Origin: Vicinamibacterales bacterium
GTDB taxonomy: Bacteria > Acidobacteriota > Vicinamibacteria > Vicinamibacterales > UBA2999
Direction of reading: 5' to 3'
DNA: 64,000 nt
NCBI GenBank assembly: GCA_035293405.1
Contig: DATDOE010000031.1
Span: 9,936 to 73,935 of the forward strand
Shown here piece after piece: positions 1 to 64,000 of the stretch; position 1 is the stretch's first letter; every line of letters begins with the position of its first letter. Made by a program: the position numbers and the translations under genes. Under the pieces are notes generated by a model. It did not search any database. It saw only the letters and a list, made by a program, of their open reading frames with translations, and was not told the origin of the DNA.

Positions 1-1
1 C

Positions 2-1954
2 GGGCAGCGCAACTGTGACTATTGTCCCGGCGGCACCGGGGCGTTTCTCTATCCCAGGCAGAGTGACGTCGGCATCAACTACCCGTATCTCTTCCCCGGC
101 ACGAAGCTCGACCCGGACAAGATCCCGAACGTGACGCTGCAGGGTTTCACGACGATCAACAACGCCGCGTATCCGGGATCATGGAACGACTTCGTCTTTC
201 TGTGGGCCGACAACGTCACCAAGATCACCGGCAACCACGCGTTCAAGGCCGGCGTCAGCATCGAGCGGTCGGGCATGAACGATCGCATTCAACTCAGCTT
301 CGCGCAGGCGCCGGGGACGACCAACCAGAACGGATCGTTCCGCTTCACGGACCCGCGCACGGGCTCGGGGGCAACGACCGGGTACAGCGTCTCCAATGCC
401 CTGCTCGGACTCTTCGACGACTACACCGAGTTCGGCAACAAGCCGAACACGAAGTGGCTGGCCATGGCCTACGACTTCTACGCCCAGGACAGCTGGAAGC
501 CGACGCGCGATCTGACGCTCGAGCTCGGCCTCAGATACTCACTGTGGCAACCGTGGGGTGTGCGGAACGGGGCGATGGCCTCCTTCCAGCCGGAGTTCTA
601 CAACCCGGCGACGGCGCCGGTGATCGATCGCGCCGGCGGCTTCGTGGTCAGCGGCGACCGCTTCAACGGCGTGGTGCTCCCGGGCGACGCCCCGAGCGAT
701 GACGCGTCGGCCGACTTCCCACAGCTCGCGAATCTGCTGCGGCTCTACCACGGCGTGCCGAACGGCTTCGCCGACACCGCGAAAGACGGCTTCCAGCCCC
801 GTCTCGGGATGGCCTACGCCCTCAACGAAACCACGACGTTCAGGGCCGGCGTCGGCCGATTCCTGAATCGCGTACAGATCAACACCACGGCCGCCTATGG
901 CTTCAATGCGCCACTCTCGGAGATGCAGACCGTGATCAACGGCAACGTGGACACGCCGGGCGGCGCCTCCACTCGCAACTTCCCGCTCGTCGGCGCGTCG
1001 CAATCGCCGGACTTCACCAACCCGTCATCGTGGGCGTGGAACGCGACGCTCGATCGGGAGCTGCCGTGGACGATGCGTGGCACGGTCTCGTACGTCGGGC
1101 GCTCGGCCTCGGACCTCGAGCGCGCGCGCAACATCAACCAGCTGCAGCCTGGCACGATTCAGAGGAACCCCGGCGTGAACACCAACGCGCTCCGGCCCTA
1201 TCTCGGATTCGGCAGCATCACCCTGTACGAGACGACCGGCAAGTCCCGTTACGACAGCCTGCAGACGCAGGTCGAGCGGCGGGGAACGCGCGGCGTCGGC
1301 TTCAGCGTCGCCTACACGTTCTCGCGGACCAAGGACGACAGCAGCGGCCGCGGAAACATCCTGCCGAACGCCTACGACGACAGCGGGTTCTACGGCATCT
1401 CGGACCTCGATCGCCCGCACGTGCTGGTCTCGCAAGTGCGCTATCGCTTCCCGACGCTCGAGTCCTCGGTGGCCCCGCTGCGCTGGGCGCTCGGCAACTG
1501 GGATGTCTCGGGCATCTTCCAGGCGCAGTCCGGAGTGCCGTTCAGCGTGACCACCACGGTCGACGTCGCGGGCGTCGGGCCGGGAAGCGGCCCGCAGTTC
1601 TACAACCTCGTCGGGGATCCGACCGCCGCGAGAACCGATTGGGATCCTGCGCTGGCGCGAGCCACGTGGTTCGATCGAGCCGCTTTCCGAATCCCCGCAA
1701 CCGGCACGTATGCGACGACCCAGGAGAAGAACCAGCTTCGGCAGCCGGGGTTCTGGGACATCAACATGTCGCTCCGAAAGGGCTTCCGCGTGTCCGGCAC
1801 GCAGCGCTTCGATCTTCGTCTCGAAGCCTTCAACATCCTGAACCGCACGCGTCTTGGAAACGCGGTGACCAATCCGACCTTGCCCGACTTCGGCTTCATC
1901 ACGTCGCGAGTCGGCAACCGGACGATGCAGGTGGGGATGCAGTTCATCTTCTGA
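2..1954 (+). CDS. TonB-dependent outer-membrane receptor, C-terminal barrel portion (5' end outside window)
   Basis: The frame is open from nt 2, with no stop before the track's GTG at 131. The protein ends MQVGMQFIF, a terminal aromatic residue typical of OM beta-barrels. Its C-terminal region resembles the other receptors in the window. Confidence 0.8.
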   Translation, partial: GQRNCDYCPGGTGAFLYPRQSDVGINYPYLFPGTKLDPDKIPNVTLQGFTTINNAAYPGSWNDFVFLWADNVTKITGNHAFKAGVSIERSGMNDRIQLSFAQAPGTTNQNGSFRFTDPRTGSGATTGYSVSNALLGLFDDYTEFGNKPNTKWLAMAYDFYAQDSWKPTRDLTLELGLRYSLWQPWGVRNGAMASFQPEFYNPATAPVIDRAGGFVVSGDRFNGVVLPGDAPSDDASADFPQLANLLRLYHGVPNGFADTAKDGFQPRLGMAYALNETTTFRAGVGRFLNRVQINTTAAYGFNAPLSEMQTVINGNVDTPGGASTRNFPLVGASQSPDFTNPSSWAWNATLDRELPWTMRGTVSYVGRSASDLERARNINQLQPGTIQRNPGVNTNALRPYLGFGSITLYETTGKSRYDSLQTQVERRGTRGVGFSVAYTFSRTKDDSSGRGNILPNAYDDSGFYGISDLDRPHVLVSQVRYRFPTLESSVAPLRWALGNWDVSGIFQAQSGVPFSVTTTVDVAGVGPGSGPQFYNLVGDPTAARTDWDPALARATWFDRAAFRIPATGTYATTQEKNQLRQPGFWDINMSLRKGFRVSGTQRFDLRLEAFNILNRTRLGNAVTNPTLPDFGFITSRVGNRTMQVGMQFIF

Positions 1955-1980
1955 TGAGCGTTGTCGCGCCACGGAGAAGA

Positions 1981-5141
<3,161 letters not shown>

Positions 5142-5214
5142 GTTCACGAAACTCCTCCTGATTGTGAGAGTGACGCCCCCGCACGAGAACGACGAAGGAT
5201 ACGAAGAGCACGCC

Positions 5215-5244
5215 TACGACTACTCAGCTACTGGCTACCAGCTA
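5215..5244. repeat. Short tandem-heptamer array (TAGCTGG family, minus orientation)
   Basis: The minus strand reads TAGCTGG TAGCCAG TAGCTGA GTAGTCG. The first TAG is the stop codon of 5242-8388. Same unit family as 20943-20984. Confidence 0.7.
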
Positions 5245-8200
5245 GAACGAGAAGGTTACATTGAATCGCGCAAAGCGCGGCGGCACGATCGCGGTCGGCT
5301 GCAACCAGGTCGCCCCGCCCGTCGCGTAGGCGAAATTCGCGTCGAACCCGGTTGTGTCGTTGGTGTTGAACAGATTGTAGAGGTCAACGCCAATGTCGGC
5401 CTTCCGCCCGCCGAACCGGAGGACCTTGGCGAACCGCATGTCCACCTGCGTGAGCCGCTCGTCCGGGTAGAGCTGTCCGGGCGTGAGCAGGTTGACCGTC
5501 GTCGTGCCGTTGGGCAGCGCACCAGCCGGCAGTCGGCCGAGCAACTGCTGCACCACGGAGTTCGGCAGTTGAACGTTGGCATTGAGCGACGCCCCGTTGG
5601 TGGCCGACGCGCCACCGACGCCGCCGATGTTGTTCGGATTCAGCGATCTGAACTGGGCGCTGACGAGCACGTCGATCTTGGGCACGGTGTAGGCAGCAAG
5701 CCCCCTGAAGGACGTCATCACCGGCTCGGTTACATGACACGCTGACGCTTGTACCAATTGCGACGTGGCCGTGCCCTGCCCAAAGAGCGTCTCGGGAAGG
5801 TTCTTCGCCGTCTCGCACGTGTCGCGCACGCCCCGGCCGGTGCTCGTCCCGCCCTGGAACGTGAGGCCGTTGGCCAGCCGCGCGTTCAGCGAGACGTTCA
5901 CCCCATGCCAGTACTGCGTGCGCGCCGGGCCGAAGTCCGTCTCGAAGGTGCGGTAGGTCTGCGCGCCGATCACCTGCGTGCGGGAATAGACCGTGACGGG
6001 GTAGCCGCCGCCGCCCGGCAGCTCCGGATGCTGCGGCGCCGTGTACGTCCACGGGGTGTAGTCAGACGGCCCAACGAGCTGGTTGTCGTCCACGAAGAAA
6101 TTCTGGAACCAGCGCCGGTTGTAGCTGGCATCGATCGAGAGGCGCGGGAGCAGCTCCTGCTGGACCGACAGGCCGACCTGCCAGTCGCTTGGACGCACGC
6201 CCCAGCCGCTCAGAATCTCCGGGTTGACGATCGTCAGGGTGGGATTGGCATTCCCGAAGTTCACGTTGTTGCCGGTCAGCGCGGCACAGTTGTCGCCGCC
6301 GGTGGCCAGGTTGTTCTGCGCGGCCGGGTTCAACAGATCGCAGTCCACGACGAAGTTCCCGTTGCCGTCCTGCCACCCCCGCGCCGGCGTCAACACATTC
6401 CTCACGATCCGGGCTGCCGGGTTATTCGCGGTGTAGTTCTCGTCGTTGGTGGCGTTCTGCAGATACTTGCCCACGTTGGCCTTGAAGGCCGTCTTGCCGT
6501 TGCCGAAGACGTCCCAAGCGGCGCCAAACCGCGTCGTGATGTCGTTGTAACCGGCCACGCTCACGGTGCGCGGGAAGGTGATTGGCGCAGGATTGAACTT
6601 CGAGATCTCCGTCGTGCCGTTGCCCTCGGCCGGCGAAAAGCTCGACGCCCGGTCGTAGCGGACCGCGCCCTGAAGCGTGAAGCGCCCCCTCGTCCACTGA
6701 TCCTGCACGTAGAGCGCCGAGGTCGCCGTGCGGTCGTTCTGTTCCCACCTCGACGCGAGGGTATAACTGACACCGTTCAGCGCGCGGTTGTTGCTCGTAT
6801 ACCGCAGTAGCGTGCTGTTGGCGTCCCTGGCCAGCAGCGATCGCTGATACGAGCCCTGATACCCGACCTTCAGGTTGTGCGCACCCGTGACGTACGCCAT
6901 CGATGCGCGCCAGTTGTTCGGGTTCGCGTCGTGGTCGGCCCATCCGATTTCGAATGGATCGAACATGCCGCGATACGTGAAATTTGCGCGATGACCATCG
7001 ATGGCCTGTGATTCAGTCACCGGGATCAGATCCGTCAGCGCGTCTGGCGGCGCCTGTCCAAAGCCCGCCCACAGATACTGGAAGCGCGAAAAGCCGGCCT
7101 CGAGCAGCACCTTGTTCGAGATCGGCGAGGTCCACGTCGCCTGTGTCACGTGGTACGGGAAGTCGTGGTACCCGGGCCACGACTCGGGTGAGGCCGTGAG
7201 CGTCCCGAGGCCGATCCAGTTGTCCCCGCGGCCTCGGCAGCCGCCACCGCCGGACGAGATGGCCCCTCCAGAGCACCGGTGCTGATATTCGTGGGAGAAG
7301 GTGAAGCGGTTCCGCTCGCTCGCCTGTGCCGTCAGCCGGAACTGGAAGATGTCCCGTCGATTCGTGCCGCGCACCTCAACCGCTTCATTCCGCGCGTAGT
7401 CCCAGCGGGTCGCGTCGCCGGCGTAGAGGTTCGCGACGGTGCCTTCGGTATAGGTGGTGCTCCCGAAGTCGCGCACGCTGCCGAAAAACCACAGCCGGTC
7501 GCGGAGGATGGGGCCGCCAAGCGCGCCGCTGACGTCGTATTGGCTGAGCAGCGCCGGCGGCTTGGTAATGTTGACGCTGCGCAGATAGTCGTCGATGTTG
7601 TCCGACCGCAGGCCATTCCCGGTGCCGCTGTAGAAGGCAGTGCCGTTGAACGAGTTGCCACCCGAGCGTGGCACGAGGTTGACACTCGGCCCGCCCGCTT
7701 CGGATTCACCAAGCCCTCCCGACACGAGGACCTGCATCTCTTCCGTGTTCGCCACGTCGTAGATGAACGTGGACACACCGCCGCCATTGAAGGAGGCGGC
7801 GACGGACATGCCGTTGATCAACATGCGTCCTTCGTTGGCGCGGCCCCCGTTCGACGTGAAGAACGTCATGAAGGGCTCGGTCATCGCGCCCCGCGAGCTG
7901 TTGTCGGTGGTGATCCCCGGGATGGCGGCCAGCAGCGTTCCATAGCTGCGCGTGACGGGAAGCGAGGCCAGCACCTCGGCGTTGATCACCATCTCGCGAC
8001 GCGTCGTCTGCACGTCGACAGTCGGCGTCTCGCCGGTCACGGTGATCGTTTCCTGCAGCGCTCCAACGCGCAGATCGGCGTTGATCGTTGTCACGCCCGA
8101 TCCCGTCAGCGCGACGCCCGAACGCACCACGCGGGTGAACCCCTGAAGGCTGTAGGTCAGCGTGTAGGAGCCGGGTGGCAAATCGGTGATGCGGTACAGG

Positions 8201-8388
8201 CCGTTCCCATCGCTGACGGCGCTCCGGACCTTCTCAATCAGGGCGGGACTTGCGGCTTCGACGGTCACTCCCGGCAGCACGGCCCCTGACGTATCGCGGA
8301 CCACGCCAGCGAGCGATTGAGCGTGTGCCAGTGTCGGAACCAGAATGAATGCGCCCACGACGAGCAGGGTACCCAGCAGTCTCTTCAT
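5242..8388 (-). CDS. TonB-dependent receptor with carboxypeptidase-regulatory-like domain
   Basis: Signal peptide MKRLLGTLLVVGAFILVPTLAHAQ, then SLAGVVRDTSGAVLPGVTVEA...GLYRITDLPPGSYTLTYSLQGF. C-terminus RFNVTFSF. RBS AAGGGAG upstream. Confidence 0.85.
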   Translation of the reverse strand: MKRLLGTLLVVGAFILVPTLAHAQSLAGVVRDTSGAVLPGVTVEAASPALIEKVRSAVSDGNGLYRITDLPPGSYTLTYSLQGFTRVVRSGVALTGSGVTTINADLRVGALQETITVTGETPTVDVQTTRREMVINAEVLASLPVTRSYGTLLAAIPGITTDNSSRGAMTEPFMTFFTSNGGRANEGRMLINGMSVAASFNGGGVSTFIYDVANTEEMQVLVSGGLGESEAGGPSVNLVPRSGGNSFNGTAFYSGTGNGLRSDNIDDYLRSVNITKPPALLSQYDVSGALGGPILRDRLWFFGSVRDFGSTTYTEGTVANLYAGDATRWDYARNEAVEVRGTNRRDIFQFRLTAQASERNRFTFSHEYQHRCSGGAISSGGGGCRGRGDNWIGLGTLTASPESWPGYHDFPYHVTQATWTSPISNKVLLEAGFSRFQYLWAGFGQAPPDALTDLIPVTESQAIDGHRANFTYRGMFDPFEIGWADHDANPNNWRASMAYVTGAHNLKVGYQGSYQRSLLARDANSTLLRYTSNNRALNGVSYTLASRWEQNDRTATSALYVQDQWTRGRFTLQGAVRYDRASSFSPAEGNGTTEISKFNPAPITFPRTVSVAGYNDITTRFGAAWDVFGNGKTAFKANVGKYLQNATNDENYTANNPAARIVRNVLTPARGWQDGNGNFVVDCDLLNPAAQNNLATGGDNCAALTGNNVNFGNANPTLTIVNPEILSGWGVRPSDWQVGLSVQQELLPRLSIDASYNRRWFQNFFVDDNQLVGPSDYTPWTYTAPQHPELPGGGGYPVTVYSRTQVIGAQTYRTFETDFGPARTQYWHGVNVSLNARLANGLTFQGGTSTGRGVRDTCETAKNLPETLFGQGTATSQLVQASACHVTEPVMTSFRGLAAYTVPKIDVLVSAQFRSLNPNNIGGVGGASATNGASLNANVQLPNSVVQQLLGRLPAGALPNGTTTVNLLTPGQLYPDERLTQVDMRFAKVLRFGGRKADIGVDLYNLFNTNDTTGFDANFAYATGGATWLQPTAIVPPRFARFNVTFSF

Positions 8389-8573
8389 GAATAGGCTCCC
8401 TTCCCAGATACGGACTGTGCCGGAATTGCCGGCCGTTTACCCCGCCCTGTTCGCACGAACGCCGATGAGAGCACCTTGGATACAGCCGCGACTGGAGGTA
8501 TGAAACGAACTACAGCAAGACTGGGGACCGACAAAGACGGCCGACTTGTTAAGAATGTAAAGAATGTGTCGCT

Positions 8574-8603
8574 TATATACGCCCGCCGTACCCCCCCCGT
8601 CAA
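8574..8603 (-). promoter_or_regulatory. Sigma-70-like promoter candidate for the receptor gene 5242-8388
   Basis: The minus strand reads TTGACG-N18-TATATA, about 185 nt upstream of the ATG. Found by pattern only. Confidence 0.35.
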
Positions 8604-8631
8604 GCGGGGATTCGTGGGCATAGATGACGAC

Positions 8632-8698
8632 GGCGGGTCTAAAGACCCGCCGCTACCAGACAGAGGTGTCGGCGTAGAGGTGGGTCTTTAGACCCGCC
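8632..8698. repeat. Pair of REP-like palindromes (GGCGGGTCT..AGACCCGCC family)
   Basis: GGCGGGTCTAAAGACCCGCC at 8632-8651 and GTAGAGGTGGGTCTTTAGACCCGCC at 8674-8698. Related copies lie at 15245-15275 and 53198-53225, with a degenerate copy near 45689-45708. Confidence 0.85.
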
Positions 8699-8703
8699 TT
8701 CTC

Positions 8704-9600
8704 CTACCTCGGATTGTCGTGATGCGACCCGTCGATGATGTGGTCGATGTCCCGATCCTCGCAGCGTGCGGGTTCCTCGATCTCGATATCGGTAATCCAC
8801 ATCACCTGCCCCTTCGGTGACCACGGTTCGGCAAGCACCGACGGATCCTGCACGGTCGCCCGGTATTCGATCGTGTCGCCAATCCGGCGGAACCGCTCGG
8901 TGACCTCGAGAGCGGCGGTGTGGAACGCGCCGTTGTCGGTGAGCCACGTCTCTTCGTTGAAGCCGGCGGTCTCGACGATCAGCGTGTCACCTTCGATGCG
9001 ACCGATCGCGTCGCCGAGAAAGCTGGCCGGGACGTCCTTGCGGTGCGGGCGGCCGTCAGTGGGGATGATCCTGAAGAACGACCCGTTCACATCGTCGTAG
9101 AGAAACACCACCTCGCGCGCGTTCTGCACGATCTTGGTTGGCGGGCCGATGCGCGGCACTCCAGGCGGCTGGCACTGGAGGTTGGTGTCCATCTGAACCT
9201 GACGCTTCTTCAGATCGGCCACCTTGGCCTGAGACTCAGGTTTGTATTTCGGAAAATCGGTCTGAATCGGAGGGAACGGTGCCGGCGGCGGGCCACCGGC
9301 CCGGGCACCCTGTCCGCCGCCGCGAGCCGCTCCAGGCGGAGGCGGGCACCCGATCAGGCAGATCGATCCGTCTGGTCGCGTCACTGGCCGGACGAACTCG
9401 ATGCCGCCGAGATGGTCCCAGGTGCCGTTGAAGTCGGTCCGGCCATCGGCGAGCTTCGGCGTGGGTTTGGCCGACAGCTTCTGAAGCTGCGCCACGGTTC
9501 CACGATCGGGAGCTCGAGCCGCGACCTGCGCTGAAGAAGTGCCGGCGACGGCGAGCGCCGAGAGGGTCACGATGCTGCACGCAAACAGGCGGTGTGTCAT
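8704..9600 (-). CDS. Secreted hypothetical protein (DGRPH-motif family; paralogous to 27020-27778 and to the N-terminal half of 28241-30202)
   Basis: The internal ATG at 9600 is preceded by GGAG and followed by signal peptide MTHRLFACSIVTLSALAVAGTSSAQ. Shared motifs with the paralogs include G.W near the N-terminus, QC.PPG.P, TDGRPH and G.IEGDTL.VET. No enzymatic motif recognised. Confidence 0.6.
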   Translation of the reverse strand: MTHRLFACSIVTLSALAVAGTSSAQVAARAPDRGTVAQLQKLSAKPTPKLADGRTDFNGTWDHLGGIEFVRPVTRPDGSICLIGCPPPPGAARGGGQGARAGGPPPAPFPPIQTDFPKYKPESQAKVADLKKRQVQMDTNLQCQPPGVPRIGPPTKIVQNAREVVFLYDDVNGSFFRIIPTDGRPHRKDVPASFLGDAIGRIEGDTLIVETAGFNEETWLTDNGAFHTAALEVTERFRRIGDTIEYRATVQDPSVLAEPWSPKGQVMWITDIEIEEPARCEDRDIDHIIDGSHHDNPR

Positions 9601-9611
9601 GGCGATCTCCT

Positions 9612-10007
9612 CTATTGCCCGGTTGGCGAGAACGAGTGTCCGTCGGCGTAGGTGATCTTGTTGATCCATCCAAGGTGTTTGGACCCATCGCGCGCGGGTA
9701 CCGCGTTGATCGTCACCTCTTCACCGGGCTTCCCCTGCAGCGTCTCCCTGGTCAGACCCGCGCGCCGCATCATCGCCGTCGGCAGCGTTGACAGCGCCCA
9801 CGTCGAGGTCGTTCCGTCGGGTTCCTTGACGTCGAGACGAATGTAGATGTGCGGATTGATCCAGTCGACCTTCGAGATGACGCCTTTGAGCGTCATCGGC
9901 TTCGTCGTGTCGAACTGACCCGGCACCGAGTGATGAGCCAGTGACGCCGCCGTGGCCGCCAGGCCGATCGCCACGGTCACCAGAAGACCGCCCAGTCGAT
10001 GTCGCAT
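9612..10007 (-). CDS. Small periplasmic HHS-motif protein (DUF6152-like)
   Basis: The ATG at 10007 is preceded by GGAGGG. Signal peptide ends at ...AASLA/HHSVPGQFD. Homologous by eye to 27846-28241 (AHHS, NPH, RETL.G). The DUF6152 label is from memory. Confidence 0.6.
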   Translation of the reverse strand: MRHRLGGLLVTVAIGLAATAASLAHHSVPGQFDTTKPMTLKGVISKVDWINPHIYIRLDVKEPDGTTSTWALSTLPTAMMRRAGLTRETLQGKPGEEVTINAVPARDGSKHLGWINKITYADGHSFSPTGQ

Positions 10008-10066
10008 TGCCCACCCTCCAGATACGGAAACGCTCGGGGACAGAGTATGCCCAGGCACCGGGCCGG

Positions 10067-13000
10067 TCAAGCCATGGCGGGGCCCTCGGCTGGCGGCGAG
10101 TAACGCGACGCCGCGATCAGCGCGTCGCCGAGCTCACGCAGCGCTTTTCGCGCCTGATCCGAGCTGCGCTTCGTCTGCTGGGTCTCGATTTCGATGCCGA
10201 TCTGGCTGCGATCGTCGTTGCCCAACTGCGACATGAGACGCGGGTTCGCCGTCGCGGCCCGCGCGAGCGCCGCCAGCCATTCGTCATTCAGGTTCTCCAG
10301 AACGTGCCACGCCAACGCGGAAAATGCCGCGGCGTTTCCAGCCAGCCGATCCGACTCGAACACCGACTGACCCGGCATCGACAACAGCCGGTGCATGTTC
10401 CCGAGCTCGCTCGCCTGAGTGAGCCTATCGACGATGGCGTTCAGAACGGGCGGCCGCACCGCCGGTTCGATCGCATCGAAGACGGCTTTCCTGTAGTGAT
10501 CGCCCGCAACCGACACGCCTGCTTCAGCCAGTCTCGGCACGAGACGCCGAAGGCCCTCGCCAGCCGCCTCGCCGAGTGCGACTTGAGATCCACCCAGCAA
10601 GAGCGACCAGACGAGTCGCCCCAGGCTCGCGTCGCCCTCAAGAGCTCGCTCCCAGCCTGGTGCATCCAGCCCACGAACGATATCGAGGCAACGAGCCACC
10701 AACGAAGATGTGTCCACACCTTCGGCCTCGAGTGCCCCGGTATAGAGCGAGCCCATGTCGAGCCTGAAGGGCTCGGCACTGAGAAGACCGGTGAACCGAG
10801 GGTTGTGTTCGGACAGAAGCCTGGCGATCACGTATGGATCGGTGTCGGGGAAGGTCAGGCTCCACTGATCGACCAGCACGTGTGGCGGAAACACTCGAGC
10901 GGGCGGCCCCAGGGCGGCGAGTGCCTGAAGCACCGAGAGCATCACGTCCTTCGCTTGCCATGAACGTTGCGCGACTTGAAAGATCGTGCTCGTGTCACCC
11001 ATCTGCACGACCGTACGAGCCAGTGAGTCGCAGAAGGCGGCGTCGCTGAAGATCTGTGACCACGCCGGCATGAGGGGCTCGCTGCCGCTGGCCTCGGAGG
11101 GGTAGAGGACCTGTCTGATCTCTGGATCGACGCGCGCAATCGTGTAGAACCATGCGGCCTGAAGGTCGAGATTCCGATCCTTGAACGCAGTCGTGAACAA
11201 CTGGCGAGCGGTCCCTTCATCGACCAGCCCCTTCAGCACTTCCACGGCGCTGGGCTCGTTCCACAGGGCGTGCAGAGCCGCCAGGAGATGCTGGTGTCCT
11301 TCTTGGTGCACCTCTTGGCTACGTAACCGGACGTCGGCGCTCGTAATAAACACACTCCATCTGGCCCCGACGCTCCCAGCCTGCGCCACGCGCACCGAGG
11401 CGACGAGCTCGGGATCAGCCAGCTGCTTGGCGGCCAGCTCGCCAATGAGCAGATTCGGGTCGGACGGTGGGAAGTGCGCCCAGAGCTTTCCTTCAGGGTC
11501 GCGAGCGACGAGCTCGCTCGCAAGCCGGCCGTACATGACGGCGCTGCCGTCACCGCTCGGCTGAACCACGCGAGGCGGCTGCGGCATCCACTCGCCGAGC
11601 CCGGACGTCATTCGGGCGTAGTCGTCGAGAAACGACGGGATGCTGAGCCCACTGCCCCAGCCGGGATCACCGGTTCGGGTCGCGACAAACGCCTGAAACA
11701 TCGGCGCTGCAAGAGCGGGCTTCCGGCGGCTCAGCAAGAGAATGCCATCGACGGCCCTGGCGTCCATGGGAGCCCAGCTCCCCACCCTCTCGGTTGCAGC
11801 CTCGATCGGGCGAAACCATTGATCGACCCTCCATGCCGGTTCGTGCGTCGTGATCTCACTCTCTTCAAGCGCGACCACGGCGTGCAACAGCTTTCCACCT
11901 TCGGCGTGCGGCCACTCCTCGCATCCGCGCCAGAGCGCCTGCTCGAGCACCAGCCAGAACGCGTCGTTCGAGTCGGAGAGGGTCTTGAGCGCTTGTGGAT
12001 CGGGCGCTTCCAGCGCCTGCATGATCGGCTCTTTGAGGAGCAGCTCCTGCGCGGACTCGATGGGTACGCCATACGCCATCGCGGCCAGATGCTGCCGTAT
12101 TTTGTCGCTCAGCAGCCCCGCTTCGCCCGCCTCAGGCAACTGCCCGATCGAATCGGCCGTGATCGGCACCTTGTCACGCTGCAACAGCGCGAAGTACGCG
12201 AGATCGGGAAGAGGAATCTCGTCCTGCCACTGACGATGCAGCGATCCCACCTGGTTGACGAAGAGCTTGAGCTCGCGCGGCGTCGGCGCGGGTGTCGCAG
12301 GCGTCCGGCGCACGGCATAGAGCCGGTAGATGCGGAAGTACTCACCGTCTGAATGTTCTGGCATCGCCTCCTTGAGGCGCGCCATGACGTAGTCCTTCCA
12401 ATCCGACAGCAACGGCAGCGGCACCTCGAACCGTACCTGAAAGGTTTTGTCGAGAAAGGATTCAGCGACATGGCTGCCCTGCAGACTGTCCTGCGGCCAC
12501 AGCCGACGAATCGCGTCGCCATCAAACGGCAGCAGACACCAGAGCCCGTCGAGCCACGGCTCTCGTGTCTCACGGTGTCGTACGAAGGTCTGCAGGGTCG
12601 ACCACATCGACAACCCCTGCTCGGCGCCCACGCGATCGAGGTTGTCCACCACCAGGACGAGGCGGCGGTCCGGGTCCGTATTCTGGGGTGGTGGTGTGAG
12701 CGCCGCCTGCATCACCTCACAGAACACGCGCTCGAACTCGAGGCTGGTCGGTTCGCCGGTATCGAGCGTTTCCGTGCGCGACGCGGCGTCGGTCTGGCGC
12801 ACGAACAACGTGAGCGCAGCCGGAAGCCTCTGTCGAAGATCGGCCACCGTTCCACCGCGAAACAGTACTGCACCCACGTAGCAGACGAGAACCACGAGTG
12901 GAGCAAAGACGCCCATCAAGCCGATAACCGCTGCCCAGTCCACCGACAGCGCCGGATCGAAGGACAACCCGGCGTCCAGCCGGTTGCCCCAAAGGTCGAG

Positions 13001-13519
13001 GCCTACTGGTACAAGAAGGAGCGAGACGGCGAGCGCGATCGCCAGGGGCGAGAGGCTCGGCGTGTTCGACTGCTCGACGACCTTGCGCCGTTTCGCGAGG
13101 ATCTCGAGACGTTCCTTCCACTCCTTGCCGGTCAACCACTCCTTTTCTGTCAGTCTCTGCGTCAGGCTTTCCAGAAACATCCGTCGCAGCGAGTCGCCTT
13201 CATGCGCCCATGCGTCGAACAGCCACACGACATAGCGAGGATCGTTCTCCAGGTGCTTTCGAAGGATTTCGACGACCGTCGACTTGCCGGCGCCCCAAGT
13301 ACCCAGAAGACCGATCGATTTGCCACCCGGAGATGTGCTGATCAACTGCGCGATGGCAGCCGCAATGCGCCCGTGCGCGCCGAAGGCGTCCTTCTCGGCG
13401 GGAGCGTCCGAAACGAGCTGAGTCGGGCAGACGTGCCCGCTAGTTTCTTGGGAGGAGCTCAAAATGGCCAAGGTGCCACGCATCGAAGTTGGGTCGGGAC
13501 TGGAAACCGCGCGGATCAT
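10067..13519 (-). CDS. KAP-family P-loop NTPase with transmembrane insertion and about 700-aa helical C-terminal extension
   Basis: Walker A GTWGAGKST (nt 13277-13303). Two hydrophobic helices (LSPLAIALAVSLLLVPVGL and VIGLMGVFAPLVVLVCYVGAVLF) are inserted before Walker B LVLVVDNLDR. This arrangement is diagnostic of KAP NTPases. The start overlaps the upstream stop (ATGA). Confidence 0.8.
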   Translation of the reverse strand: MIRAVSSPDPTSMRGTLAILSSSQETSGHVCPTQLVSDAPAEKDAFGAHGRIAAAIAQLISTSPGGKSIGLLGTWGAGKSTVVEILRKHLENDPRYVVWLFDAWAHEGDSLRRMFLESLTQRLTEKEWLTGKEWKERLEILAKRRKVVEQSNTPSLSPLAIALAVSLLLVPVGLDLWGNRLDAGLSFDPALSVDWAAVIGLMGVFAPLVVLVCYVGAVLFRGGTVADLRQRLPAALTLFVRQTDAASRTETLDTGEPTSLEFERVFCEVMQAALTPPPQNTDPDRRLVLVVDNLDRVGAEQGLSMWSTLQTFVRHRETREPWLDGLWCLLPFDGDAIRRLWPQDSLQGSHVAESFLDKTFQVRFEVPLPLLSDWKDYVMARLKEAMPEHSDGEYFRIYRLYAVRRTPATPAPTPRELKLFVNQVGSLHRQWQDEIPLPDLAYFALLQRDKVPITADSIGQLPEAGEAGLLSDKIRQHLAAMAYGVPIESAQELLLKEPIMQALEAPDPQALKTLSDSNDAFWLVLEQALWRGCEEWPHAEGGKLLHAVVALEESEITTHEPAWRVDQWFRPIEAATERVGSWAPMDARAVDGILLLSRRKPALAAPMFQAFVATRTGDPGWGSGLSIPSFLDDYARMTSGLGEWMPQPPRVVQPSGDGSAVMYGRLASELVARDPEGKLWAHFPPSDPNLLIGELAAKQLADPELVASVRVAQAGSVGARWSVFITSADVRLRSQEVHQEGHQHLLAALHALWNEPSAVEVLKGLVDEGTARQLFTTAFKDRNLDLQAAWFYTIARVDPEIRQVLYPSEASGSEPLMPAWSQIFSDAAFCDSLARTVVQMGDTSTIFQVAQRSWQAKDVMLSVLQALAALGPPARVFPPHVLVDQWSLTFPDTDPYVIARLLSEHNPRFTGLLSAEPFRLDMGSLYTGALEAEGVDTSSLVARCLDIVRGLDAPGWERALEGDASLGRLVWSLLLGGSQVALGEAAGEGLRRLVPRLAEAGVSVAGDHYRKAVFDAIEPAVRPPVLNAIVDRLTQASELGNMHRLLSMPGQSVFESDRLAGNAAAFSALAWHVLENLNDEWLAALARAATANPRLMSQLGNDDRSQIGIEIETQQTKRSSDQARKALRELGDALIAASRYSPPAEGPAMA

Positions 13520-14145
13520 ATGGACGGGACGCAGGCTCTGGCAAGCGTGAGGACAGCCGTTCCGATGACCACCAGCACGAGTGCGATGGAGATCATCCGC
13601 TGTCGCCTCCCGCGCCGCTCGTCGGCGAGGCGCAGCTCCATGATGTTCGCCCAGACGGCCTTATCGAGCTCGGGGTCGATCCGTTGCGGCCCGCCGTCGC
13701 CTGGCGGCTTTGGCGAGGCAAGCCCGCCGTCGCCTGGCGGCTTCGGCGGGGCAAGCTCCGCGTCGGTCTGCACAGGGACGACACCAACCGGCGCCACGAA
13801 TCGATATCCACGCTTCGGCACCGTCTGAATGAAAACCGGGTTCTCGGCCGGGTCGTTCAAGGCCTCGCGGACCTGTTTGATCGCGAAGTTCACACCCTGC
13901 TCGAAATCCACGAACGTGTCGCCGGTCCAGAGCGCGGCCTGAATCTGTTCACGCGTCACGAGCTTGCCCGGGTGACCGGCGAGCAGGCATAGCAGCTTGA
14001 AGGGCTGCGGCTGCAGGCGTACGTGCCGGCCGTTCTTGAGCAGCTGCCCCGCCTCCAGATCCAGTTCGAACACGCCAAAGCGGATGAGCCCAGGCCCCAC
14101 GGTGCCCGCTCCCAATCGCTGTGGCGCTGATGGCTGGTCGCTCAT
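13516..14145 (-). CDS. Membrane-anchored OmpR/CadC/ToxR-type winged-helix transcriptional regulator
   Basis: Trans_reg_C-like segment FGVFELDLEAGQLLKNGRHVRLQPQPFKLLCLLAGHPGKLVTREQI...VPKRGYRFVAPV. C-terminal TM helix ISIALVLVVIGTAVLTLA. Start choice is uncertain: ATG 14145 or the track's 14211. Confidence 0.7.
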   Translation of the reverse strand: MSDQPSAPQRLGAGTVGPGLIRFGVFELDLEAGQLLKNGRHVRLQPQPFKLLCLLAGHPGKLVTREQIQAALWTGDTFVDFEQGVNFAIKQVREALNDPAENPVFIQTVPKRGYRFVAPVGVVPVQTDAELAPPKPPGDGGLASPKPPGDGGPQRIDPELDKAVWANIMELRLADERRGRRQRMISIALVLVVIGTAVLTLARACVPSI

Positions 14146-14210
14146 TGAAAGATCAGTGCAGGCAGAGACCGGCGCTTCATGCGCAGGAGGATAGTAGAAT
14201 TCCGCACCCA

Positions 14211-15245
14211 ATGAAACGGTTCCATGTGGCGTGGCTCGTGTGGCTGTTGTGCCTTTCGACAGTCCCTGCCACTGCGCAGCGCTATGCCGCGCAGCGCGAC
14301 GGCGAGGTCGTCCACCTCACCGACACCGCAACCGGCACTCGCGTGTCGATCGCGCCATCGATCGGCAACATCGCGTTCCGGATGACCGTGAAGGGCCACG
14401 ACATCCTGCGATGGCCGCATGCCGACATGGCTGCGTTCAAGGCCAACCCGAACATGACCGGCATCCCGTTCATGGCCCCCTGGATCAACCGTCTGGACGA
14501 GCAGGCGTTCTACGCCAACGGCAAGCGGTATCCGTTCGACATGACGCTCGGCAACGTGCGTGGCGCCATCCCCATTCATGGCTTCCTCACATCGACGTCC
14601 GAGTGGCGCGTCGTGTCCGTCGATGCCGGTCGCGACTCGGCGGCCGTGACCAGCCGCCTCGAGTTCTTCCGCCAGCCGGCGTGGATGAAGCAGTGGCCGT
14701 TCGCGCACAGCATCGACATGACCTATCGCCTGTCCGAGGGCACGCTCCAGGTCGAGACGACGATCCTCAACATGAGCGCCGAGCCGATGCCGGTCTCGAT
14801 CGGGTTTCATCCGTACTTCCAGCTGACAGATTCCCCACGCGACGAGTGGACGATCTCCGTCGGCGCACGCACGCATTGGAAGCTGATGCCCAACAAGCTG
14901 CCCACCGGCGAGACCGAACCAATCGGGCAGCCGTTCACGGGCGGAGTGCCACTGCGTGACTACGACCTCGATGACGACTTCAGCGATCTGGTGCGGGATG
15001 CGCAGGGGCGCGCGACGATGACGGTGATCGGCAAGTCGCAACGCATCGACGTGCTGTTCGGACCAAACTACCGGACCGCCGTCGTCTGGGCGCCGAAGCC
15101 ACAGAACTTCATCTGCTTCGAACCGATGGCGGCCATGACCAACGCCCTCAACCTGACGCAGAAGGGTCTCTACAAGGAGCTGCAGAGCATCCCGCCAGGA
15201 GGGACATGGCGGGAGAGCTTCTGGATCCGCCCGGTCGGGTTCTAG
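14211..15245 (+). CDS. Aldose 1-epimerase (galactose mutarotase-like) family protein, secreted
   Basis: Signal peptide MKRFHVAWLVWLLCLSTVPATAQ from the ATG at 14211. Motifs HGFL...W.V and GFHPYFQL are typical of the aldose-epimerase fold. Confidence 0.75.
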   Translation: MKRFHVAWLVWLLCLSTVPATAQRYAAQRDGEVVHLTDTATGTRVSIAPSIGNIAFRMTVKGHDILRWPHADMAAFKANPNMTGIPFMAPWINRLDEQAFYANGKRYPFDMTLGNVRGAIPIHGFLTSTSEWRVVSVDAGRDSAAVTSRLEFFRQPAWMKQWPFAHSIDMTYRLSEGTLQVETTILNMSAEPMPVSIGFHPYFQLTDSPRDEWTISVGARTHWKLMPNKLPTGETEPIGQPFTGGVPLRDYDLDDDFSDLVRDAQGRATMTVIGKSQRIDVLFGPNYRTAVVWAPKPQNFICFEPMAAMTNALNLTQKGLYKELQSIPPGGTWRESFWIRPVGF

Positions 15246-15275
15246 GCGGGTCTAAGGTTGGTCTAAAGACCCGCC
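15245..15275. repeat. REP-like palindrome bridging two convergent stop codons
   Basis: TAGGCGGGTCTAAGGTTGGTCTAAAGACCCGCCTCTA. The leading TAG is the aldose-epimerase stop, and the trailing CTA is the complement of the fhcD TAG stop. Confidence 0.85.
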
Positions 15276-15276
15276 T

Positions 15277-16197
15277 CTACGAGAGCAGCGCGTGGAGGTG
15301 GAAGTGGTGCTTGCCGAGCTTGCCGCCGTAGTTCCCCGCTGAGATCTCGACGATGCCCGGCCGGCACGCGGCATCGAGCCCGACCCGCAGCGCACCCTCG
15401 ATGGCAGGACGGTCCAGGCCGTCGACGACGACCTCGAGCACCGAGTTCGCGCCTTCCGGTATCTGGCTGATCACACCGTCCCGCCCGCGCAGCGTCGGAC
15501 AGTACGCGTCGTTGGTGGACGCGATCATGTTCTTGTATTTCTTCGCACCCACTTTGCTGCCGGCACGGACGATTCCACCTGGAAAGGGCATGATGACGCC
15601 GCGCACGCGGCGCATGGCCTCAACGGCCGCTTCCGCCGCCGCGAGTGCCGCACGCTGGTCCGCGGCGAGGATCAGCAGATTGCCGCCGCCGATGGCCTTC
15701 TGAATGCCGAAGGTCTCCTGCACCAGGAACTCGCCCTCCATGACCGGAATGCGCCAGTACCGCTGTCCACCGAGAACCTTGCTCGATTGAAAGCGATCGC
15801 CGAAGTGACGCAGCTGCCCGCCGACGATCACGCGCTCGGAAGCCTCGGGTAAACCATCGAAGCACGCGGTCGTCGGGCAGGTCAGCACCGTCTGACCCAC
15901 GCGGTCGACGAGCTGCTTCTGAAGTCCCTCCGCATCAAAGCCAAACAGCAGCACGCTCACGCCGGGCCGGCGATCGGGCGTGACGTCGGGATCCAGTTCC
16001 GCTTCGATGCCCGCCTCGACCTTGCAGCCGATGACCGATGTCGCAAATCCGGTCAGCGACTGTGCCGCCGTCCGCGCCCACGCCGGTGACTGCGCCGTGA
16101 TCACGATGCGCGCGGCGCGCATCCCGAACGCCTCGGCAAAGGTGTCCACGATTCTGACGCCGTTGCGCTCCATAGCCGTCTTCGTCTCTCCGCTCAT
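15277..16197 (-). CDS. fhcD: Formylmethanofuran--tetrahydromethanopterin N-formyltransferase (Ftr/FhcD)
   Basis: The N-terminus ERNGVRIVDTFAEAFGMRAARIVITA matches the conserved Ftr N-terminus (ING..I.DTFAEAF). Length is about 300 aa. It is divergent from the fwd/fhc genes. Confidence 0.9.
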   Translation of the reverse strand: MSGETKTAMERNGVRIVDTFAEAFGMRAARIVITAQSPAWARTAAQSLTGFATSVIGCKVEAGIEAELDPDVTPDRRPGVSVLLFGFDAEGLQKQLVDRVGQTVLTCPTTACFDGLPEASERVIVGGQLRHFGDRFQSSKVLGGQRYWRIPVMEGEFLVQETFGIQKAIGGGNLLILAADQRAALAAAEAAVEAMRRVRGVIMPFPGGIVRAGSKVGAKKYKNMIASTNDAYCPTLRGRDGVISQIPEGANSVLEVVVDGLDRPAIEGALRVGLDAACRPGIVEISAGNYGGKLGKHHFHLHALLS

Positions 16198-16281
16198 GCA
16201 GGAACGTCAGTGTACATTCTGCGAAGTGGCAAGGCTCGCCGTTTTCCTGTACGATCAGACGGCCTCGTCGCAAAAGTACCA

Positions 16282-16629
16282 ATGATAGAGAGATTTATCC
16301 TCATTCCCGGGCGAACCAGCAAGCAAGGCTGCGGGGTCAGCGAAGGCAAGTTCGCGGAGGGGTATCAGCACGAGATTTCGACCTTGCAGGTGGCGCCTGG
16401 CGACATGACCCGAATGGGGCTCGCCAATGGCGATCGCGTGCGCGTCACCACCGAGAGCGGCAGGCAGATTGAGGTCGCCGTCACCGCGGCCACCGGCGAC
16501 GAGCTGCCGCCGGGACTACTCTTCATCGCCTACGGCGATCTCTCGAGCCGGCTGATGGACGGCGAGACGCACGGATCGGGAATGCCCACGAGCAAGGGAT
16601 TCGACGTCACGATGGAGAAGCTCGCGTAG
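16282..16629 (+). CDS. fwdD: Formylmethanofuran dehydrogenase subunit D-like (molybdopterin dinucleotide-binding beta-barrel domain)
   Basis: A 115-aa protein, MIERFILIPGRTSKQG...LQVAPGDMTRMGLANGDRVRVTTESGRQIEV...PPGLLFIAYG, resembling FwdD/FmdD. Its stop lies 2 nt before the fhcB start. Confidence 0.75.
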   Translation: MIERFILIPGRTSKQGCGVSEGKFAEGYQHEISTLQVAPGDMTRMGLANGDRVRVTTESGRQIEVAVTAATGDELPPGLLFIAYGDLSSRLMDGETHGSGMPTSKGFDVTMEKLA

Positions 16630-16631
16630 CA

Positions 16632-17972
16632 ATGACCACTCCTGCTGTTACCAAGACACCACCCGGTCTGGTTGATTCGTCCGTGACCGTCATCAAGGAC
16701 TCCACGTGCACCTTTTGCGGGTGCGTCTGTGACGATATCGACATCACGGTCAAGGACAACCACATCACCGACGCCAAGCGCGCCTGCGTGCTCGGCAAGG
16801 CCTGGTTCTACAACCACCATGCCGACGAGCGCCCCAGTTGCCTCATCGAAGGCCGCCCCGCATCCGTCGCCGAAGGTGTCGACCGCGCCGCACGGATACT
16901 CACCGCGGCGAAGTATCCGATCATCTACGGGCTGAGCGACACCACGTCGGAAGCCCAGCGCGTGGCCGTCGGCATCGGCGACTCGATCGGAGGGACAGTG
17001 GACACGACGACGAGTGTGTGCCATGGCCCGTCCGGTATGGCCTTCCAAGGCGTGGGCGAGGTCACGTGCACGCTCGGCGAGATTGCCAATCGCGGCGACC
17101 TGATTATTTTCTGGGGCGGGAACCCGGCCGAAAGTCATCCCCGGCACTTCACGAAGTACAGCCTGATGCCGAAAGGGATGTTCGTCCCCAACGGCCGCAA
17201 GGACCGCACCGCTGTCGGCGTTGATGTGCGCAAGACCAAGACCGCCAAGGCGATGGATCTCTTTTTTCAGATCAAGCCGCGGAGCGATTTCGAAGCCCTG
17301 TGGACGCTGCGGGCGCTGGCCAAGGGCATCGAGGTCGATGCCCAGCAGGTGAAGAACGACACCGGCATCGAGCTGGCGCGCTGGCAGGATCTGATGGATC
17401 GGATGAAGGCGGCCAAGTTCGGGGTCGTCTTGTTCGGCATGGGTCTGACGATGACCCGTGGCAAGCATCTGAACAGCGAGGCGCTGCTGTGCCTGGTGCG
17501 CGACATGAACGCCTTCACGCGGTTCGTGGCCAAGCCGATGCGCGGCCACGGCAATGTGACCGGCGCCGACAACGTCGTGACCTGGCAGACGGGTTATCCG
17601 TTCGGCGTGAACCTGTCCCGCGGCTATCCCCGCTTCAACCCCGGTGAGTACACGACATCGGACACCCTGGCACGCGGAGAAGCCGACGCCGCGCTGCTCA
17701 TCGCCTGCGATCCGATGGGGAACTTCAGCCAGCCGGCCCGTGAGCGGCTGCAGGCCATTCCATACATCGCCCTGGATCCGAAGGACACATCGACGACCCG
17801 CGCCGCAACGGTGGCGTTCACCACCGCCACCTACGGCATCAACACGCCCGGCACCGTGTACCGCATGGACGACGTCCCGATTTCTCTCCGTCCTGCGTTT
17901 CCCTCGTCCCATCCGAGCGACTTCGACGTCCTGACCGCGATCCAGCGTCGAGTGACGGAGCTCAAGAAATAG
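16632..17972 (+). CDS. fhcB: Formylmethanofuran dehydrogenase subunit B-like (FwdB/FhcB)
   Basis: N-terminal Cys cluster C26-x2-C29-x3-C33 (STCTFCGCVCDD) followed by C52. A formate-dehydrogenase-type SVCHGPS motif sits at Cys130-His131 (nt 17019-17024). Operon context with the fwdD-like gene and fhcA. Confidence 0.85.
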   Translation: MTTPAVTKTPPGLVDSSVTVIKDSTCTFCGCVCDDIDITVKDNHITDAKRACVLGKAWFYNHHADERPSCLIEGRPASVAEGVDRAARILTAAKYPIIYGLSDTTSEAQRVAVGIGDSIGGTVDTTTSVCHGPSGMAFQGVGEVTCTLGEIANRGDLIIFWGGNPAESHPRHFTKYSLMPKGMFVPNGRKDRTAVGVDVRKTKTAKAMDLFFQIKPRSDFEALWTLRALAKGIEVDAQQVKNDTGIELARWQDLMDRMKAAKFGVVLFGMGLTMTRGKHLNSEALLCLVRDMNAFTRFVAKPMRGHGNVTGADNVVTWQTGYPFGVNLSRGYPRFNPGEYTTSDTLARGEADAALLIACDPMGNFSQPARERLQAIPYIALDPKDTSTTRAATVAFTTATYGINTPGTVYRMDDVPISLRPAFPSSHPSDFDVLTAIQRRVTELKK

Positions 17973-17975
17973 CGG

Positions 17976-18050
17976 TAATGCAAGATGCGAAATGCAAAAT
18001 GCAAAACGGCGCACGACAACTTTGCATTTTGAATTTTGCATTTTGAATTA
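17976..18050. repeat. Inverted tandem-heptamer array (AATGCAA family) between fhcB and fhcA
   Basis: Left arm TAATGCAAGATGCGAAATGCAAAATGCAAAA. Right arm TTTGCATTTTGAATTTTGCATTTTGAATTA. The right arm is identical over 30 nt to 25437-25466. Confidence 0.9.
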
Positions 18051-18068
18051 CACCAAGCACTCTCATTC

Positions 18069-19757
18069 ATGAGCAGCGGCTTCTTCAAGGTTGCGGGGGG
18101 GACCGTCTACGACCCGGTTCACGGCGTGAACGGCGAGCGCCGCGATATCTGGATTCGTGACGGACGAATCGTGGACCCACCGTCAGATCCCGGCGTGCAG
18201 CCTGACAAGACACTCGACGCCTCAGGCCTGGTTGTGATGCCTGGCGGTGTCGACATGCACTGTCACATCGCCGGGCCCAAGGTGAACTCCGCCCGGAAGA
18301 TGCGACCTGAGGACAAGCGCAAGGCGGACAAGGTCATGCGCACGCCGAGCACGCGCAGCGGAACCATGGGCAGCGTCCCCAGCACATTTGCGACCGGCTA
18401 CAAGTACGCGGGCATGGGGTACACGACTGCCTTCGACGCCGCGATCCCGCCGCTGGCGGCGCGTCACGTCCATGAAGAGTTCGAAGACACGCCGTGCATC
18501 GACAAGGGGTTCTTCGTCCTCATGGGCAACAACCACTTCGTCATGCAGTCGATCCAGCGCAACGAGCCGGAGCGCCTGAAATCGTTCATGGCCTGGCTGC
18601 TGGGAGCGGCCAAGGGCTTCACGCCGAAGATCGTCAACCCCGGCGGCGTCGAGGTCTGGAAGCAGCTGCCGAGCGGCAACGTGCACGGCCTGGACGAGAA
18701 CGTGGAGCACTTCGGGGTCACCCCGCGGCAGATCATCGAGCAGATCGCCCGCGCCGTCGATGAGCTGCGGCTGCCACACTCGGTGCACCTCCACGCCAAC
18801 AACCTCGGGATGCCCGGCAACTGGCGGATCACGCTCGAGACCATGAAGACGTTCGGCGACTCGCGCGGCCATCTGTCACACATCCAGTTTCACAGCTACG
18901 GCGGCGGCGACGCCGACGAGACGACGTTCAACAGCAAAGCCGCCGAGCTCGTCGAGTACGTGAACGCCCATCCCAACCTGACCGTGGATGTCGGGCAGGT
19001 GATGTTCGGCCAGACCACCACCATGACCGCGGACGGACCGCTCGGCTACTACTTGAGCAACGCGTTCAAGAGCAAGTGGTTCTCGTCCGACACCGAGATG
19101 GAATCGGGGTGCGGCATCGCCCCCATCGAGTACAAGAACACGAGCCTGGTGCATTCCCTGCAGTGGGCCATCGGCCTGGAGTGGTATCTGCTCGCCAAGG
19201 ATCCGTGGCGGGTGGTCATGAGCACCGACCATCCCAACGGCGGGTCGTTCCTGGCCTATCCGCACATCATCCAGCTGTTGATGGATCGGACCTATCGCGC
19301 GAACATCCTCAAGCAGGTGCACCCGGCGGTGCTGGAGCGTTCGACGCTCGGCGATCTCACCAGGGAGTACAGCCTGTACGAGATCTGCATCATCACGCGC
19401 AGCGGCCCGGCGAGGATTCTGGGGCTCGCCAACAAGGGCCATCTGGGCCCGGGGGCTGACGCCGACATCACCATCTACACGCCGAACGACGACAAGACGA
19501 AGATGTTCGAGATGCCGCGATCGGTCATCAAGAGCGGCGTCGTCATCGTCGACCAGGGCGAGATTCGCGAACCGATCACCGGCAAACTGCTGTATGTGGC
19601 GCCTGAGTACGACGCCGGCATCGAGACCGACATCGCCGACTGGTTCGAGCAGTACTACTCAATCCGATTCCGCAACTATCCGGTTCCGCTCGACTACCTG
19701 CACGATCCCGAGCAAATCGTCTGTGACGGCAACTACCCTGGAGCGCAGTTGCCTTGA
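18069..19757 (+). CDS. fhcA: Formylmethanofuran dehydrogenase subunit A-like amidohydrolase (FwdA/FhcA)
   Basis: Amidohydrolase metal motif GGVDMHCHIAGPK. Length about 560 aa. The ATG at 18069 lies just downstream of the heptamer array. Confidence 0.85.
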   Translation: MSSGFFKVAGGTVYDPVHGVNGERRDIWIRDGRIVDPPSDPGVQPDKTLDASGLVVMPGGVDMHCHIAGPKVNSARKMRPEDKRKADKVMRTPSTRSGTMGSVPSTFATGYKYAGMGYTTAFDAAIPPLAARHVHEEFEDTPCIDKGFFVLMGNNHFVMQSIQRNEPERLKSFMAWLLGAAKGFTPKIVNPGGVEVWKQLPSGNVHGLDENVEHFGVTPRQIIEQIARAVDELRLPHSVHLHANNLGMPGNWRITLETMKTFGDSRGHLSHIQFHSYGGGDADETTFNSKAAELVEYVNAHPNLTVDVGQVMFGQTTTMTADGPLGYYLSNAFKSKWFSSDTEMESGCGIAPIEYKNTSLVHSLQWAIGLEWYLLAKDPWRVVMSTDHPNGGSFLAYPHIIQLLMDRTYRANILKQVHPAVLERSTLGDLTREYSLYEICIITRSGPARILGLANKGHLGPGADADITIYTPNDDKTKMFEMPRSVIKSGVVIVDQGEIREPITGKLLYVAPEYDAGIETDIADWFEQYYSIRFRNYPVPLDYLHDPEQIVCDGNYPGAQLP

Positions 19758-19909
19758 CGCTCTTCGGGTCCTGTCGGCGGGTTTCCCCACCGGGCCTCGG
19801 CGCACAGAGAACATTGGGTGAAGCGCCTGCGGGCCGGCGGGGAGGCCCCTCCCGCCGCCACCCACCCGTAAGAACTACGTCAACGCAACTGCCCTTCTGA
19901 GAGGTAGTG

Positions 19910-20119
19910 TGGAGGTCACGTGTGTTGAGGATCGCGAATCCCTGTGGAGATGACCGACAAAGGTCGCCTGACCGCGCGAGAAGGCTGTGGGGATCAGCGA
20001 GGTTGAGCGCTCACAATTCAACTTGCGCGACCCGAGCGTCATGCGGGCCGACGATGCCATCGCAGCGCGGTCCGGTCATCGGAACCGGGATTCGCGATCC
20101 TCAATACACGTGAGCTCCA
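19910..20119. repeat. 33-nt long-range inverted repeat enclosing about 144 nt between fhcA and fhcC
   Basis: 19910-19942 TGGAGGTCACGTGTGTTGAGGATCGCGAATCCC pairs with 20087-20119 (one mismatch, one G-U). The 3' arm ends 13 nt before the fhcC ATG. Confidence 0.8.
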
Positions 20120-20132
20120 GGATTAGGACGCC

Positions 20133-20945
20133 ATGCTCGTACTCCGCTACACCGCTGACACATCGATCCCCGTCGAAGTCGAAGGCCTCACGCCATCGGC
20201 CGTTCGTGAGATGCCGCTATCAGAGATCCAACGGTTCGAGATCTTCCACGGGAACCGGAAGGTCCCGCTGGGAGACTTCTTCGACGTCAGCGGTGATCCT
20301 TCCGATGCCCGTTTCGAGTTCGAGGGCAACCTGGCGGGCGTCCATTGGATCGGCGCGCAGATGTCCGAAGGAGAGATTCACATCCGTGGCAATGCCGGCC
20401 GTCACGTCGGCAGCGAGATGACGGGCGGCGTCATCCACGTCCACGGGAATGCGAGTGACTGGGTCGGTGGCGAGATGCACGGCGGTTTGATCCACGTGCA
20501 CGGCAATGCCGGCCATCTGATCGGAAGCGCCTACAGGGGAAGCAAGGCCGGCATGACGGCCGGCACGATTCTCATCGACGGTTCGGCGGGCAATGAGGTC
20601 GGCCTCACGCTCCGTCGCGGTCTGGTGGCCATCGGCGGGGCCTGTGGCGACTTCGTCGGCGCCAACATGATCGCGGGGACCGTGCTCGTCTTCGGCCAGT
20701 GCGGCAATCGGCCCGCGGCTGGCATGCGCCGTGGGACGGTCGCTCTTCTTGGCAGCAACCCGCCCGCCCTCCTGGTGTCGTTCAAGAAGAGCAGCGTCTA
20801 CGAACCGCTGTTCCTGCGGCTCATCTTCAGCCACCTCCAGTCGCTGGGATTTGCCGTCCCCAACGAATGCTGGAGCGCGAGCTATGGCCTGTACCACGGC
20901 GACCGCGTGACCGTCGGTCGCGGGGAGATACTCGTTCGCGAATAG
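20133..20945 (+). CDS. fhcC: Formylmethanofuran dehydrogenase subunit C-like (FwdC/FhcC)
   Basis: Repeated G-rich beta-helix motifs GNAGRHVGSEMTGGVIHVHGNASDWVGGEMHGGLIHVHGNAGHLIG, typical of FwdC and the GltB C-terminal domain. Confidence 0.85.
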   Translation: MLVLRYTADTSIPVEVEGLTPSAVREMPLSEIQRFEIFHGNRKVPLGDFFDVSGDPSDARFEFEGNLAGVHWIGAQMSEGEIHIRGNAGRHVGSEMTGGVIHVHGNASDWVGGEMHGGLIHVHGNAGHLIGSAYRGSKAGMTAGTILIDGSAGNEVGLTLRRGLVAIGGACGDFVGANMIAGTVLVFGQCGNRPAAGMRRGTVALLGSNPPALLVSFKKSSVYEPLFLRLIFSHLQSLGFAVPNECWSASYGLYHGDRVTVGRGEILVRE

Positions 20946-20984
20946 CTGGTAGCTGGTAGCTGGTAGCTGGTAGCCGATAGCAAG
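20943..20984. repeat. Direct tandem-heptamer array (TAGCTGG x4, TAGCCGA, TAGCAAG)
   Basis: It starts with the TAG stop codon of fhcC. No inverted arm is present. Confidence 0.85.
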
Positions 20985-21000
20985 CGTGTCGCCGGTGGTC

Positions 21001-21062
21001 GTAGCGCGCAGGCTTCAGCCTGCGCGTGAACCAGCACGCGGGGGCTGAAGCCCCCGCGCTAC
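21001..21062. repeat. GTAG...CTAC-flanked double hairpin (REP/BIME-like)
   Basis: GTAGCGCGCAGGCTTCAGCCTGCGCG ... CGCGGGGGCTGAAGCCCCCGCGCTAC, lying between convergent fhcC and the SWIB gene. Confidence 0.75.
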
Positions 21063-21076
21063 GAGCCGGCAAGGAC

Positions 21077-21358
21077 CTACTTCAGGTGCTTCGAGACCAG
21101 CTTGGTCATCTCGAACATGTTGACGGTCGCCTTGCCGCCGAACACGGTCTTCAGCGGAGCGTCGGCCTTGATCATCCGCTTGTTCTTCGCGTCCTGCAGC
21201 TTGTTCTTCTTGATGTAGGCCCAGAGCTTCTTGGTGACCTCGGTCCGGGGTATCGGCTTCGATCCGACGATCTCGGCCAGTGCGGCGCTGGGGGTCACCG
21301 GCTTCATGAACGCGGCATTGGGTTTTCTTGCGGCCTTCTTCTTCGCTGTCTTAGCCAT
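21077..21358 (-). CDS. SWIB/MDM2 domain protein with Lys-rich N-terminal tail
   Basis: MAKTAKKKAARKPN... followed by LAEIVGSKPIPRTEVTKKLWAYIKKNKLQD...I.AD..LK.VFG, a recognisable SWIB/MDM2 signature. Confidence 0.75.
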   Translation of the reverse strand: MAKTAKKKAARKPNAAFMKPVTPSAALAEIVGSKPIPRTEVTKKLWAYIKKNKLQDAKNKRMIKADAPLKTVFGGKATVNMFEMTKLVSKHLK

Positions 21359-21420
21359 CTGATCTCCTTTGAAAAGTTGTTTCCGATGCGGATACCGGCG
21401 CGTGCTCTCGCGACGTCCTG

Positions 21421-22908
21421 CTATTTCCTGCCAAGCGATGCCAGGATATCAGCCCGCGTGGCCAGGCGATCAGGATTCAGCGAGTGAACCGACAGGATCT
21501 TCTCGGGGTCGAGCTTGAGTCGATCCAGGTTGTCGAGGAAGGTCATGGTACCGACGACCGGGGGATTGGGGACCGGGTTCGTCGCGGTCGGGAGATTGAA
21601 CATGTCCGCGTAGGCCAGGATCTTCTCCTTGGGCAGATACGCGATCAGCAGGCCGTCGGCGTGTGGCAGCCCCTTGATCAGGTGCACTTCGACCGTGCGC
21701 GTGGCGTCCTGGAACACCCGCTTGTCGCCGACGATGCCCTCGATCACCGGCTTCTTGCCGGACTTCGACATCGAGTCCGGAGCGAGCGTCCGAGGCGCGC
21801 CGAGCGCGCGCTCGAAGAAGGCCTTGTTGGTCTGGTGCGTGACGATCGTGATGCCTTCCGCGACGACGGCGGGAAGGCCGCTGGTGTGGTCGAAGTGGTG
21901 ATGCGATATCACCCCGTAACGGATCGGCTTGTTCGGGATCACCTTCTTCGTTTCGGCGATGATCGCCTGCGCCCGTGCCTCGTTCGCCGGCCCCGGCTCG
22001 AAGAGGAAGATGTGATCGGCAAACTCGACGGCGAGCGCGTTGTACGCCCCGCCTCCTGGATTCTGCCCGATGCGATAGACGCCTTCGGCGAGCTTCTCCG
22101 AGGCCGCCACCGGCGGTGTCGCACCTGGTCCGCCTGGACCTCCCGGGCCGCCGCCACGTCCCGCCGGCGGAGGCGGAGGTGTCAGGAGCGCCTGGATGTT
22201 GGCGGGGTTGGCATTCGCGCCGAGGATCTGTGCCTCGAAGGTCGGCGAACCTCCGCGCTTCTGAACGATGAACGCCGGGTACTTCAGGCCGTTGGCGTCG
22301 CGATACTCGGTGTAGATCGACTCGACGAGCATGTCGCCGAACACAGGGTTTTCCAGCCAGGTCTCGACCCGCTCCACCATGTTCGCCGGGTTGATGTAGC
22401 CGACGACCTTATAGGCCACACCCGACGGCGCCTTCACCGGCGCATTCCAGGTGACGACCTGGAAACGCCGCCCGCCGATGGTCTGCGTCTTCGCGGTCGC
22501 GTTGTTGGCCGCGGCGCCCTTCAGGAATCCCCAGGGCGTGACCCAGATCTCCAGCTGCTGCGCCCAAGCCGCATTGGCGGGCGCAATATTCTGCTGAAAC
22601 TGACCCTGCACCGCGGGACCTCCGGTCACCGGGGCGGCAAACGTGACGCCGCTTGCGCGGGAGGCGGGCTGGGTGAAGTCGATCGACCGCACGTAATCGC
22701 TCACGTTGGTTCGCGGCCACTGTCCGTTGGCGTTGTTGGACTGCCCCAGACCGAAGTTGGCGCCCGACCCGTAATAGCTCACCGAATTCAGGTTGTCGCT
22801 GCCCATCGCCTTCGACGCGTTGCTGATGACCGTCTTGGCGTCCTGGGCGGCCGCGTCCGCCGACACCAGACCCACCAGGGCGACGGCAGCGATCCACGTT
22901 CTCGTCAT
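21421..22908 (-). CDS. Secreted MBL-fold metallo-hydrolase with an N-terminal domain I could not classify
   Basis: The ATG at 22908 follows GGAGGAG. Signal peptide MTRTWIAAVALVGLVSADAAAQ. Intact HxHxDH motif (VISHHHFDHTSG) and PHADG. A PPPPPAGRGGGPGGPGGPG linker joins the two domains. Confidence 0.75.
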   Translation of the reverse strand: MTRTWIAAVALVGLVSADAAAQDAKTVISNASKAMGSDNLNSVSYYGSGANFGLGQSNNANGQWPRTNVSDYVRSIDFTQPASRASGVTFAAPVTGGPAVQGQFQQNIAPANAAWAQQLEIWVTPWGFLKGAAANNATAKTQTIGGRRFQVVTWNAPVKAPSGVAYKVVGYINPANMVERVETWLENPVFGDMLVESIYTEYRDANGLKYPAFIVQKRGGSPTFEAQILGANANPANIQALLTPPPPPAGRGGGPGGPGGPGATPPVAASEKLAEGVYRIGQNPGGGAYNALAVEFADHIFLFEPGPANEARAQAIIAETKKVIPNKPIRYGVISHHHFDHTSGLPAVVAEGITIVTHQTNKAFFERALGAPRTLAPDSMSKSGKKPVIEGIVGDKRVFQDATRTVEVHLIKGLPHADGLLIAYLPKEKILAYADMFNLPTATNPVPNPPVVGTMTFLDNLDRLKLDPEKILSVHSLNPDRLATRADILASLGRK

Positions 22909-22922
22909 GATCTCCTCCGATG

Positions 22923-22979
22923 GCGCCGCCGACATCGGCGGCGCGAGCGTCCCCGCGACGGATCACGTCGCGGGGCTAC
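22923..22979 (-). terminator. Two GC-rich hairpins downstream of the fae-mtdB-ATP-grasp operon (terminator-like, no U-tract)
   Basis: GCGCCGCCGACATCGGCGGCGC (22923-22944) and GTCCCCGCGACGGATCACGTCGCGGGGCTAC (22949-22979). Confidence 0.4.
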
Positions 22980-23032
22980 ATTATGTCGTCGCGCGTTTCT
23001 GCTCAAGGGTTAGTTGCAGGCGCGCACCCGGC

Positions 23033-24238
23033 CTACGCTCGCCGCGCAAGCGCCTCGTAGACCGCGTCGGCACGCCGCACCAGCGCGGCGTGGCAGGCCG
23101 CCGCATCGATCCCTTCCGCGAACACGGTACATACGGGCTCACCGGCCGAGATGCGCGTGCCGGGGAACGGCACGTCCCTTACCGTCGCATCGGCCAGCCA
23201 GGGCCGTGTATCGCCAGCGATCACCTCGGCACGGGCGAACACAACCGCCTTGCCGATCGCCGATCCCGGACCAGGGGCGGCGGCCAGGTCGAACGTGGGC
23301 AGGGCCCCGGTGCGGCACGCGGTCGCGTGGGCAGCGAACAGCGACATCCCGCAGGCGCGCTCCACCAGCTCCATCGACGCCGACCAGCGCGGGTTGACCT
23401 CCAGCACATACGGAACACCGTCCCGGACGATGAAGTCGATGCCGTTGAGACCGACGAGACCGAACTCGCCGGCCACGTGGCGGGTCAGCTCGCTCACCGC
23501 GTTCGTCACGGCATCATTCATCAGCGCATCGCCGGCTGTGGCGAGCACATTTCCGCAATAGCGATATCCGGAGGTCCCGAATGCCGCCTCCCCGATGAAC
23601 TGCCTCGAGATGCCGAGTGGCGTCGCGCGGCCACCGGCGGCAACGAAGACGATCGACGCCGGCGTGCCATCGATGACTTCCTGCGCGTAGCAGCCCTTAG
23701 GCACGCGTTCGCCTGGCAACCAGCGGCGAACGCCATGGCCGCCGCCGGATTTGAAGGGCTTGATCAGCCAATCGTTCGGACCGTTCGGACCGTTCGGACC
23801 GTTCGGATCGTTCGGATCGTTCGGGTCGCTTGCCGCGCCGAAGCCGTGAGGCGAAGGCGGGTTCGAAACGTTCGGAACTGCGAAGCCGCGTGAGCGTAGC
23901 GCGGCCGCGACGAGGAATGGATCGCGGACGCGGCGAAGCACGTCGGGCGGATTTCCCCACAGCTCGCGTCCGGCGGCCAACTGGGCGACGGCGCCCGGAT
24001 GATTCTCGAGGCTCGACAGGTAGGCGACCGCGTCGCACTCCACGCTTCGCGAGGCACGCGCGGCCGCGCGTGCGGTGAAGCGCAATCCGAAGTCTCGCGG
24101 GAGCGAGAGGCCGCGCACCGACGGATGCTGATCGAGATCGCCGAACGCATCGATCGCCGTGACGTCGAACCCGGCGTTCGCCGCCGATTCGGCCGCGGCC
24201 CTCGTGGAGATGCCGGCGAGCAGGACGTGCGCCGCCAC
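23033..24238 (-). CDS. ATP-grasp domain protein (H4MPT/methanofuran-cluster associated)
   Basis: Overall ATP-grasp pattern (LIKPFKSGGGHGV, GLNGIDFIV, EVNPRWS). Sits in the fae-mtdB operon. Carries an in-frame 9-nt repeat insertion (DPNDPNDPNGPNGPNGPND). Confidence 0.7.
   Translation of the reverse strand: MAAHVLLAGISTRAAAESAANAGFDVTAIDAFGDLDQHPSVRGLSLPRDFGLRFTARAAARASRSVECDAVAYLSSLENHPGAVAQLAAGRELWGNPPDVLRRVRDPFLVAAALRSRGFAVPNVSNPPSPHGFGAASDPNDPNDPNGPNGPNGPNDWLIKPFKSGGGHGVRRWLPGERVPKGCYAQEVIDGTPASIVFVAAGGRATPLGISRQFIGEAAFGTSGYRYCGNVLATAGDALMNDAVTNAVSELTRHVAGEFGLVGLNGIDFIVRDGVPYVLEVNPRWSASMELVERACGMSLFAAHATACRTGALPTFDLAAAPGPGSAIGKAVVFARAEVIAGDTRPWLADATVRDVPFPGTRISAGEPVCTVFAEGIDAAACHAALVRRADAVYEALARRA
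23771..23824. repeat. Six tandem 9-nt units (AYCGTTCGG) inside the ATP-grasp CDS
   Basis: ATCGTTCGG ACCGTTCGG x3 ATCGTTCGG x2. Translated on the minus strand as (PND/PNG)n. The same unit occurs intergenically at 49245-49289. Confidence 0.9.
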
Positions 24239-24245
24239 TAGGAGC

Positions 24246-25334
24246 CTAGTCGATCCCGAGGCGTGCGCGCGCCTGTGCCGGCGTGATCACGAACAGGTGG
24301 TCGAGTACCGTGCCTCGAGCTCCTCGCATGTCGAGCGTCTCGACGAGCGACGCCGATCGGCCGCCGGCGAGGCCGTCGGCGATGAGCGCCGCACCCTGTG
24401 CCGCCTGACTCGACACCGCCGCGAACCCGCCGAGCGCGTGCATCGTCGCCCCGCTCACGACCTGGGCACGTCGATGCGCCAGTGCGTCGCGCACGCGCGC
24501 AAGACCGGCTGCGCGGCCCGACAGGATGATCTCATGGGGCGTCGGCACCGATACCGTCAATGCCGCCACCGCTTTGACCGCGCTCTCCACGTAGGCGTCC
24601 CACGCGATCGCGGCCTGCGACGTCTCGGATGCGGCCAGGGCGTCAACCGGCGCACCCGGCGCGCCTGCTACCGCGTCGACGCCGCCGCGAAACACCATGC
24701 TCTTCGTGACGGTGCCGGCGAGCAACGCGACTTCCCCGTCGAGCGCGCCGGCGGCACGCATGCCGATCGGACCCGACGATCCACCCAGCCCGTCAACGAT
24801 CGTGCCGGCGTCAACGGCGATGGCGGCGGTGAAGGCCCCACCGAGCTCGAGCAGGATGAACGAGACGTCCCGCTCCTGACATCCGCGCCGCCCGGCCTGC
24901 TCCCGGATGGCCAGCGCGCACGCGCACACCTTGTCGGCCGTCCCCATGTCCACGCGGTTCACCTTGCGGTGCGCCGGCACGGAAGCCAAGTGGATCACAC
25001 CTGGCGTCAACATGACTGGCATCGACACGCGCGCAAGCCGTCGCGCGAGCGCACGCAACCCGCCGATGCCCCCCGTCTCGCCTTCGGCGGCGAGGTAGGC
25101 GAGCCGCAGATCGGTCTCGGTGAGATCGCGTGCGGCGGTGAGCGGCAGACCGTAGCCTGACGGTCCGACCACCAGATCGATCGGCGCCAGACTCTCGAGG
25201 AGATCGGGGATCACCGAGGGCGACGCGAGCGCCTCGGACGTCGGCAGCGAGCGATCAAGAAACACCCGGCCATCGTCCAGTCCGCACAGATCGACGCTGA
25301 GGGTGCCTGGATCGATGCCAATGACTCTGGGCAT
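24246..25334 (-). CDS. DUF1464-like ASKHA-fold (sugar/acetate-kinase-like) protein
   Basis: The N-terminal MPRVIGIDPGT phosphate-1 motif is typical of the ASKHA fold. Gene position matches the uncharacterised H4MPT-pathway-associated genes seen in methylotroph clusters. The family label is from memory. Confidence 0.55.
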   Translation of the reverse strand: MPRVIGIDPGTLSVDLCGLDDGRVFLDRSLPTSEALASPSVIPDLLESLAPIDLVVGPSGYGLPLTAARDLTETDLRLAYLAAEGETGGIGGLRALARRLARVSMPVMLTPGVIHLASVPAHRKVNRVDMGTADKVCACALAIREQAGRRGCQERDVSFILLELGGAFTAAIAVDAGTIVDGLGGSSGPIGMRAAGALDGEVALLAGTVTKSMVFRGGVDAVAGAPGAPVDALAASETSQAAIAWDAYVESAVKAVAALTVSVPTPHEIILSGRAAGLARVRDALAHRRAQVVSGATMHALGGFAAVSSQAAQGAALIADGLAGGRSASLVETLDMRGARGTVLDHLFVITPAQARARLGID

Positions 25335-25348
25335 TGGGACTTCGGTCG

Positions 25349-25466
25349 TAATGCAAGATTCAAAATGCAAAATGCAAACAGGATGCGAACGCCGCTGCAG
25401 CTAGCCGGTTGCGCCGCCTTGTTCGGCCGCTGAATTTTTGCATTTTGAATTTTGCATTTTGAATTA
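25349..25466. repeat. Inverted tandem-heptamer array (AATGCAA/ATTCAAA family) between mtdB and the DUF1464-like gene
   Basis: Left arm TAATGCAAGATTCAAAATGCAAAATGCAAA (25349-25378). Right arm 25437-25466 ends with the complement of the mtdB TAA stop. Confidence 0.9.
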
Positions 25467-26336
25467 CGACGAGCGAGCACCAGCGAGCTCGCGAGCGATC
25501 TCCGCGATCGTTTCGGCATCGAGCACGTGATCGTTCTTCTCGAACAGACGGGCGATGCAGGCCTTGTGGATCTTCATCTTCAGGCTGCCGATGCCGAGTG
25601 CGCCGAACGTCGTCACGCCGCCGCGATCGACGGCGTTGTCGGTGACCTCGATGCCGTCCACGCCGAGCGGCGGAACGGCGTTGACGTCGGCCGCCACCTT
25701 CAGACCTGGGCGGCCCGTCCAGGCGTCGCGCGGAACGAGGCAGACGCCGCCAGCGCCTGCGCTCAGCAACACTTCCGCACCGTCGAGCGCCAAGGCGGCA
25801 CCCGACGCGTCGGCCATGGTCACCTCGCGAACCGTGACGCCGAATCGCTGTTGGATTCGCTCGGCGAGACTGCCGTCCACCGGCCGGCGTGTCGTGACGG
25901 TGACATCGGCACCCGCTTTCGCGAGGAGACCGGCCGCGCGCATCCCGACCGGCCCAGAGCCGGCGACGATCACGACGCGACGGCCCTCGATGGTGCCGGC
26001 TGCCTGTTGAATCCTGGCCACCGCCGCGACGGCGGTGGTGTTCGAGCCGTTCGAGTCGAGCATCACGGACACGCGCAGCGGACCGAAAAAGGCCTTCTTC
26101 ACCTTTGCGAGCAGGCGCTCGCCGATCGCCATGTCCGTTCCGCCGATGAAGATCGCGGTGTTGTGAAGGTCCCTGGGCCCACGCGTGAAGATCGCGCCGT
26201 GCACGAGGTCGCGGACGGCGTCTTCAGTGACACCGCCGTAGCTCATGACCTCGTCGGCGCCGCCGTCGTAGGCCACGACGCGGTCGAACGCGCTGGGATG
26301 CTGGGAGCTATCGAGTTGAAGGAGAAGCTTTCGCAC
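25464..26336 (-). CDS. mtdB: NAD(P)-dependent methylene-tetrahydromethanopterin dehydrogenase (MtdA/MtdB family)
   Basis: KLLLQLDSSQHPSAFDRVVAYDGGADEVMSYGGVT...TAIFIGGTDMAIGERLL.KVKK.FFGPLRVSVMLDSNGSNTTA closely parallels Methylobacterium MtdA/B. I propose the GTG at 26336 as start, since the track ORF upstream runs through a palindromic element. That gives about 290 aa. Confidence 0.85.
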   Translation of the reverse strand: MRKLLLQLDSSQHPSAFDRVVAYDGGADEVMSYGGVTEDAVRDLVHGAIFTRGPRDLHNTAIFIGGTDMAIGERLLAKVKKAFFGPLRVSVMLDSNGSNTTAVAAVARIQQAAGTIEGRRVVIVAGSGPVGMRAAGLLAKAGADVTVTTRRPVDGSLAERIQQRFGVTVREVTMADASGAALALDGAEVLLSAGAGGVCLVPRDAWTGRPGLKVAADVNAVPPLGVDGIEVTDNAVDRGGVTTFGALGIGSLKMKIHKACIARLFEKNDHVLDAETIAEIARELAGARSS

Positions 26337-26356
26337 GGCGTGACCGGGGAATCGAC

Positions 26357-26384
26357 GTAGGGGCGACGCATGCGTCGCCCCTAC
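26357..26384. repeat. Perfect 28-nt palindrome GTAGGGGCGACGCATGCGTCGCCCCTAC (REP-like) between fae and mtdB
   Basis: An identical copy lies at 34723-34750. Confidence 0.9.
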
Positions 26385-26394
26385 ACGTCCATCA

Positions 26395-26898
26395 TTACTT
26401 GGGGCTGAACGGGTGCTTCTGCGTCTTCGAGCCGGCAATCACCTCGTTGACCGACGGCTTCTTGCCGAGCGCCCGGGCGATCGATTCTTTGGTCGCCGTG
26501 TAGTTGTAGTCGTAGATCTTCTGGTCGTCGCTCGCGTCCCAGTGGATGAAGACGCCCACGAGGATGCAGAGATCGTCGGCCTTGTCGCGCGGGATGACGC
26601 CGCTCTCGACGGAATCGACCACGGCGCGGGCCACCGCCGCCTGCGCGGGTCCGAACATCTGGACGGCCTGCTTCGCGCCCTTGATCGTGACCTTGTTGAA
26701 GAGCAGGGTGTCGGGCTTGGCCGGCAGGTTCGGCGCGACCACTGCGAGCAAGGTCGTGAAGCCGTCCTTGTTGTTCGCAAGCGCGTTGCAAAATGCGGAA
26801 CCGGCAGGCCCCGTCTTGGAGCCAATGATCAGGTCGATGTGCGCTACCTCGTTGCCATCGCCGACCAGCGACTCACCGAGAAAGAAGTCTGCTGCCAT
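26395..26898 (-). CDS. fae: Formaldehyde-activating enzyme
   Basis: [19 protein letters not shown]...LLAV.APNLP.KP.TL.FNKVTI...[10 protein letters not shown]...[11 protein letters not shown] nearly matches the M. extorquens Fae consensus. Length 167 aa. Confidence 0.92.
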
Positions 26899-27019
26899 GT
26901 CGAAGAACTCCTGTCAGGAAGAGTGAGTAAATGTCTGGTCGTGCACGTCTCGCCATGCGACGACGGGGCACGCCAGGAGCCGAGAGAGTCTATCACCACG
27001 CAAGGGGGAAGTGGTTCCT

Positions 27020-27778
27020 TCAGCGCGACGAGCAGGGCGTGGGATTCCAGCCGACCGCGTTCGGAAGCTTCTTGAAGTCTGAAGTAGTCAGGTAGTACCT
27101 GTTGAAATAAACCGGATCCTCGACCTTCGTCGTCACCGTCATCCACTGGTCGCCGTTGGGCGCCGTGTTGAGATCGTAGTACTCGGTGACCACCGTTTTC
27201 TGGCTGTAGGGAGCGCCGTTCTTGCGGACGTAGCCGGGGCGCAGGTTGGACGTCACCACTTTCACGTTACCGGTGCGCGCCTGGCCGCCTCGTCCTCCGC
27301 CTCCAAATTCCCACTCGGCGATCGAGTGCCCCTGCCAGCTCGGCTCACCTGGCGCCGCCGCCGCAGCCGTGCCGAAGCGGAGCAGGCGGGTTTGTGTGCC
27401 GGCGTCGGTGTCGATGCGAAGTGTATTGGCGTCTTCCCACGAGATGTGCAGACGCCCGGGGAGTCGCATCACGTTGGCGGCGCCGTAGGCACGGCACTGC
27501 TCGCCAGCGGTCTCATCCCTCGCGGGATCCCAACTGTCGGCGACCTTACGCGCTTCGGCGTTGAGCGGCAGCGAGTCGTAGACCCCCTTCTTCGGGGTGA
27601 CCATGCGCCACTTCCAGTCCTCGTTGATGACCGAGACCCAATAGCCCGTGAGATCGAGCGCCGCCGCTTCGCGCGCCGCTGGTGGCGGCCCACCGCGCCC
27701 GCCACCCCGCTGAGCGTGGAGGGTGCCGGAACCGGCAAGCAGGACGGCTAGCGCGATGATCACGAACCACGGAGACAC
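27020..27778 (-). CDS. Secreted hypothetical protein (DGRPH-family paralog)
   Basis: Signal-like SPWFVIIALAVLLAGSGTLHAQ follows the GTG at 27778. The track ORF start at 27889 would read through the 8-mer hairpin array and overlap the upstream gene. The start remains uncertain. Confidence 0.5.
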   Translation of the reverse strand: MSPWFVIIALAVLLAGSGTLHAQRGGGRGGPPPAAREAAALDLTGYWVSVINEDWKWRMVTPKKGVYDSLPLNAEARKVADSWDPARDETAGEQCRAYGAANVMRLPGRLHISWEDANTLRIDTDAGTQTRLLRFGTAAAAAPGEPSWQGHSIAEWEFGGGGRGGQARTGNVKVVTSNLRPGYVRKNGAPYSQKTVVTEYYDLNTAPNGDQWMTVTTKVEDPVYFNRYYLTTSDFKKLPNAVGWNPTPCSSR

Positions 27779-27831
27779 GGAGGCACGGAGACCAAAATCT
27801 TGAAGACCTCCGTGTCTCCGCGTCTCCGTGG
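27768..27831. repeat. Inverted tandem-octamer array (CACGGAGR x3 / complementary x3)
   Basis: CACGGAGACACGGAGGCACGGAGA ... CCTCCGTGTCTCCGCGTCTCCGTG, between two co-directional genes. Confidence 0.85.
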
Positions 27832-27845
27832 CCCGTGAGGGTGAC

Positions 27846-28241
27846 TTAGTCAACGGCTTCACCGGTGCGACTGCCCCAGCTGAATCCATCGAGCGGCCGC
27901 CTGAGGCTGAGCATCAGCGCCCGGTACTCGCCGGGCACGCGCGACGGGCGTCCGGTGATGGTGATGAGATCGCCGACCTTGAGCGTCTCTCGCTGGACAC
28001 CCTGATTGCCCAGTTGCGCCGTGCCGGCCCATTCCACGGCCCACCGCTGCGCCGCGCCTTTGTCGTCGCGCGCCTCGATGTGCACGAAGGAATGTGGATT
28101 GCGGAGCACGAACTGAACCAGCTTCCCTTCGAGCTTGACCTCCCTGGTGACGTCGTAGGTCGCCGCATAGGAGTGGTGCGCGTACGCCGCGGTGGCCGTG
28201 ACGAGCGCCGTGCCGATAACGAGAAGAAGCAGTCTACGCAT
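27846..28241 (-). CDS. Small periplasmic HHS-motif protein (DUF6152-like), paralog of 9612-10007
   Basis: The ATG at 28241 follows AGGAGA. Signal peptide MRRLLLLVIGTALVTATAAYA/HHSYAATYD. It shares NPH and RETLK.GD..TI with the paralog. Confidence 0.6.
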   Translation of the reverse strand: MRRLLLLVIGTALVTATAAYAHHSYAATYDVTREVKLEGKLVQFVLRNPHSFVHIEARDDKGAAQRWAVEWAGTAQLGNQGVQRETLKVGDLITITGRPSRVPGEYRALMLSLRRPLDGFSWGSRTGEAVD

Positions 28242-30202
28242 CACTTTTTCTCCTGAAGACTCGAATACACCGACTCGACGAACATGTCCGTGGTCCAGGC
28301 ACCGGTCGTCGATCCGTAACGCCCGTCGAAGTCCATGGTCGGCCGGGCCGCCTTCACCTGCGCGAGCGTCATGCCCTTGCCCATCATGTCCTTCACGCGA
28401 TCGCGAATCATCGTCAGCATGTTTCGGTACGACGCGACATCGGCCGTATCCGACAACCGTCCCCGGCCGGGAATGATCCACGTGCCGCCCTGCGCGCGAT
28501 ACTCAGCCACAGCCAGATCGAGAATCTGATTCAGGCCGTCAATGACGCCCTTGATACTACCGCCCCTGGCCACGTCGATCACCGGATAGCTGACGGTTGA
28601 AAACAGGTCGCCGGCACTGATGACCTCCGAGTGACGGAAGAACACCAGGCTGTCGCCGTCGGAGGTGGCGGCCGGCGCGTGGTAGACGATCACGGCCTCG
28701 CCGTTGAAATACTCGGGCAGCTTGTGGAACTCGTCGAAGTAGGTGTCGGTGGGCCAGGCCGCCGCCGGCGTGGGCTGGACCTTGCCGGCCGGAGCGCTCA
28801 TCCGGTTGAGCACGTTCTCGTGCGCGATCACGGAGGCGCGAGGCCCCACGTTCTCGACCGCCCCGCCGAACTGGCCACCGCGTGGGAAGAAGCCGGTGGT
28901 GGCGATCTTCTCATTGCCGCCGATGCGATCGGGCGCGGCGCTGGTGTTGATGATGTAGCGCAGCGGCTTCGCCGGAGCCGGCGAGCTGATCACCGCGCTC
29001 ATGTACGGGCTGGCCCATCCCCACATCCCCGGACAATGCGCACCGAAGCACGCATTCGTCGTCGGCGCAGCCGAAACGGCCTTCGCCAGCTGGCCGACGG
29101 CCGCGAGGATCTTGTCCGACATCTTCGCCGAGCCGGTATCGACCAGCATCACTCCATCAGCACCGAGCGAGATGGCGATGTTGGTGCCGTCCGCAACGAC
29201 CATATAGATGTTGCCCTGCACCGGCAGGATGTGCACGTCTCCGTCGCGCGGACTCTGATCCGCGATGCGCTTGTCCACGGCGTTGGCCGAACGAGACGAA
29301 GGCACTTTGAGATCGGTGAGGGCGACCGTCTTGTTCAACGTCGCTCGATACTCTGGATAGAGAGTCTTCACCCCCCCACGCGTAGGCTCCGCCGGTACCC
29401 AGTCCGACGTCTTCAACCATTCGCCGAGCGCGCTGTTCTGCCCCGGGAGAAAGTGCGGCACCCAATGCCGGTCAGTTCCGCCGTTCTCGGCAAACGACGA
29501 GGCATTGCATGTCTCCATGGCCACCGACGCGGTGGGATCGATCGTGTAGGTGGTTGATTCGACGTACGGCTCGTCCTGATAGATCGGGTCGTCCACCACG
29601 GTGACGATGGTCAGGATCTCGCCGTGGCGGGTGATGAACTCGGTCATCGAGTACATGTCGCTGGTCTGTGGGCCACCTCGCTTGAGATACCCGTCCTTGA
29701 GATGAGTGGTGGTGACTTTGAGCGTGTTGCCAACCCACTGGCCCGTCGAAAAGCCAGTCCAGGTGTGCGGCGCGTATGCCGGTGGATGCGGGCGGCCGTC
29801 CATGAAGATCGGCCGATCCAGCGACCGCATGAACTGGACGTGATACACGCTGACGTTCCTCGTCAGCGGATCCTGCTCCTTGAGGATGCGCGCGCCGCCG
29901 AGACCGCGCCACTGGTGAGGCGCCGAGTGCGGCCGGCACTGATACTCCGGCGTTCCCCAAATCGACTCGGCGGTGGTGTCGGCACGCTGACGGCCCGCAT
30001 CGTTGAAGGGAATGCCCAGATAGTCGCCCAGCGGGGGCTGAGCGGTCGTGTCCTGCTCGTTGTTATCCAGGCGCCACTCGCCGGCGATGTCCGGCGGAAT
30101 CTGCGGCCGCGCCGGCTGGGCGGACGCGGGGACGCTGGCCATCAGGGCGAGCGCCAGCAGAACAGGAATTGCGGCAGTCTTTGAGTGCGTGGATGAATTC
30201 AT
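28241..30202 (-). CDS. Secreted fusion protein: DGRPH-family N-terminal domain plus degenerate MBL-fold C-terminal domain
   Basis: The ATG at 30202 follows GAGGA. Signal peptide MNSSTHSKTAAIPVLLALALMASVPASAQ. The N-terminal half carries QCRPHS...MDGRPHP...GNTLKVTTTHL. The C-terminal half aligns by eye to the MBL protein at 21421, but HxHxDH is replaced by NTSAAPDR. Confidence 0.6.
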   Translation of the reverse strand: MNSSTHSKTAAIPVLLALALMASVPASAQPARPQIPPDIAGEWRLDNNEQDTTAQPPLGDYLGIPFNDAGRQRADTTAESIWGTPEYQCRPHSAPHQWRGLGGARILKEQDPLTRNVSVYHVQFMRSLDRPIFMDGRPHPPAYAPHTWTGFSTGQWVGNTLKVTTTHLKDGYLKRGGPQTSDMYSMTEFITRHGEILTIVTVVDDPIYQDEPYVESTTYTIDPTASVAMETCNASSFAENGGTDRHWVPHFLPGQNSALGEWLKTSDWVPAEPTRGGVKTLYPEYRATLNKTVALTDLKVPSSRSANAVDKRIADQSPRDGDVHILPVQGNIYMVVADGTNIAISLGADGVMLVDTGSAKMSDKILAAVGQLAKAVSAAPTTNACFGAHCPGMWGWASPYMSAVISSPAPAKPLRYIINTSAAPDRIGGNEKIATTGFFPRGGQFGGAVENVGPRASVIAHENVLNRMSAPAGKVQPTPAAAWPTDTYFDEFHKLPEYFNGEAVIVYHAPAATSDGDSLVFFRHSEVISAGDLFSTVSYPVIDVARGGSIKGVIDGLNQILDLAVAEYRAQGGTWIIPGRGRLSDTADVASYRNMLTMIRDRVKDMMGKGMTLAQVKAARPTMDFDGRYGSTTGAWTTDMFVESVYSSLQEKK

Positions 30203-30210
30203 ACAAGTCC

Positions 30211-31506
30211 TCAGGCGGTTGCCGGCGCCCCGGCCCGGGCCGGTCTCGCGCTCGTGCTCAGCGGACGCACGAGCCACGTCAAGACGAAGCCGACCGCCAG
30301 GAGGCCGGCGAGAACCTCCAGCGGCGTGTCGTAGATGGTGACACGATCGGCGCCCGGCGGCAGCGCTGCCTTCGCGCGGTTGGAGAGCTCCGTGATGATC
30401 ACCGGACCGATGATCGCGGCCGCCGTCCATGCGGTCAGCAGGGCGCCATGGATCGCGCCGACATTCTGTGGTCCAAAGATGTCGGCGAGGAAGGCGGGAA
30501 TCGTGGCGAACCCGCCGCCGTACATCGTGAAGACGAGGAAGAGGCTGGCCTGGAACAGCCACCAGTTCCCGCTCGCGGCGAGACCGGGAATCAACAGGAA
30601 CAGAACGAACTGCGTGACGAAGAAGATCGTGTAGGTGTTGCGGCGGCCGATGTAGTCGGAGCCCGAGGCCCACAGAAAACGCCCGCCGGCGTTGAACAGG
30701 CTGATCAGGGACACGACGACGCCGGCTTCGAGCGGCGTCCGTTTGAACATGTCCTGCATCATCGGCGACGCCTGCGCGAGGATGCCGATCCCCGCGGTGA
30801 TGTTGATGAAGAGGATGCCCCACAACAGATAGAACTGCGGCGTGCGGATCGCCTCGTTGCGGCTGACGCTGACGTCGGCAATCATCGGGTCGTGTTTCGC
30901 GGCCGGCGTCCAGCCGGCGGGCGTCCAGCCGGGTGGCGGCGACTCCATCAGGCGCGACCCCACGAGCATCACCACGAGGTACACCGCTCCGAGCGCCACG
31001 ACCGTCGGAGCGACACCCACCAGATTCATGAAGAACACGTTCAGGTAACCAGCGACGAAGGCGCCTCCCCCGAAGCCCATGATGGCCATGCCGGTGGCCA
31101 TGCCGCGCCGATCGGGGAACCACTTCACGAGCGTGCTCACCGGCGAGATGTATCCCAGACCGCAGCCGATGCCGCCGATGACACCCATTCCCAGGAACAC
31201 AAGCACGGACTGGCGGAGTGCGAGGCCGATCCCACCGATGACCAGGCCGGTGCCAAAGAAGAGCGCTGCCGCGGTCGCTGCCACACGTGGCCCGCGCCGC
31301 TCGACCCATGGACCGCCAAACGCGGCGCTCAGCCCGAGTAGGGCCAACGCGGTCGTGAAGGTCGTGTACGGCGGGCTGAACCACCAGGGCGCGCCGGGAA
31401 AGAGCGCCTGAATCGGCCGGTTGAACGTGCTCCAGGCGTAGACGGAGCCGATGCAGATGTGCACCAGGACCGCACCTACCGGAATACGCCAGCGATTCGG
31501 GGTCAT
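30211..31506 (-). CDS. MFS transporter, oxalate/formate antiporter (OFA)-like
   Basis: The N-terminus RWRIPVGAVLVHICIGSVYAWSTFNRPI is typical of OFA-type MFS proteins. About 12 hydrophobic segments. Confidence 0.8.
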   Translation of the reverse strand: MTPNRWRIPVGAVLVHICIGSVYAWSTFNRPIQALFPGAPWWFSPPYTTFTTALALLGLSAAFGGPWVERRGPRVAATAAALFFGTGLVIGGIGLALRQSVLVFLGMGVIGGIGCGLGYISPVSTLVKWFPDRRGMATGMAIMGFGGGAFVAGYLNVFFMNLVGVAPTVVALGAVYLVVMLVGSRLMESPPPGWTPAGWTPAAKHDPMIADVSVSRNEAIRTPQFYLLWGILFINITAGIGILAQASPMMQDMFKRTPLEAGVVVSLISLFNAGGRFLWASGSDYIGRRNTYTIFFVTQFVLFLLIPGLAASGNWWLFQASLFLVFTMYGGGFATIPAFLADIFGPQNVGAIHGALLTAWTAAAIIGPVIITELSNRAKAALPPGADRVTIYDTPLEVLAGLLAVGFVLTWLVRPLSTSARPARAGAPATA

Positions 31507-31551
31507 TGAGGACCGCAGATTAGTAGGTCAAAGGGGAAAGGTCAAAGGTGA

Positions 31552-32583
31552 TCAAAGCCGCCTCAGAATGGCCTCGCCCGCAGCGCGCGTGCCGAGCGTT
31601 CCGCCGACATCACGTGTCGTTTCGCGCGCCTGGACGGCTGCCTCGACTGCTCGCTCGATTCGCTGCGCCTCGTCGGCTCGTCCGAGGGTCTCGAGCATCA
31701 GTGCCGCCGAAAGGATCGCGCCGATTGGGTTGGCCACATCCTTCCCCGCCAGCGGCGGCGCCGAGCCGTGGACAGGTTCGAACATCGACGTCCGTCCCGG
31801 ATGCAGATTGCCTGACGCCGCCATGCCCAACCCACCCTGCAGCGCGCCGCCGATGTCGGTGATGATGTCGCCGAACAGGTTGTTGGTGACGATGACCTGG
31901 AACTGGCCGGGGTTCTGCACGAGCAGCATCGCGAGAGCGTCGATGTAGAGGTGCGTGGCCTGGACCTCCGGATACTCGGACTGCAGCTCGCGAAACACGC
32001 GCTGCCAGAGCGCGTGCCCATCGGCCATCGCGTTGCTCTTGTCGGTCATGCAGACTGAGCCGATCCCACGCGCACGCGCGAACTCGAAGGCGTGGCGGAT
32101 GATTCGATGCACACCCTTGTAGGTGTTGATCTCCTCCTGCACCGCCACTTCATCCGGTGTGCCCGCTTTGAAGCGCCCGCCGATGCCCACGTACAGGCCC
32201 TCGGTGTTCTCGCGAAAGACCACGAAGTTCACGTCGGCCCGCGTGCGTCCCTTGAGCGGGCAGAGCCGATCGTCGAGCAGGCGAACCGGACGGTAGTTCA
32301 CATACAGGTCCAGCTCGAATCGCGTGCCGAGGAGGATGTCTCGCGCGTGACGGTTGTCGGGCACGCGCGGATCGCCGAGCGCGCCGATGAGGATGGCGTC
32401 ACAGGACCGCAGCGTGTCGTAGCCGTCTTTGGGAATCGTCTCGCCGGTCGCGAGGTAGTGGTCCGCGCTCCACGGCAGGTAGCGCAGATCGACGCCGCCG
32501 AATGCCTCGAGGATCTTCACGGCCTCGGCGGTGACGTCCTTGCCAATGCCGTCGCCTGGAATCACCGCGATCGAGGAGGCCAC
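31552..32583 (-). CDS. Isocitrate/isopropylmalate dehydrogenase family protein (3-IPM or tartrate/D-malate dehydrogenase-like)
   Basis: IAVIPGDGIGKDV at the N-terminus. Family signature NLFGDIITD. W.ADHYL resembles the tartrate-dehydrogenase subgroup. GTG start. Confidence 0.8.
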   Translation of the reverse strand: MASSIAVIPGDGIGKDVTAEAVKILEAFGGVDLRYLPWSADHYLATGETIPKDGYDTLRSCDAILIGALGDPRVPDNRHARDILLGTRFELDLYVNYRPVRLLDDRLCPLKGRTRADVNFVVFRENTEGLYVGIGGRFKAGTPDEVAVQEEINTYKGVHRIIRHAFEFARARGIGSVCMTDKSNAMADGHALWQRVFRELQSEYPEVQATHLYIDALAMLLVQNPGQFQVIVTNNLFGDIITDIGGALQGGLGMAASGNLHPGRTSMFEPVHGSAPPLAGKDVANPIGAILSAALMLETLGRADEAQRIERAVEAAVQARETTRDVGGTLGTRAAGEAILRRL

Positions 32584-32594
32584 AAGGTGTATTC

Positions 32595-32693
32595 AACCAC
32601 GAAGACACGAAGGTCGCGAAGGACACGAACCCGGTATTCACATAGCCAACAAATTGCTTCGTGACCTTCGCGATCTTCGTGACCTCCGTGGTT
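32595..32693. repeat. Inverted tandem 9-mer array (ACGAAGGNC / CTTCGYGAN)
   Basis: Left arm AACCACGAAGACACGAAGGTCGCGAAGGACACGAAC. Right arm GCTTCGTGACCTTCGCGATCTTCGTGACCTCCGTGGTT. It lies in the divergent region between the IPMDH-family gene and the PQQ dehydrogenase gene. Confidence 0.85.
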
Positions 32694-32704
32694 ATACTCA
32701 GCCC

Positions 32705-34726
32705 ATGAAGCGTCTTCTCATACTTATTCCCATGGCCGCATCGATCGGCGCTGTACTTGCCGCACAGGGCAATCGGGCTCAGGCGCCCAGCGGTGACTGG
32801 CCGATGTACAGCTACAACCTGGCGGGCACGCGGTTTTCACCGCTCACCGACATCAACGGCGGCAACGTCGGCTCGCTCGCCCAGGCGTGGTCGGTTCGCC
32901 TCACGCCGCCCGCGGGACGGAGAGGCGGCGGTCCCGCTGCCGCTGGAGGCGAGGGCGCGCCCGTGGCGGGTCGTGGGGCGGGGGCGGCCGGCAATCCTGC
33001 GGCGCCGGGTCGCGGCGCGGTGGACGCCGTTCCACCAGCGGGTAGCAATCCCCAAGCGACGCCGATCGTGATCGGCGGCGTGATGTACCTGCCGGCGCGG
33101 GGCACTCAGGTGCTCGCGCTCGAAGCCGACAGCGGGAAGGAAATCTGGCGACACGACTTGCCGGCGGGCGTCGCGACCACGGCACGAGGTGTCGCGTATT
33201 GGCCGGGAGATGGTCGGATCGCGCCCCGCATCCTGATCACCGCCGGACCGAGGCTGCTGGCGCTCGACGCCGCAACGGGCGCACCGTCAGCGGGCTTTGG
33301 CTCGAAGGGCGTGGTCGAGATCGCCGTGCCGTGGAACGGCGTGCCCACGATCTATAAGAACGTCGCGATTCTTGGCGCCACCGTCGGCGAAGTCGCGCTC
33401 GCGGAGCCGGGCGACACACGGGCGTTCGATGTGCGCACCGGCGCGAAGCTCTGGGACTTCCACACGGTGCCGCTTCCCGGCGAGCTCGGACACAACAGCT
33501 GGCTGGACCACGGATGGCGGAATCGATCGGGCGTCAACGTGTGGGCCTGGTATATGACCCTCGACGAAGAGCGCGGCATCCTCTACATGCCGATCGCCGG
33601 ACCCGCCGGGAACTACTGGGGCGGCGATCGCCCGGGCAACAACCTCTTCGCGAACTCGATCGTCGCGGTTGACGCGGAGACCGGCAAGTATCGATGGCAC
33701 TTTCAGACGGTGCATCACGACCTGTGGGATTCAGACATGCCGAGTCCGCCGGCGCTCGTTGACATCATGCAGAACGGCCGCCGCGTGCCGGCGCTCGCCT
33801 CCGTCGGCAAGACGGGCTGGATGTTCATTCTCGACCGCGTCACCGGCAAGCCGATCTTCGGCGTCGAAGAGCGGCCCGTGCCGAAGGGGAGCATGCCGGG
33901 GGAATGGTATTCGCCGACGCAGCCGTTTCCGGTGAAGCCGGCGAGACCGCTCGTGCGCGTCGAGTTCAACAAAGAGCGCGACATGGTGCGGCCTGAGGAC
34001 ACATCGGCGGAGCACGTGACAGAGTGTCAGGCCCTGTGGGACAAGAGCGGAGGGTTCTACAACGCCGGGCCGTTCACCCCGTTCGGTTTCCACGAAGAAG
34101 GCGCTCCGCCAAAGAGCACGATCCAATTCCCGGGTGGCACGGGCGGAGTCAACTGGGGCGGCGCGACTGCGGATCCCACGACCGGGTTCGTGTATGTCAA
34201 CGCGCACGACACCTCGCTCGTCGGCTGGATCGAACGCAAGCGCCCCGGGCTGAACTATGGCAATGGCACCGCGGGCTCGACGATTCCCTTCGACCGAGGC
34301 AGCGTCAACGGCGCGGGGCCGTACTTCACGTTCAGCGCACCGCTCAAGGACTCGACGGGACGCACGATCGCGAATCTCCCCTGCCAGCGGCCGCCGTGGA
34401 GTCGACTCGTCGCGGTGAACGCCAACACCGGTGACATTGCATGGGAGAGCACCCTCGGTCTCAACGAGGCGCTCCCCGAAGGCAAACAGCTGACGGGGGG
34501 CAGCGGCAGCGCCGGACCCAGCGCCACCGCGGGTGGCCTGATCTTCGTCGGTGCCACCAACGATCGGCGATTCCGGGCCTTCGACTCGAAGACCGGGAAA
34601 GAGCTGTGGGTGACGCGCCTCGACCAGACGGTCAATGCGAACCCGATGACCTATCGCGGGAAGAACGGGAAGCAGTACGTCGCGGCGATCGCGACCGACA
34701 CCCTCGTCGCGTACGCACTGCCGTAG
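32705..34726 (+). CDS. Periplasmic PQQ-dependent dehydrogenase (glucose/quinate dehydrogenase-like propeller)
   Basis: Signal peptide MKRLLILIPMAASIGAVLAAQ. DWPMYSYNLAGTRFSPL..IN..NV..L..AW. HHDLWDSDMPSPPALVDI resembles the membrane glucose dehydrogenase motif HHDLWD.D. Carries a G/A/P/R-rich insert. Confidence 0.8.
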   Translation: MKRLLILIPMAASIGAVLAAQGNRAQAPSGDWPMYSYNLAGTRFSPLTDINGGNVGSLAQAWSVRLTPPAGRRGGGPAAAGGEGAPVAGRGAGAAGNPAAPGRGAVDAVPPAGSNPQATPIVIGGVMYLPARGTQVLALEADSGKEIWRHDLPAGVATTARGVAYWPGDGRIAPRILITAGPRLLALDAATGAPSAGFGSKGVVEIAVPWNGVPTIYKNVAILGATVGEVALAEPGDTRAFDVRTGAKLWDFHTVPLPGELGHNSWLDHGWRNRSGVNVWAWYMTLDEERGILYMPIAGPAGNYWGGDRPGNNLFANSIVAVDAETGKYRWHFQTVHHDLWDSDMPSPPALVDIMQNGRRVPALASVGKTGWMFILDRVTGKPIFGVEERPVPKGSMPGEWYSPTQPFPVKPARPLVRVEFNKERDMVRPEDTSAEHVTECQALWDKSGGFYNAGPFTPFGFHEEGAPPKSTIQFPGGTGGVNWGGATADPTTGFVYVNAHDTSLVGWIERKRPGLNYGNGTAGSTIPFDRGSVNGAGPYFTFSAPLKDSTGRTIANLPCQRPPWSRLVAVNANTGDIAWESTLGLNEALPEGKQLTGGSGSAGPSATAGGLIFVGATNDRRFRAFDSKTGKELWVTRLDQTVNANPMTYRGKNGKQYVAAIATDTLVAYALP

Positions 34727-34750
34727 GGGCGACGCATGCGTCGCCCCTAC
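34723..34750. repeat. Second copy of the 28-nt GTAGGGGCGACGCATGCGTCGCCCCTAC palindrome
   Basis: The TAG of its GTAG head is the stop codon of the PQQ dehydrogenase. It lies between convergent genes. Confidence 0.9.
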
Positions 34751-34757
34751 ATCGTGA

Positions 34758-37748
34758 TCAGAAGCGCACGCCCAGATTGAACCTGAACGTCCTCGGGCTC
34801 GTGTACGCGAAGCGGCTCGCGGCCTGACCGAAGGTCGGGCCCAGGTTCCAGTTCACACCCTGCACCGGCGTCTGGGTGAACGGATTGAAGGCCTGGAGCG
34901 TGGCCGAATTCGAGGCCGTCAAGACGCTCGTGTTGATCGTACGGATGTCACTCCCGCCTCCGTTGTTGAACACCGTGCCTCCGCAGCCGCAGAGTTGAAA
35001 CTGATTGAAGACGTTCAGCAGCTCGCTGTGGAAGAACACCTCGGCGCCCCCGACGAGCCGGTATCGGTAGTTCACCGAGAGGTCCGTGCGGAACTGCGCC
35101 TCGGTGCGGTACTGGTCTCTGGGGAAGAAGAAGTACTCCACCGTCGCGATGGGTGTTGCGTACCCAGGGTTGGTCACGTAGGGCCGCGTGTTGACCTGCC
35201 CCATCGCCGTGCCCGGCGCCGCGGCCGTCGCGCCGCCCCAACCGTACGGTGTGCCCGACGCCGCGCCATAGAGCAGCCCAATGTCCAGCGCGCCTGCGGA
35301 CGGGCTCATCGGCACGCGATAGGTACCCCACACGCGGGCGCGGTGACGCTGATCGGAGCCCAGATTGCCGTCAGGCAGGTTCCATCGCGCCTCGCGATAC
35401 TCCGGATACGAGAAGAGCCGCGACGTCAGCGGTCCACTGGCCGGGTTCTCGCCGTCAAAATTGCCCCAGGTCCGCGACAGGGTGTAGTTGCCCCCAACGT
35501 CGACGGCGCCAAAGCGGTATGTCGCCTGGACGGTGCCGCCCTGATACCGACGCTCGAGGTCGTTCGAGTTCTCGACGAGGTTGACGTCGAAGACCGTGCC
35601 GAGCGAGTTGGTCACGCGTCCGGTCGTCAGATCCGTGCGCTGCACGTAGAAGTCGTTGAAGTCGCGGAAGACATAGTCCGCGCGCACGCTGCCGCGCTGC
35701 CCCAGGGCGCGGTTGATGCCGGCCGCGTACTCGAGCGCGTTGGGGGAATCGAGCGATCCATTGATGAACGTGTTCACGCCGGGCACCTCGGCGCTGACGA
35801 GGGGGCGGTTGGCACCGCCGTTCGCGTTGAACCAGTCGAAGAGCTGTCGAATCGCCACATCTGGCGTCACCAGTGCGCCGTTGGAATCGGGATTGATCGC
35901 GGGGCCCTGATAGAACCATTGGTACTCTGCCGAGTTTCCCGCGGGCGAGTTCTCGGCGATCGCCGAGTTGAGGCCGCTCACATACCTCGAGAAGCTCCCA
36001 CTGATCGCCCAACGGCCGTCGCGCGCCGGATCCCAGACGAGACCCAGCCGGTGACTGAATTTGCTGGAGTCGGACACCGGGCTGCCTGCGGCATCTTCGC
36101 CCTGGTTGCGGTCCCAACGCAGTCCCAGGTTGACCGACACGCCACTGTTGAATCGCCACGAGTCGTTCACGAAGACCGCGTGGGCCCGGAGATCAGTGCC
36201 CTCGCTCGACAGCGCGATCGGATTCCACTGGATGATGGTGGAATCGTTGCTGAGGAACACGGGATAGATCGTCTCGCCACGGACCACGGTAGACGTCCCG
36301 AGAATCCGATAGTCGCTGCCGGACTGGTGGTTGTTCGCGAACCGGTGGTCGTTGTAGCCGTCGTAGCCGAACACGATGTTGTGCGCGCCAAACCGGTTGG
36401 TCGAGAGGAAGTAGGTGCCCTTGGCCAGCACCTCCGTGTTGTCGCGTTGCTCATCGTCGCAGACGCCGCAGAAGGTCGCGGACCAGTAACGGAACCCCGT
36501 GCCCCCGCGCGACCGATCGATGAGGAGCGTACCATTGATGAGATCGGTCGCCTTCGAGCCGGCGCCGGTGATCGAGAGGTGGCGCTGGGAATACTGCCCT
36601 TCGAGCGCCAGCGTCGATCCGATGACCCCGTTGTAGTTCAGGGACAGCAGGTCCTGCGGCTGCCCCTGGTCGAAGAGGCTGCGCACGTCCATGACGTTTG
36701 CAAAGCTGGTGTTGATGATCTGCTGCTGAATCTTCGTGTACGAGCCGCGCACGACCTGCCCGGGACGTGCGGTGTAGGTCAGCTTCCCTTCGTAGCGCTT
36801 CTCGTCGTCGGTGCGCGGGTACGACACCAGCGTCACGAAGGTGTCGCGCGACTGCTCGTCCTTGCGAAGACGGCCCGCGGTGAAGAACCACAGCCGATCG
36901 CGGAACACCGGACCGCCGAGCGTGTATTCGTGCGTCGGCACCGTCTTGTCCAACTTCGTTTCCTTGAACGGCGTCGTGGCCCGCCAGTTGTCGTTGTTGA
37001 ACGACAGCCGGTACGAGCCGCTGAACGTGTTGCCGCCCGACTTGGTGATCGCGTTGACCATCCCCCCGCCGAAGCGGCCGTACTCGGCGGAGATCCCCGA
37101 CGTCGAGACGGTCGTCTCCTGGATCGCGTCCTCGATGAACAGCGTAAAGGGTTGGCCCCTGAGGTTCTCGGTGATGGCCACACCGTTCAGCAGGAACAGA
37201 CTGTCAAAGGCCATCGCGCCGGCGATCGTGAACGAGCCGTCGCCGCCACTCGTACCTCCCGGTCCCGTGGCTTTGACATTGGGCGCCATGATGATTGACG
37301 CAGCCAGCGTCCGGCTGCTCGGGAGTGTCGCGAGCAGGTCCTGCCGGAAGGTGCTCCCGGCTCGCGTTCCCTGCGCGAACGACCGCGCGTCGCCTTGCAC
37401 CGTGACCTTTTCGGTGAAAGCGCCCACTCCCAGCCTGGCGTTGAGGGGCACCGTTTCAGTGGCCGCCACAGCAACCGTTTGCGACGCGGTCTGGAACGAC
37501 ATCAACTCGAACGTCACGGTGTAGGTGCCGGGGGGCAGCAGCGGCAGCGCGTAGTCGCCGAACGCGGAGGTCACGACCACACGCGGACCTTGAAGATTCG
37601 GAGACGTCGCGGTGACCGTGACGCCAGGAAGGACGGCTCCGCTCGAATCGGAGACACTACCCGAGATCGTACCGGTCGGCACCTGCGCCGCGGCCGCGGC
37701 CGCGACGAGGGTCAGACAGGCCGCCGCCAGCAACACCTTCACACGCAT
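34758..37748 (-). CDS. TonB-dependent receptor with carboxypeptidase-regulatory-like domain
   Basis: Signal peptide MRVKVLLAAACLTLVAAAAAAQ. GTISGSVSDSSGAVLPGVTVTA...PPGTYTVTFELMSF. C-terminus FRFNLGVRF. RBS AAGGAG. Confidence 0.85.
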   Translation of the reverse strand: MRVKVLLAAACLTLVAAAAAAQVPTGTISGSVSDSSGAVLPGVTVTATSPNLQGPRVVVTSAFGDYALPLLPPGTYTVTFELMSFQTASQTVAVAATETVPLNARLGVGAFTEKVTVQGDARSFAQGTRAGSTFRQDLLATLPSSRTLAASIIMAPNVKATGPGGTSGGDGSFTIAGAMAFDSLFLLNGVAITENLRGQPFTLFIEDAIQETTVSTSGISAEYGRFGGGMVNAITKSGGNTFSGSYRLSFNNDNWRATTPFKETKLDKTVPTHEYTLGGPVFRDRLWFFTAGRLRKDEQSRDTFVTLVSYPRTDDEKRYEGKLTYTARPGQVVRGSYTKIQQQIINTSFANVMDVRSLFDQGQPQDLLSLNYNGVIGSTLALEGQYSQRHLSITGAGSKATDLINGTLLIDRSRGGTGFRYWSATFCGVCDDEQRDNTEVLAKGTYFLSTNRFGAHNIVFGYDGYNDHRFANNHQSGSDYRILGTSTVVRGETIYPVFLSNDSTIIQWNPIALSSEGTDLRAHAVFVNDSWRFNSGVSVNLGLRWDRNQGEDAAGSPVSDSSKFSHRLGLVWDPARDGRWAISGSFSRYVSGLNSAIAENSPAGNSAEYQWFYQGPAINPDSNGALVTPDVAIRQLFDWFNANGGANRPLVSAEVPGVNTFINGSLDSPNALEYAAGINRALGQRGSVRADYVFRDFNDFYVQRTDLTTGRVTNSLGTVFDVNLVENSNDLERRYQGGTVQATYRFGAVDVGGNYTLSRTWGNFDGENPASGPLTSRLFSYPEYREARWNLPDGNLGSDQRHRARVWGTYRVPMSPSAGALDIGLLYGAASGTPYGWGGATAAAPGTAMGQVNTRPYVTNPGYATPIATVEYFFFPRDQYRTEAQFRTDLSVNYRYRLVGGAEVFFHSELLNVFNQFQLCGCGGTVFNNGGGSDIRTINTSVLTASNSATLQAFNPFTQTPVQGVNWNLGPTFGQAASRFAYTSPRTFRFNLGVRF

Positions 37749-37766
37749 TCGTCACTCCTTGAAAAA

Positions 37767-37850
<84 letters not shown>

Positions 37851-38324
37851 ATCGAAGCACCCGATGTGACTGACCGCAATGGTCGGCCGGGCTTTTCAGC
37901 GGTTTGGTGTCAACGCATGGAATAGCGTGATCGACAGACAGTGAGAACATTCAGAACTGTCGGACAGGGTGACGCATCAGCCTGGAGATCCCGCTCGTCT
38001 CGCCATTCGTCCCAGCAAATTGAGGTGAGACAGGTTGAAACAGGCCTGAATACCAGGACCTGGACGATTCGCTGTGACGAGTTGGTCGCAAATGCGTCTG
38101 GGATGTGATAAAGACTTATCCTTGCATTACGAACTGCCAGGGATCCATGATTTTGGTTCGAAAAGTTGCTCTTCATGGATTGACTCGTCCCATTCGGAGT
38201 CGTTGACTCGTACAAGTTATTGGAACTAAAGCTTCTTAGTTCATGGGCCAATCTGGTACGCGTTTTCCGTAACGAATCTAACTAAGTCAAAACGAGCAAC
38301 TAGTTTGTCAAGGAGAGACAACTG
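37851..38324. promoter_or_regulatory. AT-rich divergent control region between two receptor genes
   Basis: GC is visibly much lower than the flanks. It contains the direct repeat TTGACTCGT twice (about 38178 and 38203) and the RBS AGGAGAG for 38325. No convincing ORF. Confidence 0.5.
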
Positions 38325-41300
38325 ATGTCCGCACGCATGAGTGCCTTTCTTGTGGCGTTTGCGATTGCCCTTACCGGCCTCGCATCCGCTCAGGAGCGTT
38401 TCGGCGCGCTCACCGGCCGAGTCACGGATCAGCAGGGTTCTTCCGTCCCTGGTGTCACCGTCGTCGCGACCAATACGCAAACCGGAGAAGTCCGGTCATT
38501 CGTCACTGACGCCAACGGTCAGTTCCAAGCGCTGGATCTCGTCCCTGGACGCTACACCGTCCGGTTCGAGCTGACCGGCTTCTCGAAGGTTGAACGGGCC
38601 GATGTGAGCGTCGTCCTCGGACGATCGTTCCAGCTCGATGCCCAGATGAAGGTCGGCGAGCTGACGGAAACCGTCCAGGTCACGGCCGAAGCCTCACCAC
38701 TGGTCGACCAGCGCAGCACGCTCATCGCGCACAACGTGTCGGCCGAGGAATTTGACCGCATGCCGAAAGGCCGGTCGTTCCAGTCGATCGCCTTCACCGC
38801 GCCATCGGTCAGCCAGGGCGATATCGAAGGCGGCATCCAGGTGAACGGCGCCAGCGGTGCTGAGAATCAGTTCACGGTGGACGGCATCGTGACCAACTCG
38901 CTCGTCAACGGTGCGTCGCGCCAGAACACCGTGTTCGAGTACCTGCAGGAAGTCCAGGTCAAGACGAGCGGCATCTCTGCTGAATGGGGCGGCGCGCTCG
39001 GCGGCGTCGTGAGCGCGGTCACCAAGAGCGGCGGCAACACGTTCCGCGGCGAGGGCCACTACTACTACGACGGCAGCGCGCTGTCGGCCGGCCCGATCAA
39101 GCGGCTGGTACTGGATCCCACCACAGAGGCCACGGCGACCTACGTCCAGGACAAAGAGCAGTCGGCCAGGAACAACGAGTTCGGCGGCTCGATCGGCGGC
39201 CCGATCGTGCGCGACCGGCTGTTCTTCTACGGTTCCTATTCACCACGCAATCTGAAGCGGGTGAACGAGTACAACTTCGCCGGCAACACGGTCGGCGAGA
39301 TCCCGCGCGACACCTGGAACCAGCAGGCGTTTGGCAAGATCAGCGTCTCGAGCCGCCGTCTCAACGCCACCTGGTCCACGCTGTGGACACCGAGCAAGGT
39401 CACGGGCACGTTGAGCGCCTACAACGGCACGACGCCGAACTCACAGACCTCGACGCAGGCAGGACTCGCGCCCAACATCACGCGCGGCACCGAGCAGAAT
39501 CAGGTCAACACGAGCGGGACGGTCGACATCAACCTGTCGAACAGCTCTTTCCTGAGCGCCCGCGGTGGCGTCTTCCACGACCGGTACTCGGACACCGGTA
39601 TTTCGAACACCACGTCGTATACCTATCTGACCGCGACTGCCAATTCACCCCTGCCTGTGCCCGCCTCTATACAGGGCGCACAGCAATTCGTGAACACCCC
39701 GCGCGCGCAGATTACGGACTTCGACACGACCAAGCGCCAGAACTTCAACATGGACTACAACCACGCGTTCAACGCGGGTGGGTTCCATACGATCAAGGGC
39801 GGCTACGGCTTCCAGCACGTGGTCAACGACATCGACTCACACTACCCGGGAGGCTACATCAACATCACCTGGGGCACAGGGGGATTCGTGAGCCCCAACG
39901 GTGTGAATCAGGGCTCGGGTGCCTACGGCTACTACGAGGTGAACGATCGGCGCATTACCAACCAGGCCGGGTCGAACATCCATTCGCTCTACATCCAGGA
40001 CACCTGGACGTTGGGCAACAGGCTCACTCTGAACCTGGGGCTCCGCACCGAGGACGAGAAGGTGCCGACGTTCCGGCCCGATTTCCTCGAGACCGCGATT
40101 CACTTCGACATGAAGGACAAGCTCGCGCCGCGTCTTGGCGCGGCGTTCGACGTGTGGGGTGACGGCCGGATGAAGGTGTTCGGCAGCTGGGGCATGTATT
40201 ACGACTGGACCAAGTACGAGCTGCCGCGCGGATCGTTCGGCGCTGAGACCTGGTGCGTCTTCTACCGCGGCCTGGACACGACGGACCTCGGGAGCATCAA
40301 TCTCAGCAACATGCCTGGCCGCGATCTGTGGAGCACGCCTGGCAGTTGCCGCGACCGTCGCGTGCCGTCGTTCGGCAGCAGCATCGATCCGGACATGAAG
40401 CCGATGCGCCAGTCGAGCGCGAGCTTCGGCACGGAGTATCAGCTGAACCGGAACAGCGTGCTCACGATGCACTACATCCACAACGACCTGCTCGAGACCA
40501 TCGAAGATCTCGGCGCGCTGGACGCGGGCGGTAACGAGGTGTACATCATCTCGAACCCGGGCCGCGGTATCGCCGCGATCACGCCGGTATCGGGCAGGAC
40601 GACGCCGTTTGCCACGCCGCGCCCGAAGCGTCAGTACGACGCGCTCGAGCTGGGCTACAGCCGCCGCTTCTCCAATAACTACTTCTTCAGCGGCAACTAC
40701 ACCCTGAGCCGGTTGTATGGCAACTACGCCGGGCTGGCCTCGTCGGACGAGATCACGACCCCGACGACTGGTGTCAGCAGCGCCACGGCGCAGCAGCAGG
40801 CCGGCAGCATCGCCCGCGAGGGTGGCAACGTGAACCGTGCGTGGGACCTTGACGAGGTATTGTTTGACTCGCACGGGAACCTCAACGTGCTCGGCCGTCT
40901 GGCTACGGATCGTCCACACGCGGTGAAGCTGTACGGCGCGTACGACTTCGCCAAGGGCACGCAGCTTGGCGCGTTCTTCTACGCGGCGAGCGGAACGCCC
41001 ATGACCACGTATGTGTGGTCAAGCAACGGAATCCCGCTGATGGTGGAAGGCCGCGGCGACATGGGCCGGACGCCCGTGCTTTCGCGCACCGACCTGCTCC
41101 TGACGCAGGAACTGGCCATGGCCGGCACGAAGCGCGTCCGCTTCGAGTTGAACGTGCTGAACATCTTCAATCAGAAGACGACTCGGCACCTCTTCAACGG
41201 CCTCAACAAGGGCTCTGGCTCGTCGAGAGCTTCTGCGGCGGCCAATCTGGCGAGTGTGGATCTCGCGCAGGGCTACGACTACAACGCCCGGATCTTGGCC

Positions 41301-41399
41301 TCCCCGGACGGCGCCAACGCCTATGACGTCCGCTACGGCATGGCGGACCTGTTCGACGCGGGCACGACCGGACAGTTCACCGTCAAGTTCCTGTTCTAA
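38325..41399 (+). CDS. TonB-dependent receptor with carboxypeptidase-regulatory-like domain
   Basis: RBS AGGAGAG. Signal peptide MSARMSAFLVAFAIALTGLASAQ. GALTGRVTDQQGSSVPGVTVVA...VPGRYTVRFELTGF. C-terminus FTVKFLF. Followed by a canonical terminator. Confidence 0.85.
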   Translation: MSARMSAFLVAFAIALTGLASAQERFGALTGRVTDQQGSSVPGVTVVATNTQTGEVRSFVTDANGQFQALDLVPGRYTVRFELTGFSKVERADVSVVLGRSFQLDAQMKVGELTETVQVTAEASPLVDQRSTLIAHNVSAEEFDRMPKGRSFQSIAFTAPSVSQGDIEGGIQVNGASGAENQFTVDGIVTNSLVNGASRQNTVFEYLQEVQVKTSGISAEWGGALGGVVSAVTKSGGNTFRGEGHYYYDGSALSAGPIKRLVLDPTTEATATYVQDKEQSARNNEFGGSIGGPIVRDRLFFYGSYSPRNLKRVNEYNFAGNTVGEIPRDTWNQQAFGKISVSSRRLNATWSTLWTPSKVTGTLSAYNGTTPNSQTSTQAGLAPNITRGTEQNQVNTSGTVDINLSNSSFLSARGGVFHDRYSDTGISNTTSYTYLTATANSPLPVPASIQGAQQFVNTPRAQITDFDTTKRQNFNMDYNHAFNAGGFHTIKGGYGFQHVVNDIDSHYPGGYINITWGTGGFVSPNGVNQGSGAYGYYEVNDRRITNQAGSNIHSLYIQDTWTLGNRLTLNLGLRTEDEKVPTFRPDFLETAIHFDMKDKLAPRLGAAFDVWGDGRMKVFGSWGMYYDWTKYELPRGSFGAETWCVFYRGLDTTDLGSINLSNMPGRDLWSTPGSCRDRRVPSFGSSIDPDMKPMRQSSASFGTEYQLNRNSVLTMHYIHNDLLETIEDLGALDAGGNEVYIISNPGRGIAAITPVSGRTTPFATPRPKRQYDALELGYSRRFSNNYFFSGNYTLSRLYGNYAGLASSDEITTPTTGVSSATAQQQAGSIAREGGNVNRAWDLDEVLFDSHGNLNVLGRLATDRPHAVKLYGAYDFAKGTQLGAFFYAASGTPMTTYVWSSNGIPLMVEGRGDMGRTPVLSRTDLLLTQELAMAGTKRVRFELNVLNIFNQKTTRHLFNGLNKGSGSSRASAAANLASVDLAQGYDYNARILASPDGANAYDVRYGMADLFDAGTTGQFTVKFLF

Positions 41400-41441
41400 A
41401 CACACAACGGGCCGGCACCAGCCGGCCCCGCGTTCTCTAAC

Positions 41442-41479
41442 AAGAAGGGCCGGCATCTTTGCCGGCCCTTCTTGTTTTT
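41442..41479 (+). terminator. Rho-independent terminator of the receptor gene 38325-41399
   Basis: AAGAAGGGCCGGC-ATCTTT-GCCGGCCCTTCTT followed by GTTTTT. Confidence 0.85.
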
Positions 41480-41483
41480 ACAT

Positions 41484-41520
41484 CGACCAAGAACCGAGAA
41501 CCACCAACCACGAACCGCGC
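41484..41520. repeat. Direct tandem-heptamer array (GAACCNN x5)
   Basis: CGACCAA GAACCGA GAACCAC CAACCAC GAACCGC, abutting the TAG stop of the aldehyde dehydrogenase. Confidence 0.7.
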
Positions 41521-43016
41521 TATGCGTCGATCTGTGCGCGCTGCAGCTTCCCGCTGAAGTCCACGTAGATCGACTTCCATTCCGAGAACACGTCGAGCGC
41601 CGCGGTGCCCGCCTCCCGGTGGCCGTTGCCCGTCGCCTTGGTCCCGCCGAATGGCAGATGCACCTCGGCGCCAATCGTCGGCGCGTTTACGTAGAAAATC
41701 CCCGTGTACATGTCGCGCATGGCCGTGAATGCCAGGTTGATGTCCCGCGTGTAGATTGATGCGGAGAGACCGTAGGCGACCCCGTTCCCTATCGCGATCG
41801 CCTCGTCCAGCGATCGGCAGCGCAGGACCGACACCACGGGTCCGAAGATTTCCTCCTGCGCGATGCGCATGTCCGGGGCGACGTCGCCAAAGATCGTCGG
41901 CTCATGAAACCAGCCGCGGGCGTAGGGGCCGGCGTCCAGACGATGCCCGCCGGTGACCAGAGTCGCGCCTTCGGCACGGCCGATCTCGACGTATCTCATC
42001 ACCGTCTGCAGTTGTGATTCGCTGACTGATGGCCCCATCTGCGTGCGCTCATCCAGCCCGTTGCCGACACGCAGTGCCTTCGCCCGCGCGGCAAACTCAC
42101 GCAGGAACGCGTCGTACACCTTTTCGTGTACGACGACGCGGCTGGCCGCCGTGCAGCGCTGACCGGTCGTGCCGAACCCACCCCAGAGACATCCCTCCAC
42201 CGCGAGCTCGAGCTGCGCGTCGTCCATGACGATGATGACGTTCTTGCCGCCCATTTCGAGGTGAACCTTCTTGAATCCTGGCGCGGCATTCTGATTGACC
42301 AGCCGTCCGACAGCGGTCGATCCGGTGAACGACACGACCTTCACCGCGTCGTGCGTGACCATCCGCGTCCCGACCTCGGCTCCGCCGGTGACCAGGTTGA
42401 CGACGCCGGCCGGAATTCCGACCGCCTCCAGCACCTTCACGAAGTTGACCGCCGACAGCGGCGTGAGCGTTGACGGCTTCAAGACCACGGTATTTCCGCA
42501 GACGAGCGCGGGCGCAATCTTCCATGACGGGATCGCCATCGGGAAATTCCACGGCGTGATCATCGAGCACACGCCGAGCGGTTGTCGTACCGACATGGCA
42601 AATTTGTCCCGCAGTTCAGAGGGGACCGTCTGGCCGTACTGCCGGCGGCCTTCGCCGGCCATGAACTGCGTCATGTCGATGGCTTCCTGGACGTCGCCAC
42701 GCGTCTCCTCGAGCACCTTGCCCATTTCGCGGGTCATGTCCCTGGCGAAGGCGTCCTTGCGCTCGACGAGCTGTCCAGCCGCCGCCAGCAGCAGTTCCGC
42801 TCGCTTGGGCGCGGGCACGAGCCGCCACGTGTCGTACGCGCGAGCGGCAGCCGAGAGCGCGGATTCGACATCTAAAGTGGTCGAATCCTGAAAGAGCCCA
42901 ATCACGTCCCCGTCGTCGGCGGGATTGCGATTCTCGAAGGTCTGGCCTGAAACGGAGGAGACCCACTCTCCCCCGATGTAATTCTGGTAGGTCTGCACGG
43001 TCGCATCTCCGTCCAT
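41520..43016 (-). CDS. NAD(P)-dependent aldehyde dehydrogenase family protein
   Basis: N-terminus [24 protein letters not shown], catalytic-Cys context GQRCTA, and EEIFGPV. ATG at 43016. Confidence 0.85.
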
Positions 43017-43309
43017 ATATGAGCAACAGGCTGCCGTAATCCACTCACAGGCTACAACGTGGACCCGAAAGACGGGGAAAACCCGGAAACTCCGAACTCC
43101 ATGTGCCAATTCGCGGCACCTCTCGATGTACCAGCCAACCAACTGCCAGCTAGCGGCTTAGCAGCACCAGTGCACACCAAACACGCTTTGCCGTGTGTGC
43201 AGTGTCGAAACTTGGCCACCAACAAGCCACTGAATTGCGCGTTTCGCACCGGGACTTCCCGTGGCATGGATCCTGAATAAATAACAAGACAGAAGGGCTG
43301 GTTACGAAA

Positions 43310-43687
43310 ATGCCTAGCACCAATCGAATCGCCGACGCACCAGTGCAGAAAGTTGTCGTGGTGAATGGCAATACCGAAGTGCTCGGCATGCTTGAGTCTG
43401 TACTCGACGCGGGCCGCTACGACATGGTGTTCGTGGAACCTGGTGACCGGGCCTATTCGCAGATCAGGAAAGTGCTTCCCAACCTGGTCATCCTCTGCAC
43501 GCGTATCGAGGAACTCGACGGCTTCCAGTTGTTGACCATGCTCAAGCTGGATCCGGAGACCAGTGACATCCCGGTGTTGACCTACACCACCGAGCACGAA
43601 GGACAGGACTTCGACGCCGTGTTCTCGCCGATCGCCGAGGACGACGAGGCGCAGTTCCCGAGCCGTCCCGCGCTCAGGATGAACTGA
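43310..43687 (+). CDS. Stand-alone receiver-like (pseudo-receiver) domain protein
   Basis: CheY-like beta-alpha pattern (KVVVVNGN..., NLVILCTRIEELDGFQLL, IPVLTYT). The acidic pocket DD and the phospho-acceptor Asp are replaced (NGN and Cys). Confidence 0.6.
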   Translation: MPSTNRIADAPVQKVVVVNGNTEVLGMLESVLDAGRYDMVFVEPGDRAYSQIRKVLPNLVILCTRIEELDGFQLLTMLKLDPETSDIPVLTYTTEHEGQDFDAVFSPIAEDDEAQFPSRPALRMN

Positions 43688-43732
43688 CCGGTCTCCGGTC
43701 GGTGCTGCGCGCCCAGACGGTAATGGTATAGT

Positions 43733-44086
43733 TTGCGACCAATGTCATCGGACAAGCGCGACGCGGAGCGCGTCCCGATGCTAGGCCACCTCCGAGGGGA
43801 GGTCATGGTGTTCCAGCCGATGCTGATCAAAGAGGTCAGCCTCGGGGGTGCCATGGTCGAAACCCGGTTCCCTCTTCATCTGAACTCGCTGCACGATTTG
43901 CGGCTCACGCTGGCCACACGGTCCATCGTGGTGAAGGGCCGCGTGGTGCACTCGCAGATCAGCGACGTCGATCAGGACGTGGTGATCTACTGGACGGGTA
44001 TCGAGTTCGTGGAGCCTTCGGAACACGTGGCCTCGGCGATCGCCGAGTTTCTGGAATCGGTGCGCACGCACCGGAACGGAACGTAG
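43733..44086 (+). CDS. PilZ domain protein
   Basis: RxxxR motif (KRDAERV), then an EVSLGGA variant of D/NxSxxG about 25 aa later. A 117-aa beta-barrel-like sequence. Confidence 0.6.
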   Translation: MRPMSSDKRDAERVPMLGHLRGEVMVFQPMLIKEVSLGGAMVETRFPLHLNSLHDLRLTLATRSIVVKGRVVHSQISDVDQDVVIYWTGIEFVEPSEHVASAIAEFLESVRTHRNGT

Positions 44087-44087
44087 T

Positions 44088-44492
44088 CTAGTCGCGCACC
44101 CGCAAGTGCTGCAGGTAGTCGCCTGACGCAATTCGTTCCGCGCGTCCAAGCGGAGCGTTGTAGAAGTAGGCCGCCGCGAACACCACCGTTCCGTCTTCCA
44201 TGGTCACCATCGTACGTTTGCGCCGGTAGAGACTGGACTCTGGTTCGGTGGGGCTGTAGCCCTCGATTTCATCCAGCGCTCTCAGGACGATGACCGGATG
44301 GCTCATCTGGTACACCTCGCCCCACACACGACCGTCGTCGGCAGGGACCGCTGCGGGGTAGATACCCAGATCGAACAGCGCCGCCTCGATGGTCCCTCGA
44401 CCCTTGTATTCGAGGTGCTGATCGAGACCACGACGCCCGGTACGATTGAAGGGCGTCATGAGGGTCCCGTAGAAGAAGACGAGGTCAGCCAT
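44088..44492 (-). CDS. Gamma-glutamylcyclotransferase (AIG2/GGACT-like) family protein
   Basis: The N-terminus MADLVFFYGTLM plus ...G.L.DLG.YPA....DG.V.GEVY are typical of the GGCT-like fold. ATG at 44492. Confidence 0.7.
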   Translation of the reverse strand: MADLVFFYGTLMTPFNRTGRRGLDQHLEYKGRGTIEAALFDLGIYPAAVPADDGRVWGEVYQMSHPVIVLRALDEIEGYSPTEPESSLYRRKRTMVTMEDGTVVFAAAYFYNAPLGRAERIASGDYLQHLRVRD

Positions 44493-44577
44493 TCGTGAAG
44501 TGCAGGCGCGGCAGACCGGCAGCGGAACGGGCTGCCTGCCGACGTAATGGGTTTTACGCCGCCTGATGGCGGCGCAT

Positions 44578-45630
44578 TTACAGGGCGGGGGGAGCGGGAC
44601 GCCGGCGGAACTGAGGATTCGGCGAGGGAGCACCCGGAGCGGGCTGTGGCTGCAGCTCAGGTCGCCGCTGGGCACGCAGTGCGCCGAGCACATCGATCAT
44701 CGCAGCCGGCACTGAGAAGGCCAGCGAGACAGTCTTGCCCTGGCCACCGAGCTGCAGAGAATTCATCAGGTCCGCCAGCTCTGCGTGCTGACCCATCTGC
44801 ATCCGCGCCAGGGCCATGAATCCCTGAATGACCTGTCGGAGATCCTGGGCCGCAACGTCGTCCCGCGCCTCGGCGCGGAGCTGCCCCTCAACGCCCCCAT
44901 TGATCACGCCTTTGATGGAGAACCAGCTGATGGCCGGCAGCCTGCTCGCGATCTCTTGAGGGAGCCTCGCGTTGGCCAGGGCGTCGAATCGCGCCACGCC
45001 CCACACCGTTCCATCGTCGACATCTCGAACGAGGCGCATCAACTCCTGGTTGTCGCTGATCCCTGCGGTCCCTGCCGCCTTGGTATCGATGGCTCGCCGA
45101 ACCGCTGCGGGATTCCCGACCGCGACAAGGCCGGGCTCTACAAACGCGAGGCCGAAATTGTCGTGCGTAACCAGGCGCTTCCCTTTGTAATCTTCAATCG
45201 TCGCACCTTCCTGCAGGGCGAAGCCCTCGAGCCGGACCTGGTCGAATCGCCCGCGAGCGAGGACCAGTGGCGGCCCGCTCGCATCGCTATCTGAACCCGA
45301 TGCGGCAGCGATGACGTAGTCGATGTCTTTCTCGATGTCGATGCCGGTCCGTTCCCGGAAGCGATTGGCGCTGTCTCCGCCCGGCTGGAGGTCTCCGCCA
45401 GGATGGAGTTCCGTCAGCTTGCGCCGCAAGTCGGAATCCATGACGTCGCGGACATTGGCGTAACCGACGAACCGGGCATCGGCGGGCACATACGCGAATT
45501 CTGCAGGCTCGTCCCCGCCGATGAGCGTGAGGTTCTGGAGGCCCATGTAGGAGGCCAGGACGCCGGTGCCAAGACCAACCACGAGAATCCCGGCCGCAAC
45601 CAGGAGAAATAGGCGTGTGCGTTTTGTCAT
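44578..45630 (-). CDS. Membrane-anchored hypothetical protein, last gene downstream of the ABC operon
   Basis: N-terminal anchor MTKRTRLFLLVAAGILVVGLGTGVLASY. No recognisable catalytic motif. Pro-rich C-terminal tail. Confidence 0.5.
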   Translation of the reverse strand: MTKRTRLFLLVAAGILVVGLGTGVLASYMGLQNLTLIGGDEPAEFAYVPADARFVGYANVRDVMDSDLRRKLTELHPGGDLQPGGDSANRFRERTGIDIEKDIDYVIAAASGSDSDASGPPLVLARGRFDQVRLEGFALQEGATIEDYKGKRLVTHDNFGLAFVEPGLVAVGNPAAVRRAIDTKAAGTAGISDNQELMRLVRDVDDGTVWGVARFDALANARLPQEIASRLPAISWFSIKGVINGGVEGQLRAEARDDVAAQDLRQVIQGFMALARMQMGQHAELADLMNSLQLGGQGKTVSLAFSVPAAMIDVLGALRAQRRPELQPQPAPGAPSPNPQFRRRPAPPAL

Positions 45631-45723
45631 CGACACCGCTCCCAACAGGCTATTACGAACGGGCACCTGTCTAGGTTCCTCGCCCCGACGTGGGTCTGAA
45701 AACCCGCCTCCACAGGCCCGATT

Positions 45724-46554
45724 CTACTGGTCCAGCACATATTCTCGTCTCTCCACGACCCGGCCGGCCAGGGCCAGTGATGCGGCGGTCGCCGCGGCCA
45801 GACACAGGAGGCTGATCAGGACCGAAGGTGAGTCGGCAAAAACGCCCTGCAGCAACGAAACCACGCTGTCTGAGGGCATGGCGTGGGGGACCAGGGATTG
45901 GAGGTAATACGCCAGTGTGAACCGCCGCAAATAGCCCGGCATGATCAGCGCCAGTTGCTCCCATCCGAAGGCGAACACCAGACCCACCACGAGCGGACGC
46001 TTCATCACCGTGCCGACGAGGGCGAACAGGCCCCCGTACGCGGCCAGCCCAAGAGCAAGCAGTCCAAGATCGGTCAGCAGCAATTTGAAGCTCGCGCCAA
46101 TCTCCCGGAACGGCACGATCAGGAAATACACCAGCATCACCCCGGGCAGCACGACGAGCGTCGTGCACACCAGGTAGGCGATGAACTTGCCGACGAGAAT
46201 CGCGCTCCGGCGTATCGGCCGGGTGAACAGGTAGGTGATGGTCTTGTCCTCGACTTCATCCGCCACGAGCGCCGTGCCGTAGAACACGCCCAGCACGGGG
46301 ACGATGAACCGCAGGAAGAGGATCCAGATCATCATCCCGAACATCCCCGCGGCATCAACGCGGACGCCGTTGACGCGCAGCGGCGCGATTCCAGTGGCCT
46401 GCACGATGCGGGCGATGAGGGCGAGGATCACCGGGCTGCCAACCACGATGGCCATGAAGATCGTCCGGCGCGACCACAGCATCTCGCCGAGAGACAGCTC
46501 GAAGACGCGCCATGCGCCGTTCATGAACGAGGCTGGACGGGCGTCGCGGCTCAT
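45724..46554 (-). CDS. ABC-2 type transporter permease
   Basis: Six hydrophobic segments. The start overlaps the upstream ATPase stop (ATGA at 46551-46554). Confidence 0.7.
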   Translation of the reverse strand: MSRDARPASFMNGAWRVFELSLGEMLWSRRTIFMAIVVGSPVILALIARIVQATGIAPLRVNGVRVDAAGMFGMMIWILFLRFIVPVLGVFYGTALVADEVEDKTITYLFTRPIRRSAILVGKFIAYLVCTTLVVLPGVMLVYFLIVPFREIGASFKLLLTDLGLLALGLAAYGGLFALVGTVMKRPLVVGLVFAFGWEQLALIMPGYLRRFTLAYYLQSLVPHAMPSDSVVSLLQGVFADSPSVLISLLCLAAATAASLALAGRVVERREYVLDQ

Positions 46555-47465
46555 TGTTTCACCAGGTACTTGAAGACGGCCTGCAGGTTGTCGTCGGGCG
46601 AGGTCACTTCGTCGATGACGCCGCCCTCTCCCGAGGCTGCCATATCGGTCAGGCGCGCATAGAACGCATCAGGGCGGGCGGTCTCGACGATGAGGGCTCC
46701 CGGCTCGAGCCGCAGGCTGATCACACCATCCTCGACCAGCAGCGTGCGGGCAAGGCCCTTGGGATCCTGCGCTCTGATGAACACGGTATGCGGATGCGTG
46801 TCGATGAGATCGCGAATCTGATGCACGTTGCCTTCGGCGACGATTCTCCCGTTGTTGATCAACAGGATGTTCGAGGTCATCGACTCCACTTCGTGCAGAA
46901 TGTGGCTCGAGACGAGCACGCTCTTCCCCGCGCGTCCCCACTCGCGAATCAGCTTGATGGTGCGGCGGCGCATGATGGGGTCCATGCCGCCCAGGGGCTC
47001 GTCGAGGATCAGAACTTCCGGATCGTGGGCGATGGCCTGAGCCATCTTCACGCGCTGGCGCATGCCCTTGCTGTAGGCGCCGATCCGTTTGTCGGCGGCG
47101 TCCAGCAGATCGACGGCTTCGAGGGCGCGCCTCGCGGCCGCCTCGGCAGCGGCCGGGTCGAGACCGTTGAGGCTCACAAGAGCGGTCACCCAGCCAAGCC
47201 CGGTCATCCGGTCGTAGAAGGCATCCTGCTCAGGGCAGAAGCCGATGCGGTGAAACAGCGTCGGGTTGTCCCAGATCGGCTCGCCGAGCACGCGCACGGT
47301 CCCCTGGCTTGGTTTCAGCTGGCCGGTCACGAGCTTCATGAACGTCGACTTGCCGGCGCCGTTCGGGCCCAGCAAGCCAGTAATGCCTGGCGGCACCGAC
47401 ACCGTGACGTCATTCAGGCCGGACACCTGGCCGTACCACTTCGACAGGTGCTCAGTGGTAATCAC
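46551..47465 (-). CDS. ABC transporter ATP-binding protein
   Basis: Walker A GPNGAGKST, signature YSKGMRQR, Walker B VLILDEP. The GTG at 47465 lies 1 nt after the upstream permease stop. The longer track ORF would overlap that gene. Confidence 0.8.
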   Translation of the reverse strand: MITTEHLSKWYGQVSGLNDVTVSVPPGITGLLGPNGAGKSTFMKLVTGQLKPSQGTVRVLGEPIWDNPTLFHRIGFCPEQDAFYDRMTGLGWVTALVSLNGLDPAAAEAAARRALEAVDLLDAADKRIGAYSKGMRQRVKMAQAIAHDPEVLILDEPLGGMDPIMRRRTIKLIREWGRAGKSVLVSSHILHEVESMTSNILLINNGRIVAEGNVHQIRDLIDTHPHTVFIRAQDPKGLARTLLVEDGVISLRLEPGALIVETARPDAFYARLTDMAASGEGGVIDEVTSPDDNLQAVFKYLVKQ

Positions 47466-47466
47466 G

Positions 47467-48303
47467 TCAGGCCACGACCTCGACGGCGCGAATCCGTCGC
47501 TCGAGAATCCAGATCGACGCGCCAATCAGGACCAGCAGCACCAGCACGGCGACAAACACCGGCACCGGCGGCTCGGCGCGCACGCGAAACATCCTGTCGG
47601 CCACGACGTCGAGCATCTGCCCCGGTGAGATCACCGCCCAGGTACTGCTACCGGTGATGGCACGGAGCGCCTGATACATTGCGCCAGTAAAAAACACCGT
47701 GCCCGCGTACATCACGGAGACGAACCGGCGACTCTTCGTCAGCGACGAGAGCGCGAGGATCCCGAATGCCGCGAGGAGGGCCTGGACGATCGAATAGAGC
47801 GTAATCGCCGGCAGGAGGAACAGGTTCTCCCGGATGAAGGTCGTGCTGCCGGCGAGCACCACTTGCACCAGCAGCAGCATCATCGCCGGCGCAAAGGTGA
47901 CGCTGAGCACGAACACCAGCGCGGGCACCAGTTTGCCCATGATGTACTCGGCGCGGGTGAGCGGCTTGGACAAGTAGAGCTGCAGCGCATTCGCGCGCCG
48001 ATCGTCGGCAATGAGTCCGCCCAGCGCGATCGCAATCACGAAGACGAAGAACGACTGCGCGTCAAAGAAATCGCGGAAGGTCTTGGATGTCGCGGCCAGG
48101 AAGGACGCCTGCTGAAAGCTCGACGACAGATAGATCTGAATGGTGCGCGCGACGAACTGTCCCCAGCCGCCGATCATGACCATCAGGAACCATCGCTGCT
48201 TGAGCGCGCCAATAATGTGCATGCGGGCGATGACCCACCAGGCGCGGCCGTGCGGCACGCGCTGCCCGACATAGTGGCGGTAGCCCTGGTCGTGAATAGG
48301 CAT
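47467..48303 (-). CDS. ABC transporter permease (ABC-2-like)
   Basis: Multiple hydrophobic helices. Starts 3 nt after the upstream ATPase stop. Confidence 0.65.
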   Translation of the reverse strand: MPIHDQGYRHYVGQRVPHGRAWWVIARMHIIGALKQRWFLMVMIGGWGQFVARTIQIYLSSSFQQASFLAATSKTFRDFFDAQSFFVFVIAIALGGLIADDRRANALQLYLSKPLTRAEYIMGKLVPALVFVLSVTFAPAMMLLLVQVVLAGSTTFIRENLFLLPAITLYSIVQALLAAFGILALSSLTKSRRFVSVMYAGTVFFTGAMYQALRAITGSSTWAVISPGQMLDVVADRMFRVRAEPPVPVFVAVLVLLVLIGASIWILERRIRAVEVVA

Positions 48304-48306
48304 CGA

Positions 48307-49236
48307 TCAGGACTCCCCGACAGCCTTCGCGAACACGTCTTCGAGCGTCGGCACGCTGGCGCGCAGGTGCCGCACCTGCATCCGGTGCTCCGACGCGAGG
48401 CGAAACAGGAACGGCGCGCCCCGCTCATCCGGGACGAACACACGCATCACGTCCTCGTCGGTCGCGTGGCATTCGAGGCCGGCTGCCCGCAGCACGGACA
48501 GGAATTGCTCGACGTCGCCTTTGACCCGCAGCTCGAAGACACGCCCTCCGGGCCCCTTCAACCCGGCGATCGGGCCAGCGGTCGCAATCGCGCCCTTATC
48601 CAGGACGATCACATGGTCGCAGGTGTATTCGACGTCCGGCAGCAGATGCGACGACAGGATGAGATTGATCTGTTTGTTGTGCGCGATGTCGCGTATGAGC
48701 TCGAGCATCTCCTCGCGCCCCTTCGGATCCATCCCGTTGGTCGGCTCATCGAGAAAGAGCAATGACGGATCGTGCACGAGCGCCTGGGCCAGCTTGATGC
48801 GCTGCTTCATGCCGGTCGAGTACTGCTCGATGTTCCGATAGCGCGCCTCGCCGAGGCCCACGTAATAGAGCACTTCGTGCGCGCGCTGCATCGCGTCGGC
48901 ACGCGGCAGGCCGGCCAGCTCGCCGCAATAGGCCACGAAGGCGACGGCGTTCATGCGCGGAAAGTGCGCATCGTTCTCCGGCATGTAGCCGATGCGCCCG
49001 CGAATCTGCAGCGGGGCGCGACGCACGTCGAGCCCGAGGACCTTCATCACCCCGCTGTCCGGAACCAGCAGTCCGAGCAGGGCCTTGATCATCGTGCTCT
49101 TGCCCGCCCCATTCGGTCCAAGAAGACCGACCGCGCCACCCGGGAATGACGTGCTCACATCGCGCAGGGCCCACTGCGTGCCAAAGCGGACGCTGACACT
49201 CTGGAGGTCGACGACGGACGGCATCACTGGGTCCAT
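48307..49236 (-). CDS. ABC transporter ATP-binding protein
   Basis: Walker A GPNGAGKST, signature YSTGMKQR, Walker B LLFLDEP. An alternative ATG lies at 49224. Confidence 0.85.
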   Translation of the reverse strand: MDPVMPSVVDLQSVSVRFGTQWALRDVSTSFPGGAVGLLGPNGAGKSTMIKALLGLLVPDSGVMKVLGLDVRRAPLQIRGRIGYMPENDAHFPRMNAVAFVAYCGELAGLPRADAMQRAHEVLYYVGLGEARYRNIEQYSTGMKQRIKLAQALVHDPSLLFLDEPTNGMDPKGREEMLELIRDIAHNKQINLILSSHLLPDVEYTCDHVIVLDKGAIATAGPIAGLKGPGGRVFELRVKGDVEQFLSVLRAAGLECHATDEDVMRVFVPDERGAPFLFRLASEHRMQVRHLRASVPTLEDVFAKAVGES

Positions 49237-49244
49237 ACGACGGG

Positions 49245-49289
49245 ATCGTTCGGATCGTTCGGGTCGTTCGGATCGTTCGGATCGTTCTG
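49245..49289. repeat. Five tandem 9-nt units (ATCGTTCGG), intergenic
   Basis: It lies between the HD-domain gene stop (49301) and the ABC ATPase start. The unit is identical to that in 23771-23824. Confidence 0.9.
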
Positions 49290-49300
49290 GGCGTCCGGGT

Positions 49301-49876
49301 TCACAATGTGCCCCGGAGACCGAGGATGTCGGCCTTCTCGCGCAGGAACGTAATCACGTTCGTGACGTGCACGTCGAGGGGCAGCCCGATCTCCTCGGCG
49401 CCCATCCTCAAGTCGTCGCGCGAGACGCCCCGCGCAAAGGCCTTGTCCTTCATCCGCTTGATCACCGACGCCGCTTCCAGATCCAGCACGCTCTTGCTCG
49501 GCCGCACCAGCGAGGCTGCGGTCACGAAGCCCGCCATCTCGTCGCACGCGAAGAGAGATTTCTCGAGCCGGCTCTCACGTGCCACGCCGGAGTACTGCGC
49601 GTGCGAGAGGATGGCACGCATCACCCATTCGGGGTAGCCGCGCCGCCGCAGCTCTTCGCATCCACGGAACGGATGATCCGCCGGCGTGGAATATCGCTCG
49701 TAGTCGAAATCATGGAGCAGCGCGACGATCGCCCACGCGTCCTCATCCTCGCCGAACGAACGGGCATAGCCGCGAACCGCGGCCTCGACGGCGAGCGCGT
49801 GCTTGCGCAGGCTCTCACCCTGGGTCCACTCGGTGAGGAGGGCCCACGCGGCGTCTCGTGACAACGGGGGGGTCAT
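49301..49876 (-). CDS. HD-domain metal-dependent phosphohydrolase
   Basis: H...HD motif: LRKHALAVEAAV...IVALLHDFDYE. Confidence 0.7.
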   Translation of the reverse strand: MTPPLSRDAAWALLTEWTQGESLRKHALAVEAAVRGYARSFGEDEDAWAIVALLHDFDYERYSTPADHPFRGCEELRRRGYPEWVMRAILSHAQYSGVARESRLEKSLFACDEMAGFVTAASLVRPSKSVLDLEAASVIKRMKDKAFARGVSRDDLRMGAEEIGLPLDVHVTNVITFLREKADILGLRGTL

Positions 49877-49891
49877 GAATGCGAACGGATT

Positions 49892-50365
49892 CTACTCTTG
49901 ACCCACGTCCTGGCCCACACGTGGGGGCATGTCGCGGGCCATTTCGAGCGCCCGCTCGATGACCGCCGCCGCCTTCTCCGTCAGGTCGTATTGCGCGAGC
50001 TCCGACCGCTCGACGAGCACGGCCTCGGCGACGTCGGACCCCGCCCGCAGCTCGCCGCCGATCGGCCGGCACAGGTAGTCGATCAGCACGAAGTGGTACA
50101 CGACGCGGCCCGTCCCGTCGTGGGTGATGCGATCGAACACCTCGATCACCGATCCGACCTCGACCTGGAATCCGGTTTCCTCGGCCATCTCGCGCACGAG
50201 GCAGGCCTCGAGCGTCTCTCCTGTCTCGACCGCGCCACCGGGAATACTCCATCGTCCAGCGAGCGGCTCGAAGCGCCGCTTCACGAGCACGACGCGATCT
50301 TCGTGGACGATCACGGCCCCGACCCCCACGAAGGGACGATCCGGGTACTTTCGTCTGTCGTTCAC
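49892..50365 (-). CDS. NUDIX hydrolase
   Basis: Nudix box GGAVETGETLEACLVREMAEETG. GTG start. Confidence 0.8.
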   Translation of the reverse strand: MNDRRKYPDRPFVGVGAVIVHEDRVVLVKRRFEPLAGRWSIPGGAVETGETLEACLVREMAEETGFQVEVGSVIEVFDRITHDGTGRVVYHFVLIDYLCRPIGGELRAGSDVAEAVLVERSELAQYDLTEKAAAVIERALEMARDMPPRVGQDVGQE

Positions 50366-50383
50366 ACTTCTCAGTGCTCCCTT

Positions 50384-50416
50384 CTCGGTTCGGGTTCAGG
50401 TTCGGTTCTCAGTTCT
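50384..50416. repeat. Degenerate GGTTC-rich short-repeat tract
   Basis: CTCGGTTCGGGTTCAGGTTCGGTTCTCAGTTCTCA, between the yjbQ stop and the NUDIX start. Periodicity is irregular (5-7 nt). Confidence 0.5.
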
Positions 50417-50838
50417 CATTCTCCCATCACCTTCACGACCACGCGCTTGCGTCGCTGCCCGTCGAATTCAGCGTAGAACACCTGCTCCCACGGTCCGAGA
50501 TCGAGCTTGCCGGCGGTGATCGGCAGGATGACCTGGTGGCCCATGAGGGTGCGCTTCAGATGCGCGTCGGCGTTGTCTTCGCCCGTCCGGTGGTGGCGAT
50601 AGTCCAACCCGGCCGGCGCCAGCTTCTCGAGCCAGACCTGGAAATCGTGAATGAGACCTTCCTCCCAATCGTTCACGTAGACGGCGGACGTGATGTGCAT
50701 CGCCGACACGAGCACCATCCCTTCCTTGACGCCGCTCGTCTTGACGATGCCCGCGACATCGTCGGTGATGCGAATGAACTCCTGCCGCGTCTTGGTGTTG
50801 AACCACAAGTACTCGGTCGCTGTCGTCATGACTCCCAA
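50416..50838 (-). CDS. yjbQ: YjbQ/UPF0047 family protein (secondary thiamine-phosphate synthase-like)
   Basis: Family-typical ...[20 protein letters not shown]....L..LAP....Y.H......NADAHLK....G....LPI..G.L.LG.WQ pattern. About 140 aa. Confidence 0.8.
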
Positions 50839-50869
50839 GCCTGATGCACGTTCCAGGGTCCAGGTTCCT

Positions 50870-51934
50870 TCACAGCTTCAACGCCGCGTCCGCGTTGAGA
50901 TCCCATCCGGCCGTCTGTCCGGCGCGAAACTTCCTCAAGCCTGCGGCGGCAATCATCGCCGCATTATCGGTGGAGAGCGCCAGGCTCGGAATGAACACCG
51001 GCAACTCACGGGCGTCGCCCCGCGAGCGGGCATCCGCGCGCAGGCGGCTGTTGGCCGAGACGCCACCCGCGATCCCGACGCTTCGCGCGCCGCACCATCG
51101 TGCCGCGTCGAAGAGCCGCTCGACGAGCGTTTCCACCACGACTCGCTGAAAGCTGGCGCAGATGTCTTCGATCTCCTGATCGGGCAACCGATCGGCAGAC
51201 GACAGGCCGAGCGCCTCGCGCCGCAGGGTTACGTGCCGGAGCACCGACGTCTTCAGGCCGCTGAAGCTGAAGTCGCGGCGGCCCGCGAGATGAGGCGCGT
51301 TCCGGTCGGCGTGCGTCAATCGTGTCTTTGGAAACGGGACCGCCCGGTCGTTGCCCAGCGCGGCAAGACGATCGATCGCCGGGCCGCCCGGATACGCGAG
51401 TCCCAGGAGCTTCGCGACCTTGTCATATGCCTCTCCGGCGGCATCATCGCGGGTCCGGCCCAGGAGCTCGGAGATGCCGGGCTCTGCCACGCGATAGAGG
51501 CTGGTGTGGCCGCCGGACACGACGAGCACGACTGCCGGCAACGGCATCTCGCCCTGCTCGAGGACCAGCGATTCGATATGTCCGGCCAGATGGTGGACGC
51601 CGATCAGCGGCACGGACTTCGACCAGGCCAGGGCCTTCGCGAAGGACACACCCACGAGCAGCGACCCGACCAGACCCGGCCCCTGCGTCACGGCGATCGC
51701 CTCGTAGGGAGCGTGGTCGCCGTCGGCGAGCGCGCGTTCTACCACGCCACAGATATCCCGTATGTGCTGACGCGCCGACAACTCCGGGACGACGCCGCCC
51801 CATACGCGGTGGATGTCAACCTGCGATGCCACCACGCTCGATCGCAGACGCCACGGGCGACCGGCGTCCCCGGTCTCCTCGACGAGTGCAGCCGCGGTTT
51901 CATCGCAGGACGTTTCGATACCGAGGACGATCAT
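50870..51934 (-). CDS. tsaD: tRNA N6-adenosine threonylcarbamoyltransferase
   Basis: [29 protein letters not shown], and GGVSAN near the C-terminus. Confidence 0.92.
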
Positions 51935-52065
<131 letters not shown>

Positions 52066-52087
<22 letters not shown>

Positions 52088-53133
52088 CGCTCTTCGTCGA
52101 CCAACTGCGCCAGAGACTCGCTGAACGGTGCCATGGCGACGCCGCGTTCGGTGATGATGGCGGTCACGTACTTCGCGGGCGTGACATCGAACGCGGGGTT
52201 GCGAACACGCGCCCCCGGCGGCGTCAGGCGCGACGTTCCGACGTGCGTCACCTCGCGGTCGCTTCGCTCCTCGATCGGAATTCGGCTCCCGTCTGGCGTC
52301 TGCAGATCGATGGTCGAGATCGGCGCGGCGACGTAGAAGGGAATGCCGTGCTCTTTGGCCAACACGGCGACGCTGTAGGTACCAATCTTGTTGGCCACGT
52401 CTCCGTTCGCGGCGATGCGGTCGGCGCCCACCACGACCAGGTCGACGTGGCCAAGCCGCATCATCGAGCCCGCCATGTTGTCGGTAATCACCGTGGTGTC
52501 GATGCCGTCCCGCACGAGCTCCCACGCCGTCAACCGGGCACCCTGGAGAAACGGCCGCGTCTCATCGGCCAGCACCGCGATCTTCTTGCCCTGCTCGACG
52601 GCGGCGCGAATGACGCCCAGCGCCGTGCCATAGCCTGCGGTCGCCAGCGCACCGGCGTTGCAATGCGTGAGAATCCGTGCCGTCTCTGGCACCAGGGCCG
52701 CGCCGTGCGCGCCCATCCTCCGGCAGCTCTGGACGTCCTCGTCGTGGATCGCCTGCGCCTCCACCTCGAGCCGCCGCTTGATCTCGTCAACCGAGTGGCC
52801 GCCGTGCGCGACCTCGGCGAAGGTTCTCTTCATGCGCTCAATCGCCCAGAACAAGTTGACGGCCGTCGGCCGCGTCGCGGCCATGAGGTCGCAGACCTTC
52901 TGAAACTCGGTCGTGAACTGCTTGGTCCCGGTCGCCGTGCTGCGGCGCATGCCGAGTGCGATGCCCATCGCGGCGGCCACGCCGATGGCCGGCGCGCCGC
53001 GGATCACCATCGTCTTGATGGCCTTCGCCACGTCTTTCGCCGTCTTGCACGTGACGTAGATCTCGGTGACCGGAAGCTTCCGCTGGTCGATCATCACGAC
53101 CGCGTCGTCCTTCCATTCAATCGTCGGGAGCAT
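52066..53133 (-). CDS. mtnA: S-methyl-5-thioribose-1-phosphate isomerase
   Basis: [50 protein letters not shown] at 53133. The last six codons and the TAG stop lie in the heptamer array. Confidence 0.88.
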
Positions 53134-53197
53134 CTGCGGCGATGATATCAGTAGGGGGACGCACGTATCAGCAGGGGCGGGGCCTTCGCCCATCGTC

Positions 53198-53225
53198 GTA
53201 GAGGCGGGTCTTCAGACCCGCCTAC
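53198..53225. repeat. REP-like palindrome GTAGAGGCGGGTCTTCAGACCCGCCTAC
   Basis: Its CTAC tail contains the complement of the cdd TAG stop. Confidence 0.85.
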
Positions 53226-53611
53226 AGCAGTCGGGCATCGAACGGAAGCGGCAGCAGATCCTTGAGCCGATGTCGTCCGGTTTCGCGGCGGAGATTGGCG
53301 AGAATCACCTCGAGATCGCCGCCGAATTCCCAAAGGATCTGCCGGCAGGCGCCGCAGGGCGGTGTGGGCGCCTTGGTGTCGGCGACAACGGCGACGCGGC
53401 GGAACGCGCGGTGGCCCTCGGACAGGGCCTTGAACATCGCCACCCGCTCGGCACACACCGTCAGCCCGTAGGTCGCGTTCTCGACGTTGCAGCCAGTGAT
53501 GATCGTCCCGTCGGCCGCTTCGAGCGCGGCGCCCACCTTGAATCCGGAGTAGCGCGCCTGGGCGTGACGACGGGCGCGGCGCGCGGCGACAACGAGCTCA
53601 GATCCGCTCAA
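53222..53611 (-). CDS. cdd: Cytidine deaminase (small tetrameric type)
   Basis: Zinc motifs CAERVA and PCGACRQ. About 130 aa. No ATG is available; the TTG at 53611, overlapping the PNP 3' end, is proposed as start. Confidence 0.8.
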   Translation of the reverse strand: MSGSELVVAARRARRHAQARYSGFKVGAALEAADGTIITGCNVENATYGLTVCAERVAMFKALSEGHRAFRRVAVVADTKAPTPPCGACRQILWEFGGDLEVILANLRRETGRHRLKDLLPLPFDARLL

Positions 53612-54410
53612 TGATTCCCTCGAGCAAGGCAATGAACGAGCCCCGCACGCGACGCGCCGTTTCCATGACCTCGTCGTGCACGAGCGGCTGCGGCAGCACG
53701 CCGGCCGCCATGTTGGTGATACACGAGATGCCGAGCACGTCCATCCCCATGTGCCGTGCGGCAATCGCCTCGGGCACCGTCGACATGCCGACGGCATCAG
53801 CGCCAATCGTCCGAAAGTATCGAATCTCGGCCGGCGTCTCGTAGCTCGGTCCGTGGACCGCGACATAGACGCCGTGCGTCACCGCGACACGCCTGGACAG
53901 CGCCGCCTCGCCGGCGAGCGTCCGCAGTCGTCGTGAGTACACCTCGCTCATGTCCGGAAAGCGTGGCCCGAAGCGATCGTCATTCAACCCGACGAGCGGA
54001 TTGCTCCCGAGCATGTTGATGTGGTCGTCGATGATCATCAAAGTACCTTGCGAGAACGCAGTGTTGATGCCGCCGGCAGCGTTCGTCAGGATGATCTGCT
54101 TGACGCCGAGACGGCCCATGACGCGCGTCGCGAAGGCGACGGTGGCGAGATCGTGGCCCTCGTAAAAGTGCACGCGCCCGGCCAGGGCCGCAATCCGCTT
54201 CCCCGCCACGGTGCCGACGACCAGGCGGCCGGCGTGGCCGACCACAGTCGACGCGGGCCAATGCGGCAGCGCCGCGTACGGCGTCGCCACGGATTCGCCC
54301 AATGTGTCCGCGAAGTCACCGAGGCCCGACCCAAGGACGATCGCGGTTTGCGGTGACTCGCCACAACGGCCGCGAACGGCCGCAGCGGCTTCCTCGACGC
54401 GGTCGAACAT
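53598..54410 (-). CDS. Purine nucleoside phosphorylase (trimeric PNP/PunA type)
   Basis: Motifs VLGSGLG, RVHFYEGH, TNAAGGIN and GMSTVPE. ATG at 54410. Confidence 0.85.
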   Translation of the reverse strand: MFDRVEEAAAAVRGRCGESPQTAIVLGSGLGDFADTLGESVATPYAALPHWPASTVVGHAGRLVVGTVAGKRIAALAGRVHFYEGHDLATVAFATRVMGRLGVKQIILTNAAGGINTAFSQGTLMIIDDHINMLGSNPLVGLNDDRFGPRFPDMSEVYSRRLRTLAGEAALSRRVAVTHGVYVAVHGPSYETPAEIRYFRTIGADAVGMSTVPEAIAARHMGMDVLGISCITNMAAGVLPQPLVHDEVMETARRVRGSFIALLEGIIERI

Positions 54411-54426
54411 GTCTTCAGCCACGATG

Positions 54427-54468
54427 GACACGAAGACTTTGGCCACAAAGGACACAAAGATCACAAAG
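54427..54468. repeat. Tandem 9-mer tract (NNCACAAAG x3 plus GACACGAAG) upstream of the PNP gene
   Basis: GACACGAAG ACTTTG GCCACAAAG GACACAAAG ATCACAAAG. A partial complement (GTCTTCGTGGTC) lies at 54529-54540, next to GTAGTGGCTAC, which holds the nupC TAG stop. Confidence 0.6.
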
Positions 54469-54547
54469 GGTTTTCTGGCTCTTTGACATTCCGAACATTG
54501 TGCTCGCAGTGTTCTGTGTGGCTGATCCGTCTTCGTGGTCGTAGTGG

Positions 54548-55933
54548 CTACAGCAGCATCCCCGCGATCGTGGCGGTGAGGAAGTTCGCGAACGTCCCGG
54601 CGAGCATCGCGCGGAGTCCGAGTCGTGCGAGGTCATGCCGGCGCTCGGGAGCGAGGGCGCCGATGCCGCCGATCTGAATGCCGATCGAGCTGAAGTTCGC
54701 GAAGCCGCAGAGCGCAAACGTGGCGATGGTGAACGACTTCGGGTCGAGGGTCGCCTTCAGCGGACCGAGCTGCGAGTAGGCGACGAACTCATTGAGCACC
54801 ATGCGCGTGCCCAGCAGGTTGCCAATCGTCGGCGCATCGTGCCACGGCACGCCGAGCGCCCAGGCGATGGGGGCGAAGACGTAGCCGAGAATCAACTGGA
54901 GACTCAGCCCCGCGCCCCAGCCGGCCACGCGTTGCAGCCCATCACCGACGAGCCCGAGACCGGCATTCAACAGCGCGACGAGGGCCAGAAACGAGATCAA
55001 CATCGCGCCGACGTTGAGCGCGAGATGGAGGCCTTCGCCGGTGCCACGCCCAATGGCATCGATGACGTTCACATCCGTTTTCTCGACCACGAGCCGCACG
55101 CTGCCCATCGTCTCGGGCACACCCGTTTCCGGGACGAACAGCTTCGCCATCATCAGCGTGCCCGGGGCCGTCATGATGACGGCCGTGAGCAGGTGCTGTG
55201 CGTCCACTCCGAAGAGAATGTACGCGGCCATGACGCCGCCCGAGATATGAGCCATGCCGGCGGTCATCACCGTCATCAGCTCCGACTCGGTCATCCGGGG
55301 CAGGAACGGCCGGATGGTCAGCGGCGCCTCCGTCTGCCCCATGAAGATGCTGGCCGCTACGTTCAACGATTCGGCGCCGCTGGCGCGCATGAAGCGGCGC
55401 ATGATCACCGCGAACAACCGCACGACGAACACCATGATGCCGAAGTAATAGAGCATCGCGAACAGCGCGGCGATGAAGATGATCGTCGGCAACACCATGA
55501 ACGCGAAGATGTTGGCGTATTGCGCGCCATCGGGACCCAGCACGCCGGTCACGATTTTCGGCCACACGTCCGGGTTGCCCAGCGGCCCGAACACGAACGA
55601 CGAGCCCACGAACGCGAAGTTCAGGATGCGCGTGATGACGCCCCCGGCAACCTGGAACACCGCCTGCCCGGCATCGGTCCTGAGGACGATGACTGCGAAC
55701 AGGAACTGCAGGCCGAGACCCCACGCCACCGTGCGGTAGTCAATCGAGCGGCGCGCGTTCGACAGGCAATACGCCAGGGCGAGAATCAGCGCCAACCCCG
55801 CCACCGGCTGTAGACGGCTGGCTCCAGCAAATCCAAGGGCGATGGCGGCAGCCGCGATGGCGGCCAGCCCGCCGAGCACCATGAGATCGAGGCGGGTCCA
55901 CGACTGGCGGGCACGGGGCGGCGTCTCGATCAC
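54548..55933 (-). CDS. nupC: Concentrative nucleoside transporter (NupC/CNT family)
   Basis: CNT-like N-terminal region VAWGLGLQFLFAVIVLRT and multiple TM segments. The GTG at 55933 is preceded by GAGGAG. An alternative ATG lies at 55882. Confidence 0.8.
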   Translation of the reverse strand: MIETPPRARQSWTRLDLMVLGGLAAIAAAAIALGFAGASRLQPVAGLALILALAYCLSNARRSIDYRTVAWGLGLQFLFAVIVLRTDAGQAVFQVAGGVITRILNFAFVGSSFVFGPLGNPDVWPKIVTGVLGPDGAQYANIFAFMVLPTIIFIAALFAMLYYFGIMVFVVRLFAVIMRRFMRASGAESLNVAASIFMGQTEAPLTIRPFLPRMTESELMTVMTAGMAHISGGVMAAYILFGVDAQHLLTAVIMTAPGTLMMAKLFVPETGVPETMGSVRLVVEKTDVNVIDAIGRGTGEGLHLALNVGAMLISFLALVALLNAGLGLVGDGLQRVAGWGAGLSLQLILGYVFAPIAWALGVPWHDAPTIGNLLGTRMVLNEFVAYSQLGPLKATLDPKSFTIATFALCGFANFSSIGIQIGGIGALAPERRHDLARLGLRAMLAGTFANFLTATIAGMLL

Positions 55934-55949
55934 TCGTCCATCTCCTCGC

Positions 55950-57254
<1,305 letters not shown>

Positions 57255-57303
57255 GGAGAGCGCTCAGTATAAGGCCTCGCTCCGGTAGAATCGGGTAGCG
57301 TAC

Positions 57304-59547
57304 ATGCCGCCGACGTCGCCGACGCCTGAGCCAATGCCCGCCGAGTTGAGCGGGCTCCTGGCCGAATTCGCGCGCGCCTGCAAGGCCGCGGCCCGCGTGG
57401 TGTCGCTGTATCCAGGTACACACCCCGCCATCGCCAGCTCGCTGTCCCGGGTGGTCGCCACCAGTGGACGACTCACCAGCAGCGGCCGGGTGGTCTGCAC
57501 CGTGCATCCGGACGTCCTGGCCATCGAAGGACAGGCGCCGCTGCGGCCCGACGCCGCGATCGGCGAGCTGGCCTCCCTGCTTCACGAACGGCTCATCGGC
57601 GAGCTCACGATTCAGCGCGAGGCCGACGTCGAAGACTGGCGCGCCCTGCTCCTGCTGCTGGCGCGAGCGCCTGAAGATCTCATCGGCACCGGCGGCATCG
57701 GCAACGCCTGGGCCGACAGCGGCCGGTCCCATTTCGAGATTCGGGAAATCGATTACGCCGAATTACTCCGCGAGCGAGCCGGAGGCAATAAAGCCCAGTG
57801 GGATCGCATCATCGCGTTGTGCCTGCACGGCGATGCGTCCGGCCTCGACGATCGCGCCTTGGGCTCGCTGCTCGACGCGCTGGCCAACGCCGATCGGTTT
57901 GGCGAGCTGCTGGACCACTTTCAGCATTCCGAATCGCTGGGCACCGTCAGCGTCGGCGCCCGCGTGGCCGCCCTGCTGCAGTTGATGCGCACGGCTCTCG
58001 AGGCGGCGAAGAGCTCGAGTACGACCGACGCCGAAGCGGCGCTGGAGACCATGGCCAATTCGTGCGCGCGGCTGACGCCGGAAATGATGCTGGCGATGCT
58101 CGGCTCGCGGCAGTCGCCCAACGCCGCCGATGCGCAGATGGCCGCCGCCCTCATGGAGCGCATGAGCGATCAGACCGTCGCATCCTTCGTCGCGCGTTCG
58201 GTCACCTCGGAGAAGGGCGCCACCGAGCGGCTCGCACACGCCCTCGAAGTGCTGGTTCCCGAAACCGAACGCAAGGGCCGGGTCCTCGAGCTGGCGCACG
58301 ATGTCGCACAGCAGGAGCATGGGCAGGACGAAGGCTTCGAACCGCTCTGGCAGAGCGCGGCGAACATGCTCACGTCGTACTCGGACTCGTCGTTTGTCTC
58401 CGACGAGTACGGCAAAGAGCTGACCGACACCCGCACGCAAGCGCTGGAAGTCGAGCGCGTGTCGGACGACCCGCCCGAACGTGTGGCGGGCTGGGTCTCG
58501 ACCGTCTCTGAGAGCGCGTTGGAGGATCTCGACCTCGACATGCTGCGCGATCTGCTGAGGATCGAGGGCGACCCGGCGCTCTGGGAAGCCATGGCGGCGA
58601 TTGTGGCCGGCGACATCGAGCGGCGCACACAGCAGGGAGACGCGCGGAGCGCACACTCGCTCGCGGAATCGCTGGTCCGCGAAACGGCAGCGGACGGACG
58701 GCCGGCGCTCCGCGAGCAGGCGATACGGATTATCGAGCGGCTCTCATCGGGACCACTCGTGCGCCACGTCGGCGTGCACCTTCGTAAGGTGGAGGACGGC
58801 GATGTCGAGCCTCTCAATCGTCTGTGTCACACCATCGGTGCAGGCGTGGTCCAGCCGCTGGCCGAGCTCCTGGCCGTCGAGGAGAACCCCCGCGCCACCC
58901 GTCGTCTCCGCGAGATGCTCCTGGGCTTCGGTGCGGCCGGACGGCAATCGGTCGAGAAACTCAAGAACTCACCCAATCCCGCCGTCCGGCGCACCGCGAT
59001 CGATCTGCTGCGCGTCTTCGGTGGACAGGAAGCCCTCCCCGAACTGGCCTCGATGCTCGACGACGCCGATCCGCAGGTGCGGCGGGAGTCGATCCGCGCC
59101 ATCGTGCAGATCGGCACGAACAACGCCTACGCCGTGCTGCAACGCGCGCTCATCACCGGCAGCGGCTCGCGCGAGACGGTGCTCCAGGAGCTCCTCGGAC
59201 TTCGCGACGACAAGGCGGCACCGCTCCTCTGCTACGTCCTCCGGCAGACCCAGCCCACCGGCAAGCTGTTCCGCGTGCATATCGAGATGATCGAAGCCGT
59301 CGGCAGTCTCAGGGCGCATCCCGAGTCGATACGGACGCTGCGGCATGTGTTGTACAGCGGCAGCATCTGGAGGCCCTTCAACACGCGCACGCTCCGCCGC
59401 GCGGCGGCCACCGCCCTCCGCCGCATCGGCACGCCAGAGGCAACGGCGGTGCTCGATGAGGCCGTGGCCAAAGGCCCTCGTCCTGTGCGGAATGCCGCGA
59501 AGGCGGAGGCCGGGCTCGCGCCGCGCCCGGAGACCAACAAGACATGA
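57304..59547 (+). CDS. HEAT-repeat protein whose N-terminal domain is shared with the downstream HD-GYP protein
   Basis: C-terminal HEAT/PBS-lyase-type repeats (NPAVRRTAIDLLRVFGGQEALPELASMLDDADPQVRRESIRAIVQIG). Its stop overlaps the next start (ATGA at 59544-59547). Confidence 0.65.
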   Translation: MPPTSPTPEPMPAELSGLLAEFARACKAAARVVSLYPGTHPAIASSLSRVVATSGRLTSSGRVVCTVHPDVLAIEGQAPLRPDAAIGELASLLHERLIGELTIQREADVEDWRALLLLLARAPEDLIGTGGIGNAWADSGRSHFEIREIDYAELLRERAGGNKAQWDRIIALCLHGDASGLDDRALGSLLDALANADRFGELLDHFQHSESLGTVSVGARVAALLQLMRTALEAAKSSSTTDAEAALETMANSCARLTPEMMLAMLGSRQSPNAADAQMAAALMERMSDQTVASFVARSVTSEKGATERLAHALEVLVPETERKGRVLELAHDVAQQEHGQDEGFEPLWQSAANMLTSYSDSSFVSDEYGKELTDTRTQALEVERVSDDPPERVAGWVSTVSESALEDLDLDMLRDLLRIEGDPALWEAMAAIVAGDIERRTQQGDARSAHSLAESLVRETAADGRPALREQAIRIIERLSSGPLVRHVGVHLRKVEDGDVEPLNRLCHTIGAGVVQPLAELLAVEENPRATRRLREMLLGFGAAGRQSVEKLKNSPNPAVRRTAIDLLRVFGGQEALPELASMLDDADPQVRRESIRAIVQIGTNNAYAVLQRALITGSGSRETVLQELLGLRDDKAAPLLCYVLRQTQPTGKLFRVHIEMIEAVGSLRAHPESIRTLRHVLYSGSIWRPFNTRTLRRAAATALRRIGTPEATAVLDEAVAKGPRPVRNAAKAEAGLAPRPETNKT

Positions 59548-60896
59548 ACGCCACCGAGCGCGCGCGCCTCGCCGACGAGCTGCTGCGACGGCTGGCGGCC
59601 ACCATTCGCGGATCGCAGCTCTATGCGCCCGGCCACCCGCTGGTCACACGCAGCATCACGGCGCTCGCCGACACCCTGGTGCTCGTCCATGCGGCGATGC
59701 CCTCGGTCGCGATCGGCATCGTCGGCGATGAGCTCGTCGTCGGCGATATCCCGGTCCCCCGCGCCGCCGAGACGATGGGCGAGCTGATGCGACGTTTGCA
59801 ACACGCCGGCATCGAACGCATCGTCATCGATCGCGGCGTGCAGATCGACGAGATCATGCGCCTCGTCGAAACGGTGTCTCGCGCGGACTCTGGCGACCAG
59901 ACGGCGGCGCTCTCGCGCTTGCCGCACATTCGCGTCGGACGCCTGCAGGTTGACGATCCGGTCGACACGACCGTTGGCGACATCGCGACGTTCCGCAAGC
60001 TGTACGACGATGCGGTGAAGGTGGCCGAGACACTGTGGGAGAGCGCGGGCGTCGAGGGCATCCCCGACGCCGACGCCGCCCGCGGCATGGTCGATTCGCT
60101 GGCCCAGGCCGTGGCGCAGAACCGGACGGCGCTGCTCGCGCTCACCGCGCTCAAGAACTACGACAACTACACCTTCACGCACATGGTCAACGTGTCGATC
60201 CTCACGATGGGACAGGCACGCGGCGTGGGCATCGATGGTCCGCTGCTCCGCGAGTTCGGGCTCTCGGCGCTCATGCACGACATCGGCAAGGTCAAGACGC
60301 CGAATGAAATTCTCAACAAGCCGGACAAGCTGACCGAGCAGGAATACGAGATCCTCAAGCGACACACAGTCGACGGCGCGCAGATTCTACGGAAGACCCC
60401 GGAGATGCCGACCCTGGCCCCCATCGTCGCCTTCGAGCATCACCTGCGCGCTGACGGCACGGGCTACCCACACGCCGAGCGAACGCAGTTGAACCTCGGC
60501 ACCACGCTGTGCGGCATCGCCGACGTCTACGATGCGATGCGCTCGCAGCGGGTCTATCAGCCGGCGTTTCCAACCGATCGCATTCTGGCGGTGCTGCAGC
60601 GGAACGACGGCAAGCAGTTCGATCAGCACCTGGTCCGACGATTCGTGCAACTGGTCGGCATCTACCCGGCGGGCAATCTCGTACGACTCGACGGCGGCGA
60701 GATCGCGGTCGTGCTCGAGGCGCACGCGCCGGATCCGTACCGCCCCCGGGTTCGGATCCTGATCGGCCGCGACGGCGTCGCCCTCGAGAAGCCGGGCGAG
60801 GTCAATCTCTGGGAGGCAGAGGAGGGCGCCGCCAACGCGATCCAATCACCGCTCGATCCCGCCGAGTACGGGATCGATCCGTTGATACACCTGTAA
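59544..60896 (+). CDS. HD-GYP domain protein (putative c-di-GMP phosphodiesterase)
   Basis: HMVNVS...LMHDIGK...LT..E...LK.HT..GA.IL...HH.R.DGTGYP. Confidence 0.8.
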   Translation: MNATERARLADELLRRLAATIRGSQLYAPGHPLVTRSITALADTLVLVHAAMPSVAIGIVGDELVVGDIPVPRAAETMGELMRRLQHAGIERIVIDRGVQIDEIMRLVETVSRADSGDQTAALSRLPHIRVGRLQVDDPVDTTVGDIATFRKLYDDAVKVAETLWESAGVEGIPDADAARGMVDSLAQAVAQNRTALLALTALKNYDNYTFTHMVNVSILTMGQARGVGIDGPLLREFGLSALMHDIGKVKTPNEILNKPDKLTEQEYEILKRHTVDGAQILRKTPEMPTLAPIVAFEHHLRADGTGYPHAERTQLNLGTTLCGIADVYDAMRSQRVYQPAFPTDRILAVLQRNDGKQFDQHLVRRFVQLVGIYPAGNLVRLDGGEIAVVLEAHAPDPYRPRVRILIGRDGVALEKPGEVNLWEAEEGAANAIQSPLDPAEYGIDPLIHL

Positions 60897-60989
60897 CAAC
60901 GCCCAACTCCCAATCCGAACCTGGGGCCAACTCCCAACTCCCAACTCCCAACCAAGAACCAAGAACCAAGAACCAAGAACCAAGAATTG
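60897..60989. repeat. Compound direct heptamer array (CAACTCC-type units followed by 5 x CAAGAAC)
   Basis: It begins right after the HD-GYP TAA stop. No inverted arm is present. Confidence 0.85.
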
Positions 60990-61019
60990 GGCGCCCGGTA
61001 CATGTAGGATCGACACATC

Positions 61020-62633
61020 ATGCGTCGCCTCGCTCTCTTGATCCTTGCCGCCGGCGTCTTCGCGACCAGCCTCACCATTCGCGCCGCGGATCCGCCTCGA
61101 TTGCTCGTCATCGTCGTCGTGGATCAGATGCGCGCCGACTATCTCCAGCGCTTCGACCGTCACTGGCGCGGCGGGTTCCGCACGCTGCTCGACAAGGGTC
61201 TCGTCTTCGAGAACGCGCGATATCCGTATCTCGTGACCGTGACGTGCGCGGGCCACGCGACAATCGGCACCGGAGCGCTGCCGCACACCCACGGCATGGT
61301 CAACAACACATGGTGGGACCGGAAGGCTCGGGCGCTTACCGGCTGCTCCGCAGATGGGGCCACGTCCGACATCACATACGGTCGCCCCGTCCGCCTTGGC
61401 AACAGTGCCGCGCACCTGATGGTTCCCACACTGGCCGACGAGCTCCGCGCGCAGAAGCCCGGCGCACGCGTCGCGGCTCTGTCGATGAAGGCGCGGAGCG
61501 CGATCATGCTCGCGGGTCATGCGGCTGATGCCGCGGTCTGGTTCGACGATCTGTCCGGGTCGTGGACGACGTCCAAGGCGTTTGCCTCGGGCCCCGTCGC
61601 CGAGGTGAAGGCGTTCGTCGATGAGAATCCGTACGAAAAGGATCTGGGACGGATCTGGAACCTGGGCGGTCCGGCGAACACGTACCTTATGCGCGACGCG
61701 GGTGTTGGAGAGCGTCCGCCGGCCGGCTGGAATGGGCTCTTCCCCCACGTCATCACCGGTCGCGGTGGTATCGACGCGCAATTCTTCACCCTGTGGCAGG
61801 CGACACCGCTCGCCGACGCGTACCTGGCGCGAATGGCGGCATCATTGGTTGACAGCTTCGCGCTCGGACAACGCCAGACGACCGACTTTCTGGGAATCAG
61901 CTTCTCGGTCCTCGACGACGTCGGCCATGCGTTTGGACCCGACAGCCGCGAAGTCGAAGACGTGTTGCGGCAACTCGACGTCACGCTGGGGACGCTCATC
62001 GCGCATCTCGACGCGCGCGTCGGGCGAGCCAACTACGTGCTGGCGCTGTCGGCGGATCATGGCGTCGCACCAATCGCGGTCTCGCCCAAGGGAGGACGGA
62101 TCGCGACCGATGACGTCCGCGAGCGGATCGAAGACGCGCTCACCACGGAGTGGGGGCGGCTGGAGAAGGGCACCTATGTCGACGCGGTGAATTTCACGGA
62201 CGTCTACTTCGCGGCCGGCGTTTTCGACCGGCTGCGTGCGAATCCGAAGCTCATGGCATCGGTCACACGAGCCGTGGAGGAGATTCCTGGTGTGGCCAGG
62301 GCCCTCAGGGGCGATCAGTTGTCGCACACGAGCCAGGATCCGCTCATTCGACGGGGAGCGATGAGCTACCTGAGCTCGCGCAACGGGGACCTGATGGTCG
62401 TGCCGAAGGAGTACTGGTATTTCAGCGGGCGGAACGTCTCGCCGGGGACCACGCACGGCACGTCGTACGATTACGACACGCATGTGCCCCTGATTCTGTT
62501 CGGCGGGAGCGTCAAGCCAGGGCGGGCCACGCAGTCGGCCACGCCCGCGGACATCGCCCCGACGCTCGCCGAACTGGCCGGTATTCGCCTCCCGAATGCC
62601 GAGGGGCGTGCTCTCATCGAGACCGACCGATAA
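61020..62633 (+). CDS. Secreted alkaline-phosphatase-superfamily enzyme (nucleotide pyrophosphatase/phosphodiesterase or PafA-like)
   Basis: Signal peptide MRRLALLILAAGVFATSLTIRA. Metal-site motifs VVVDQMRADYL and LSADHG. Confidence 0.75.
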   Translation: MRRLALLILAAGVFATSLTIRAADPPRLLVIVVVDQMRADYLQRFDRHWRGGFRTLLDKGLVFENARYPYLVTVTCAGHATIGTGALPHTHGMVNNTWWDRKARALTGCSADGATSDITYGRPVRLGNSAAHLMVPTLADELRAQKPGARVAALSMKARSAIMLAGHAADAAVWFDDLSGSWTTSKAFASGPVAEVKAFVDENPYEKDLGRIWNLGGPANTYLMRDAGVGERPPAGWNGLFPHVITGRGGIDAQFFTLWQATPLADAYLARMAASLVDSFALGQRQTTDFLGISFSVLDDVGHAFGPDSREVEDVLRQLDVTLGTLIAHLDARVGRANYVLALSADHGVAPIAVSPKGGRIATDDVRERIEDALTTEWGRLEKGTYVDAVNFTDVYFAAGVFDRLRANPKLMASVTRAVEEIPGVARALRGDQLSHTSQDPLIRRGAMSYLSSRNGDLMVVPKEYWYFSGRNVSPGTTHGTSYDYDTHVPLILFGGSVKPGRATQSATPADIAPTLAELAGIRLPNAEGRALIETDR

Positions 62634-62650
62634 CTTCTCCTGAGGTGGCC

Positions 62651-64000
62651 ATGCACGTACGCACGACAGCGGCAGCACTGGCGGGGCTCGTCGTCCTGTG
62701 TGCGGTGACCGCGGCTCAGCAGACGCCCGCGGTGCAGTCGCGGCGCTGGTTGGTGTCGGAGCTGGGCTTGCCCGGCATCGACAGCGGCCTTCGTGAGGTC
62801 ACGACGCCGGCCACCGAGCTCAGCGCGCAGACGCTGCGGGAGAGAGCGGCGGCGGTCACCGCGCGGCCCTATCTCTCTGACAGCGTGATCGTGAAGTTCA
62901 GGCCCGGCACCTCGATCACTGCGCAGCGGGCGATGATCGCGCTCGTCGACGGCACGGCGACGCCGGCCCTGTCGTTCGCCAGCTTCGATATCGTGGCACT
63001 GCGGCCGGGCGCCGATCCTGAGGCCGTCGCGCAGCAACTCGCGGCACAACCGGACGTGGAGTACGCGCAACCGAGGTACGTCGTCGGCCCCGCGTTCGTT
63101 CCCAACGATCCGCTGTACGCACAGCAATGGAACTTCCCGGCCATCGACATGGAACGGGCCTGGGACATCAACCCCGGCGCCGCCTCCTCGATTACGGTGG
63201 CCGTGCTCGACACGGGCGTCGCCTTTCGGAGCGGGCTGGTCAGGTTCAGCACGTCGAGTACGACGTTCATCGACGTGCCGTTCGCGGCCGCTCCGGATCT
63301 GGGTGGCGCTGATCGCTTCGTGTCGCCGCGAGATTTCATCTGGGACGACACGAGCCCCTTCGACTTGGAAGGGCACGGTACGCATGTGACCGGCACCATC
63401 GGCCAGTTGACGAACAACAGCGTCGGTACGGCCGGCATGGCCTTCAACGTGCGGATCATGCCGGTCAAAGTCATCGCCGGCACGTGGGACAGTCTCCTCG
63501 GGGCTCCACCCGGCACCGACGACACCGTGGCACGCGGGATCCGGTTCGCCGTGGACAACGGTGCGAAGGTCCTGAACATGAGCCTGGGCCGCACCGGCGG
63601 GCCGGCGCCTGCCATTCAAGACGCGCTCAGCTACGCGGTGTCGCGCGGCGCCTTCGTCGCCGTCGCGGCCGGGAACGATTTCCTCAACGGGAACCCGGCG
63701 CAGCGTCCGGCGGACCTCGGCCCCCTTCTCGACGGCGTCGTGACGGTCGGCGCCGTGGGGCGCAGCCGTCAGCGCGCGCCGTATTCGAGCACGGGCAACT
63801 ACGTGGAAATCGCCGCGCCGGGTGGCGATCAGACGAGCAGCGGGATCGACGGCATCCTGCAGCAGACGTTCAACTTTGATTTCGTGTTTGCCCTGAATCG
63901 CCCGCCGCGATTCGACGTCTTCAACTACCTCTATGCACAGGGCACGTCGATGGCCACCGCGCACGTCAGCGGCTTCGCTGCGCTCCTGATGCAGCAGGGG
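62651..64000 (+). CDS. S8 family serine peptidase (subtilase), 3' end outside window
   Basis: Not in the ORF track because no stop falls in the window; translated by hand. RBS GAGGTGG and a signal peptide. I9-like propeptide (VIVKFRPG). Catalytic D (VAVLDTGV), H (GHGTHVTG) and S (GTSMATAHVSG). Confidence 0.85.
   Translation, partial: MHVRTTAAALAGLVVLCAVTAAQQTPAVQSRRWLVSELGLPGIDSGLREVTTPATELSAQTLRERAAAVTARPYLSDSVIVKFRPGTSITAQRAMIALVDGTATPALSFASFDIVALRPGADPEAVAQQLAAQPDVEYAQPRYVVGPAFVPNDPLYAQQWNFPAIDMERAWDINPGAASSITVAVLDTGVAFRSGLVRFSTSSTTFIDVPFAAAPDLGGADRFVSPRDFIWDDTSPFDLEGHGTHVTGTIGQLTNNSVGTAGMAFNVRIMPVKVIAGTWDSLLGAPPGTDDTVARGIRFAVDNGAKVLNMSLGRTGGPAPAIQDALSYAVSRGAFVAVAAGNDFLNGNPAQRPADLGPLLDGVVTVGAVGRSRQRAPYSSTGNYVEIAAPGGDQTSSGIDGILQQTFNFDFVFALNRPPRFDVFNYLYAQGTSMATAHVSGFAALLMQQG

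What the first reader, a model, noticed from the sequence alone, without database searches (positions are those of the whole stretch)
10067..14145. KAP-family transmembrane NTPase translationally coupled to a ToxR-like membrane-anchored regulator
The 1150-aa protein has the KAP hallmark: Walker A GTWGAGKST, two TM helices inserted in the P-loop domain, and Walker B VVDNLDR. It also carries a long helical C-terminal region with no motif I recognise.
Its start overlaps the stop of a winged-helix (OmpR/CadC-type) regulator with a single C-terminal TM helix (ATGA at 13516-13519), implying co-expression. Most KAP NTPases are uncharacterised. To my recollection, a single-gene anti-phage system named Tmn (transmembrane NTPase) belongs to this family.
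I am not aware of a described KAP pairing with a one-component membrane transcription factor. It could be a sensor/effector or defence-type module. The pair is inserted between unrelated periplasmic genes and looks slightly less GC-rich by eye.
Basis: partly seen in the sequence, partly recalled or inferred. Interest (0 to 1): 0.6.

Follow-up and report, generated by a model that had tools for sequence, protein, structure and literature searches.

The report
Membrane KAP NTPase beside unrelated regulator
Both genes are real, but they are chance neighbours: the regulator belongs with the uptake-gene cluster downstream, and the large membrane ATPase is an optional, often-lost gene of a probably anti-phage kind.

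Summary
The genes are as described. There is a 1150-aa KAP-family P-loop NTPase with two TM helices between Walker A and B and a ~670-aa all-helical solenoid tail. Just upstream lies a 209-aa winged-helix regulator with a C-terminal TM anchor, and an ATGA overlap joins the two ORFs.

The pairing is not a module.
- Seven syntenic KAP orthologues have an esterase or ftr gene upstream, never the regulator.
- Four contigs with regulator orthologues (84-86% identity) place it directly before the DUF6152 gene, with no KAP.
- None of 163 loci encoding KAP relatives has a winged-helix gene next to the KAP.
- Only 2 of 36 species in the genus, and 1 of 201 genomes sampled in the order, carry the KAP.

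The ATGA start is doubtful, because homologues begin 5-15 residues before Cys31.

The KAP belongs to a broad clade of ~1100-1200-aa proteins found across many phyla. In 28 of 160 loci it lies within three genes of restriction-modification genes. Its NTPase half is 67-85% identical among the syntenic orthologues (P0003-P0011), but its tail only 30-39%. It has the Tmn architecture yet fails both Tmn/YobI models.

Best reading: a stand-alone, defence-type membrane sensor NTPase that rides on the regulator's transcript. It is a new member of a known kind.

The parts
10067..13519 (-). KAP-family transmembrane P-loop NTPase, longest ORF of 1150 aa. Alternative starts are ATG 13483 (M13) and TTG 13471 or 13462.
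   Evidence: PF07693, 79.3 bits; AF2 mean pLDDT 83.4; start candidates.
13277..13303 (-). Walker A GTWGAGKST (residues 73-81)
   Evidence: G73, W75, G76, G78, K79 and T81 are invariant in 23 homologues.
12860..13048 (-). Transmembrane hairpin (TM1 about 158-182, TM2 about 195-220) inserted between Walker A and Walker B
   Evidence: Hydropathy maxima of 2.31 and 2.54. Helices in the AF2 model.
12632..12661 (-). Walker B LVLVVDNLDR (residues 287-296)
   Evidence: D292, N293, L294, D295 and R296 are invariant.
10100..12109 (-). C-terminal all-alpha HEAT/ARM-like solenoid (residues about 471-1140); fast-evolving and specific to this family
   Evidence: AF2 secondary structure. Foldseek returns only generic solenoids with TM-score up to 0.22. 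Residues 601-1150 are 30-39% identical among syntenic orthologues, against 67-85% for the NTPase core. Only 15 representatives in 1.84 billion proteins match it.
13516..14145 (-). Tail-anchored winged-helix (OmpR/CadC-type) regulator, 209 aa
   Evidence: More than 2000 homologues of 170-220 aa with the same layout.
13798..14031 (-). Trans_reg_C winged-helix DNA-binding domain of the regulator
   Evidence: PF00486, 63.1 bits; residues 61-138 of P0002, which are 39-116 of the 209-aa protein.
13540..13596 (-). Single C-terminal TM helix of the regulator, with only about 8 residues beyond it
   Evidence: hydropathy 2.64. Conserved in orthologues.
13516..13519 (-). ATGA overlap of the regulator's stop with the first ATG of the long KAP ORF
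   Evidence: Orthologues read ACA-TAA or ATG-TAA at this position, so the out-of-frame ATG that opens the KAP ORF is specific to the window.
13515..13544 (-). Sigma-70-like site TTGCCA-18-TATGAT inside the regulator's 3' end. If used, its transcripts would start downstream of the ATGA.
   Evidence: 10 of 12 matches; 1 site found against 0.3 expected. A consensus match only.
10042..10071 (-). Conserved promoter-like motif CTTGACC-N15-CATACTCT upstream of DUF6152. The KAP stop codon TGA lies inside its TTGACC.
   Evidence: Present upstream of DUF6152 in all 17 loci compared, whatever gene lies upstream. The coordinates were derived from the strand read.
8704..10007 (-). DUF6152 gene (9612-10007) and the 321-aa periplasmic gene (8704-9669): the cassette that the regulator directly precedes in relatives
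14146..14210 (.). 65-bp divergent intergenic region between the regulator and the aldose 1-epimerase gene (14211-15245, +). It is the inferred promoter region for the regulator-KAP transcript.
   Evidence: That it holds the promoter is inference.

Best explanation
Two unrelated genes lie side by side.

The regulator. It is a tail-anchored winged-helix regulator from a large acidobacterial family. Its usual place is directly upstream of the DUF6152 / 300-aa periplasmic protein / TonB-like outer-membrane-protein cluster, and it probably regulates neighbouring genes of that kind (inferred).

The KAP. It is a self-contained, optional gene. The site it occupies, between the aldose-epimerase gene and DUF6152, is variable. 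There the KAP is ancestral to a small clade of this genus and has been lost repeatedly. In the window's lineage it ended up between the regulator and the DUF6152 promoter, so it is most likely transcribed by read-through from the regulator's promoter (inferred). The regulator is not needed for the KAP, nor the KAP for the regulator.

How the KAP works (inferred from architecture and context; not shown). It is a membrane-anchored switch NTPase. Its hypervariable C-terminal alpha-solenoid binds a foreign, probably phage-derived, protein. Binding drives nucleotide-dependent oligomerisation or ATP turnover at the membrane. The TM hairpins then act as the effector, by ion leakage or export or by membrane perturbation, and this stops phage replication. 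That is the logic shown for Tmn and proposed for the KAP antiphage proteins.
For: Non-conservation of the pair.
- Syntenic KAP orthologues have an esterase (L001, L042, L219, P0005, P0008) or ftr (L002) upstream.
- Regulator orthologues at 84-86% identity sit directly before DUF6152. This holds in L131 and L132, which are the closest relatives by flanking genes (FTR 96%, P321 95%), and in L220 and L221.
- None of 163 KAP loci has an adjacent wHTH gene.

Variable site. It is empty in some genomes, or holds an esterase, a PAS-domain sensor protein or ABC-transporter genes.

Orthologous 3' junction. In all 5 KAP loci with DNA the stop codon sits in the TTGACC of a motif conserved in 17 loci. KAP-bearing loci are scattered through the tree built from a flanking gene.

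Sporadic distribution: 2 of 36 species in the genus and 1 of 201 genomes in the order.

Defence context in the wider clade. Restriction-modification genes lie within three genes in 28 of 160 loci, for example HsdM-HsdS-KAP-HsdR. A type I R-M system lies two genes downstream in L219 and L002.

Architecture: AF2 mean pLDDT 83, a P-loop with a TM hairpin, then a solenoid. The tail is 30-39% identical among orthologues, against 67-85% for the NTPase core.

Literature: KAP NTPases fused to unknown C-terminal regions protect against phages (PMC13552941). Tmn senses a phage protein through an ARM/HEAT solenoid (PMC13001434).
Against: - No defence phenotype or transcript data exist for this protein.
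- In this genome the gene lies among C1-metabolism and uptake genes, not in a defence island, and no mobile-element genes flank it.
- It stayed at one chromosomal site over substantial divergence, which is less typical of mobile defence genes.
- No recognisable effector domain is present.
- The R-M association was measured in distant clade members (29-40% identity over the N-terminal half) and without a formal background control.
- The regulator-KAP adjacency may be ancestral to the small regulator-bearing subclade, so some lineage-specific regulatory use cannot be excluded.
Confidence: 0.6

Rival explanations
1. The regulator and the KAP are a functional two-gene membrane module. The KAP would sense a signal in or at the membrane and control the tethered transcription factor, as ToxS does for ToxR or LysP for CadC, or the reverse.
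For: The two genes run in the same direction and overlap or nearly abut. Both are membrane-anchored with cytoplasmic domains. The regulator has no sensor domain of its own, so it may need a partner.
Against: The adjacency occurs only in the window. Seven KAP orthologue loci lack the regulator, four regulator orthologue contigs lack the KAP, and 0 of 163 loci in the wider clade show it. Regulator homologues precede unrelated genes such as Peptidase_M14 or NHL/kinase genes. The KAP is packed just as tightly against an esterase gene in other lineages, with gaps of 2-16 nt.
Confidence: 0.06
2. The KAP is a housekeeping or regulatory inner-membrane NTPase that works with the DUF6152 / periplasmic protein / TonB-like OMP uptake cluster, for example in assembly or energising.
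For: In all seven syntenic relatives the KAP lies immediately upstream of DUF6152 and on the same strand. Its stop codon lies inside the DUF6152 promoter-like motif.
Against: - 34 of 36 species in the genus lack the KAP, while 33 of 36 have a match to the 321-aa cassette gene.
- The genome gives 54 DUF6152 and 116 P321-type tblastn hits but only one KAP hit.
- DUF6152 keeps its own conserved promoter-like motif and Shine-Dalgarno sequence.
- More distant KAP homologues lie in unrelated contexts, often R-M operons.
- The shared junction is explained by common descent.
Confidence: 0.12
3. The KAP is a membrane signalling or scaffold NTPase with a cellular role unrelated to defence, such as nucleotide-dependent assembly of a membrane complex. 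Its sporadic distribution would then reflect dispensability.
For: HEAT/ARM solenoids are generic protein-binding scaffolds. The locus has no effector domain, no mobile-element genes and no neighbouring defence genes. The eukaryotic KAP member Kidins220 is a scaffold (established knowledge).
Against: A hypervariable tail joined to a conserved NTPase core, repeated loss and frequent embedding in R-M operons fit conflict genes better. Other KAP NTPases with unknown C-terminal regions have been shown to be antiphage (PMC13552941).
Confidence: 0.15
4. The gene is a decaying remnant with no current function in this genome.
For: The gene has been lost often in relatives. The copies in L001 and L042 are frameshifted. 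GC3 is lower than in neighbouring genes.
Against: The window's ORF is intact over 1150 codons and keeps every invariant motif. The model is confident. The frameshifts in L042 also affect neighbouring genes, so they look like assembly errors.
Confidence: 0.07

Closest known systems
[quoted passage not shown]
   Same: Two TM helices inserted in the P-loop domain. A long, variable C-terminal ARM/HEAT-like alpha-solenoid. A length of about 1100-1300 aa. No conserved operon partner. Variation concentrated in the C-terminal region.
   Different: It does not match the PADLOC Tmn model or Pfam YobI-ATPase PF20693. It gives no tblastn match to E. coli plasmids. It belongs to Pfam KAP_NTPase instead. 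The decamer, Mg2+ export and plasmolysis described for Tmn are untested here.
KAP P-loop NTPase antiphage proteins with C-terminal regions of unknown function (EF_KAP and three metagenomic KAPs; PMC13552941)
   Same: The same Pfam domain. Membrane-anchored. A C-terminal region without known domains that is needed for defence in EF_KAP. A single gene.
   Different: EF_KAP has one N-terminal TM helix plus one inside the domain, and a 322-aa tail. Here there is a TM hairpin inside the domain and a tail of about 670 aa forming a solenoid. Sequence similarity to those proteins was not tested, and there is no phenotype here.
PifA (F-plasmid T7 exclusion protein; founding KAP member)
   Same: It is the best PADLOC hit (E 2.3e-14). 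It is a KAP-type P-loop.
   Different: The best-scoring matched stretch covers only residues 41-160 of 1150 and positions 14-136 of the 720-position model. PifA lacks TM helices according to PMC13001434.
QatA of the QatABCD system
   Same: A KAP-type N-terminal P-loop (PADLOC E 1.3e-10; NCBIfam NF041923 at 42 bits).
   Different: The score is far below the equivalog cut-off of 600 bits. No QatB, QatC or QatD genes are nearby.
ToxR/CadC/TcpP-type membrane-bound one-component regulators (for the upstream gene)
   Same: An N-terminal cytoplasmic OmpR-type winged helix followed by a single TM helix. The best NCBIfam hit is CadC.
   Different: There is no periplasmic sensor domain: only about 8 residues follow the TM helix. 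The protein is short (170-220 aa) and belongs to a large acidobacterial family with a conserved juxtamembrane helix.
PrrC and other passenger defence genes inside type I R-M operons
   Same: Distant members of this KAP clade occupy the slot between hsdS and hsdR.
   Different: The window's copy is not next to any R-M genes. The domains differ, with no HEPN nuclease.

Membership tests
KAP family P-loop NTPase (Pfam PF07693) | Match to the family model above the curated threshold | tested here: met
   79.3 bits against a cut-off of 20; residues 52-429 cover model positions 4-291 of 293.
KAP family P-loop NTPase (Pfam PF07693) | [quoted passage not shown] | tested here: met
   GTWGAGKST at 73-81 and LVLVVDNLDR at 287-296. 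Both are invariant across 23 homologues.
KAP family P-loop NTPase (Pfam PF07693) | Transmembrane helices inserted within the NTPase domain | tested here: met
   Two hydrophobic segments lie between Walker A and Walker B and form helices in the AF2 model. Membrane insertion itself is not shown.
Tmn / YobI-family transmembrane NTPase | Match to the PADLOC Tmn HMM (at least 50% coverage and E below 1e-10, the criterion used in PMC13001434) | tested here: not met
   No Tmn model appears among the PADLOC hits at E up to 0.1. The best hits are PifA, QatA and PDC-S20; the best-scoring stretch of each lies in the N-terminal 160 residues.
Tmn / YobI-family transmembrane NTPase | Match to Pfam YobI-ATPase (PF20693) | tested here: not met
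   The whole genome, this gene included, has no match at E up to 0.01, while control genomes do match. The family is also absent from the Pfam scan.
Tmn / YobI-family transmembrane NTPase | Two TM helices in the P-loop domain plus a variable C-terminal ARM/HEAT solenoid | tested here: met
   This is a resemblance in architecture only.
Tmn / YobI-family transmembrane NTPase | Decameric assembly, phage-protein sensing, Mg2+ export and plasmolysis, antiphage activity | not testable with these tools
   These need biochemistry and phage assays.
QatABCD | QatA equivalog score and neighbouring QatB, QatC and QatD genes | tested here: not met
   42 bits against a cut-off of 600. The neighbours are a regulator and DUF6152.
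PifA | Full-length similarity to PifA | tested here: not met
   The best-scoring stretch covers only model positions 14-136 of 720.
ToxR/CadC-type membrane one-component regulator (upstream gene) | N-terminal Trans_reg_C winged helix plus a single TM helix | tested here: met
ToxR/CadC-type membrane one-component regulator (upstream gene) | Periplasmic sensor domain after the TM helix | tested here: not met
   The protein ends about 8 residues after the TM helix, and so do its orthologues.
Conserved regulator-KAP two-gene module (the proposed new system) | The adjacency recurs in related or independent genomes | tested here: not met
   0 of 7 syntenic KAP loci, 0 of 4 regulator-orthologue contigs and 0 of 163 loci in the wider clade show it.
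Defence-island-associated gene | Relatives are enriched next to known defence genes | tested here: met
   28 of 160 loci have type I or type IIG R-M genes within three genes. A type I R-M system lies near the KAP in L219 and L002. No formal background control was run, and the window's own locus has no defence neighbours.

The most novel reading that the evidence does not exclude
The KAP-plus-solenoid clade of about 1100-1200 aa is a distinct, widespread, single-gene antiphage system. It would be the KAP-family counterpart of Tmn, reached independently from a different P-loop family. Its hypervariable solenoid would be the phage sensor and its TM hairpin the effector. Members embedded between hsdS and hsdR may guard the restriction system as PrrC does. 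In this Acidobacterium one copy has sat at a fixed chromosomal site long enough to be captured into a membrane regulator's transcription unit.
Probability: 0.4. Interest if true: 0.5.

Novelty: new member of a known kind. Interest (0 to 1): 0.3.

Why it matters
The attractive idea was a membrane NTPase wired to a membrane-tethered transcription factor as a new sensor/effector pair. It does not hold, so effort on it can be saved.

What remains is a clean natural history of a KAP-family membrane NTPase.
- One orthologous site shows repeated loss of the gene.
- The NTPase core is conserved while the solenoid tail evolves several-fold faster.
- Distant relatives ride in restriction-modification operons.

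This adds an acidobacterial clade to the recently validated class of KAP and Tmn-like membrane defence NTPases. It also points to the tail as the specificity determinant to test.

The tail-anchored winged-helix family, with more than 2000 members, and the conserved DUF6152 promoter-like motif are useful leads for gene regulation in Vicinamibacteria-like soil bacteria.

Tried and rejected
- Regulator-KAP module: rejected on comparative grounds.
- Recent horizontal acquisition inferred from GC content: rejected. GC equals the genome average and only GC3 is slightly low. The 3' junction is orthologous across divergent relatives.
- Tmn membership: rejected.
- An enzymatic effector in the tail: none found. 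Pfam shows only a spurious 14.6-bit RNase_II_C_S1 hit. Foldseek against PDB returns only importin, CAND1 and mTOR-type solenoids with TM-score up to 0.22.
- The tail domain fused to other N-terminal domains: not seen. Only 15 representatives in 1.84 billion proteins match it; the full-length ones are 1122-1167 aa, the family's own length, and the rest are shorter, probably fragments.
- A KAP deletion scar in KAP-less relatives: a local alignment of the L221 spacer against the whole KAP gene scored no better than shuffles (23 against 22.7 +/- 2.7). Only the first ~30 nt after the regulator's stop align, with modest support.
- The metagenome-contig scan returned only distant relatives (up to 38% identity) and no close orthologues.
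- Fetching an E. coli tmn plasmid as a yardstick failed, because the accession is not in the collection.
- A regulator paralogue in the same genome (C83) is a different, 638-aa CadC-like protein and was not informative.

Full report
WHAT IS THERE

On the minus strand the window carries a run of genes in one direction:
- a 209-aa regulator (14145 to 13516);
- a 1150-aa ORF (13519 to 10067);
- a DUF6152 gene (10007 to 9612);
- a 321-aa periplasmic protein gene (9669 to 8704);
- two CarboxypepD_reg/TonB-like outer-membrane protein genes (8388 to 5242 and 5147 to 2088).

An aldose 1-epimerase gene (14211-15245, +) diverges from the regulator across 65 bp. Genes of the formaldehyde-oxidation (fhc/ftr) pathway follow it.

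The large protein matches Pfam KAP_NTPase (79.3 bits, residues 52-429). It has Walker A GTWGAGKST (73-81) and Walker B LVLVVDNLDR (287-296). Two strongly hydrophobic segments lie between these motifs.

An AlphaFold2 model built on 23 homologues is confident (mean pLDDT 83.4). It shows a P-loop fold interrupted by a helical hairpin (158-182 and 195-220), followed by an all-helical region from about 470 to 1140.

The regulator matches Trans_reg_C (63 bits), and its best NCBIfam hit is CadC. It ends in a single TM helix with only about 8 residues beyond it. The ATGA at 13516-13519 is real.

TWO DETAILS DO NOT HOLD

The pair is not GC-poor. KAP is 0.641 and the regulator 0.662, against 0.649 for the window and 0.651 for the genome. 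Only GC3 is somewhat lower than in the metabolic neighbours.

The ATGA-coupled start is doubtful, for four reasons:
- Residues 1-28 are unconserved and modelled at pLDDT below 50.
- Orthologues start 5-15 residues before the conserved Cys31.
- The ATG is formed by the regulator's last codon (ATA) plus its TGA stop. Orthologous regulators end ACA-TAA or ATG-TAA.
- About 30 nt after the stop resemble the non-coding spacer that follows the regulator in KAP-less relatives. Support is modest: 3-10 of 1000 shuffles reach the score.

ATG 13483 (M13) and the TTG codons at 13471 and 13462 are alternative starts. A sigma-70-like site (TTGCCA-18-TATGAT, 13544-13515) would even place a transcript start downstream of the ATGA. 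That site is a consensus match only. With any of these starts the two genes are at most about 55 nt apart, so co-transcription is likely.

IS THE PAIR A MODULE? NO

Full-length homologues of the KAP are few: 30 in 5.8 billion proteins, the closest at 48-55% identity.

Seven of them lie at the same chromosomal site as in the window, immediately upstream of DUF6152:
- Five have a BD-FAE esterase gene upstream, 2-16 nt away where genes were called: L219, P0005, P0008, L001 and L042.
- One follows ftr directly: L002.
- Only the window has the regulator.

The regulator tells the same story from the other side. Its orthologues (84-86% identity) sit directly upstream of DUF6152 with no KAP in between. 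This holds in L131 and L132, which are the window's nearest relatives by flanking genes (FTR 96%, FhcB 97%, P321 95%, OMP 91.5%). It also holds in L220 and L221.

An HMM built from the regulator family finds no winged-helix ORF next to the KAP in any of 163 loci encoding KAP relatives. The single hit lies 3.7 kb away.

More distant regulator homologues precede unrelated genes, such as a Peptidase_M14 gene or NHL/kinase genes.

HISTORY OF THE LOCUS

Within the genus, the stretch between the aldose-epimerase gene and DUF6152 is a variable site. It can hold:
- nothing (G212, G229);
- an esterase gene (G234, G223);
- an esterase plus a PAS-domain sensor protein gene (G227, G220);
- the PAS-domain sensor gene alone (G214, G205);
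- ABC-transporter genes (G233).

Only 2 of 36 species in the genus, and 1 of 201 genomes sampled from the order, carry the KAP.

A motif, CTTGACC-N15-CATAC(T/G)CT, precedes DUF6152 in all 17 loci compared, whatever lies upstream. I read it as the DUF6152 promoter, which is inference. In all five KAP-bearing loci with DNA, the KAP ends -Ala-stop with its TGA inside that TTGACC.

This shared junction suggests that the KAP was already present in the ancestor of this subclade and was lost several times. So does the scattering of KAP-bearing loci through a tree of the flanking 321-aa gene. The regulator was then gained upstream of the KAP in the window/L131/L221 branch.

Against L131, homology runs to 9 nt past the regulator's stop and resumes at GGCTTGACC. 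Only 15 nt lie between those points in L131, against 3.4 kb in the window.

Under either gain or loss, each gene exists intact without the other.

WHAT THE KAP IS

The N-terminal 530-600 residues define a clade spread across many phyla. It includes Acidobacteriota, Chloroflexota, Planctomycetota, Gemmatimonadota, Bacteroidota, Proteobacteria and methanogenic archaea. There are 235 loci in one-genome-per-species contigs and 111 in metagenomes. Protein length is strikingly constant at about 1100-1200 aa.

I clustered the neighbours of 160 loci. The commonest neighbour families are HsdM (19 loci), HsdS (17), an AlbA_2/HATPase_c_4 protein (9), HsdR (7), ORF6N (5) and a type IIG Eco57I-like enzyme (4). 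Pfam confirmed these assignments.

In all, 28 of 160 loci have restriction-modification genes within three genes. These are nearly always on the same strand, with arrangements such as HsdM-HsdS-KAP-HsdR. Two of the close syntenic relatives (L219, L002) carry a type I R-M system two genes downstream of the KAP.

I ran no formal background control. From general knowledge of R-M gene density, I estimate chance adjacency to an Hsd gene at well under 1%.

Earlier notes of this scan report the same kind of KAP gene as a passenger in R-M operons in other genomes. Those notes are leads, not independent evidence. The neighbour analysis here tests the claim for this family.

THE TAIL

Foldseek against PDB returns only generic HEAT/ARM solenoids (importins, CAND1, mTOR) at TM-score up to 0.22. 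No enzymatic fold appears.

Among the syntenic orthologues (P0003-P0011) the NTPase core (residues 31-150 and 241-470) is 67-85% identical, about the level of the flanking genes. Residues 601-1150 are only 30-39% identical.

A full HMMER pass with residues 600-1150 over 1.84 billion representatives finds just 15 proteins. The full-length ones are 1122-1167 aa, the family's own length, and the rest are shorter, probably fragments.

A conserved nucleotide switch joined to a hypervariable repeat domain is the pattern of a ligand-sensing domain under diversifying pressure. That reading is inference.

COMPARISON WITH KNOWN SYSTEMS

The architecture is that of Tmn, which has:
- two TM helices within the P-loop domain;
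- a variable ARM/HEAT solenoid that senses a phage protein;
- no conserved operon partner;
- a length of about 1270 aa (PMC13001434).

Membership fails, however. There is no PADLOC Tmn hit at E up to 0.1, and that paper uses the PADLOC HMM to define the family. There is no Pfam YobI-ATPase match anywhere in the genome, although control genomes do match. There is no tblastn match to E. coli plasmids.

The protein is a KAP-family member. KAP NTPases fused to C-terminal regions of unknown function were recently shown to protect against phages, with Walker B and the tail both required (PMC13552941). PifA and QatA share only the N-terminal P-loop segment.

The KAP is therefore best filed as a new, uncharacterised member of the KAP-type membrane defence NTPases. 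It works like Tmn in layout but is not a Tmn.

MECHANISM

Shown here:
- domain layout, motifs and hydrophobic hairpin;
- confident solenoid model;
- non-conservation of the pairing;
- sporadic distribution;
- R-M association of relatives;
- a fast-evolving tail.

Inferred:
- The regulator and the KAP are co-transcribed from the 65-bp divergent region.
- DUF6152 has its own promoter, which overlaps the KAP stop.
- The solenoid binds a phage-derived protein.
- Binding triggers NTP-dependent oligomerisation or ATP turnover at the membrane.
- The TM hairpins act as the effector.
- The regulator controls neighbouring secreted-protein or uptake genes.

I put about 0.9 on the statement that the pair is not a module. 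I put about 0.55-0.6 on the statement that the KAP is a defence-type sensor NTPase.

VERDICT

The KAP is a new member of a known kind, so overall interest is modest.

Noticed in passing
window 10042-10071 (-); also L001, L002, L042, L119-L131, L219-L221 upstream of DUF6152: The motif CTTGACC-N15-CATAC(T/G)CT, followed by GGAGG and ATG, is conserved upstream of DUF6152 in all 17 loci compared, whatever gene lies upstream. It is probably the cluster's promoter. The spacing does not fit the tool's sigma-70 rule.
   Followed up: partly
between the aldose-epimerase gene and DUF6152 (window 10071-14210; L119-L130): This is a variable site in the genus. It is empty in some genomes, or holds an esterase, an esterase plus a PAS-domain sensor protein gene, that sensor gene alone, ABC-transporter genes, the regulator and/or the KAP.
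   Followed up: yes
L219 6963-9631; L002 9412-11442: A type I restriction-modification system (HsdM and HsdS; fragmented in L002, with an EcoEI_R_C protein) is inserted between the 288-aa cassette gene and the first OMP gene in two KAP-bearing relatives. This is a second variable spot in the same cluster.
   Followed up: partly
L001 about 5900-5990: A second copy of the DUF6152 promoter-like motif (CTTGACCGGTTGTGGGCGGGCATACTCTGTGCTCGAGAGGGA) lies directly upstream of the KAP gene. The esterase gene there is truncated, and the KAP is split into 972-aa and 262-aa frames.
   Followed up: no
whole genome (G000): The DUF6152 and 321-aa (DGRPH-type) families are greatly expanded: 54 and 116 tblastn hits, beside 55-57 hits for the CarboxypepD_reg-type OMPs. 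There is a single hit for the KAP.
   Followed up: partly
window 13540-14145 (-); A3 alignment: The regulator belongs to a family of more than 2000 short (170-220 aa) tail-anchored winged-helix proteins. They share a conserved juxtamembrane helix (LDKAVWANIxELRLxxERR) and have no periplasmic domain. The linker repeat PKPPGDGG varies in copy number between orthologues.
   Followed up: partly
L042 (G235:C18): The closest genome-collection KAP orthologue (58% identity) is broken by several frameshifts. The neighbouring OMP genes are broken as well, so assembly errors in this MAG are more likely than pseudogenisation.
   Followed up: no

What the first reader, a model, noticed from the sequence alone, without database searches (positions are those of the whole stretch)
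16282..17972. The FhcB-like subunit keeps Fe-S and Cys-His catalytic motifs and is preceded by an FwdD-like subunit: possibly a redox-active formyl-MFR dehydrogenase rather than a hydrolytic Fhc
The subunit B homologue has an N-terminal C-x2-C-x3-C...C pattern (C26, C29, C33, C52), as in the 4Fe-4S site of Mo/W-bisPGD enzymes. It also has SVCHGPS at Cys130-His131 (nt 17019-17024). This matches the (Sec/Cys)-His-G-P-(S/T) active-site motif of formate dehydrogenases and archaeal FwdB/FmdB as I remember them.
Immediately upstream, 2 nt before the fhcB start, is a 115-aa FwdD-like cap-domain protein. The characterised Fhc complex of Methylobacterium has four subunits (FhcABCD, with D being Ftr). 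As I recall, it was reported to lack Mo/W and to release formate hydrolytically. The D-plus-B architecture here is the archaeal one, so this bacterium may oxidise formyl-MFR to CO2 or run the reaction reductively.
Basis: partly seen in the sequence, partly recalled or inferred. Interest (0 to 1): 0.62.

Follow-up and report, generated by a model that had tools for sequence, protein, structure and literature searches.

The report
Bacterial formylmethanofuran dehydrogenase operon, archaeal type
A soil acidobacterium carries a four-gene enzyme set (fwdD-B-A-C, next to ftr) that keeps every sequence feature of the archaeal metal-dependent enzyme that oxidises formyl-methanofuran to CO2, so it is very probably redox-active rather than a formate-releasing hydrolase, but such operons have already been noted in other bacteria.

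Summary
The subunit at 16632-17972 is an orthologue of archaeal FwdB/FmdB, not an FhcB. Its PDB matches are archaeal FwdB at E 1e-103 to 4e-110, against 2e-15 for Methylorubrum FhcB. It keeps the four [4Fe-4S] cysteines and the catalytic Cys130-His131, Arg304 and His306. These residues are invariant in 75 acidobacterial and planctomycete relatives. The 115-aa gene 2 nt upstream is a true FwdD cap subunit.

Many relatives carry mobA, moeA, a moaD-like gene and a tungsten-type aldehyde:ferredoxin oxidoreductase inside or beside the fwd cluster. The 64-kb window has none of these, and no FwdF/G-type electron-transfer subunit either.

The Fe-S motif alone is not diagnostic. Most family representatives keep it but have lost Cys-His-Arg. 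The FwdC tail and the adjacent ftr resemble Fhc, which suggests a hybrid complex.

The best reading is a W/Mo formyl-methanofuran dehydrogenase that works oxidatively in H4MPT-linked formaldehyde oxidation, with an unknown electron acceptor. Prior reports describe fmdDBAC operons with Cys or Sec in Planctomycetes, NC10 and Actinobacteria. This is therefore a new member of a known kind. No biochemical study of such a bacterial complex turned up in the papers I read.

The parts
15277..16197 (-). ftr (formylmethanofuran:H4MPT formyltransferase), divergently transcribed from fwdD with an 84-nt spacer
   Evidence: Pfam FTR 5e-58 and FTR_C 4e-61. NCBIfam NF002554 436 bits and TIGR03119 one_C_fhcD 427 bits, both above their cut-offs. 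PDB matches: FhcD 6s6y_D 6e-96 and archaeal Ftr 1ftr 1e-94.
16282..16629 (+). fwdD: 115-aa cap ('fourth domain') subunit of the Mo/W-bisPGD site. An alternative GTG start at 16210 is unlikely.
   Evidence: Pfam Molydop_binding 4.2e-10. The only PDB sequence hits are archaeal FwdD chains. NCBIfam FwdD model scores 60 bits, below its 175-bit cut-off. A homologue lies within 1.5 kb upstream of fwdB in 55 of 72 relatives with enough upstream DNA.
16632..17972 (+). fwdB/fmdB: 446-aa catalytic subunit of the Mo/W-bisPGD family
   Evidence: PDB phmmer: 9sfi_Q 4e-110, 8rja_B 3e-107, 5t5i_B 1e-103, against FhcB 6s6y_B 2e-15. NCBIfam TIGR03129 477 bits, cut-off 328. BLASTP identity to archaeal FwdB is 40-43%.
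16707..16787 (+). [4Fe-4S] ligand codons C26, C29, C33 and C52 of FwdB
   Evidence: Codons verified. Invariant in 78 of 78 aligned sequences.
17013..17033 (+). Active-site motif S-V-C130-H131-G-P-S, equivalent to Cys118-His119 of M. wolfeii FwdB. The selenocysteine of 9sfi_Q aligns with C130.
   Evidence: All 80 related loci have Cys here.
17541..17549 (+). R304-G305-H306, equivalent to Arg288 and His290 of M. wolfeii FwdB (catalytic Arg; His typical of FMD where FDH has Glu)
   Evidence: Alignment. Arg invariant in 78 of 78. Residue roles are taken from PMC6926001 and PMC11656701.
17975..18051 (+). AT-rich palindromic element (about a 30-bp stem of GCAAAAT-like heptads) in the fwdB-fwdA spacer. 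A second copy lies at 25350-25466.
   Evidence: RNA fold -33.9 kcal/mol, z = -4.3. The pattern is found 13 times against 0.36 expected, all but one partial match (26788-26800) in these two places.
18036..19757 (+). fwdA: amidohydrolase subunit (formyl-MFR hydrolysis or condensation). The probable true start is ATG 18069 (Met12). Metal-ligand motifs are kept: H75, H77, K198, H253, H282, D398, numbered from 18036.
   Evidence: Pfam Amidohydro_3 3e-54. PDB: archaeal FwdA 3e-146 to 3e-130, against FhcA 6s6y_A 2e-108. TIGR03121 745 bits. Motif positions. Ligand set from PMC6926001.
20133..20945 (+). fwdC: beta-helix scaffold subunit. Its C-terminal tail (about residues 220-268) resembles FhcC, not archaeal FwdC.
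   Evidence: Pfam GXGXG 2e-14. TIGR03122 matches full length, while the archaeal FwdC model NF042910 matches only to residue 226. phmmer aligns FhcC 6s6y_C over 4-268, but archaeal FwdC chains stop at 219-228.
23033..26898 (-). H4MPT/methanofuran-linked context genes: ATP-grasp with weak MfnD likeness (23033-24238), DUF1464 (24246-25370), MtdB-like methylene-H4MPT dehydrogenase (25464-26438), formaldehyde-activating enzyme Fae (26395-26898)
   Evidence: Pfam ATP-grasp_3; DUF1464 7e-85, Mpt_N 6e-34 and Fae 5e-70. The NCBIfam MfnD hit is weak, 9e-7.

Best explanation
The genes fwdD-fwdB-fwdA-fwdC, with the divergent ftr, encode a bacterial formylmethanofuran dehydrogenase of the archaeal Fwd/Fmd type. 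It works as the last step of H4MPT-linked formaldehyde oxidation.

Inferred mechanism, by homology with the M. wolfeii structure: Ftr moves the formyl group from formyl-H4MPT to methanofuran. FwdA hydrolyses formyl-MFR at its binuclear metal site. The formate passes internally to the FwdB/FwdD module. There a Mo- or W-bis-pyranopterin guanine dinucleotide, ligated by Cys130 and assisted by His131, Arg304 and His306, oxidises it to CO2. The two electrons leave through the N-terminal [4Fe-4S] cluster (C26, C29, C33, C52) to an external acceptor. No FwdF/G subunit is encoded, so the acceptor is probably a soluble ferredoxin.

Shown here: orthology, conservation of all ligand and catalytic residues, presence of the cap subunit, and genomic linkage to pterin-cofactor maturation genes in relatives.

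Inferred only: cofactor occupancy, the metal (W is hinted at by the tungsten-type AOR neighbour in relatives), the direction, the formate tunnel, and the acceptor.
For: 1. FwdB is 40-43% identical to crystallised W/Mo FwdB/FmdB. PDB E-values are 1e-103 to 4e-110, against 2e-15 for FhcB. Foldseek on a moderate model ranks archaeal FwdB first and FhcB next.
2. The four Fe-S Cys, Cys130, His131 and Arg304 are invariant in 78 of 78 sequences. All 80 loci have Cys at the active site. Of 117 near relatives in which the motif was found, 116 read Cys-His.
3. The window keeps 63 of 75 positions that are conserved in at least 12 of 13 sequences of the archaeal-type clade. Degenerate homologues keep a mean of 61%.
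4. A FwdD cap is present and conserved.
5. FwdA is closer to archaeal FwdA than to FhcA and keeps its ligand motifs.
6. Of the 80 related loci, 22 carry mobA, typically between fwdA and fwdC. Thirty-four carry moeA (some fused to a PBP-like domain), 26 a moaD-like gene and 32 an AOR-family gene, usually just upstream of fwdD. These include the acidobacterial loci L003 and L005.
7. The context holds Fae, an MtdB-like gene and Ftr.
8. Short metatranscriptome contigs 85-99% alike cover parts of fwdB, including the active-site codons.
9. Characterised FhcB lacks all these features (PMC6926001). A selenocysteine form of planctomycete FmdB is reported (PMC4807772), which makes a purely structural role unlikely for this clade.
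Against: There is no biochemical evidence of any kind. The 64-kb window holds no Moco biosynthesis gene, no tungstate or molybdate transporter, no ferredoxin and no FwdF/G/E homologue. In the window's own sub-lineage (window, L001, L002) the mobA, moeA and AOR neighbours are missing. Most family representatives keep the Fe-S cysteines without the catalytic triad, so part of the signature is retained without catalysis elsewhere in the family. The FwdC tail and the ftr linkage are Fhc-like. The acidobacterial relative L003 has an NAD-type formate dehydrogenase next door, which could deal with released formate. The AlphaFold model has low confidence in the cofactor-binding loops. The RNA evidence is thin and could include DNA carry-over.
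Confidence: 0.75

Rival explanations
1. It is a hydrolytic, Fhc-like complex. FwdB/FwdD are scaffolds whose motifs are vestigial or bind only an Fe-S cluster. Formate is released and oxidised or assimilated elsewhere.
For: Most FwdB-family representatives keep the four Cys while lacking Cys-His-Arg, so Fe-S retention does not imply catalysis. No electron-transfer subunit and no Moco genes lie in the window. The FwdC tail is FhcC-like and ftr is adjacent, as in fhc clusters. Relative L003 has an FdsA/FdsB-like formate dehydrogenase beside the cluster.
Against: The full triad plus His306 is invariant across about 80 loci and 116 of 117 near relatives, which span two phyla at 74-91% identity. FwdD is retained, whereas Fhc has lost it. 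mobA, needed only for guanine-dinucleotide pterins, sits inside the cluster in relatives. The protein is far closer to catalytic archaeal FwdB than to FhcB.
Confidence: 0.1
2. The complex runs reductively, as in methanogens. It fixes CO2 onto methanofuran to feed C1 units into H4MPT-bound intermediates for assimilation.
For: Fwd/Fmd enzymes are reversible and the core is the same FwdABCD (PMC11656701).
Against: The reaction needs donors near -500 mV. No bifurcating or polyferredoxin module is encoded here or in the relatives' loci. The neighbours are Fae and an MtdB-like dehydrogenase, typical of formaldehyde oxidation. No mer, CODH/ACS or other reductive C1 genes lie in the window.
Confidence: 0.07
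3. The cluster is a recently transferred, poorly used or decaying island in this acidobacterium. Its sequence features reflect function in the donor (Planctomycetota) rather than here.
For: FwdB is 82% identical to Pirellulales proteins, which is unusually high between phyla. The window's sub-lineage lacks the mobA, moeA and AOR neighbours, and a 376-nt non-coding gap lies where relatives carry mobA.
Against: All five genes are intact, with host-like GC3 of 0.76-0.87 and uniform GC. Relatives at 85-91% identity in several Acidobacteriota MAGs keep the same genes. Metatranscriptome contigs up to 99% alike exist.
Confidence: 0.06

Closest known systems
Archaeal tungsten/molybdenum formylmethanofuran dehydrogenase core FwdABCD/FmdABCD (M. 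wolfeii 5T5I; Ca. Ethanoperedens 8RJA; the fwdDBAC operon type of Methanosarcina)
   Same: Same four subunits and the same gene order, D-B-A-C. FwdB has the N-terminal [4Fe-4S] cysteines, Cys-His, Arg and His. FwdD cap is present. FwdA keeps its binuclear-site motifs. FwdC is a beta-helix.
   Different: The host is bacterial and probably aerobic. No FwdF polyferredoxin, FwdG or FwdE is encoded. ftr is encoded beside the operon. The FwdC C-terminal tail is unlike archaeal FwdC. The expected direction is oxidative, in a formaldehyde-oxidation context with Fae and MtdB.
Formyltransferase/hydrolase complex FhcABCD of Methylorubrum extorquens (6S6Y)
   Same: Bacterial, H4MPT/methanofuran-linked, and ftr (FhcD) is linked to the cluster. 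The FwdC tail aligns with the FhcC tail that docks FhcD. The Ftr protein's top PDB match is FhcD.
   Different: FhcB lacks the Fe-S domain, has Ser in place of the catalytic Cys, lacks His and Arg, has loops that clash with the pterin site, and has no FwdD partner (PMC6926001). The window's B subunit has all these features. It matches FhcB only at 2e-15 and 22% identity.
Previously reported bacterial fmdD-fmdB-fmdA-fmdC / fwdDBA-ftr-fwdC operons (Rhodopirellula 'P2', a Lake Washington fosmid, Ca. Methylomirabilis oxyfera; Hakuba Actinobacteria)
   Same: Same operon type, with Cys or Sec at the active site and the Fe-S domain, and without fwdE/F/G (PMC4807772; PMC7325909). The window's nearest non-acidobacterial relatives are planctomycete genes of exactly this type.
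   Different: The host phylum is Acidobacteriota (Vicinamibacterales-like). ftr is divergent upstream instead of inside the operon. The mobA, moeA and AOR neighbours seen in many planctomycete and some acidobacterial loci are absent. The papers I read report no biochemistry for any of these.

Membership tests
Fwd/Fmd-type formylmethanofuran dehydrogenase (archaeal type) | FwdB N-terminal [4Fe-4S] binding cysteines (C-x2-C-x3-C...C) | tested here: met
   C26, C29, C33 and C52 align with the archaeal ligands and are invariant in 78 of 78 sequences.
Fwd/Fmd-type formylmethanofuran dehydrogenase (archaeal type) | Metal-ligating Cys/Sec followed by His, plus the catalytic Arg (Cys118, His119, Arg288 in M. 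wolfeii) and the FMD-typical His290 | tested here: met
   C130, H131, R304 and H306 are present. The Sec of 9sfi_Q aligns with C130.
Fwd/Fmd-type formylmethanofuran dehydrogenase (archaeal type) | Separate FwdD cap subunit (fourth domain of Mo/W-bisPGD enzymes) | tested here: met
   115-aa ORF 2 nt upstream. Pfam PF01568 4e-10. PDB hits are FwdD chains only.
Fwd/Fmd-type formylmethanofuran dehydrogenase (archaeal type) | FwdA amidohydrolase with binuclear metal ligands (His-x-His, carboxylated Lys, two His, Asp) and a FwdC beta-helix | tested here: met
   Motifs at H75/H77, K198, H253, H282 and D398. TIGR03121 and TIGR03122 score above their cut-offs.
Fwd/Fmd-type formylmethanofuran dehydrogenase (archaeal type) | Dedicated electron-transfer subunits (FwdG, FwdF polyferredoxin) | tested here: not met
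   No ferredoxin-like ORF in the window, and none conserved in the 80 loci. This is not a core-defining feature: fwdABCD/fwdDBAC clusters are also cited in methanogens (PMC7325909), though whether F/G are encoded elsewhere there was not checked.
Fwd/Fmd-type formylmethanofuran dehydrogenase (archaeal type) | Bound W- or Mo-bis-pyranopterin guanine dinucleotide, and formyl-MFR:acceptor oxidoreductase activity | not testable with these tools
   Only indirect evidence: mobA, moeA and moaD-like genes lie in or next to the homologous clusters of relatives. None lies in this window.
Fhc formyltransferase/hydrolase complex (M. extorquens type) | B subunit degenerate: no Fe-S domain, no catalytic Cys/His/Arg, no FwdD | tested here: not met
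   The window has all three features. The FhcB features are from PMC6926001. The match to FhcB is weak, 2e-15.
Fhc formyltransferase/hydrolase complex (M. extorquens type) | Formyltransferase (FhcD) as part of the complex, docked on the FhcC C-terminal helix-loop-helix | tested here: inconclusive
   ftr is adjacent. The FwdC tail aligns with FhcC to residue 268, whereas archaeal FwdC chains stop near 224. The single-sequence AlphaFold model is too poor to decide (pLDDT 53; helix 224-237 predicted at low confidence).
Fhc formyltransferase/hydrolase complex (M. extorquens type) | Hydrolytic release of free formate | not testable with these tools
   Needs an enzyme assay.

The most novel reading that the evidence does not exclude
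The complex is a living intermediate between archaeal Fwd and proteobacterial Fhc. It would be a catalytically competent W/Mo formyl-MFR dehydrogenase that has already acquired Fhc-style docking of the formyltransferase through an FhcC-like FwdC tail. Formyl-H4MPT would then be oxidised to CO2 inside one particle, without free formate, in an aerobic soil bacterium. Electrons near -500 mV would go to a so far unidentified acceptor, with no FwdF/G module. The surrounding family would record many independent losses of the Mo/W site with the Fe-S cluster retained.
Probability: 0.3. Interest if true: 0.6.

Novelty: new member of a known kind. Interest (0 to 1): 0.4.

Why it matters
Accounts of bacterial C1 metabolism commonly treat the methanofuran step as the hydrolytic Fhc reaction that yields formate, the branch point of methylotrophy. 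[quoted passage not shown] If the widespread planctomycete and acidobacterial version is a true dehydrogenase, several things follow. These abundant soil and aquatic bacteria would oxidise formaldehyde-derived carbon straight to CO2 and bypass formate. They would also generate very low-potential electrons and would need tungsten or molybdenum for it. This would change how H4MPT genes are read in metagenomes: 'fwdB' hits need their Cys-His-Arg state checked. It would also offer a bacterial and possibly oxygen-tolerant FMD for CO2-capture enzymology, and a test of the proposed Fwd-to-Fhc evolutionary path. The interest is tempered because the operon type and its Cys/Sec site have already been noticed in print.

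Tried and rejected
- Rfam scan of the whole window at gathering thresholds found nothing. A permissive scan of 15000-21500 gave only chance-level hits and no Moco riboswitch.
- The promoter and terminator scan of 15000-21500 was at background level.
- tblastn of MoeA, MobA, MoaD-like and AOR proteins from relatives against the window found nothing.
- A search for ferredoxin-type CxxCxxCxxxC[PAGS] ORFs in the window and the 80 loci found none in the window and none conserved. The only hits are unrelated or locus-specific, for example an FdsA-like FDH in L003.
The single-sequence model is poor (pLDDT 53), so the helix-loop-helix versus beta-hairpin question stays open.
- The AlphaFold model of FwdB (33-sequence alignment) reaches only pLDDT 64, with the cofactor loops disordered. 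Foldseek TM is about 0.44 to archaeal FwdB, so it gives rank order only.
- I could not obtain the FhcB sequence for a residue-by-residue alignment, because it ranks sixth and alignments print for five at most. I relied on PMC6926001 and on E-values and identities.
- Adam et al. 2019 (Nature Microbiology) is not held.
- I first thought the PQQ dehydrogenase at 32531-34726 might be a XoxF-type methanol dehydrogenase. NCBIfam places it nearer the glucose/quinate type, below every cut-off, so I make no methanol claim.
- The NJ tree of representatives is rough and has no support values. I use it only as a hint.
Full report
**What is there**

The window is GC-rich (about 64%). Its nearest relatives are Vicinamibacterales and other Acidobacteriota MAGs, at 85-90% identity on the B subunit. 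Next come a very large set of Planctomycetota at 74-82%. The DNA itself is found almost entire (0.99 of sampled words) in one soil metagenome run.

Around the finding lies an H4MPT/methanofuran island:
- ftr, 15277-16197 (-)
- fwdD, 16282-16629 (+)
- fwdB, 16632-17972 (+)
- fwdA, 18036/18069-19757 (+)
- fwdC, 20133-20945 (+)

Further downstream on the minus strand are an ATP-grasp gene, a DUF1464 gene, an MtdB-like dehydrogenase and Fae.

**Check of the observation**

Every item is correct to the base.
- The 115-aa ORF ends with TAG at 16627-16629, and the next ATG is at 16632.
- C26, C29, C33 and C52 give C-x2-C-x3-C...C.
- S-V-C130-H131-G-P-S lies at 17013-17033, with Cys-His at 17019-17024.
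- The small ORF carries the molybdopterin-dinucleotide-binding (cap) domain. In the PDB it matches only archaeal FwdD chains.

**What the B subunit is**

It is not an FhcB that happens to keep motifs. It is an orthologue of archaeal FwdB/FmdB.
- phmmer against PDB sequences gives 4e-110, 3e-107 and 1e-103 for three crystallised archaeal FwdB/FmdB, aligned end to end. Methylorubrum FhcB scores 2e-15 and matches mainly the C-terminal half.
- BLASTP identity to the archaeal proteins is 40-43%.
- NCBI's equivalog model for subunit B scores 477 bits, against a cut-off of 328.
- Cys130 aligns with Cys118 of M. wolfeii and with the selenocysteine of 9sfi_Q. His131 aligns with His119, Arg304 with Arg288 and His306 with His290 (residue roles from PMC6926001, and PMC11656701).
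- Hemmann et al. state that FhcB lacks the Fe-S domain, has Ser62 in place of Cys118, lacks His119 and Arg288, has three loops that clash with the pterin, and has no FwdD.

**Conservation**

- I aligned 75 full-length ORFs from the 80 related loci with three archaeal structure sequences. The four Fe-S cysteines, Cys130, His131 and Arg304 are invariant in 78 of 78.
- All 80 loci have Cys at the active site.
- Of 117 near relatives in which the motif was found, among the 120 from the protein database, 116 read Cys-His and one reads Asp-His.
- The window retains 63 of 75 positions that are conserved in at least 12 of 13 members of the archaeal-type clade. Most of the differences are conservative.
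- FwdA is closer to archaeal FwdA (3e-146) than to FhcA (2e-108) and keeps the metal-ligand motifs.

**A caution that sharpens the argument**

An exhaustive HMMER search gave 723 cluster representatives at E up to 1e-30. Among the best 150, the four Fe-S cysteines are almost universal. The Cys-His-Arg triad, however, is complete in only about 14 full-length representatives. The rest carry Gly, Ala, Ser and other residues, and often lack His and Arg.

The Fe-S motif therefore does not discriminate. The triad together with FwdD does.

About ten representatives are fragments that begin just after the active-site position. They may be selenoproteins truncated at TGA by gene callers; this is an inference.

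A rough neighbour-joining tree places the window's clade among degenerate forms, apart from the archaeal-type clade. If this holds, it implies repeated loss of the metal site. The tree has no support values.

**Comparative genomics**

- A fwdD homologue (64-91% identical) lies within 1.5 kb upstream of fwdB in 55 of 72 loci with enough upstream sequence. These include MAGs labelled Pirellula staleyi and Rhodopirellula.
- This contradicts the statement that fwdD is absent from Planctomycetes (PMC5020050). It agrees with Kim et al. 2016, who reported an fmdD-fmdB-fmdA-fmdC operon with both Sec and Cys forms in a Rhodopirellula (PMC4807772).
- NCBI's FwdD model scores only 60 bits against a cut-off of 175. 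This may explain why the small gene goes unnamed.
- Of the 80 loci, 32 have an aldehyde:ferredoxin-oxidoreductase-family (tungsten-type) gene, usually directly upstream of fwdD.
- 26 have a small MoaD-like gene, and 34 have moeA, some fused to a PBP-like domain.
- 22 have a MobA-like gene, typically between fwdA and fwdC on the opposite strand.
- From general knowledge of Moco biosynthesis, MobA is needed for guanine-dinucleotide pterins (FwdB, FDH) but not for AOR-type cofactors. Its position inside the fwd cluster is therefore the most telling linkage.
- The acidobacterial relatives L003 and L005 have this full arrangement. L003 also has an FdsA/NuoEF-like formate dehydrogenase next door.
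- The window and its two closest relatives (L001, L002) lack these neighbours, and tblastn finds none of them anywhere in the 64 kb.
- A 376-nt gap without a credible ORF lies where relatives carry mobA.

**What is missing**

No FwdF, FwdG or FwdE and no ferredoxin is encoded in the window or conserved in the loci. The electron acceptor is therefore unknown. I infer a soluble ferredoxin from the exposed-cluster logic and from the ferredoxin-dependent AOR neighbour in relatives. This is not shown. The Actinobacteria paper reports fwdABCD clusters without fwdE/F/G and cites fwdABCD/fwdDBAC clusters in methanogens (PMC7325909).

**Fhc-like traits**

- The FwdC C-terminal 50 residues align with the FhcC tail to residue 268. 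This includes the Y-x-G-D...G-x-G-E motif, which is conserved in relatives.
- Four archaeal FwdC chains stop aligning at 219-228, and the archaeal NCBIfam FwdC model matches only to residue 226.
- In Fhc this tail docks the formyltransferase.
- ftr is adjacent here and lies inside the operon in many planctomycete loci.
- The complex may therefore combine a working dehydrogenase with Fhc-style Ftr docking. My attempts to test this by structure prediction were inconclusive.

**Expression**

Short contigs from four soil and sediment metatranscriptomes, 85-99% alike, lie on fwdB, including the active-site codons, and on ftr and fwdC, at low depth. This suggests that close relatives transcribe the genes. 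The evidence is thin, and DNA carry-over cannot be excluded.

**Verdict**

The most likely function is oxidation of formyl-methanofuran to CO2 by a W- or Mo-dependent FwdABCD-type enzyme, at the end of an Fae/Mtd/Mch/Ftr formaldehyde-oxidation route. No mch gene was found in the window. The acceptor is unidentified.

The finding is a new member (Acidobacteriota) of a kind already noted in Planctomycetes, NC10 and Actinobacteria. The wider 'FwdB has bacterial representatives' picture is also in print (PMC10100899). What remains open and testable is the biochemistry. Nothing in the papers I read reports a bacterial Fwd/Fmd being purified or assayed.

Noticed in passing
window 17975-18051 and 25350-25466: Two copies of an AT-rich palindromic element built of GCAAAAT-like heptads. 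The arms are nearly identical and the loops differ (about 15 nt against about 55 nt). Both lie in intergenic spacers inside the C1 gene clusters, fwdB|fwdA and DUF1464|mtdB-like. The RNA hairpin folds at -33.9 kcal/mol with z = -4.3. The pattern occurs 13 times against 0.36 expected, and all but one partial match (26788-26800) fall in these two places. The exact heptad pattern has no match in the 80 related loci. It could be a REP-like element or an intra-operon regulatory hairpin.
   Followed up: partly
protein representatives P0121-P0270: Most FwdB-family representatives keep the four [4Fe-4S] cysteines but lack the Cys-His-Arg triad. They have Gly, Ala, Ser and other residues at the Cys position. 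This is a large, apparently unstudied class of 'Fe-S only' FwdB/FhcB-like proteins. About ten representatives are fragments that start just after the active-site position and may be mis-called selenoproteins.
   Followed up: partly
L003 5395-15066; L005; L008; L020; L034; L044; L060 and others: A conserved supercluster in Planctomycetota and some Acidobacteriota: moaD-like, AOR-family tungsten-type oxidoreductase, fwdD-B-A, mobA or ftr, fwdC, and one or two moeA genes (one fused to a PBP-like domain). It suggests a shared tungsten-cofactor module for aldehyde or formaldehyde and formyl-MFR oxidation.
   Followed up: partly
L011 3492-4736(-), L014 457-1707(-), L053 12041-13291, L063 15479-16747, L073 15169-16467: A second FwdB paralogue, 45-49% identical to the window protein, also has the Fe-S cysteines, Cys-His and the Arg. 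It lies near moeA in the same loci. These may be isoenzymes, like Fwd and Fmd in methanogens.
   Followed up: partly
P0121, P0122, P0129, P0133, P0160, P0177: These representatives are 570-606 aa long, and the FwdB match starts at residue 130-165. They look like FwdD-FwdB fusions. I did not check the N-terminal extensions.
   Followed up: no
window 16632-17972 compared with L006 and L007: FwdB is 82% identical between this acidobacterium and Pirellulales/Planctomycetaceae MAGs. FwdD is 77% identical and FwdA 72-75%, but Ftr only about 54%. This suggests fairly recent transfer of fwdDBA between the phyla, with ftr having a separate history.
   Followed up: no
window 19758-20132: A 376-nt stretch between fwdA and fwdC has no credible ORF. 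It lies at the position where relatives L003, L005 and L007 carry mobA on the opposite strand. In the closest relatives, L001 and L002, fwdA and fwdC abut. One metatranscriptome contig lies on 19916-20094.
   Followed up: partly
P0065 (near relative, 79% identical): One near relative has Asp instead of the active-site Cys (TTSVDHGPS). This could be a sequencing variant or an Asp-ligated form.
   Followed up: no
window 21077-21358 (-): A 93-aa SWIB/MDM2-domain gene just downstream of fwdC has very high contig depth (about 19-158) in all four metatranscriptomes examined, from many sequence variants.
   Followed up: no
window 32531-34726 (+), 41520-43142 (-), 131-8388, 34758-41399: A PQQ-dependent dehydrogenase lies here. 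It is nearer the glucose/quinate type than the methanol/ethanol type by NCBIfam, and scores below all cut-offs. An aldehyde dehydrogenase and five large TonB-dependent-receptor-like genes with carboxypeptidase-regulatory domains surround the C1 island. The source of formaldehyde for the pathway is not evident.
   Followed up: partly
window 10067-13519 (-): A 1150-aa KAP-family P-loop NTPase gene lies beside a winged-helix (Trans_reg_C) regulator gene at 13516-14211, upstream of the C1 island.
   Followed up: no
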